Part shown: positions 1 through 30,421 of the stretch, piece after piece
Layout: every line of letters starts with the position of its first letter
Position numbering within the stretch: position 1 is the first letter of the stretch
IMG/VR virus record: IMGVR_UViG_3300016472_000451
Location: 1 to 30,421 of that record
Direction: 5' to 3' (one strand)
DNA length: 30,421 bases
Source: a virus
Taxonomy: Duplodnaviria > Caudoviricetes
Notes under the pieces: generated by a model
Told to the model about the DNA's origin: nothing
Database searches by the model: none
What the model saw: only the letters and a program-made list of their open reading frames with translations
Position numbers and translations under genes: made by a program

Positions 1-195
1 CCAACAGAAAACCCAACTTCTCCATATTCTTTATTAGAGAAAGTAATGAAAGATAAAAATATATCTTTTGGGCAACTTAAAAATAAATTAATTAAAGAAA
101 ATTTTGATGGATCAGAAAAAATTAACTCAATTACTGATATTCCAAAATTAAAAATCTTTGAATTAGTAGAAAGGATAAAAAAAAGTAAAAAATGA
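1..195 (+). CDS. 3' end of a hypothetical protein (partial, runs in from left edge)
   Basis: Frame 1 is open from base 1 (PTENPTSPYSLLEKVMKDKNISFGQLKNKL...ELVERIKKSKK) to TGA 193-195, which overlaps the next ATG (ATGA). Confidence 0.75.
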   Translation, partial: PTENPTSPYSLLEKVMKDKNISFGQLKNKLIKENFDGSEKINSITDIPKLKIFELVERIKKSKK

Positions 196-1007
196 AAAGA
201 ATCTTTAATCTTTTTAAAAAAAATAAAAAAATAGAATTTCAATGTTTGGTCGAACATTTAGATCCAAATGTCTTATATCCACCGATAGAATCTTCAAAGC
301 TACCCTTACCAAACTGGTACAAAGAAAGGGCAAAGGCTTATAAAACTCAATTAGAAGTTGCAAAATGTCCATTTAAATCTCATCCATCTGTTGGAGACGT
401 AGTTCGATGCCCAGGAATAAAAGATTTAGTTAACTCAGGCATTACAATAAGAATGTGGTCAGATTTTTTTATAGATTTACCTAGATCGCATCCTCAAAGT
501 TCAAAAGAATTAAATTTTGGCTTTGGTCGAGGTTTGGAAGGCTCTCCTGAATTAAGACAATTTGCCACAATATCTCATCATCACCATTCTCAGTTCCCAG
601 AGATTTTCGATAAAGGTAAAATATATCCTTTAATTATTAAACTGAGTTTCCCGTGGAAGGTTAAAGCTCCCCGAGGCGTAGCTTTTTATATGTTACCAAG
701 TTATTATAGTGATCAAACTAATTTTTCAATAACTCCCGGCGTATACGATCCAGTCTATATCAATCACGTTATCGTGAATATGATAGTTTATATGCAAGAA
801 GGTAGATTAATAATTCCAGGTGGTACACCAATGTGTAAACTAATCCCTTTTTATAAAGAAGAAAAATACAATCTTTCTGTTCTGCCTTTTCAAAAACATG
901 ACACGACACGACTTACAGAACAAATTCATCTCTTAAATCGCTTCAAGTTCGATTACGATGCCCTGATTAAAGAGAGAGAGAAAATGTTTAATATATTTAC
1001 AGATTAA
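192..1007 (+). CDS. Hypothetical phage protein, possibly dUTPase-like beta-clip fold (DUF6065-like)
   Basis: 271-aa ORF. The pattern RCPGIKD..SG..I..WSDF, IKLSFPWKVKAPRG, FSITPGVYD and IIPGGTPMCKLIPF resembles a common uncultured-phage family; the last motif recalls the dUTPase 'I..G.riaQl' strand. Function uncertain. Confidence 0.5.
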   Translation: MKRIFNLFKKNKKIEFQCLVEHLDPNVLYPPIESSKLPLPNWYKERAKAYKTQLEVAKCPFKSHPSVGDVVRCPGIKDLVNSGITIRMWSDFFIDLPRSHPQSSKELNFGFGRGLEGSPELRQFATISHHHHSQFPEIFDKGKIYPLIIKLSFPWKVKAPRGVAFYMLPSYYSDQTNFSITPGVYDPVYINHVIVNMIVYMQEGRLIIPGGTPMCKLIPFYKEEKYNLSVLPFQKHDTTRLTEQIHLLNRFKFDYDALIKEREKMFNIFTD

Positions 1008-1813
1008 TTATTACCAGATAAGATTAATCCTACAAATCCTAATGTGCCCATGCCGTCTTCATAAGAATCTAGACTTGTAGACTGGTTATCTAAAATAAAA
1101 TTATTAAATGTAAAAACGTTTTTTATTGCAGTTGAAGAGAAATCTCTTAATCTTAAACTTAAAGAGTTATAGTCTGCAGTTTTTATGTTTTTTCTTATAT
1201 CTTCAAAATCAAATTCATCTAATTTAAAACTAAAATTTAGTCCTAATAAAACAGGATAAACCAGCTGAATATCCGTTGGCAAATATTCCCCAATTTGATA
1301 TATATCATTTCTATCCGTAGAGATTACCAGCTCCAAGGACCTAACGTCATTCTTACTAAAGTTATTATTAAAATTAACGTCTAAATAATTAAAATTATAG
1401 ATGGGCAAAAGTCCAGAGTTTTTAATTAGAGTATAATTACCAGTATTATTAAGGCTAGCCATATCTCCATAAACGGTGCAATTTGCGCCTATGCTTATTG
1501 GGCTGCCGTATTCATATCTCAAACTATATCTATTTAGTGCTCCACTATAAAAATTTAGATATCTATCTCCATACTGTATAGAGCCAGAGAATAATTTATT
1601 TCCTGTATACTGAAGAAATGGATCATGCGTATTTCCGTAGAAACCAACAGATAAATCTGCACGAACTGGGCCAGAAATAAAGTCATTAACGCCAGAGCAA
1701 TCAATTTCATATCTTAAATTAATATTACTTCTGTAAGAAATGTCTAAACTAGAGATTCCAGAGACTAATTTGCCATCAATATATAGATTTTGATTAAAAT
1801 TTTCGCTATACAT
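1004..1813 (-). CDS. Tail tube-like paralog (baseplate/minor tube protein, T5 p140-like role inferred)
   Basis: 269-aa ORF. NDVRSLELVISTDRNDIYQIGEYLPTDIQLVYPVLLGLNFSF and FTFNNFILDNQSTSLD align by eye with FNIQSYTLSFDLARTPIEKLGSRFAFAREIDFPLTVNLSLDA and FSLKNAKLDSQEYSSD of 19891-21033. Preceded by the GTGTAA motif. Confidence 0.65.
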   Translation of the reverse strand: MYSENFNQNLYIDGKLVSGISSLDISYRSNINLRYEIDCSGVNDFISGPVRADLSVGFYGNTHDPFLQYTGNKLFSGSIQYGDRYLNFYSGALNRYSLRYEYGSPISIGANCTVYGDMASLNNTGNYTLIKNSGLLPIYNFNYLDVNFNNNFSKNDVRSLELVISTDRNDIYQIGEYLPTDIQLVYPVLLGLNFSFKLDEFDFEDIRKNIKTADYNSLSLRLRDFSSTAIKNVFTFNNFILDNQSTSLDSYEDGMGTLGFVGLILSGNN

Positions 1814-1820
1814 TATATAA

Positions 1821-1843
1821 TATTACACTTATAAGGTGTAATA
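1821..1843. promoter_or_regulatory. Back-to-back pair of putative late promoters (TATTACAC-TTATAAG-GTGTAATA)
   Basis: Near-palindrome in the 50-bp gap between divergent genes. Each arm supplies a GTGTAA pointing at a gene start, and the same motif occurs before four other structural genes. Confidence 0.7.
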
Positions 1844-1863
1844 AATATTAAGGTAAAAGGTGT

Positions 1864-2397
1864 ATGCCAAATATTAACGATGTAATAACTGGGTGGAGGC
1901 CTTCTGTAACGTATCCAAAATTTGGAATTACTTCAGGGGATAACGGTAGATATTATTATTCTTTAAGAGATAATAATTTAAATAATACTCCGGATTCTAA
2001 TTTAGGTACATTTTGGGATGGCTACATGGTTATCAATTCTAAATATGTACCAGATTTCTTTTGGCAAGCCTCTTATACTTCAGTTGTACAATCGAACCCA
2101 AGAATCGCTAAAGTACAATTTGGTAACGGGTATCAGAAAAGAATAGCGGACGGATTTAACACTAATTTACTAACTTTTCAATTAAATTTTGAAGCTAGAA
2201 AAGAAAATGAAATAAATAGTATCATACATTTTCTGCAACAAATGAATGGCCAGAGATCTTTTATATATAATCCTCCCGCAGTTTATGGTAAAACTTCAAA
2301 TTATAACACTAGATATATTTGCCCAAATTGGGAAGTATCTTATAATTTTTATCAAAATTATACCTTAAGAGCAACATTCGAAGAGGTTTCTGCTTAA
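1864..2397 (+). CDS. gpM: Lambda gpM-like minor (distal) tail protein with N-terminal CBM5/12-like module
   Basis: FFWQAS...PRIAKVQFGNGYQKRIADGFN...FL....G.RSF.YNPP...C..W...LRATFEEV is the gpM pattern. First gene of an M-L-K-I-J run. Confidence 0.88.
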   Translation: MPNINDVITGWRPSVTYPKFGITSGDNGRYYYSLRDNNLNNTPDSNLGTFWDGYMVINSKYVPDFFWQASYTSVVQSNPRIAKVQFGNGYQKRIADGFNTNLLTFQLNFEARKENEINSIIHFLQQMNGQRSFIYNPPAVYGKTSNYNTRYICPNWEVSYNFYQNYTLRATFEEVSA

Positions 2398-2398
2398 T

Positions 2399-4228
2399 AT
2401 GGATGACGAAATTTACAAACCCCCAACGCTTGGCCTTCCTCCATTAGGAGGAGGTGGTGAAGGCGGAATTATTGAGCTAGCCATGGTAAATGGATCAGAT
2501 GTATTTGCCCAGATTGTTTCCGGCTCCCAAGAAATTAACGCTGAAACAATATCTTTAACGCCATCTGCTCCTGTATATTTATACGAAATAGACTTTGGAG
2601 AAATATATCCTCAAACTAAAAATATTACAGCGATTAATCAACCTTTAACTAATGGAGTATTAAGAATATATAATGATTACAATATATTTAATTCTGCGGC
2701 AATTAGAGGAAGAGTAACATGGCAAGGAAATCATTATTATCCATTCCCAATAGCAGCAGAAGGATTTGATTTAAATTCTGCAGGAACACTACCGACTCCA
2801 AGATTTGTGCTTGCAAATATAAGTCCTGACGATGATAATAATTCTTTTTATAAATATATAAGAATGCAAATACAATCATTAGGAGATTTGGCGGGATGTA
2901 AATTTACTAGAATTAAAACATTTTTAAAATATTTGCATCCCAGTAATTTTTCAAATAATCAAAATCCGTACAATATCAATGGTAGGCTTTTTGAGCTTGA
3001 ACTACCTAAAGATGTCTATTATATAGATAGAAAAAGTCTAGAAAATAAAACTAGCATAGAATATTCGCTAAGCTCAATATTAGATTTAGAAAATGTTAAC
3101 TTGCCCGCAAGAACTTTCTTAGCTGAAAAGTGCCCTTTTCAATATCGAGGAGAAGGTTGTTGTTATGAATATAACAAAAGGAAAACAAATCAACATAGTG
3201 GAGTTTATGGAGGATGTGAAAATGTACCAGAAAGCTATATTTCCCTTCCTTTAGAAGCGCCACCAGTGACTACAGATAATGATGAAATTTTTCTAGAACA
3301 AGTTTTTACTGGTAGTTTATCTAATGGATGGCCAGATAATTTTAGATTTAGCGGTATAGCATATTCAAGAATAACTAGTCCAACATTAACAAATTCTAAT
3401 TTTACTAATTTTAGTCAAGCTAATTTACTAGACAGCAGTTACGCAGCGGTTGGCGCAACATCATCCGCAGCGATATGTAGCATATCGGTTGCTCTTACTA
3501 ATCCTGCAGAAATAACAGCTGTAAGAATTAATTCTTCCACATCAATAGTAAATAATTTTAATGTTGACTACTCTATGGACGGAGGGTCAACCTGGAATCC
3601 AGTTATTGACCGATCTGGGGCGCCTAGAGATTGGGTTCTTAATGGTCGTCCAGCAGGAACATATTCTTCTGGATGGCATAGCGTCGGCTTCCATAAGGAT
3701 TGGAGAATAAGGACTACTAATTCTGCAGCTGGGACAAATTTAACCGAACTTGAATTTAGCGGTCAATATAGAATTGGGGATAGCGGCGTTTGGGGGCTGG
3801 GAAATCTTTATTCAAGAGGAGAATTTATATATTTAGAAAAATTAGGAATAAAATATTATTATGTTTGTTTATCTGGACACACGTCTAGCCCATTTAATGC
3901 TCCTCCTAATAAAATCTTTTGGGGTAGCGATCATTGCTCAAAAAGCATTTGGTCTTGTAGGAAAAGATGGCAGTTAAATCCATATTTTAGACCAGTTTTA
4001 TGGCCATTAAATCGTGGGGGTTGGGATAGGGAATATACAAGATTGATGTTAAATAATTATAATTTAGCATATACTGGTCCAGAAGACAGTTTATCGTGGC
4101 CAAGAAGACCACACGTTATGAATCCATTTAATGATAAAGCTTGGGGTCTTCCGAAGGATCTTACTGGGCAATATTTAAATGGATTTTTACCATTTGGAGG
4201 ATTTCCTGGCGCAAATAGAAGGACATAA
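2399..4228 (+). CDS. gpL: Lambda gpL-like tail tip protein (Fe-S cysteine motif) with large insertion
   Basis: VYLYEID, VTWQGNHYYPFPIAAEGF, GTLPTP, GCKFTRIKTFLKYL, YYIDRK, CPFQYRGEGC, DHCSKSIWSCRKR and terminal LPFGGFPG are gpL hallmarks. Confidence 0.9.
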   Translation: MDDEIYKPPTLGLPPLGGGGEGGIIELAMVNGSDVFAQIVSGSQEINAETISLTPSAPVYLYEIDFGEIYPQTKNITAINQPLTNGVLRIYNDYNIFNSAAIRGRVTWQGNHYYPFPIAAEGFDLNSAGTLPTPRFVLANISPDDDNNSFYKYIRMQIQSLGDLAGCKFTRIKTFLKYLHPSNFSNNQNPYNINGRLFELELPKDVYYIDRKSLENKTSIEYSLSSILDLENVNLPARTFLAEKCPFQYRGEGCCYEYNKRKTNQHSGVYGGCENVPESYISLPLEAPPVTTDNDEIFLEQVFTGSLSNGWPDNFRFSGIAYSRITSPTLTNSNFTNFSQANLLDSSYAAVGATSSAAICSISVALTNPAEITAVRINSSTSIVNNFNVDYSMDGGSTWNPVIDRSGAPRDWVLNGRPAGTYSSGWHSVGFHKDWRIRTTNSAAGTNLTELEFSGQYRIGDSGVWGLGNLYSRGEFIYLEKLGIKYYYVCLSGHTSSPFNAPPNKIFWGSDHCSKSIWSCRKRWQLNPYFRPVLWPLNRGGWDREYTRLMLNNYNLAYTGPEDSLSWPRRPHVMNPFNDKAWGLPKDLTGQYLNGFLPFGGFPGANRRT

Positions 4229-4229
4229 T

Positions 4230-4580
4230 ATGTTAGATTTAAATTTAAAAAATTTTATAATAAATCACGCAAAGGAGTCTTTCCCTAAAGAATGCTGTGG
4301 ATTTGTTATTGAAAATAAAGATAAAATATTAGAATGTATATCTGTAAAGAATATATCAAATCAAAAAGATCATTTTATTATTGATCCAATCGATTATCTT
4401 AATATAAAATATAATTTTAATATAAAATATATGTATCATAGCCATAAATTTGAAGAAAATTTTTCTGTGCTAGATATAAATTGTGCAAAACATTTAATTT
4501 TAGATTTAATTGTTTATATTATTGATAAAGATATGTTTAAAATCTATAAATATAAAACTGGAGAAATAGTTTATGGTTAA
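4230..4580 (+). CDS. gpK: gpK-like tail assembly protein, JAB/MPN domain only
   Basis: HAKESFPKECCGFVI and YHSH.....FS..D (JAMM motif), located between L and I. I prefer ATG 4230 (1 nt after the gpL stop) to the track's 4179 start. Confidence 0.82.
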   Translation: MLDLNLKNFIINHAKESFPKECCGFVIENKDKILECISVKNISNQKDHFIIDPIDYLNIKYNFNIKYMYHSHKFEENFSVLDINCAKHLILDLIVYIIDKDMFKIYKYKTGEIVYG

Positions 4581-5682
4581 AATAAAACTGCATGGTAAAC
4601 TTGGCGAAGATCTAGGAGAGAATTGGGAATTAGCTGTTGATAGCGTTGCAGAAGCTATGAGAGCAATAGAAGCCAATACAAAAAAATTTAAAAAATGGAT
4701 TATAGATAGCAGAAAAGATAATTGCGTATATGTTACTTTAATAAATAATGAGATTGTTAGATACGAAAAAACAGATGAATTTTATATAATGAAATCAGAC
4801 ATATTCGTATCTTTTAAAAATCAATTAGAATCTATAGATATAATTCCTATTCCAGAAGGTGCTCAATTTGGAGATTTTAGTAGATCTATAGGTAGTAGTA
4901 TCGGTGGAGGAAGATCATACAGCACAAATTATAATACAACATCTTCTTACCAAAATTCTGCTTATCAGCAACAAATTAATGCACAAAACCAAGCTTTAAT
5001 TGATAAACAAAGGGCAGATGCCGCCGCAGCAAAAAGAGCCGCTGACGCTGCAGCTGCAGCTAAGAATAAAGGTAGTGGAGGGAGTAGCGGTGGTGGAAGT
5101 GGAGGCGGTGGCGGTGGTAGCGGCGGAAGTGGCGGCGGTAGTAGTGGCGGTAGTAGTGGCGGTAGTAGTGGAGGATCAACAACTAATACTGGCACAGGAC
5201 AAACTCTTCCGCCAGATGGAATCGAAGAAGACGATGGAAGTGATTTTTGGGCAGACATATTTAGTTTTTTGCTATCATTCTTTGGCCCACTTTTACCCCA
5301 GCTTCTACTTGCAGGATTTAGTCTATTGGCTTCTGGAATTACAGCTTTACTCGCTAAACCACCCCCCGGTATTGATTTTACAGTAACTCAATTTAATCCA
5401 GCACAACAAGGAGTTATTGGAGAAAGTGGAGGACCAAATTCCTATTTATTTAATGGCCCAGTAAATGTTTTGGGAGAAGGTGGACCTGTACCAGTTGGAT
5501 ATGGCAGACTAATGGTAGGCTCAAGAGTTTGCCTTGTTTCTTACGACGTAATATACAAAGTCGGGATAAGAGCAGCTTTAGATCAAAATACTTGGCAAAC
5601 TCAAGCTACAGGAGGAGTCACATATCTATTCAATGAAGATCTTATGCTTATATCTCAAACTCCAAGCAATGCGGGGATATAA
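4573..5682 (+). CDS. gpI: Lambda gpI-like tail assembly protein with Gly/Ser-rich insertion
   Basis: N-terminal Ubl-like MVKIKLHGKLG...LAVDSVAEAMRAI, a hydrophobic segment, and C-terminal SYLFNGPVN...GGPVPVGYGRLMVGSRV. Confidence 0.88.
   Translation: MVKIKLHGKLGEDLGENWELAVDSVAEAMRAIEANTKKFKKWIIDSRKDNCVYVTLINNEIVRYEKTDEFYIMKSDIFVSFKNQLESIDIIPIPEGAQFGDFSRSIGSSIGGGRSYSTNYNTTSSYQNSAYQQQINAQNQALIDKQRADAAAAKRAADAAAAAKNKGSGGSSGGGSGGGGGGSGGSGGGSSGGSSGGSSGGSTTNTGTGQTLPPDGIEEDDGSDFWADIFSFLLSFFGPLLPQLLLAGFSLLASGITALLAKPPPGIDFTVTQFNPAQQGVIGESGGPNSYLFNGPVNVLGEGGPVPVGYGRLMVGSRVCLVSYDVIYKVGIRAALDQNTWQTQATGGVTYLFNEDLMLISQTPSNAGI
5134..5169 (+). repeat. 12-bp tandem repeat GGCGGTAGTAGT x3 (GGSS) within a Gly/Ser linker spanning about 5071-5178
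   Basis: Read directly from the sequence. Confidence 0.85.
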
Positions 5683-5684
5683 TT

Positions 5685-8600
5685 ATGCCTAATGTAGGAG
5701 GACCAAATAGCGTAATAGAAGGACTAGAGAAGCTTGATTTTCCAGCAAACTATGGAAATAATTTTGGTGGGCTTGAATTTCCAGATAGCCAAGCCGCTGA
5801 TTATTTAGGAGGCAGACATACTCTCCAATTTAGCGGTAAAGATTCATATGGAGGAAATATCGATGGTCCATTTCCAGGAGATGTAAGTGGTCATTGGGGC
5901 CCAGTTAGCGTTCCTTATGGATTAAAAGGATTTATTTATGGTACAAAATTTTCTCCTGCAACAACGGCATACGAAAGTGGATGGGGAAGATTATTGTTTT
6001 CAAATTATGATCTTCAAGTTCAATACAGGGCAGGCTGTCCAAATTTAAGAACAGATCTGCAAATGCCTATTCAGGATTCAATCCTAGCCGGATATGCAGG
6101 AACAAGTTTTACAGGGACAGGCTTTAGAACAACAGACAGAAGCGTTACTTCCGTGCAAAGACTAAATATATTAGATCTTATTTCAGAAGGCCCCATTGAA
6201 GGTTTTGTTACTGGAGATTATATATATAGTACCTCTGGGAAAAAAGCTGGAGATATAGGTTATACATCTGTTTTATTTTCTCCATTTCAAGTTAATACTG
6301 GTCAAGCGCCTGGACAAGGCGCAGTTGAGTATTGGAAAGCTACTCCAGAATCAAGATCAATATTTTGGAACGATACGCCAATTGCCGCACAGAAAGGATT
6401 TATAAACTTTTTATATGCAAATTATAAATATACATACGGAGATCCTAATTCTCATACAATATCACAACCAAAAATAAATTTATACGAAGAAAGAAACCAT
6501 TATGATGGCGAAAGATGTGATATAAATAAATATCCAGTTGTAAGCTCTTACACTAAATTAATTAATGAAGAATTATATGGTGGAAATTTTAATGCTGGCC
6601 CAACTTCAGGATATGCAACACCAAGAAGATATTATATATATGATACAGATATACAAGCAATAAAAATACATCTAAAGATTAAAGGACTATATACTCAAGT
6701 TTTAACTGGTGCAAGGGCAGGAGAGTATTTGAGAGAAAAATTGCCTGTTAGATTTGCGCTTTATAGACTATTCTCGGATAGAAGTGAAGCGTTCGCTCAG
6801 ATAGACGAGCCTATATCCACAAATCCCTATCTATACGCAATAGATACGGTAGATTATGTTGGTAAGGTTCAAGTACCAACAATGGTATGTTATACGTTTT
6901 GGATGAGATCTTATAAAGATAGCGGTTATCCGTTAAGAGTTCTGCCTAATCAAATTGGTTGGGTTGTGCATATTACAAAAACTGTAATGGAGCCTATGAG
7001 TTTATTTACAGCTAATGCTATAGAAGTTTCAGATATCCAATGTGTTTATATGGATAGATTTACTTATCCGCAAGCAGCAATGGTATATAGTAATTTTGAT
7101 TCGAGATATTTTTCTAGTGTTCCAGAAAGATCTTATTACGTTAATTTACTTAAAGTAAAAGTACCAAATAATTATGACCCTATTAGGAAAACATATTCTG
7201 GATCTTGGAATGGTAAATTTAAATTAGCTTGGTCGGATAATCCAGCCTGGTGTTATTATGATCTTGTCACAAATAATAGATTTGGGTTAGGTAAATATAT
7301 AGATACATCGCTTGTAGATAAATGGTCATTATATGAAGCCGCACAATATTGCGATCAACTTGTTCCCAATGGAAATGGAGGCCTCGAGCCAAGATTTACT
7401 TGTAATTTATATATGGCAAATAAAGCAGAAGCATATAAAGTTTTAAATGATATGGCTTCTATATTTAATGCTATGCCCTACTACATGGCTGGACAAATAT
7501 TTATCAGCCAAGATCGTCCGAAAGAACCAGTATATCTTTTTAATAATACAAATGTTGTAAATGGAGAATTTACCTACTCTGACTCTTCTAGAAAAGCTCG
7601 TAGGTCTGTAGCAATGGTTAGATATAATGATGAAGCAAATAATTATAAACCGGCTCTTGAATATGTGGAAGATAAGGAAGCAATGATGAAATATGGCATT
7701 CGAGAAGTTGAAGTCGCTGCGTTTGGCGCTACTCGAAAATCTCAAGCTAGAAGACTAGGCAAATGGTTTTTAGCTAGTGAAAATCTTGAAACAGAAACAG
7801 TAACTTTTGATACGAGTTTAGAAGGAGGCCTACTTAGACCTGGGGATATTGTAAAAATAGTAGATCAAAATAGGCAAAATAAATTATATGCAGGTAGAGC
7901 ATTTGATATTGATACAGGTTATGCAATTCTAGATATTCCATTTAATGATTTTAATAGATATATTTTGACAGGAGTCAATAGGTCTTTTACTATAAGCTTT
8001 TTAACTCCAAGTTATAATTTATATCCTGGCACAACATTAGGAGATAATTATCTTACAGGTTATAAGATAGCATCAGAAGATTTTAGTAGTGGAGTAAATT
8101 CTAATTTCTATAGGAAAAGTCACGTTCAAGAACTCTATATACAAAATACTCAGCAAGCAATAACAAGCGGCACCGAAAATTATTCTAATTTTACTAGAAT
8201 TAATTTTAGTGGAATTAACACAAATAAAACTAATAAATATAGTTTAAGATATACCTCTACAATTAATTTAACCGGAAATAGATATTATAAAACTACTGCT
8301 GATGGTTGGGGAGCCCCAAATGGAGGAGAAGTTTATTCTTTAGAAGGTTATAGAAGAAATGTTTTTGCCGAAGCTTCACCAACAAGAATAGACAAGTATG
8401 TTATGTTTGGATTAAATCGTGATCCTGGTACAGACGCCGGTTATACGTCGTTAGATTATGCCTGGTATTATACTAATAATGGCACACTGAGTATTTTTGA
8501 AAATGGAACTCAAATCACTGGGCCAGATTTTGTAGGAAGATCTTTGCCAACAATAATGAGCTACACGCCATCAACAGCATTAAGAGTGGATTATGATGGG

Positions 8601-9509
8601 ACTTTCGTTAATTACTATAGCGGAACAAATTTAATACGTCAGGCTTATAGGCCGTACAAAGAAGGAAGCGGAAGATTGTATTTTGATTCTGCCTTTTACA
8701 GTATTGACGCAGGTTTAAGTGGAATGCGATTTGGTACATATGCTTTAGATGATATTGATTATAGATTAAATTCTAATTCTGTTTGGACCATACAAATAAG
8801 CACTAGTGGAGATTATGGAGGAGCTTTACAAGGAATTTATAATAGATATCCATCAGAAGTTCCAGGCAATCTACTTTATGATGGATGGTATCTAGAAAAA
8901 AATATTGATGAAGCAAAAATGTATAGAATCATAAATGCTACAGAAAAATCAAATAATATATTTAATATTTCTTGCGTGGAATATAATCCAGCAAAATATG
9001 CAGATATAGACACTGGAGTATCTTTGATTTCTGTTCCAGATAGAGCTCCGAATCCAAGACAACCATTGATCGGTATGAGTATATTATTTAGGAATCAAAC
9101 TGGTCACAATAGCGCTGGTGGGGCTGTGTACAATACATATCAAACAAAAGGTTTAAATAGTATTTACTATCAAATAACTGGTGGCGGAAGTGGTCCAGAT
9201 GGAACAGGTATTGTATCTTTATATAAATTATATGTTTCTAGTGGAGCGAGAAGATTCGCTCCCGAATCTGGATTAAAGCCGCCAGAAGAAGACCTATTAG
9301 CAGTATATACATCCAGGTTACCAGGCACAACATATAACCCAAGCAATACTCCTCCATTTTTTACACCACTTAGAACAGGAGATTATTTCTATGCGCTATA
9401 TGCTTATAACTCTGCTAATGAAACTTCTGTCCCAGGCACAGGAGTAATACAATTAGCGCAACAAACAATTCCAGAAGTAATTATTGGAAGTGGAGTCAAT
9501 GTATTATGA
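5685..9509 (+). CDS. gpJ: Lambda gpJ-like tip attachment / central tail protein
   Basis: ILDLISEGPIEG, KVKVPNNYDPIRKTYSGSWNGKFKLAWSDNPAWCYYDLVTNNRFGLG, EPRFTCNLY, FTYS...R...A.VRY, QARRLGKWFL.SE..ETETVTF and LRPGDIVKIVD. Confidence 0.92.
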   Translation: MPNVGGPNSVIEGLEKLDFPANYGNNFGGLEFPDSQAADYLGGRHTLQFSGKDSYGGNIDGPFPGDVSGHWGPVSVPYGLKGFIYGTKFSPATTAYESGWGRLLFSNYDLQVQYRAGCPNLRTDLQMPIQDSILAGYAGTSFTGTGFRTTDRSVTSVQRLNILDLISEGPIEGFVTGDYIYSTSGKKAGDIGYTSVLFSPFQVNTGQAPGQGAVEYWKATPESRSIFWNDTPIAAQKGFINFLYANYKYTYGDPNSHTISQPKINLYEERNHYDGERCDINKYPVVSSYTKLINEELYGGNFNAGPTSGYATPRRYYIYDTDIQAIKIHLKIKGLYTQVLTGARAGEYLREKLPVRFALYRLFSDRSEAFAQIDEPISTNPYLYAIDTVDYVGKVQVPTMVCYTFWMRSYKDSGYPLRVLPNQIGWVVHITKTVMEPMSLFTANAIEVSDIQCVYMDRFTYPQAAMVYSNFDSRYFSSVPERSYYVNLLKVKVPNNYDPIRKTYSGSWNGKFKLAWSDNPAWCYYDLVTNNRFGLGKYIDTSLVDKWSLYEAAQYCDQLVPNGNGGLEPRFTCNLYMANKAEAYKVLNDMASIFNAMPYYMAGQIFISQDRPKEPVYLFNNTNVVNGEFTYSDSSRKARRSVAMVRYNDEANNYKPALEYVEDKEAMMKYGIREVEVAAFGATRKSQARRLGKWFLASENLETETVTFDTSLEGGLLRPGDIVKIVDQNRQNKLYAGRAFDIDTGYAILDIPFNDFNRYILTGVNRSFTISFLTPSYNLYPGTTLGDNYLTGYKIASEDFSSGVNSNFYRKSHVQELYIQNTQQAITSGTENYSNFTRINFSGINTNKTNKYSLRYTSTINLTGNRYYKTTADGWGAPNGGEVYSLEGYRRNVFAEASPTRIDKYVMFGLNRDPGTDAGYTSLDYAWYYTNNGTLSIFENGTQITGPDFVGRSLPTIMSYTPSTALRVDYDGTFVNYYSGTNLIRQAYRPYKEGSGRLYFDSAFYSIDAGLSGMRFGTYALDDIDYRLNSNSVWTIQISTSGDYGGALQGIYNRYPSEVPGNLLYDGWYLEKNIDEAKMYRIINATEKSNNIFNISCVEYNPAKYADIDTGVSLISVPDRAPNPRQPLIGMSILFRNQTGHNSAGGAVYNTYQTKGLNSIYYQITGGGSGPDGTGIVSLYKLYVSSGARRFAPESGLKPPEEDLLAVYTSRLPGTTYNPSNTPPFFTPLRTGDYFYALYAYNSANETSVPGTGVIQLAQQTIPEVIIGSGVNVL

Positions 9510-10429
9510 TAGATATTTTTAAAACAAATCAAAAAGATATAACTATTTCGTGGGACTCGCAAAGAAAACTGCCTCAAGGAATTATGGGGGAAGGTATAGC
9601 TAAAAATTTTCCGTCTTTTAACGTTAAGATCCTAGATGAAAATTTAAATGATCTATATATTTATGAAAATATACCTTCTGCAGAACAAATTGGGGTAATA
9701 TCTAAAGCAAGTTATTCAGCTAAAGAAAAATTTATTCGAGAAAACCCAGCGGTCGTTTTTACCAGTCCAAGAGTTCAGGCTTCGATCTTTGATGTGCAAG
9801 ATTTTATAAAAAATAGTTTTACATTTTCTATAGAAGAGAACGGTAGAATTTTTTTTGAAAAAAATAATAAATATGGATTTTATAAAAAAGTACATATATT
9901 AATATCTCACAATGACTACGCCAGGAATTCTTATGAATGCCTCGTTGAATACGAAGATCCAGTCTTATTGGATTTTCAACAGGCTACAGAAAAGATTTAT
10001 AGAAGTACAGATGGGCTAAGTATTAAATTTAAATTTGATCCATTAAAATTTGAAAGTTCTAAGGTAGCCGCTATTTTAATTCTAGCGAAGTCAAATAATA
10101 TAATGTTATCCCCATTATTTTCTAAAGACTTACCTTCTAAATGGTTAAACTCAATAGAAAATTCAAAGATTTTGACTTTACCCTTCAAAGAGACCGGATT
10201 ATTAGAAGACATAGATTTATTAGATATCGAGCTATACGGACTATCTCCAAGCCAGTCTGTAGTAGTTGAAGAAATTTTAAAACAAAATAATTTAACTATA
10301 TTAAAAGAATTTTTAGATAGCTTTGTAAGCTGTAAGATTATTGATTCAATAAATAAAGTTAATCCTAGCGCTATAGAAATTCAAGAATTAAAAGAACGTT
10401 TAGCTCGTTTAGAGCAAGAAAATATTTAA
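9506..10429 (+). CDS. Hypothetical protein, probably tail-associated
   Basis: 307-aa ORF coupled to gpJ by an ATGA overlap; short C-terminal coiled coil (EIQELKERLARLEQ). Confidence 0.7.
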   Translation: MIDIFKTNQKDITISWDSQRKLPQGIMGEGIAKNFPSFNVKILDENLNDLYIYENIPSAEQIGVISKASYSAKEKFIRENPAVVFTSPRVQASIFDVQDFIKNSFTFSIEENGRIFFEKNNKYGFYKKVHILISHNDYARNSYECLVEYEDPVLLDFQQATEKIYRSTDGLSIKFKFDPLKFESSKVAAILILAKSNNIMLSPLFSKDLPSKWLNSIENSKILTLPFKETGLLEDIDLLDIELYGLSPSQSVVVEEILKQNNLTILKEFLDSFVSCKIIDSINKVNPSAIEIQELKERLARLEQENI

Positions 10430-10434
10430 TATAA

Positions 10435-13400
10435 TCATCTTCTTAATAGGCCGCCGATCCTCTGCTGTTCATTTATTATCTTAAGAACTTCGGTTCTAAT
10501 TTTTTCTGCCATATTTTTATTTTTATTTATTTCTGCGTTAAGAGACGGCCCAGTATTGCTTGGTCCCGTCACAATAGGAGAATCTACAGTTACAGATGAT
10601 TGGGCTGGTTGACCAGGAGAAACATTAATATTTATATTAACATTATTTACTATACTCGTATTATCATTAACTGAAGTTTCTACTGGTTTAGCATCAACTC
10701 TAAAATCTGCCATAGATGGATATCTTTTATCTTCTTCTACTATGCCTAAACGACTCTCTGGTAATCCAACCATACCACCTTCTGCAAATTTTGGTATAGA
10801 ACCGCTATTTAATTTATCAAAAAATGAAGAGCCGTAAGAATTTACCGCATCTTTATTGATAACATATTCTCCTTCCATTAATAAAGCTGGGACATTATCT
10901 TTTTCGCCTCCTAATGGAGATCCTTTAGCTCTTTTTACTATAGATGAACCACGAGGCAATCTTGTTCCTCCCATGTCTTGGCTCATCAAGTTAAGCCCAG
11001 CTCCAATAATTCCTTTTGGAGAAGGCTGGCTAACTCCTCCCATAGCCTCACTCATAAGATTTAATCCAGCGCCGATTATATTTTTTCTGGGAGAAATACT
11101 TCTTTTGTATATTCTATTTAATGGTTCTTGACCAGAACTACCCTCCGCAAGTGAGTTCAATTCTCGTTCAATTTTATTTATAAATTTAGGTTTAGTTTTC
11201 TCTCCCGCAGATTCTCTCGTAGGTATCTGACCTCTGTTTAACTTATCAAAAAAATCTTCACCATAATATTTAACTGCTTTTGGATGAATTATATATTCTC
11301 CACCCATTAAAAGAGCAGGTATAGATTCTTTATTTTCTCCTCCTGAAGCAAAAGAAGGAATGCGTCCGCCACGAGCTCTTCTTAAATCAGGTTTTGTGTA
11401 TCTAAATTTATTTCCAAAATTTGGGGCAGGTTGAGCTTTATTTGATCCCAAGCTTGTAGAAGATCCATATTTATCGTAATTTTGCGCTTTCCCAGTATTA
11501 AATAATCTATCCCACATAGATAAACCTGTATTTCCACCAAAACCAAAAGCGCTACTCAGAGCAGGGATAGCATATGTAGAAAGTAATCCAGCCCCTACAA
11601 TTCCTCCGGCTTGAACTAAGCCACCCAAGAGCTGACTTTTTCTTTGTTGATTAAACGCATCTCTTTGAGCTTTATTAATTTGGTCAATCATAGCCTTCCT
11701 TTGCGCATTTTCTTCATTTACCCTAGCTTCTTCTTCTCTATTCCTTTCTGCAAGGTCAACAGCCTCAGCTAAATAACTTTGTAAATTATCATATCTTGCC
11801 CTTAATACATCTCTTTGAGGATTATTTTCGTCATAAAGCGCCGCAGCAGATAATTGAGGATCAATCTCAAATCTTCCACTCGTAGGTCTAAAAGTATCAT
11901 TATAAACAAAATTTGCCTTGCCCTCATAAGAAAACTCTCCGCCAGTATTTATATTTTCTCCAGGTAATTCTGTGGTATAAGGACCAGCTAACCTTAACGC
12001 TTCCTCAGCTTCTATTTCTGCTACGGAAGGGCCACGCCTACTACCCATTCCAAAAGTTAAATTAGGATCTCCTCCAATAGACGAAGGCTTTAATCTACCT
12101 CCTTCTGCAAATTTTGGCATTGCTCCCTGATTTAATTTATTTAAAAAATCTTTTCCGTATTTATTAACTGCAGATTTACGAATAACATATTCTCCACCAG
12201 TCAAAAATGTAAGTATATCATCTTTATATCCTGATCCTCCTTCGACTTCGCCTCCATAAGCATATTTTTTAACTTCCCCACCATAACCAAATTTTGCTAG
12301 ACCTCCAGAACCAAATTTAAATAAATCCCCTAATCCAAATCCTCGAGTAATGCTAGAGAATATTTGATTTGTCGCAGCTTCCAAGGCTAATTGTTGTATT
12401 CTTCTAGCGATATTTAATGCCATATTTCTAAAAGCGTCTTCTGCAGTTTGAGAATTGTCTACTATACTTTGAAAAGCGTTAGCGAATTCAGATTTTATTG
12501 TTCTTGCAGTATCAATCGCCCCAGTTTGTAAATCTCTATATAAATCTTCAGTTCTATAATCAAATTCTGTAAAAAATGCGTCGCCTACATCGAGAGCCTT
12601 TCTACCATCAGAAACAGCTTTACCAGACAATAATCTCTGTTCTCTTTGCTGCTGCCTTTCTTGCTTGTATTGGTCTGCAAACATCAGACCTTGATCTCTT
12701 TTAGACTTAGTTTTTTCGCTTTCGATTAAGGCTAATAAAGCATTTCTATATTGATCTTCCGTAATTATTCTTTGTTTAACTTTTTCAGCGAGAATTCTTT
12801 CCTGTTCCGCAATTTGTTGAGAAACCCTATCTCTTTCGTCTTGATTTAGAATTTCCATATTTAATTGTCTAAGTTGTTTTTCGTAATCTTGCCCTAATAA
12901 TAAGTCTGGAGCCATTTCATTCTGTCCAACTTTTTGTATATATCTTCTTATCTCTTCAGAATTTAATTTACTAATTCCTTGCATATCTGCTCTATATCTC
13001 TCTATAAAATCTTGGGTAGTTTCAATAGTATTAAATATTTCTTCCGTCAGCTTACTAGCTCCAGCCTTAGTCTTCTTTAACTCATTTACAACAAATCTTA
13101 CTCCTGCATTTAAATCTCCAGAACTAATAGCTACTTTCACAGCTTCTTTAGCAACATTTTCAAATTCTGGTGCGACTTTCCCATCTACGTCTGTATATAA
13201 TTTTTTAATAATATCTACAAAAGTTTCTAATTGTTGACCAGCTTTCTTTGCGTCATCAGCAAGCATTTGCGCTTCTTTATAAGCTTCAGAAGCTCCAGTT
13301 TCTAAAATGCCTTGTTTCCCTTGAAGGAAAGCTAAAGTATCTGCAGCCTGACTTTTAGCGTAATCCAAATTACCGCCTGTTTCTACCGTTATTCCAGCGC

Positions 13401-16400
13401 CCTTGGCTGTAGATGGCTTATTTAATGTATCTTCTGCATCTTTAATCATGCTCTTAACAAATTGTTTAGCCCATTCTAAAGTTCCTTCTTGACCTTGTAA
13501 TTGTCGAGCCATAGTAATTTGACCTTGAGAATCTACCGTGGTCTGCATTGGGCCTAAAGCTCGAAGATTTACTGGCCTTGTATTTTTTGAAAGTTCTGAT
13601 AAATTATTTAAATCTGTAATAACTTCGTCGATTTTTCTTCTTCCTTCTTCTGTTTTAGCTAAATTAGTGGTATAACGAAGCCCTGTTTGCTTACTCCTCA
13701 CATCTATAAGACTTTTAGCAAACTCCTCTGCTTCTGCCTTACTTTTAATTCCGCCAGATTGCTTTAATCCTTCGAAATATGCTTCTAAATTTTTTTCTTG
13801 AATCTCTGCTGCGCCTTGGGCAAAGCTTTCAGCAAGAAGTCCTCCTAATTCTTCAAATCTACCACTCTTTATTTTTTCTAAAATTCCAGCTTGCAATTGC
13901 TCAGGAAAAACAGATACGCTGTCTACAATTTTTTCATATAGCAAATCTAAATTTGCCTGTTTAACATCTGGCTCCCCCTTCATTGAGAGAGTTCTTCTAT
14001 ATTGTTCTACTAAAGGCATTATTTGCTGTGTGGCTCCTTGCCTTTGATTAAATCTATCTTGAAGTATTCCAAGCTCTTTATTTAATAGATCATATCTCTC
14101 TCTTCTCGTCATCTCATTTTCTTGACTTTTACCTATTTTATATCCTCCGTAAGCCCCTGCGCCTCCGCCGAGCAATGGTAAAAATGGTGCAATAGCTCTA
14201 AGCTGAGGAACAACACGGGCAAGCGGGGCAAGCATAGACCCCGCAGAGGAGCCTAAAAAACCATAGGTTGTAGCTTGAGATAATGTGTTATATCCTGCTT
14301 GAGTTTTTGCATCTTGACTATCAAATTGCGCAGCAGTTTGAATTAATGTTGGAGCTAAAAATGACATAGTTAAAACAGTAGTTTCTAGCTTACTATTTAG
14401 TTTCTCTAGTTTACTTCCAAAATTATTCATTGCGGAAGCCGCTTTACTTGCGCTATTTACAACAGAAGCAGATGATTGTTGCTCGGCTAGGCTCCCTGTT
14501 GTTTCAGTTTGTTTTATAAATCTTCCGGTACTTGGATCTCTAACGCTATATTTGGCAAAATTGGGCACAAACCCTTTATTAAAAGAAGATTGTAAAATTT
14601 TTGAATTTTTAATTGCTTTTCTAATACCTTCGGGATGGTCTTTTTTAACATCGCTAAAATTCTTTTGCGTAGAACCATCCCTTACATATAGACCAATACC
14701 TTTTTGAAGATCTAATACGGGCTTTCCTCCCATCGCCACTTCTGCCTCAATAGCTTTTTGTAAATCTGCAAAGTTAGGTATAAAGCCATTAAATCTACTT
14801 TTTGTCTTAGATGCATTTTCTATTGGGTTTTCGAACTTGTGTATTTTTTTCGCCATGCTATTTAAATTTCCATCAGATAAAGAATTTTTTAAATCTGCAT
14901 ATACCGTGGTCCCAAATCCTCCGTATGGTAATTTAAACCTTTTTTGGATTCTGCCTAATTCACCAGAGTCTAGATCAAAATTAGCTATTTCACTTAATGT
15001 AATAGAACTTATGGAAGCTTTTATTCCTGCTTCGAAAATTTGCCCTAAAGAAGACTCTACGGCGCTTCTGCTTAAATTAGACTGAATATTACTTTTAAAT
15101 CTATTTGTATCAACAATTTGAGGCTTTGTTATTAAACCTCTAAAGTAATTTGAAGATAAATCAATTAAATTTCTTCTTACATCTTCATATAATTTTTCAT
15201 TTATATCGAAATTCGATCCAGGGAAAGGATAGGTTTTGAATCTATAAATTCTTCGATTTTTTGATGCATCAGCCGTATATCCGGCAGAAACATTTGGGGT
15301 AGATTGAGAAAAAGAAGGGAAAACTAAACCATAAGTTGAATATGGTCTTTTATTAGAAAACCCTCCTGCTCCCATTTCTGATTTTAATGCTGCAGCTCTA
15401 GCGGCAGCTTTACCTTCTTCCGTCCTTTTAAATTGACTTGTTAAACCTGTCTTATACCTTTGGTCTATAAACGCTACTTCATCTTTCGTTCCTTTGTATA
15501 AATATTTAATAGCATCTTTTGGAATTCCAGATTTTAAAGCAACCGCAGCCTCATCGCTAGAAATAGATACAAACCCTTTTTTAGCGTATTGCTGTTGAAT
15601 ATATCTCTGAAGAGGTAATCCACTTAAAGAAGCAAAATTCGGAATGAACCCATCACTTTTATATGGGTCAAAACCTAATCTATCTGTAAAATTAGTTTTA
15701 TATCTTTTACCAGCTCTACTATTCTCTGGCGGTATAATTGCAGGTTGCGATGCGCCAGGAAATTTTTTTACTTGTTCAGCCGTGTTATAGATGACTTTTC
15801 CTTCTCCAGGGATATACATCTCTTTAATATTTCCTGGTACATATCCGCCAGCAAGTGCCCCATAAATTTCAGGGATATAACCTTCACTTTTTGTTTTTGT
15901 TGTTAGCATACCTCCACGAGATACGGTAACCCCTCTAGACATTAAATTGCCTGATAATTGAGATGCTATCGCCGCCGATCTTTGCCTTTCCAAAGTTTGA
16001 GATTTTATAACACTTAATATTTGATTTTCTACTTGTAATAGACTTGTTTGCTTAGATAATATTGATGCGACTAATTGAGGCTCTTTAGATAATACTTCTA
16101 ATATTCTTGTTTGTATTAATGATCTCTGTTCAGAAGCTTTATTTAGACTTAGCAAGCTTTTGAGCGAATCCAAAGCAAACTTGCCTAAATTTAAAAATAA
16201 TTTACCTAAAACTGCAGTTAGCAATATAACTCCTGGGCCCGCTATAAAAGTGCCTATACCATCAACAATGCCTTTTCCAATTTTACCTCCCGTGGTAGAT
16301 GTATCTAAAGATATATTTTCTAGCCCCTTATTTGCAAGATTTAATAAATTAGAAATCGTAGGCTTAAAAGCTGTTTCGCCAACTTCAGCTCCAACACGAG

Positions 16401-17505
16401 TAATATTTGCTAATGTTTTATTTAATAAAGCAGATACAGTCTCATTTAATTCTTGATTTCTTTTAATCGCTTCGTCCGTCGAAGTATTTGCAACATCTAA
16501 TGCGTTTTGATAAATAGAATATTCTTTTGATAAATCTCCTAAAGCTGCTTTCAAAATATTAATTTGGAATACTCCACCGACTTGTTCTGCGATCGCAGAT
16601 CTTTGCGAATCGCCTAAATTATCAAACCTTTTAGCTAATTCTTCTAATATTTTAAGTGCAGGTAATGTATTTCCTTCCAAATCTTTTACTTGTATACCTA
16701 ATCCCTGTAAAGCGTCTAAAGTGTCTTGTCTTTGTATTCTCGTAAATATAGTTTTTAATGAATTTCCAATAACTGCACCACCTCGAGCAGTTGTTTGTTG
16801 TACGCTAGTAACTATCGCTAAAAGTTCATCGAAGCTAACTCCTGCATCTAACGCACTACTTCCTACTCGCTGTATTGCATTTGCTAAGTCTGCAGAACTT
16901 ACAGCAAAAGCAGCGTCAACATTCGCTAATTTATTAATTACCTCAGTTGAGGTTAAGCCCACTTTACTAAAACTATTGACCGCTGCGGTCAAAGCTTCTA
17001 CGCTACTTACAGTATCTAAACCGCTTAATCTTGTAAGAATTAAAGCATCATTTGTTCTTTTTAATGTTTCTTCTACGCTTAAACCTTGGCGAGCGAATTC
17101 TGTTGCCGCAGAAGCAACTTCTTTGAAAGTTTGACCAGTATTTTTTGCAACCTCAAATAACTGATTGCTAAAAGACTTTAGCGTTCCTTCGCTAGCATTT
17201 AAGATAACATTTATATCCTTTAATGATTTTTCTACTTCTATTGTAGTACGTATTAAATCTGTAAAAGACTTTTGAACCGCATATATAATACCTGCGCTTG
17301 CGCCGAAAGCAATAACTCTAGCGTTAGATGCGTCTAATGATTTTTGAAATTCGCTGGTTGCCCCAGTTATTCTTCCTAATGGTTGGGTAAATGCCTTTTC
17401 GTTAAATCCTTTTAACTTAAAGTCTTTGGATAAGGCAATTTGAATATCTCTTTCTAATTGCCTTGTATCTGCGCTTACAGGGATTGTAGCTGTAGTTCTT
17501 GCCAT
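10435..17505 (-). CDS. Tail tape measure protein (TP901-type N-terminal domain, lambda gpH-like C-terminus)
   Basis: 2356 aa. N-terminal TMP core (EVASAATEFARQG, KLANVDAAFAVSSADLANAIQRVGS, GGAVIGNSLKTIFTRI) and C-terminal FAxGG / PALL.GEYVI modules ending NNVNININV...INEQQRIGGLL. Lies downstream of tube and chaperone genes. Confidence 0.93.
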   Translation of the reverse strand: MARTTATIPVSADTRQLERDIQIALSKDFKLKGFNEKAFTQPLGRITGATSEFQKSLDASNARVIAFGASAGIIYAVQKSFTDLIRTTIEVEKSLKDINVILNASEGTLKSFSNQLFEVAKNTGQTFKEVASAATEFARQGLSVEETLKRTNDALILTRLSGLDTVSSVEALTAAVNSFSKVGLTSTEVINKLANVDAAFAVSSADLANAIQRVGSSALDAGVSFDELLAIVTSVQQTTARGGAVIGNSLKTIFTRIQRQDTLDALQGLGIQVKDLEGNTLPALKILEELAKRFDNLGDSQRSAIAEQVGGVFQINILKAALGDLSKEYSIYQNALDVANTSTDEAIKRNQELNETVSALLNKTLANITRVGAEVGETAFKPTISNLLNLANKGLENISLDTSTTGGKIGKGIVDGIGTFIAGPGVILLTAVLGKLFLNLGKFALDSLKSLLSLNKASEQRSLIQTRILEVLSKEPQLVASILSKQTSLLQVENQILSVIKSQTLERQRSAAIASQLSGNLMSRGVTVSRGGMLTTKTKSEGYIPEIYGALAGGYVPGNIKEMYIPGEGKVIYNTAEQVKKFPGASQPAIIPPENSRAGKRYKTNFTDRLGFDPYKSDGFIPNFASLSGLPLQRYIQQQYAKKGFVSISSDEAAVALKSGIPKDAIKYLYKGTKDEVAFIDQRYKTGLTSQFKRTEEGKAAARAAALKSEMGAGGFSNKRPYSTYGLVFPSFSQSTPNVSAGYTADASKNRRIYRFKTYPFPGSNFDINEKLYEDVRRNLIDLSSNYFRGLITKPQIVDTNRFKSNIQSNLSRSAVESSLGQIFEAGIKASISSITLSEIANFDLDSGELGRIQKRFKLPYGGFGTTVYADLKNSLSDGNLNSMAKKIHKFENPIENASKTKSRFNGFIPNFADLQKAIEAEVAMGGKPVLDLQKGIGLYVRDGSTQKNFSDVKKDHPEGIRKAIKNSKILQSSFNKGFVPNFAKYSVRDPSTGRFIKQTETTGSLAEQQSSASVVNSASKAASAMNNFGSKLEKLNSKLETTVLTMSFLAPTLIQTAAQFDSQDAKTQAGYNTLSQATTYGFLGSSAGSMLAPLARVVPQLRAIAPFLPLLGGGAGAYGGYKIGKSQENEMTRRERYDLLNKELGILQDRFNQRQGATQQIMPLVEQYRRTLSMKGEPDVKQANLDLLYEKIVDSVSVFPEQLQAGILEKIKSGRFEELGGLLAESFAQGAAEIQEKNLEAYFEGLKQSGGIKSKAEAEEFAKSLIDVRSKQTGLRYTTNLAKTEEGRRKIDEVITDLNNLSELSKNTRPVNLRALGPMQTTVDSQGQITMARQLQGQEGTLEWAKQFVKSMIKDAEDTLNKPSTAKGAGITVETGGNLDYAKSQAADTLAFLQGKQGILETGASEAYKEAQMLADDAKKAGQQLETFVDIIKKLYTDVDGKVAPEFENVAKEAVKVAISSGDLNAGVRFVVNELKKTKAGASKLTEEIFNTIETTQDFIERYRADMQGISKLNSEEIRRYIQKVGQNEMAPDLLLGQDYEKQLRQLNMEILNQDERDRVSQQIAEQERILAEKVKQRIITEDQYRNALLALIESEKTKSKRDQGLMFADQYKQERQQQREQRLLSGKAVSDGRKALDVGDAFFTEFDYRTEDLYRDLQTGAIDTARTIKSEFANAFQSIVDNSQTAEDAFRNMALNIARRIQQLALEAATNQIFSSITRGFGLGDLFKFGSGGLAKFGYGGEVKKYAYGGEVEGGSGYKDDILTFLTGGEYVIRKSAVNKYGKDFLNKLNQGAMPKFAEGGRLKPSSIGGDPNLTFGMGSRRGPSVAEIEAEEALRLAGPYTTELPGENINTGGEFSYEGKANFVYNDTFRPTSGRFEIDPQLSAAALYDENNPQRDVLRARYDNLQSYLAEAVDLAERNREEEARVNEENAQRKAMIDQINKAQRDAFNQQRKSQLLGGLVQAGGIVGAGLLSTYAIPALSSAFGFGGNTGLSMWDRLFNTGKAQNYDKYGSSTSLGSNKAQPAPNFGNKFRYTKPDLRRARGGRIPSFASGGENKESIPALLMGGEYIIHPKAVKYYGEDFFDKLNRGQIPTRESAGEKTKPKFINKIERELNSLAEGSSGQEPLNRIYKRSISPRKNIIGAGLNLMSEAMGGVSQPSPKGIIGAGLNLMSQDMGGTRLPRGSSIVKRAKGSPLGGEKDNVPALLMEGEYVINKDAVNSYGSSFFDKLNSGSIPKFAEGGMVGLPESRLGIVEEDKRYPSMADFRVDAKPVETSVNDNTSIVNNVNININVSPGQPAQSSVTVDSPIVTGPSNTGPSLNAEINKNKNMAEKIRTEVLKIINEQQRIGGLLRR
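10774..12225 (-). repeat. Three dispersed ~40-aa repeats in the TMP (K.xIPALLxGGEYVI.K.AV..YG..FFDKLN.G.IPKFAEGG)
   Basis: Copies at about 12097-12225, 11221-11331 and 10774-10902 in the translation. Confidence 0.85.
14554..15651 (-). repeat. GF(I/V)PNFA peptide motif x3 in the TMP
   Basis: Copies at 15631-15651, 14767-14787 and 14554-14574, plus a degenerate GYIP at 15871-15882. Confidence 0.85.
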
Positions 17506-17533
17506 AATTCCTTATTCCTAACCTATAATAATA

Positions 17534-17539
17534 TTACAC
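17534..17539 (-). promoter_or_regulatory. Putative late promoter GTGTAA upstream of the TMP
   Basis: GTGTAA-TATTATTAT-AGGTTAGGAATAAGGAATT-ATG in the intergenic gap. Confidence 0.65.
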
Positions 17540-17555
17540 AATATATTGATTTATA

Positions 17556-18566
17556 TTATAATTTATGAAGCTTTATAAAATCTTCCATAGATAATGTCCC
17601 ACCATGTTTCTTGGCTATATCTTGCAGACTAATACCTTCTTGATTTTTTGATATCTTCGCCACATCTTCTTTAGATGCCCCTACGATAGAAGTCGCAATA
17701 AAATCTTGATTTTTCTTATTTTTATTTGAAGATTTATTCATAATCTCTTCCGCATTTCTTGCGCTTTCTAGCCATTCTATTAAAAGTTCTGGATCTTCAA
17801 AAGCTTCTGGCGGGGGTTTATGTTTAGCGTCAGATAATTCATGTCTAAAATATCTTGCGTGGTTATACACTTCAATTTGATAGTATGTTAAATCTATAAC
17901 TGGTTTTCCATATAAATTATATATATTCTCATTACATACATTATACAAATTTAAATAATACGAAGATAAAGCTATCTTCTTTAAAGATATAGAAGAAAAA
18001 TCTTGCACTCTTATATTATAAATTTGAGTTAATTGGTCTATGTCTTCTTTACTAAGGTTTTCATAATCTTCTTCGGAAAAGAACTTCTCTTTTAAGTCAT
18101 CTTTTTTAAACAAAGAACAAAATATAAAATATTCATTTACTTTTTTATTAGCATGATCTTCTGCCGTGTAGCCAATCAGCTCATTCTTTTCTATTAAAAT
18201 TTGATTTAATTTAAACTGTTCTTTTGAGATTTCTTTTTTAAAGAAATCAACATCTGTCTGTCTGAAGGCTTTAGATTTACTTATTTTTAAATTAGAAATT
18301 AAATTTTTTAATTTATTGATTTCTTCATTCTTTTTATCTGTCCATAGATTTTCTTTTAAAAGATATGCTTCTTTTTCATCTTTTGTGGGCAAACCTTTAC
18401 TCTGTGCCTCGTTAAAATATAAATATTTTTTATGTTCAACTTCTATATTGTCAATAATATTTAAATGTTTTAAATATAAAACGCTATTTAGATATTTCGT
18501 GGAGGAGAAACCTTTTATGACATCTCCAAATAAAATCCTTATTTTTTCTTTATCAATGCTTTTCAA
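17556..18566 (-). CDS. Putative tail assembly chaperone (pre-TMP protein)
   Basis: 336-aa charged, helical-looking ORF directly upstream of the TMP, with TTG start and upstream AAGGAAG. Function inferred from position only. Confidence 0.55.
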   Translation of the reverse strand: MKSIDKEKIRILFGDVIKGFSSTKYLNSVLYLKHLNIIDNIEVEHKKYLYFNEAQSKGLPTKDEKEAYLLKENLWTDKKNEEINKLKNLISNLKISKSKAFRQTDVDFFKKEISKEQFKLNQILIEKNELIGYTAEDHANKKVNEYFIFCSLFKKDDLKEKFFSEEDYENLSKEDIDQLTQIYNIRVQDFSSISLKKIALSSYYLNLYNVCNENIYNLYGKPVIDLTYYQIEVYNHARYFRHELSDAKHKPPPEAFEDPELLIEWLESARNAEEIMNKSSNKNKKNQDFIATSIVGASKEDVAKISKNQEGISLQDIAKKHGGTLSMEDFIKLHKL

Positions 18567-19320
18567 TTGCGGGCTCTTCCTTAACTGGAGAAATAACCCT
18601 TAAAAGATTATCAAATTCTTCTTTAATAGAAGCCCTTCCCATATACCAAAAGCTAATTAAATATACCAGCTTTTGGATAGCCTTCTTCTCAAACTCTAGA
18701 TCTTTATCTTCGATATCATCATAAACTTCTAGCCTTTCTCTATAAGATCCTTCTCCAAATAAAGATTTTGGAGAACCATTTTCCTCGATGTAACTTAAAT
18801 TTAATAACCACCAAATAATTGTTTTATTTCTTGCTCGATTTTCTGCGGTCTGTTCAAAAAGGCTAGATTGAGTTATTTCAAAATTTTGTATTTTTTCTCT
18901 AACGTTCTCAATATCCTGCATTAATAATTTTAGTTGCGCCTGTTCTTCTTCCGTTCTTTTATCCTTATCAACCATAGATATCTTTTGGAATTCATTTTGT
19001 AATTCAAAAAGTTTTACATATGATCCCGAATATTCCACTTGTTCTTCATCACTAAATACACCACCATCATTATTTATTCTTTTAGCTAAAAGAGCTCTAG
19101 TTAATAAACCAGACTTAATTCCTTCCGATAATGTAACGCCATAGAATAATTCTGCTTCATCGAAAAGGTTACGGGTTGGTTTTTTAATAATAACCCTGAT
19201 GGGCTCATTCTTTTTAACTTTTTTAATTGTTTTAATTTCTTCGCCATGCTCATTTTTTGAGACTTCGGCTTCTTCTACTTCAACTTCTTTATTAATAAAA
19301 AAACTATATAATTCCTTCAT
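18553..19320 (-). CDS. Putative tail assembly chaperone
   Basis: 255-aa acidic coiled-coil ORF between tube and TMP. Function inferred from position only. Confidence 0.55.
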   Translation of the reverse strand: MKELYSFFINKEVEVEEAEVSKNEHGEEIKTIKKVKKNEPIRVIIKKPTRNLFDEAELFYGVTLSEGIKSGLLTRALLAKRINNDGGVFSDEEQVEYSGSYVKLFELQNEFQKISMVDKDKRTEEEQAQLKLLMQDIENVREKIQNFEITQSSLFEQTAENRARNKTIIWWLLNLSYIEENGSPKSLFGEGSYRERLEVYDDIEDKDLEFEKKAIQKLVYLISFWYMGRASIKEEFDNLLRVISPVKEEPAIEKH

Positions 19321-19580
19321 ATTTTATTATCCTTTATTAGTATATTGCTATATAAGTCCTTGACTTTTTTAGAAAAAATTTTACCACCAATTATTTTATA
19401 AAACTTTTCTTTTTTTTCTTCAGGCCAAACTTTATATACATTGATAAACTGTTTACTTGTTATCGCATCGTAATTAAAATTAAATATCTTAAAATCTTTA
19501 GATAAAACTCTCTGGTTGGTTGGCATAGTTAAATTGCCTATTATAATTTGGTCTACGGAAAGATTTAATTTTCTCTTCAT
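19317..19580 (-). CDS. Hypothetical protein
   Basis: 87-aa ORF with ATGA overlaps at both ends. Confidence 0.7.
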   Translation of the reverse strand: MKRKLNLSVDQIIIGNLTMPTNQRVLSKDFKIFNFNYDAITSKQFINVYKVWPEEKKEKFYKIIGGKIFSKKVKDLYSNILIKDNKI

Positions 19581-19807
19581 TTTACTTTTATATCTAAATT
19601 ATTAAAATATTCCTCTATTTCCCTAATTGCATCATTAGCGTTATCCAATATTCTCTTGCGGATTTTTTGATAGGTTTCATCGTTTATATTATATCCAGAA
19701 TCAGAAAGATCTTCTAGGATAAAAAAGAAATTTTTATATATATTTGTTATTTTTCTTTTTACCTGAAAAAGAGCTAGCTCTTTTATTTTTTCATTATTTA
19801 ATTCCAT
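19577..19807 (-). CDS. Hypothetical protein
   Basis: 76-aa ORF preceded by the GTGTAA motif and AAGGT repeats. Confidence 0.75.
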   Translation of the reverse strand: MELNNEKIKELALFQVKRKITNIYKNFFFILEDLSDSGYNINDETYQKIRKRILDNANDAIREIEEYFNNLDIKVK

Positions 19808-19838
19808 ACCTTTTTTAAACCTTTTACCTTAATAAGGT

Positions 19839-19844
19839 TTACAC
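19839..19844 (-). promoter_or_regulatory. Putative late promoter GTGTAA
   Basis: GTGTAA-ACCTTATTA-AGGTAAAAGGT..., directly after the terminator T-tract. Confidence 0.6.
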
Positions 19845-19874
19845 AAAAAAACCCCCGAAAATCGGGGGTTTTTT
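19845..19874 (-). terminator. Rho-independent terminator after the major tail tube gene (bidirectional geometry)
   Basis: A7-CCCCCGA-AAA-TCGGGGG-T6, 16 nt after the tube stop codon. Confidence 0.9.
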
Positions 19875-19890
19875 ATATTTTAATGTATTA

Positions 19891-21033
19891 TTAGACTAAT
19901 CCACTAATAAATAGTCCATTATTTTTATCTTCTGGACCACCAATCTGTGAACTAAAGTTTAATGTTACAGTTTTATTGCTGCCTATATCAGAGCTATATT
20001 CTTGACTATCGAGCTTAGCATTCTTCAAAGAAAATCTGGCTACAGCATCATCTGTTCCAGGTTTCTTTATGGTAATAACTGGGTTATAGCTTGTAGATGC
20101 ATCATTATCTACAAGATTAGCTAGATTACCAGAAGTCATATCGGTTACTTGAGCGTCTAGGCTTAGGTTGACCGTTAATGGAAAGTCGATTTCTCTAGCA
20201 AAAGCAAATCTACTTCCAAGTTTTTCAATAGGAGTACGAGCCAAATCAAAACTTAAGGTATAACTTTGAATATTGAATTGATTGTCCCCACTAGAAGTTG
20301 CGCCGATTACGCTTGGCAGACTGAATGTAATATCCCCTGGACGAAGAACACTTATTCCGCTGGAGATATTATTTGTATTATTGTTTTGTTCAGCATGAGG
20401 AAGCGAGAACAAACGGTTGGCAATAATCTTACCATCTGTTGGATTAATTGCTGGCAACTGTCTTCCGCTCGCTTCGGTATCGAACTTCATATTTAAACCT
20501 TCTACGCTAACAGAGGCTGTTGGGAAATTTCCTACAGAAGCTTCTTGAGAGTAAGAAGTGATAAAGCCATTGCCTATACTAATTACGCCAACTTGATTAG
20601 CTGTGTTCGCAACTGCATCAGTACCTTCAGCTGTAGTTTTAATAAAGTAGTTCCTCTCATCTTGACTTTTATTCAAAATTCCAGAGATGCAACTTACTTC
20701 TGCGCTTGGAGTTCCTCCAGCACCAGTTTTTTGTATAGTAAACCCAAGTAGTTCTTCGTTTGCTAGATTAGCAAAAAGATAGTTGAAATCTAACGAAACC
20801 GTTGGGCTTGTTAAAACTACGCGATCTATAGCAGCTAATTGGCCGAACTGATTTACATCTGTACGATCAATATTAAAACTATAATTAGCAGTTTGAACTC
20901 TTTGGATTTGTTCTACGAGATTAACATCGCCTGATACGTTTGTGTTTGCACCGCCTTGGAAATGAGCACCTGTAGCAGGGCAAGGACCTGCGTAAAGGGC
21001 TTCTGACTGATAAATTATTCTATTTCTTGCCAT
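19891..21033 (-). CDS. Major tail tube protein (internally duplicated tube fold)
   Basis: 380 aa. Has its own promoter motif, GGAG RBS and strong terminator, lies between neck genes and chaperones/TMP, and contains two similar beta-rich halves. Confidence 0.8.
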   Translation of the reverse strand: MARNRIIYQSEALYAGPCPATGAHFQGGANTNVSGDVNLVEQIQRVQTANYSFNIDRTDVNQFGQLAAIDRVVLTSPTVSLDFNYLFANLANEELLGFTIQKTGAGGTPSAEVSCISGILNKSQDERNYFIKTTAEGTDAVANTANQVGVISIGNGFITSYSQEASVGNFPTASVSVEGLNMKFDTEASGRQLPAINPTDGKIIANRLFSLPHAEQNNNTNNISSGISVLRPGDITFSLPSVIGATSSGDNQFNIQSYTLSFDLARTPIEKLGSRFAFAREIDFPLTVNLSLDAQVTDMTSGNLANLVDNDASTSYNPVITIKKPGTDDAVARFSLKNAKLDSQEYSSDIGSNKTVTLNFSSQIGGPEDKNNGLFISGLV

Positions 21034-21058
21034 ATTAATTATTCTCCATTTATTATTA

Positions 21059-21064
21059 TTACAC
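21059..21064 (-). promoter_or_regulatory. Putative late promoter GTGTAA upstream of the tube gene
   Basis: GTGTAA-TAATAATAA-ATGGAGAATAATTAAT-ATG. Confidence 0.65.
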
Positions 21065-21090
21065 TTTAATTATGAGCTTTTCTATTTTTT

Positions 21091-21954
21091 TTATATTCTA
21101 GGGTATCTATTTTTACTTAATTCAAAATCAATAAATGCGGTAAATACATTAGGGTTTAATTTATTATAACTATTAATAAATCTATTGTCTATCTTAGATA
21201 CATATACATTATCTATATGAAGATAATCATCATTTTGTAGCTTATTTACTGTTAAATTATTGTAGTTAAAAGAGCCATTATTAGCACTTCCTAGTATATT
21301 AAATGGCATCTCATTCTCATAAATTAAAGGTATATAACTCCTTACTGTATCTCGGAATATACTCGTCAAGGCATCTAATTTAAATATACTATCAGATAAT
21401 ACAATAGCTCTAACATTTATATTAGTTTTATCTAATCCTCCAAAAGCAAGAGGCTCATTATCTCCTCCTTGATATTTAAGGTATACAACTGGATAAGTCT
21501 CAGCATTTAAAGGTAACCCTGTTGGATTTTGAGATGTTTTTGGATTTAATTGAAACTGAGTTTCAAACAATAAATCTTCTTCAGTTTCACTTGTAAGAAA
21601 TATATTGAAATCTTTTACAGCGTAATTTCCACTTAAAGATGTGCTTGGATTATTTATTTGAGATGTAAAATAAAGATGTCCCTGAGAAGAATTTATTCCA
21701 GTTAAACTATTTTCTCCAATCTTAGAAAAAATATTATTTATATAAACTCCGCTTATAATATTTGCTCCGGAAATTGAACTATCAACAACCATTTGCTTGT
21801 ATGGGGCGCCATATGTATAGAATCCAAAATATTGAGACTCTACTGGATAAAAATTACTTGAAAAGTTAACAAAAGCCTCTCCTTTTGATAACAATTTATT
21901 ATCAAACCATAAAAGTATACTTGACATTACAATATTATTAAACTGTACTTTCAT
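21091..21954 (-). CDS. Putative tail terminator / neck protein
   Basis: 287 aa, immediately upstream of the tube gene. YPVVYL...EPLAFGG.....INVRAIVLSDS.F.LD.L.SIFRD is compatible with a terminator fold. Mostly synteny. Confidence 0.55.
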   Translation of the reverse strand: MKVQFNNIVMSSILLWFDNKLLSKGEAFVNFSSNFYPVESQYFGFYTYGAPYKQMVVDSSISGANIISGVYINNIFSKIGENSLTGINSSQGHLYFTSQINNPSTSLSGNYAVKDFNIFLTSETEEDLLFETQFQLNPKTSQNPTGLPLNAETYPVVYLKYQGGDNEPLAFGGLDKTNINVRAIVLSDSIFKLDALTSIFRDTVRSYIPLIYENEMPFNILGSANNGSFNYNNLTVNKLQNDDYLHIDNVYVSKIDNRFINSYNKLNPNVFTAFIDFELSKNRYPRI

Positions 21955-22541
21955 ATTTTAAAATTCTTTAAAAAATTAATGTATACCTGGCTTAAATACG
22001 ATCTAGGCTTAAAATTAGATTTTCGAATTTTATTTTTAGATTGTATTGCTTTTCCTGATCTACTTTCTTGAAATATTAATCCATATAAGTAATTACTAAA
22101 CCCAGAAATTCCCTTCTCTATGCCTTTAACCCAACTTTTACCACCTTCGAATGGCATTGGAGTTTCTTGGTATATTTCCTCTAAAGAAGGAGTAAACACT
22201 GAAAAATTAAATATTCCATTTTTTACGTTCTTAAATTTAATAAAGGTATTATTTTTTATTAAAATCTTTATTTTATTAATAGGATTGTCTGATTTCTCAA
22301 ACCCTATAAATGAAAATAGATTACCTTCACCGTCTAAGGTCCTGCTAATATTTGCTGCGCTTGGACCATCTAAAATTTCTTGAGAAACAGGATGATTTTC
22401 AATTTGATTTATATATTTTTCTTTTTTTATTTCGATTGCCTCAGTTGCTATAATTTCCGCATTTTTAATTATAGAGCCATTCTTTTCAAGAGCTTGATTT
22501 ATATTTTGTTTCAATAAATTTTTATTAATTTTCGCTCTCAT
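21951..22541 (-). CDS. Putative tail completion / neck protein
   Basis: 196-aa basic ORF in the usual HK97 gp10 / lambda Z slot. Synteny only. Confidence 0.45.
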   Translation of the reverse strand: MRAKINKNLLKQNINQALEKNGSIIKNAEIIATEAIEIKKEKYINQIENHPVSQEILDGPSAANISRTLDGEGNLFSFIGFEKSDNPINKIKILIKNNTFIKFKNVKNGIFNFSVFTPSLEEIYQETPMPFEGGKSWVKGIEKGISGFSNYLYGLIFQESRSGKAIQSKNKIRKSNFKPRSYLSQVYINFLKNFKI

Positions 22542-22981
22542 TACTTTGTCTCTTCTAAAAAATATTGGTAATATGTCTTTGTAAGAAATTTTCTAACAGC
22601 TGGAGTAGTAACAATCTTAAAAGCTTTTGTATCAAATTCTATTTTTAATGTTTTATTATTTTCTATATAGTTTTTCGCATCTTCTTTTACTACAATTGTA
22701 ACTGATCCTTGAGGTATAGAGAACTGTAATTCTGAAAGGCTCTCTACAGTCTGTTTTTTATTATAAGAAATTCTAGCTTTAAAAATTTTTGATTCAGGAA
22801 TGAATGTATATTGAGGTTGATTTCCTTGCGCATCATACCCATAAAGAATATTGGTAGGTTGAACGGAATTCAAAATCTTCTTAGGCTCTTTATGTACAAT
22901 TATATCTCTGGAGAAAGAATCAAAAAATTGATCAAATTCTTGAGCTATACCAGATGCAATAGTCGGATTCATTATACTCAT
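22541..22981 (-). CDS. Putative head closure protein
   Basis: 146-aa beta-rich ORF. Size and position fit the slot after the adaptor. Confidence 0.45.
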   Translation of the reverse strand: MSIMNPTIASGIAQEFDQFFDSFSRDIIVHKEPKKILNSVQPTNILYGYDAQGNQPQYTFIPESKIFKARISYNKKQTVESLSELQFSIPQGSVTIVVKEDAKNYIENNKTLKIEFDTKAFKIVTTPAVRKFLTKTYYQYFLEETK

Positions 22982-22983
22982 AA

Positions 22984-23475
22984 TTAATTTCCATAAATTG
23001 TTCTATCAATATTTTCTGGGCTATAACTTCCAGGAAAAATATCGTCTCCAGCTATCTGCAAAGGATTTACTTGATTTAAGTTGTAAGTATCAATTAAAGA
23101 TTTTAATTCTTCGTACTCTTGTTTTCTTATGCTATAAAAATTTCTTAAAACTTCATTACTATTAATTTTTTGAATACTTCCAAAATCATCTTTAACTGAT
23201 ACATAGTCTGTAGAAGTCAAGCTCGCCGTGCTTTTAATCTTCAAATCAAAATAATATATAGAATACATTTTTTTAAAAATATATTTTTCTATATCAGTTA
23301 AATTAGGACTTATTTCATAAGTTCCATCTTTAATCTCATACTCTTTATCTAACATATTAGAAAGTCCACCTATATTCCTTCTAATCCACGCTGCAATTGC
23401 AGCAATGCTAGTGTCCGATTGTTCTCCTAGCTCTTCATAAATTTCTTGAGCAACGGATGCGACAGTATTTATCAT
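22984..23475 (-). CDS. Putative head-tail adaptor
   Basis: 163-aa helical ORF with a short beta hairpin (VSVKDDFGSIQKIN), first of the neck cluster. Synteny only. Confidence 0.45.
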   Translation of the reverse strand: MINTVASVAQEIYEELGEQSDTSIAAIAAWIRRNIGGLSNMLDKEYEIKDGTYEISPNLTDIEKYIFKKMYSIYYFDLKIKSTASLTSTDYVSVKDDFGSIQKINSNEVLRNFYSIRKQEYEELKSLIDTYNLNQVNPLQIAGDDIFPGSYSPENIDRTIYGN

Positions 23476-26400
23476 TATGTTAATACTGGTAGTCTTGTAA
23501 CTCCGTCGGCTGCTAGTCTATAGCCAAATATGTCTTCAGAGGTTGTTGGCACATATGTATCTAAAAACTCCGCTACAACATGATAAACTAATTTCTGCCC
23601 AGCTATACCGACAGTATTAAGAACTAACCTGTCTCCAACAGCGCTAAATGATGCGACAGAGCTATGTACTCCATGAGAGCTTCCTACAGTAACCTGATCT
23701 TCGACAGTACCATACGTAGCCAATGAAGAAGTATTAATCACCCCACCCTGATTAACCATGTAGAAACCTCTAGTAATATTTCTAACATATGATAATCCAC
23801 GATTTGCAATAGATATATAAAGTTTACCATTCCACATTCTATTATTTGGTATTTTAGCTCTAGACATCGCTAATTCTACGCTAGATATATTTGGACTGTA
23901 AGATCTTTCATCTAGATATATCTCTTGAGTTGCTGATCCGGTAACAATTCCATGCCAAGTTAAAATTGTTTTTTGTGCTGCGCCACCTCTAGCAGAACCA
24001 TAAAGATCATAGTTAGAAGCGTTATGTTGTCCTGCCCCGATTGTATTTGAATATTTTAAATGATTCATAGGACTAAATGAAATTTGACCAGGATTATATT
24101 CGTAAACATTTGTACCTACCGCTGCGCCATCTGAAGCTTCAACATAATGATCATTTCCAATAATGATACTATTTCTTAAGCCACTCTTTTGATAATTATT
24201 ATTGCCCAAAATACTCGTATCAATTGAGGCAGGAAGGAAATTATAAGATCCAATAAGATTAGTGGTTTTTCCATCCCAAGTATTAAAATTACCTAAAATA
24301 GAATAATCTTGTATATACCATTTTGCATCAGAATAATTATTATGACCTATCACTTGAGAGCTTTCGCCTTCTCCGTTTAGATCAAGTTTTCCGCCCTCTA
24401 TTAAATTATGTGATCCTAAAATGCTTGTTCTTTGTAGTTCTGATGTGGTGTTTGACTTTCCAATGACTACCATATCATTCGGAGTGGTTACATTATAATT
24501 AAATGGGAGCCCTGGGACTGTATTTGTTGTATTATAACTTGTAAATTGTGATCCCACTGGTGCGTTTTCGTTATAGATGTCTACTTGATTTAAAAGAACA
24601 TTTGTGATAACGTTTTCGTTTCCTAAGACTATAGATTTAAGTCCATCTTGAATATAATTTTCATCTCCTAAAACATGAGACTCTCTCGACATAACAATAT
24701 TTCTACTACCAATAACTTTTGTGCCAAGGCCTGTAACGTAATTGCTTGTACCTACAATTGTAATTCTTGTTACATCATCTCCTAGATTATTATTTCCAAG
24801 AACATTAATCGTATGCGTTTCTCCTTTACGAGTTCTAAAACCATTGCTATTGCCAATAATATTTGAATTTCCAAGTGCAGCCTCATGGAAAACAGCCCAT
24901 CCATTATAATTCCATCCGCCAATTACTGGTCTAATATAACCCTGTGGATCTACAATATTTTGATACCAGGGATAGTAATAATCCGAAGGATAAATTTCGT
25001 TATTCATTCCCATTAAATTTGTAAGTCCTTTAGAGAATGTAATATTATTTCCGTATCCGATAACATTTGTGCTTGCGCCAGAGATGCTATTATTACCACC
25101 AATAATAGTAGTATACCCATCGCTTGGGGCAGGAGTATATTCTCTAGAATAAGTATGTTTTTTAGCCCATGGCAGTTTTGAGAAATCTCCATAATATTGA
25201 TTATGAGTATATCTTGTTACTTTCTGATACAAACGAGAATTTTGATATCCAACAATAATGTCACTATATAAAGATTCATTTCTATGACCAATAGCTATAC
25301 TATTCGTGGGGGTAATTGTAGCAACCCCTGTTAGAATTGGGATACCGCCTTGTTGATATGTATCTATTAATGGGTCACCAAAGTTAGAAGAACCGAGACC
25401 ACTTGCTAATGGCCATGCAGCAGTTATAATCGCAGGAAATAAGGAATTAAGAGTTCCTATATTAACTCCAAGGCCTCTTGTCAAATCCCATCTAAATTCT
25501 TGAATAAGATTTCCGGATAAATCATAATATTCATTATGATTCTCTGGATAATACTTAGGATAAGTTCCTTCTGCGTAAGGGCTCTCATCATAATTGGGCC
25601 TTTTTAATGAAGACGAAGTAAGGTAAGGCATAATTTTTTGTAATCTATCAGAATAAGATCTTCTAGTACCAGGAGTAAGTTGACTTCCGGTTTCTATATT
25701 CTTTATTGCTTGTGCTGTTGTCCAATTACCGTTACTATCAGGCGCAGTCTGAGAGGGAGAATACTCGCCACCAAAATAAGAGTTAATGAAAGCTCCCGTG
25801 CCTGCATGTCCGCTCATCCAATAAATTAAATCATTTGCGAAACATGCATCATTATTAAGTTGAACTCCTAACCCTCCCATAGATATACCATTTAAATGCC
25901 CTACGTGGAATGTGTTCCCTTTCATTGTACGGAAAGGGTTTCTTGAATCAGAAAATACTGCTACGGCATTGTTTGTAGTACTAACCTCATTGCCAAAAAT
26001 TACAACTCCGCTTGCCCCGTACTGACTTAAACCACCTCCAGGAGGGTTAATTTTTGGTAATCTGTTATAAGCATAAACATCTATTCCGACCATGTTTTTG
26101 TGGCCTCTTATAAAGATATCTTTAGAATTAGCATCTCCTTCTCGATACCAATTCCTACGGCCATAATCGTCCCAGGATTCTCCATAAACACGATTCATAT
26201 TACCGGCTATATCACCATTTTCGCAATAAGCTATTTGATTCATGCCTCCATAAGCTATAAGATTAAATCTAGAATTAGTTACTTTATTTAAAACTCCGTT
26301 TAATATAGTATTTCCAGCTGTAAATCGTGGCTGGTAATTATTTCCTCCATTTAACCTATTTAATACATCTCTTGGGGTGAATGGCTCTGAGGTAAGACCG

Positions 26401-28025
26401 CCTTGAAGGTCTAACATCTGCCAAGGCTCAGCCATACTAGCAATTTCTACTGGATCAGAAAGAGGTTGGCCATTTACCCACCAAGTAAGATCTGTCTTGG
26501 ATATAATATTACCATAGCCACCTACAATAGAATTGTTATAGGAAGAGGTGCTATAAATTCTATTATCTAAACCATTTACATTATTATTAAAATATCCATC
26601 AGTATAACCTCTAAATGCTCCCGCAGTAAAATTGCCTATACCTTTGTAAATAGTTGAATTAAGGCCTCCGGCTATAGTGTTATAGGCATTTCTAGAGAGA
26701 TAGTTTTCCCATATTAACCCACCACTAATTTGACGATTTTGAGCGAGTAGACTACCTGTAGGATAACCTATGCCAATAGAAGACGCTTTTGCGCCAAGCA
26801 TGGCATTTCCGCTTCCAAAATTAATGTTACCTACGCCATTACTTATAATTAGATCAAACCCAGAAGCTAAATTTTTTCCTCCGCCACCAATAACATTCCA
26901 TATGCCATAAAGTTGATTTCTAAATCCTCCATTTAAAACTGAAAAAGCTGAATCTACTACTCCAGATCTTCCACCAAGAATAGACGAATATTCACTAGCT
27001 CTTGACCCAGTCTGATTCTCAAATCCAAGAGATACATTAGATAGAGTAGCCCCGCCACCAACTGTTAAATTGCCTTTAACAAAAAGTCCACCTTCAACAT
27101 GTAGTTTTTCTTTGGCATTGTTTGAGAAAACCCCAATTCCAATATTTTGTTTTGGATTTAAAGCAAATGATCCACTATCAACTATAAAATTAAGTCTTCT
27201 CTCTACATCCAAAGGCTTAATTAATGCTTTAGCAAAAAAGTTTGTGCCAGGAATTTTATTTGGGAGCCATGTTCCGCTAGAGATTATAATACCTGTTGAT
27301 AGATATTGTTCTGAGTTATTCCCAATAAATCTAGTAAATGGACCGTTTGAATTACTTCCTGTAAATAAAGTCCAATACTGTGTTTGTAAATGTTTTTGTA
27401 GATCGCTTGGGCTAAAACTTAAATTTATTGCTAATCCAGTATTTGTATATGCAAATGATAACGGCGTAAAATCTGCTCCCCATTGAGGGTTAGGGCCATA
27501 GTAATAATTTGGCGCTCCTTGATCCCAGCTATTGAATTTTACTTTAAAATATTTATCCGCAGATACAACTTTTAAAACCCATGTTGTGTTAAGTATTCTA
27601 TTTAATACCTCTTCCTCTGGAAGAGAAAAATTTACTATATTTGTCCACTCGCTATAATTTCTTAGGGCTGCGGTTTCTATATTTTCCCAGCCCTCATCAT
27701 TCCAAAGTATATCTGCTGGGTTACTATCCCACTCACTTTGAGACCAAGGATTAAAAAGACCATACCATCCTCTTGCGAGTTGAGCAGTTTGAGGAGCGGT
27801 ACCTGGGAAAGTATATACTAATCTTTCCTGGGAATCATAAGGTTGAGCAAAAGTTTCAGTTGTGCCTGCCGTTAACGCAATAGCGTTAATTGGCGCATAT
27901 GATAAACTATTTGGTAAAGCTAAAGAGCTTGAGGTAACTAAATTAGGTATAACTCCAGTACCAAGTACTTCAAAATAAGAACCACTAACTAAATAATCTC
28001 CACTTAAGACATTAACATTTGGCAT
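23475..28025 (-). CDS. Large virion fibre/adhesin-like protein with beta-roll (YadA-head-like) repeats
   Basis: 1516 aa, Gly/Asn/Ser-rich, with many [ST]x[IV][IL]GxxN repeats (SSILGG, TTIIGGNN, SNIIGNSN, SIVLGNEN, TSILGSHN, TSILGNNN) and the fibre motif NIGIG...EKLHVEG. Has its own GTGTAA motif. Confidence 0.7.
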   Translation of the reverse strand: MPNVNVLSGDYLVSGSYFEVLGTGVIPNLVTSSSLALPNSLSYAPINAIALTAGTTETFAQPYDSQERLVYTFPGTAPQTAQLARGWYGLFNPWSQSEWDSNPADILWNDEGWENIETAALRNYSEWTNIVNFSLPEEEVLNRILNTTWVLKVVSADKYFKVKFNSWDQGAPNYYYGPNPQWGADFTPLSFAYTNTGLAINLSFSPSDLQKHLQTQYWTLFTGSNSNGPFTRFIGNNSEQYLSTGIIISSGTWLPNKIPGTNFFAKALIKPLDVERRLNFIVDSGSFALNPKQNIGIGVFSNNAKEKLHVEGGLFVKGNLTVGGGATLSNVSLGFENQTGSRASEYSSILGGRSGVVDSAFSVLNGGFRNQLYGIWNVIGGGGKNLASGFDLIISNGVGNINFGSGNAMLGAKASSIGIGYPTGSLLAQNRQISGGLIWENYLSRNAYNTIAGGLNSTIYKGIGNFTAGAFRGYTDGYFNNNVNGLDNRIYSTSSYNNSIVGGYGNIISKTDLTWWVNGQPLSDPVEIASMAEPWQMLDLQGGLTSEPFTPRDVLNRLNGGNNYQPRFTAGNTILNGVLNKVTNSRFNLIAYGGMNQIAYCENGDIAGNMNRVYGESWDDYGRRNWYREGDANSKDIFIRGHKNMVGIDVYAYNRLPKINPPGGGLSQYGASGVVIFGNEVSTTNNAVAVFSDSRNPFRTMKGNTFHVGHLNGISMGGLGVQLNNDACFANDLIYWMSGHAGTGAFINSYFGGEYSPSQTAPDSNGNWTTAQAIKNIETGSQLTPGTRRSYSDRLQKIMPYLTSSSLKRPNYDESPYAEGTYPKYYPENHNEYYDLSGNLIQEFRWDLTRGLGVNIGTLNSLFPAIITAAWPLASGLGSSNFGDPLIDTYQQGGIPILTGVATITPTNSIAIGHRNESLYSDIIVGYQNSRLYQKVTRYTHNQYYGDFSKLPWAKKHTYSREYTPAPSDGYTTIIGGNNSISGASTNVIGYGNNITFSKGLTNLMGMNNEIYPSDYYYPWYQNIVDPQGYIRPVIGGWNYNGWAVFHEAALGNSNIIGNSNGFRTRKGETHTINVLGNNNLGDDVTRITIVGTSNYVTGLGTKVIGSRNIVMSRESHVLGDENYIQDGLKSIVLGNENVITNVLLNQVDIYNENAPVGSQFTSYNTTNTVPGLPFNYNVTTPNDMVVIGKSNTTSELQRTSILGSHNLIEGGKLDLNGEGESSQVIGHNNYSDAKWYIQDYSILGNFNTWDGKTTNLIGSYNFLPASIDTSILGNNNYQKSGLRNSIIIGNDHYVEASDGAAVGTNVYEYNPGQISFSPMNHLKYSNTIGAGQHNASNYDLYGSARGGAAQKTILTWHGIVTGSATQEIYLDERSYSPNISSVELAMSRAKIPNNRMWNGKLYISIANRGLSYVRNITRGFYMVNQGGVINTSSLATYGTVEDQVTVGSSHGVHSSVASFSAVGDRLVLNTVGIAGQKLVYHVVAEFLDTYVPTTSEDIFGYRLAADGVTRLPVLT

Positions 28026-28036
28026 ATTTGTTATAT

Positions 28037-28042
28037 TTACAC
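28037..28042 (-). promoter_or_regulatory. Putative late promoter GTGTAA upstream of the fibre gene
   Basis: GTGTAA-ATATAACAA-AT-ATG in a 31-bp gap, with no SD sequence. Confidence 0.6.
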
Positions 28043-28056
28043 TTGTTTAGCTTATT

Positions 28057-28926
28057 TTAGCTTAAATTATTGATTATTTTTTCTTTTACGAACAAATCAT
28101 CTAGATTTAATTTACAGTTAGAAATATCTGGATAACCTACATGCCCACGAAAAAATTCAAAGTTTTTATAATATTCAAAATCATAATCTTTTGGCTCAAT
28201 ATTATGATGAATATTATATCCATATTTTTTGCAAGGAGTAAAAACCCAATATATTAAAGAAGATAAATTTAAAGCTGCTGCTGCGTGTTGCATAAAAGAA
28301 TTAACCCCTAATCTTTTATCAGAAATTTTTATTAAAAATAATATTTCACGCAGATTATTAGTCGTCACGGATGAACTATTTAAAAAACCTTTTTGAGCTT
28401 TATTATGAATATGATAAATATCATATTTTGGCGAAAAATCATTAATTACATCTTGAATAATTTCATGCGGTATATCAGTTGTCCAGTTATAATCCTTTGA
28501 ATTTGTAGCTTTTGTTTGTAAAACTAAAATTGGTCTCTCTTTTTTGTGATTTAAAATGTTTTTTGTTTCTTCTTCGCTAAAATATATCTCAGGCATCTCT
28601 TGATTGTATTCTAGACCTAAACATTCACACCACGCATGAATCCAATGCTTGTCTTGTATTAAAAATTGATGACTAGAATAAACATCTTCTGCAAGATATA
28701 TAACATCATTATCTTTAATAAAATTATAATAAATATTATTTGGTGAAAGGATCTGGTTCGGGCCTTGAACGATATGAACCAGAGGGTTGTTTTTAAATAT
28801 ATCTGGATATGTACAAAAAACTATTATTTTTCTATCACTATATTTTTTTTTAATAGCTTTTAATACTGCTGTTGCTGCTATATTTTTACCTATACCACCG
28901 GTGATAAAGAATATAACAGTTTTCAA
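28057..28926 (-). CDS. Glycosyltransferase family 9 (heptosyltransferase-like, GT-B fold)
   Basis: GGIGKNIAATAVLKAIKKKY...PDIFKNNPLV and LREILFLIKISD..LGVNSFMQHAAAALN. I prefer TTG 28926 (TTGA overlap with the upstream stop) to the track's 28959 start. Confidence 0.75.
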   Translation of the reverse strand: MKTVIFFITGGIGKNIAATAVLKAIKKKYSDRKIIVFCTYPDIFKNNPLVHIVQGPNQILSPNNIYYNFIKDNDVIYLAEDVYSSHQFLIQDKHWIHAWCECLGLEYNQEMPEIYFSEEETKNILNHKKERPILVLQTKATNSKDYNWTTDIPHEIIQDVINDFSPKYDIYHIHNKAQKGFLNSSSVTTNNLREILFLIKISDKRLGVNSFMQHAAAALNLSSLIYWVFTPCKKYGYNIHHNIEPKDYDFEYYKNFEFFRGHVGYPDISNCKLNLDDLFVKEKIINNLS

Positions 28927-29138
28927 AACTCTTCTGTTAAAATTAGAGACATTGAACAATTTGATCGAGCGAATTCGTAGATTTTTTCTCTAGGCCCAAT
29001 GATTTCTTGTTCTGTGTATTTCCTGCAAGTTTTATATTTAAAATTAATAATAAATTTTGTTTTTTCAATATTAGGAGGAAGTTCTCCTCCTATTCTAAAA
29101 TCTGATGTTATTAAATTTATAATATCTATTTCATTCAT
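28923..29138 (-). CDS. Hypothetical protein
   Basis: 71-aa ORF filling the gap between co-oriented genes. Confidence 0.55.
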   Translation of the reverse strand: MNEIDIINLITSDFRIGGELPPNIEKTKFIINFKYKTCRKYTEQEIIGPREKIYEFARSNCSMSLILTEEF

Positions 29139-29145
29139 ATATTTA

Positions 29146-30201
29146 TTATACTAAAGCAAATCCAGAAGCTCTATTAAATGTTAATATTGTGTCTCGGATT
29201 CTTCCAATATTAGACCCTCCTGGGCCAGGGTTATAAGCAGCAAAATAAAATTTATATCCAATATATTGATTTTCTACTTGTTGAACAAAAGAAGTATCGG
29301 TATAGACTCTTGCTGTGGCCCCAGGAAAATTACCCACCCCTCCAAAATCTTGTAGACCACTAACAGTGGTTTCAATAAATGATCCAGGATTAAATAGATC
29401 TGGTTTTACTTGTCTGACAAGACAATGTAAGCCGTCATTTAATAAATTATCAGCTAAAACATATGCGCTAATATAATATTCTCCAGTACCGAAAGACTGA
29501 AAAGGATTAAAAATTCTTATGCCGTCTGGATATCTTCCTTCTGCAGTATTTCCTGCAGGATTTAAAGGATAAAAACCATGATAGCTAGCTAAAAATTCTG
29601 GAGAAACATTTAAAGGAGCGAATTCTACTCCTGGTTGATAATTTGAATCTGAAAAATATGCATCTCTAAATCTATTTAATACTAGTGGCCCGAAACTTTT
29701 TGCGCCTATAGGATTTAAAAGTTGTTCAACTCCAATAATATTTTTAATTGTATGAGAATGATGGCGATATTCATTAACCGAATCTGGAGCAATAATCGAC
29801 CATTCAAAAAAGTCTGTACCATTGGAATAGCCAATATACTTTGCTTTAAATTTTTTACTTTCTCCTGGCGGTATAGTAGTAAAGACATATGGCGCAGAAT
29901 ATGTTGGAATACCACCAACTTGAATAATTGCCTGATTTAAAACTCCAATAGAACGTGTTCCATTAGAATTATAAACTATTAATTCATTATTTAAATCCAT
30001 ATGATTTATTCCACCAAAAATAGTCATTTGCGTTCCTACGTAAGTGTTTCCAGCGTCAGTTAAATTGATTTCTGGTTGACTAATGCTAGTTCCGCCACCA
30101 TAACCAGGATCTATTTGATAAGAATAGTGACTATCAATATTATTTGCCCAAACTCCTTTCCATCCAGATCTTAAATAAAAATTATTATTTTTATATATTA
30201 T
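29146..30201 (-). CDS. Hypothetical, probably structural, protein with 5' end missing
   Basis: The track gives 29146-30027, but the frame stays open with protein-like sequence upstream (LRSGWKGVWANNIDSHYSYQIDPGYGGGTSISQPEINLTDAGNTYVGTQ) until a TAA at 30202-30204 inside the AT-only tail. Confidence 0.65.
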   Translation of the reverse strand: MIYKNNNFYLRSGWKGVWANNIDSHYSYQIDPGYGGGTSISQPEINLTDAGNTYVGTQMTIFGGINHMDLNNELIVYNSNGTRSIGVLNQAIIQVGGIPTYSAPYVFTTIPPGESKKFKAKYIGYSNGTDFFEWSIIAPDSVNEYRHHSHTIKNIIGVEQLLNPIGAKSFGPLVLNRFRDAYFSDSNYQPGVEFAPLNVSPEFLASYHGFYPLNPAGNTAEGRYPDGIRIFNPFQSFGTGEYYISAYVLADNLLNDGLHCLVRQVKPDLFNPGSFIETTVSGLQDFGGVGNFPGATARVYTDTSFVQQVENQYIGYKFYFAAYNPGPGGSNIGRIRDTILTFNRASGFALV

Positions 30202-30421
30202 TTATTATATTTTTATTATTATAATTTTTAATTCAACAATATATATTAAATAATAATAGATAAATATTTAAATTAGAAAAGTAATTAAATAAAATTTATA
30301 AAAAATAAATTATAAATAAATAAATTTTTATTTTTATTTTAAATGAATCATGTATAAAAAAAAAACTAAAATAAATACAAAAAAGAAAACTTTTATTCAA
30401 ATAAACACATAAATAAAAAGT
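30171..30421. other. Extremely AT-rich low-complexity terminal segment
   Basis: I count 16 G/C in 251 nt (about 6%), starting abruptly inside a coding frame. Confidence 0.85.

Follow-up and report, generated by a model that had tools for sequence, protein, structure and literature searches.

An exchangeable, motif-fenced cassette in a phage tape measure protein and its possible release into the host

The tape measure protein (TMP) of an uncultured freshwater phage contains exchangeable domains that are bracketed by two fixed modules, A and B, and fenced by the peptide GFIPNFA. This peptide is likely a maturation site, cut between Phe and Ala, that would free predicted enzymes into the host cytoplasm; we give this reading as a whole a probability of about one half. 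TMPs are usually treated as rulers or channels that carry, at most, a wall-degrading domain. In the clade described here, which consists of 1,285 representatives at 50% identity that match a profile of modules A and B and the motif, the TMP has an internal, precisely delimited slot for rapidly exchanged domains. Such a slot would be a delivery route for early effectors or counter-defence proteins that avoids the capsid.

The tape measure protein and its cassette

The window (the whole stretch of DNA that was analysed, 30,421 nucleotides) encodes a TMP of 2,356 residues at 10435..17505 on the minus strand. Judged by its sequence, the ORF is a siphophage TMP, with the PF10145/TMP core and a long helical chain; as a member of this family it would lie in the tube lumen and set the tail length. 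Genes resembling gpM, gpL, gpK, gpI and gpJ of a lambda-type tail tip lie at 1864-9509 on the opposite strand. The tube and chaperone genes upstream were assigned by position alone and have no library match, and no RNA holder was among the matches listed for the window. The gene and the parts of its product up to the end of the cassette are as follows (a slash marks a predicted cut).

10435..17505 (-): gene of the 2,356-aa TMP; PF10145 and many TMP PHROGs
16573..17151 (-): aa 119-311, core domain of the TMP (PF10145, E 5.8e-32)
16192..16248 (-): aa 420-438, hydrophobic stretch ahead of the cassette, likely a membrane segment; hydropathy peak 2.01
15871..15882 (-): joint 1, GYIP, aa 542-545; truncated, this subclade having lost the NFA half
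15652..15870 (-): module A, aa 546-618; fixed bracket on the N side with a predicted alpha/beta fold; conserved E546, N574 and E577
15631..15651 (-): joint 2, GFIPNFA, aa 619-625; predicted cut F624/A625; swap breakpoint 15632
14788..15630 (-): cargo, aa 626-906; variable N half and a domain with invariant G821, E825, D844 and K873
14767..14787 (-): joint 3, GFIPNFA, aa 907-913; predicted cut F912/A913; swap breakpoint 14788
14575..14766 (-): module B of the DHPEG subtype, aa 914-977; fixed bracket on the C side with a predicted alpha/beta fold
14554..14574 (-): joint 4, GFVPNFA, aa 978-984; predicted cut F983/A984

The initial annotation had pointed out GYIP at residue 542, GFIPNFA at residues 619 and 907 and GFVPNFA at residue 978, with spacings of 77, 288 and 71 residues, and both the copies and the spacings were reproduced. 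From composition, 7.3e-6 copies of GF[IV]PNFA are expected per protein. Among 1,000 shuffles of the TMP, none had any 7-mer three times and 18 had one twice; as the pattern was picked after being seen, conservation is a stronger test than these shuffles. The site at residue 542 is a real but truncated copy of the motif, which is complete at this position in most close relatives. The first joint is a strict match in only 18 of the 43 core-bearing TMPs that were retrieved by the DNA motif alone, which together with the truncation here indicates that the full motif is not needed at every boundary.

Across 150 representatives there are 2-12 motifs per protein, with P-N-F near-invariant at each of up to 12 boundaries, and 144 of these proteins have the TMP core. 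More than one motif was present in 82 of 127 distinct viral ORFs; in a control set, 120 loci from bacterial or archaeal genomes that contain a GFIPNFA frame, the count was 2, and both match modules of the clade. Clade modules were found in 3 of the 120 loci, two of which are 1-4 kb contigs in Proteobacteria bins and too weak for naming a host. PNFA occurs in none of the other ORFs of the window, so that a processing code shared between head and tail is unsupported within this 30-kb contig.

The order core, module A, variable cargo, module B was fixed in all 43 TMPs. The three inter-motif units had been described as globular rather than helical, and as a prediction this holds: an AlphaFold2 model of residues 536-1002 (mean pLDDT 82) has mixed alpha/beta structure in all three, with the motifs as exposed, low-confidence coil. 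A loose pattern said to be common to the two short units proved not significant (hhalign E 0.42 and 0.083), and both modules are predicted to begin helix-strand-strand. Module A has no Pfam match and no library family, and ESM Atlas returned only scores of <=0.79 for it. Neither A nor B gave a detectable match to the C-terminal module described below, to T5 pb2C or to lambda gpHC; subtype g6 scored against T5 in 3 of 500 shuffles, which as 1 of 14 tests is not trusted.

Exchange and identity of the cargo

At the motif, relatives exchange cargo or gain additional units, while the surrounding order is kept. One relative (P0030) is 98% identical to the window over core and module A, 21% over the cargo, 92% over B and 97% after B. 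On a contig from another study (run X6, 95-99% alike), 14788 is joined to 15632 with 789 letters replacing 843 in frame, and the cargo changes from 288 to 270 residues, near equal length. For the pairs L007/L008 and L027/L007, identities over core, A, cargo and B are 98/88/25/97% and 93/92/20/95%. Nucleotide identity drops at both motifs, from 44-56 of 60 positions outside to 15-23 of 60 inside, in five of six chosen pairs; the remaining pair, L006/L007, differs by a clean insertion of 161 aa. The cargo tree and the core tree disagree, and modules and cargo vary independently. A total of 482 cargo units fall into 194 clusters, 129 of them singletons, and the slot would be a reservoir of about 190 domain clusters that are mostly unannotated.

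It is nearly certain that the TMP carries a swappable cassette. The proposal that the motif is a junction between swappable payloads was upheld for breakpoints at the motif and for units that vary in number and identity, but only the middle unit is cargo; the two short units, also taken for payloads, are the fixed bracketing modules. Segments that are collinear, invariant and helical did not appear between the motifs of homologs. Recombination within the conserved arms formed by A and B is the probable source of the swaps.

The position of the breakpoints would also fit a DNA recombination repeat that is merely readable as peptide, and identical codons within genes are slightly above expectation (0.59 vs 0.535; 0.544 between genomes). 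However, the motif residues are encoded by all synonymous codons and the three copies in the window share 6 of 19 codons vs 10.5 expected. The motif is kept at the protein level, and this explanation, largely refuted, is next to impossible.

The window TMP holds one cargo unit. Its signature was followed through 67 divergent rows (~20% mean column identity) that were selected by the G and the E as anchor; the D and K were not used in the selection, and E825, D844 and K873 are invariant and D871 is the majority residue. The PD-(D/E)xK signature consists of a helix-borne E, then a D, then (D/E)-x-K. In the model of the cargo domain (pLDDT 89) the E lies on a helix and D-x-K on a strand, and by motif the window cargo has this sequence signature. 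Its C half aligns with the restriction enzymes Bse634I (Z 2.9, rmsd 6.6, 101 aligned) and Cfr10I (Z 2.9, rmsd 6.5, 103 aligned) at scores tied with unrelated rows. The window cargo is most likely a nuclease, as predicted from these residues.

Fold searches with PDB, BFVD and VIA indicate neither a new fold nor a different one. Foldseek with the whole cassette region gave no match at E<=0.001 in PDB and BFVD, and a search across VIA gave a best Z of 3.5 with module A barely covered. The cargo domain alone had no match in BFVD; in VIA its best Z was 5.8, on a 43-residue helical hairpin, with no nuclease among the best 50 listed. ESM Atlas gave no usable match for the cargo, PHROGs gave one weak match from the 67 nuclease-like rows and little from 66 other units, and PDB profile searches of A2, A4 and A5 (kinase-like) and A7 (HAD-like) gave nothing credible. 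A search for free-standing cargo forms of 94-326 aa found one 166-aa protein on an 806-bp contig.

Among the cargos of relatives, Pfam matches above cut-off to GNAT, CTP_transf_like and PcfJ were found in 5 of 120 units, and an SNase domain is also supported by Pfam. The most frequent cargo is nuclease-like, with 216 N-type domains counted across 327 proteins; the labels nuclease, kinase, HAD and ADP-ribosyltransferase (ART) are motifs read by eye. Four ART-like units aligned poorly and are not claimed as one family. HExxH-like strings were seen by eye in units of two relatives.

The abundance of nuclease-like cargo and the exact ends of the exchanges could suggest that A-nuclease-B behaves like an intein or homing element: its nuclease would spread it, it would be excised from the translated TMP, and the other cargos would ride along. 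We regard such a selfish insert as very unlikely. An empty allele is absent, as the interval from A to B measures about 200 aa or more in all 43 TMPs; GNAT, nucleotidyltransferase and PcfJ cargos occur too; and the independent variation of modules and cargo argues against it. The Hint fold is all-beta, unlike the predicted alpha/beta modules, and no Hint Pfam match was found in the window protein or the 120 units.

The inserts might instead only lengthen the tail, their enzyme-like motifs being relics. TMP length across the clade ranges from ~1,700 to >5,000 aa and most units have no library match, as such a filler would have it. Against this stand the putative catalytic residues, invariant at so low a column identity, the high-confidence fold prediction for the unit, and a replacement of 288 by 270 residues that alters content but hardly length, all of which make length tuning highly improbable.

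The motif as a candidate maturation site

The C-terminal part of the TMP carries a second kind of joint, x/A-x-G-G, at residues 1748, 1799, 2043, 2052 and 2240, in the following features.

12097..12327 (-): C-terminal module 1, GE[YF]V type; joints x/A-x-G-G at aa 1748 and 1799
11221..11379 (-): compound joint R/ARGG-RIPSF/ASGG, aa 2043-2056, and C-terminal module 2
10774..10938 (-): C-terminal module 3 and joint IPKF/AEGG, aa 2237-2244

T5 pb2 is matured into pb2* and pb2C, and its cut site was disputed between V1148 and R1127, with intact masses supporting R1127 (Linares et al., bioRxiv 10.1101/2022.09.20.507954; PMC11937500; PMC11937520). The fragment mass that we computed for a cut at R1127, 9,702, equals the published mass. 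The T5 sequence there is NSFVPR/AEGG, and its cut string R/AEGG has the form of the C-terminal joints of the window TMP. As a definition of a group, the string x/A-x-G-G is our reading of two phages, T5 and lambda, rather than a published definition.

In lambda, gpH is cleaved to gpH* and gpHC, reported at ~78 and ~14 kDa, with site and catalyst unknown (PMC12617516). C-terminal module 1 is homologous to the C-terminal module of gpH (E 3.6e-5; 0 of 500 shuffles), where the GE[YF]V module lies between F733-ATGG and Y778-ATGG. A cut at F733/A734 is computed to give 79.8 + 12.5 kDa, near the reported values. The gpH cut site is predicted from these sequences to be F733/A734, a concrete prediction for a decades-old gap.

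GFIPNFA is in register with the C-terminal joints, with G at -5 and I at -3. In 586 C-terminal [FY][AS]xGG joints, G is found at -5 in 73% and I or V at -3 in 63%, vs 12% and 12% at other Phe or Tyr residues; these register counts, like the domain counts below, come from related sequences. The compound joint of the window, RARGGRIPSFASGG, is a bridging form between GFIPNFA and joints of the T5 type. GFIPNFA mostly lacks the GG that follows the T5 cut (xGG in 10 of 1,049 copies), and the upstream residues of T5 fall outside the G(-5)/I(-3) register, so that kinship to the T5 site runs only via the C-terminal joints. By this analogy, the balance tips slightly towards a cut at the motif, between F and A. 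Such cuts would yield pieces with computed masses of 31.9 kDa (residues 625-912) and 7.8 kDa (residues 913-983).

The missing GG and the often degenerate first joint would also suit a cargo that stays tethered. The motif would then serve for binding or registration, its partner being a tail chaperone, the wall of the tube or A/B. Once ejected, the TMP would be anchored in the inner membrane on both sides of the cassette, with the uncut cargo as a cytoplasmic loop where DNA enters. Of 230 relatives, 206 have a hydrophobic peak in the 250 aa that precede the first motif and 163 have one after the cassette; both sides are flanked in 147, in line with such anchoring, and only 3 have a peak inside. 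The post-cassette hydrophobic stretch of the window itself is below the hydropathy threshold. Some polyvalent proteins are reported to be delivered uncut (PMC5512222). The register match and the bridging form in a protein with T5-type joints speak against tethering, and the near-invariant P-N-F exceeds what a passive linker needs. We consider the tethered cargo a real but minor possibility.

Proposed delivery and relation to known systems

Predicted enzymes are sorted along the chain. Glucosaminidase and L,D-transpeptidase domains, 12 in total, are without exception located beyond the last B. The 339 cassette-type domains, found with seeds taken from the cassette itself, comprise 333 between the first A and the first B, 1 before a later B, 5 uncalled and none beyond the last B. 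As a sequence pattern, wall-acting enzymes follow B, and nuclease-, GNAT- and kinase-like and similar domains lie between A and B.

For the reading in which the joints are cut, we propose the following course. The whole TMP chain would run through the tail tube in unfolded form and act there as the ruler, since the 35 A lumen is too narrow for folded trimers (Douge). At about 0.16 nm per residue (Douge), a ruler that includes the cassette would predict a tail of roughly 370 nm. The joints would be cut after tail assembly, as in T5 pb2 and lambda gpH. Exit would begin at the C-terminus, with the wall enzymes ahead of the channel-forming coil; B, cargo and A would come next, and DNA last. The cargo would refold in the cytoplasm and act on host nucleic acid, proteins or nucleotides, in takeover or counter-defence. 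That cargo is delivered and active in the host seems probable to us, and if the joints are cut, the layout would be a natural template for protein delivery to bacteria.

Candidate proteases are modules A and B, through their conserved Glu and Asn, a host enzyme, or a tail protein encoded in the window:

4179..4580 (+): JAB-domain gpK-like tail-tip protein; PF14464 E 7.7e-7

Read by eye, its E..HxH..S..D metal site is apparently intact, and homologs are present in 26 loci, counted where the flank extended far enough. No HEXXH peptidase was found in the window TMP. A bolder version takes the TMP of this widespread clade as a magazine of several effectors, in which A/B would be a self-processing protease of a new kind that cuts every GFIPNFA, cargo would be ordered by destination, from wall enzymes at the front to cytoplasmic effectors at the rear, and the joint chemistry would also explain the cleavage of gpH (F733/A734) and T5 pb2. 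We hold this version to be unlikely; were it true, any domain between two joints would be injected.

As in T5 pb2, where the TMP is cut in tail assembly to split off an enzyme-bearing piece, a cut is predicted here. T5 pb2 has one cut near its C-terminus that yields a 92-aa periplasmic piece, whereas the window TMP has 4 internal and ~7 C-terminal joints and, unlike T5 pb2, an internal cassette with interchangeable cargo predicted to be cytoplasmic. Lambda gpH, unlike the window TMP, has no known enzyme or internal cassette.

For the polyvalent proteins of phages and conjugative elements, early injection has been proposed (Iyer et al. 2017, PMC5512222). They combine many unrelated enzyme domains in one chain and are mosaic among relatives, which also holds for the clade, and GNAT, ART and ParB-type domains recur. 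They are centred on MPTase, ArdC-N and LPD hubs, with proposed self-cleavage by the MPTase; these hub domains had no Pfam match in the window protein or the 120 units. Unlike polyvalent proteins, the window TMP is a structural ruler that contains brackets of its own and a short joint used repeatedly. The main text of PMC5512222 has no mention of tape measure. No description of a motif-fenced TMP cassette was found among the papers listed in searches of the openly readable literature, and 'tape measure' together with 'PNFA' gave no literature match.

TMPs with fused peptidoglycan hydrolases are known (cited in PMC12617516), and the annotation of SPbeta YomI is an example. Relatives of the window TMP likewise have domains of this kind, glucosaminidase or L,D-transpeptidase, in their C-terminal region. 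Those fused domains act on the wall, whereas the cassette between the motifs forms a compartment of its own, nearer the N-terminus, with other enzyme types.

Cassette anatomy and family

The two features needed here are:

10435..17505, minus strand: ORF of 2,356 aa, tape measure protein (TMP; PF10145 and PHROGs)
1864-9509, strand opposite to the TMP: lambda-type tail tip (gpM, L, K/JAB, I, J-like)

The window protein is a TMP, encoded on the single contig that makes up the assembly. GF[IV]PNFA is present at aa 619, 907 and 978, with a truncated copy, GYIP, at aa 542, whereas 7e-6 copies of the full motif are expected from composition; the spacings agree with the initial annotation. These short boundary peptides, or joints, delimit a cassette in which a cargo segment (aa 626-906) lies between module A (aa 546-618) and module B (aa 914-977). 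An AlphaFold2 prediction of aa 536-1002 from a 71-row alignment (mean pLDDT 82) contains three alpha/beta units linked by low-confidence coil at the motifs, consistent with the proposal that the units are globular rather than helical. The pattern reported as common to the two short units is a likeness without statistical significance.

In all 43 TMPs found by DNA motif alone that carry the core, the N-terminal part with PF10145, a module of type A comes first and one of type B later, and variation is confined to the segment between them. The idea that all three units are cargo is therefore replaced by one of fixed brackets around a variable middle. Only 18 of the 43 match the strict motif at their first joint, and in the subclade of the window this joint is truncated. 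In 150 listed representatives, 482 units between A and B (median 210 aa) form 194 clusters, 129 of them singletons. Hydrophobic peaks in 230 relatives lie before the cassette in 206 cases, after it in 163 and inside it in 3; the window TMP's own hydrophobic stretch downstream of the cassette is below threshold.

The N-terminal 626 aa of the window TMP match 27 viral loci, where every TMP carries the motif several times. A degenerate DNA scan gives an estimate of ~480 viral stretches with GFIPNFA, and 48 of 53 distinct long-flank ORFs from it match the core or modules of the clade. More than one motif is found in 82 of 127 distinct viral ORFs. Motif frames from genomes of bacteria and archaea seldom have a second copy (2 of 120, both clade fragments). 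A profile that combines the short modules with the motifs finds 1,285 representatives at 50% identity; in the 150 listed, the core is present in 144, each protein has 2-12 motifs, and 897 copies give the context x-[AS]-x-G-[FYL]-[IV]-P-N-F-[AS], with a small residue at -2 in 85% and inner positions constrained by the search pattern itself. Clade contigs reach 200 kb, and the best-matching sequencing runs are freshwater metagenomes, two of them possible sources of the window.

Module B has two subtypes, DHPEG (window) and N..DEP.G (most relatives), related with an hhalign probability of 60% (E 8.6e-5). Because the subtypes are mixed across the core tree (window versus L002-L027), the bracket may itself be exchanged. 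In five TMPs of 3,200-4,000 aa (L063, L041, P0106, P0119 and P0120), modules of the A and B types occur again a long way downstream and look like second cassettes or repeated brackets. A TMP-like ORF outside the clade profiles (L051, 2-4018) has GFIPNFA at aa 1120 near its C terminus, followed by an A/B-like stretch, and is a possible link between cassette modules and ordinary C-terminal modules.

Cargo is swapped in the window's TMP gene

Contigs from X6, a sequencing run of another study, match the window at 95-99% on either side of 14788-15632 and have 789 different letters in place of that stretch; three further runs yielded short pieces only. The relative P0030 is 98% identical to the window TMP in core and A, 92% in B and 97% after B, compared with 21% in the cargo, and P0012 keeps the window's cargo preceded by extra units. 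The swap pattern recurs in several of 17 chosen pairs, including L007/L008 (core/A/cargo/B 98/88/25/97%), L027/L007 (93/92/20/95%) and L013/L011 (core 99, cargo 24 and B 87). Nucleotide identity falls at the motif edge in five of six chosen pairs, and the sixth is an exact insertion of one unit. The cargo and core trees of 16 rows, from which two long TMPs and near-duplicate rows were excluded, are discordant. Thus, cargo swapping takes place in the window's own gene with breakpoints at the motif, which bears out the proposed module junction with a swappable payload, as do homologous TMPs, where the motif is kept and the segments between A and B vary in identity and number. Codon comparison of motif copies rejected a DNA repeat.

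Cargo domains and their compartments

The Pfam cut-off was passed by 5 of 120 cargo units (three GNAT, one cytidylyltransferase-like and one PcfJ), with HATPase and ParB matches slightly under it, and whole-protein scans of relatives added one SNase. Kinase-, HAD-, P-loop-, ART- and further nuclease-like units were labeled by eye from sequence; PDB searches gave no confirmation of these labels. In the window cargo (predicted fold, pLDDT 89), G821, E825, D844 and K873 are invariant across 67 rows whose mean column identity is 20%, a pattern that we take to be a PD-(D/E)xK-like signature. Structure searches with this cargo gave no clear fold match.

Among 327 proteins, the 12 glucosaminidase or L,D-transpeptidase domains are all located beyond the last B, whereas cassette-type domains lie between the first A and first B (333 of 339) and never after the last B; the sequences are related and seeds were taken from each compartment, so the counts describe a pattern, not independent trials. 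Since P0020 and P0026 carry wall enzymes inside the joint-fenced C-terminal part, this part is a second cargo compartment. In the window TMP, a 250-aa unit between C-terminal joints (aa 1800-2043; about 11380-12108, minus strand) is helical in part and includes a hydrophobic segment (aa 1959-1977), and L002, L006 and L020 have similar sequence.

C-terminal joints and predicted maturation

Three C-terminal modules of the window TMP are fenced by joints of the form x|A-x-G-G, where the bar marks a predicted or known cut. Cultured phages such as Douge have these modules in their TMPs as well (227 records match), and lambda gpH matches them too (E 3.6e-5; 0 of 500 shuffles). An IIGAGLNLMS tandem duplication (two copies, aa about 2135-2180) lies between modules 2 and 3. 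The 586 C-terminal joints of the clade have G at -5 in 73% and I/V at -3 in 63% (background 12%), and 20% are compound, as is R|ARGG-RIPSF|ASGG in the window. Because of the shared G-x-I-x-x-F-A register and these compound forms, GFIPNFA looks, at the sequence level, like a condensed member of this family, which would place the cut at F|A, the position proposed in the initial annotation. Against this kinship, GG follows GFIPNFA in only 10 of 1,049 copies, and the upstream residues of the T5 site lie outside the register.

The T5 pb2 record has NSFVPR|AEGG at R1127, with a computed fragment mass of 9,702, equal to a reported intact mass (PMC11937500); another report disputes this site (PMC11937520). 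No homology of modules A/B to T5 pb2C was detected, a further point against the kinship. In lambda gpH (L197, aa 733-782), two joints, F733-ATGG and Y778-ATGG, flank the same module as in the clade. By analogy, a cut at F733|A734 is predicted, giving computed fragments of 79.8 and 12.5 kDa, which fits the published ~78 and ~14 kDa; PMC12617516 describes both site and catalyst as unknown.

In Douge, a TMP of 1,699 aa accompanies a tube of 269.6 nm with a 35 Å lumen (PMC13033339), and a C-terminus-first orientation of ejection is taken from PMC10713586 and the Linares preprint. The window chain would be unfolded while acting as ruler, would likely be cut at its joints once the tail is assembled, and would be ejected in pieces C terminus first, with wall enzymes entering the periplasm first, the coil part forming a channel, and cassette pieces reaching the cytoplasm ahead of the DNA. 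We put the probability of this scheme as a whole at about 0.5. Candidate proteases are modules A/B (conserved E546, N574 and E577), the JAB protein or a host enzyme. The main rival, in which the cargo stays tethered as a cytoplasmic loop, seems less likely. The window TMP may undergo maturation of the T5 pb2 and lambda gpH kind; its cut is a predicted one, and membership of that group requires an observed cut.

The window TMP would work like polyvalent proteins (PMC5512222; PMC7824862); the main text of PMC5512222 does not mention a tape measure. In the open-access literature searched, we found no description of a motif-fenced TMP cassette. Tests here add the exact cargo swap in the window's gene, the fixed A/B brackets, the sorting of enzymes by compartment and the match in register with the joint of T5 and lambda.

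In lambda, the tail-tip genes are co-directional downstream of the TMP; in the window, the tail-tip operon (1864-10429, plus strand) converges on the TMP operon (10435-30027, minus strand), and their last stops are 5 bases apart (10429/10435). The gpI-like tail assembly protein (4573-5682, plus strand) has a long Gly/Ser-rich insert that separates its N-terminal domain from a hydrophobic C-terminal part; the adjacent JAB protein stands alone, without the NlpC/P60 half of lambda gpK. A fibre-like, Gly/Asn-rich protein of 1,516 aa (23475-28025, minus strand) has no Pfam or PHROG match, and a 300-aa protein (28057-28959, minus strand) is glycosyltransferase-like by eye (phrog_8954, weak).
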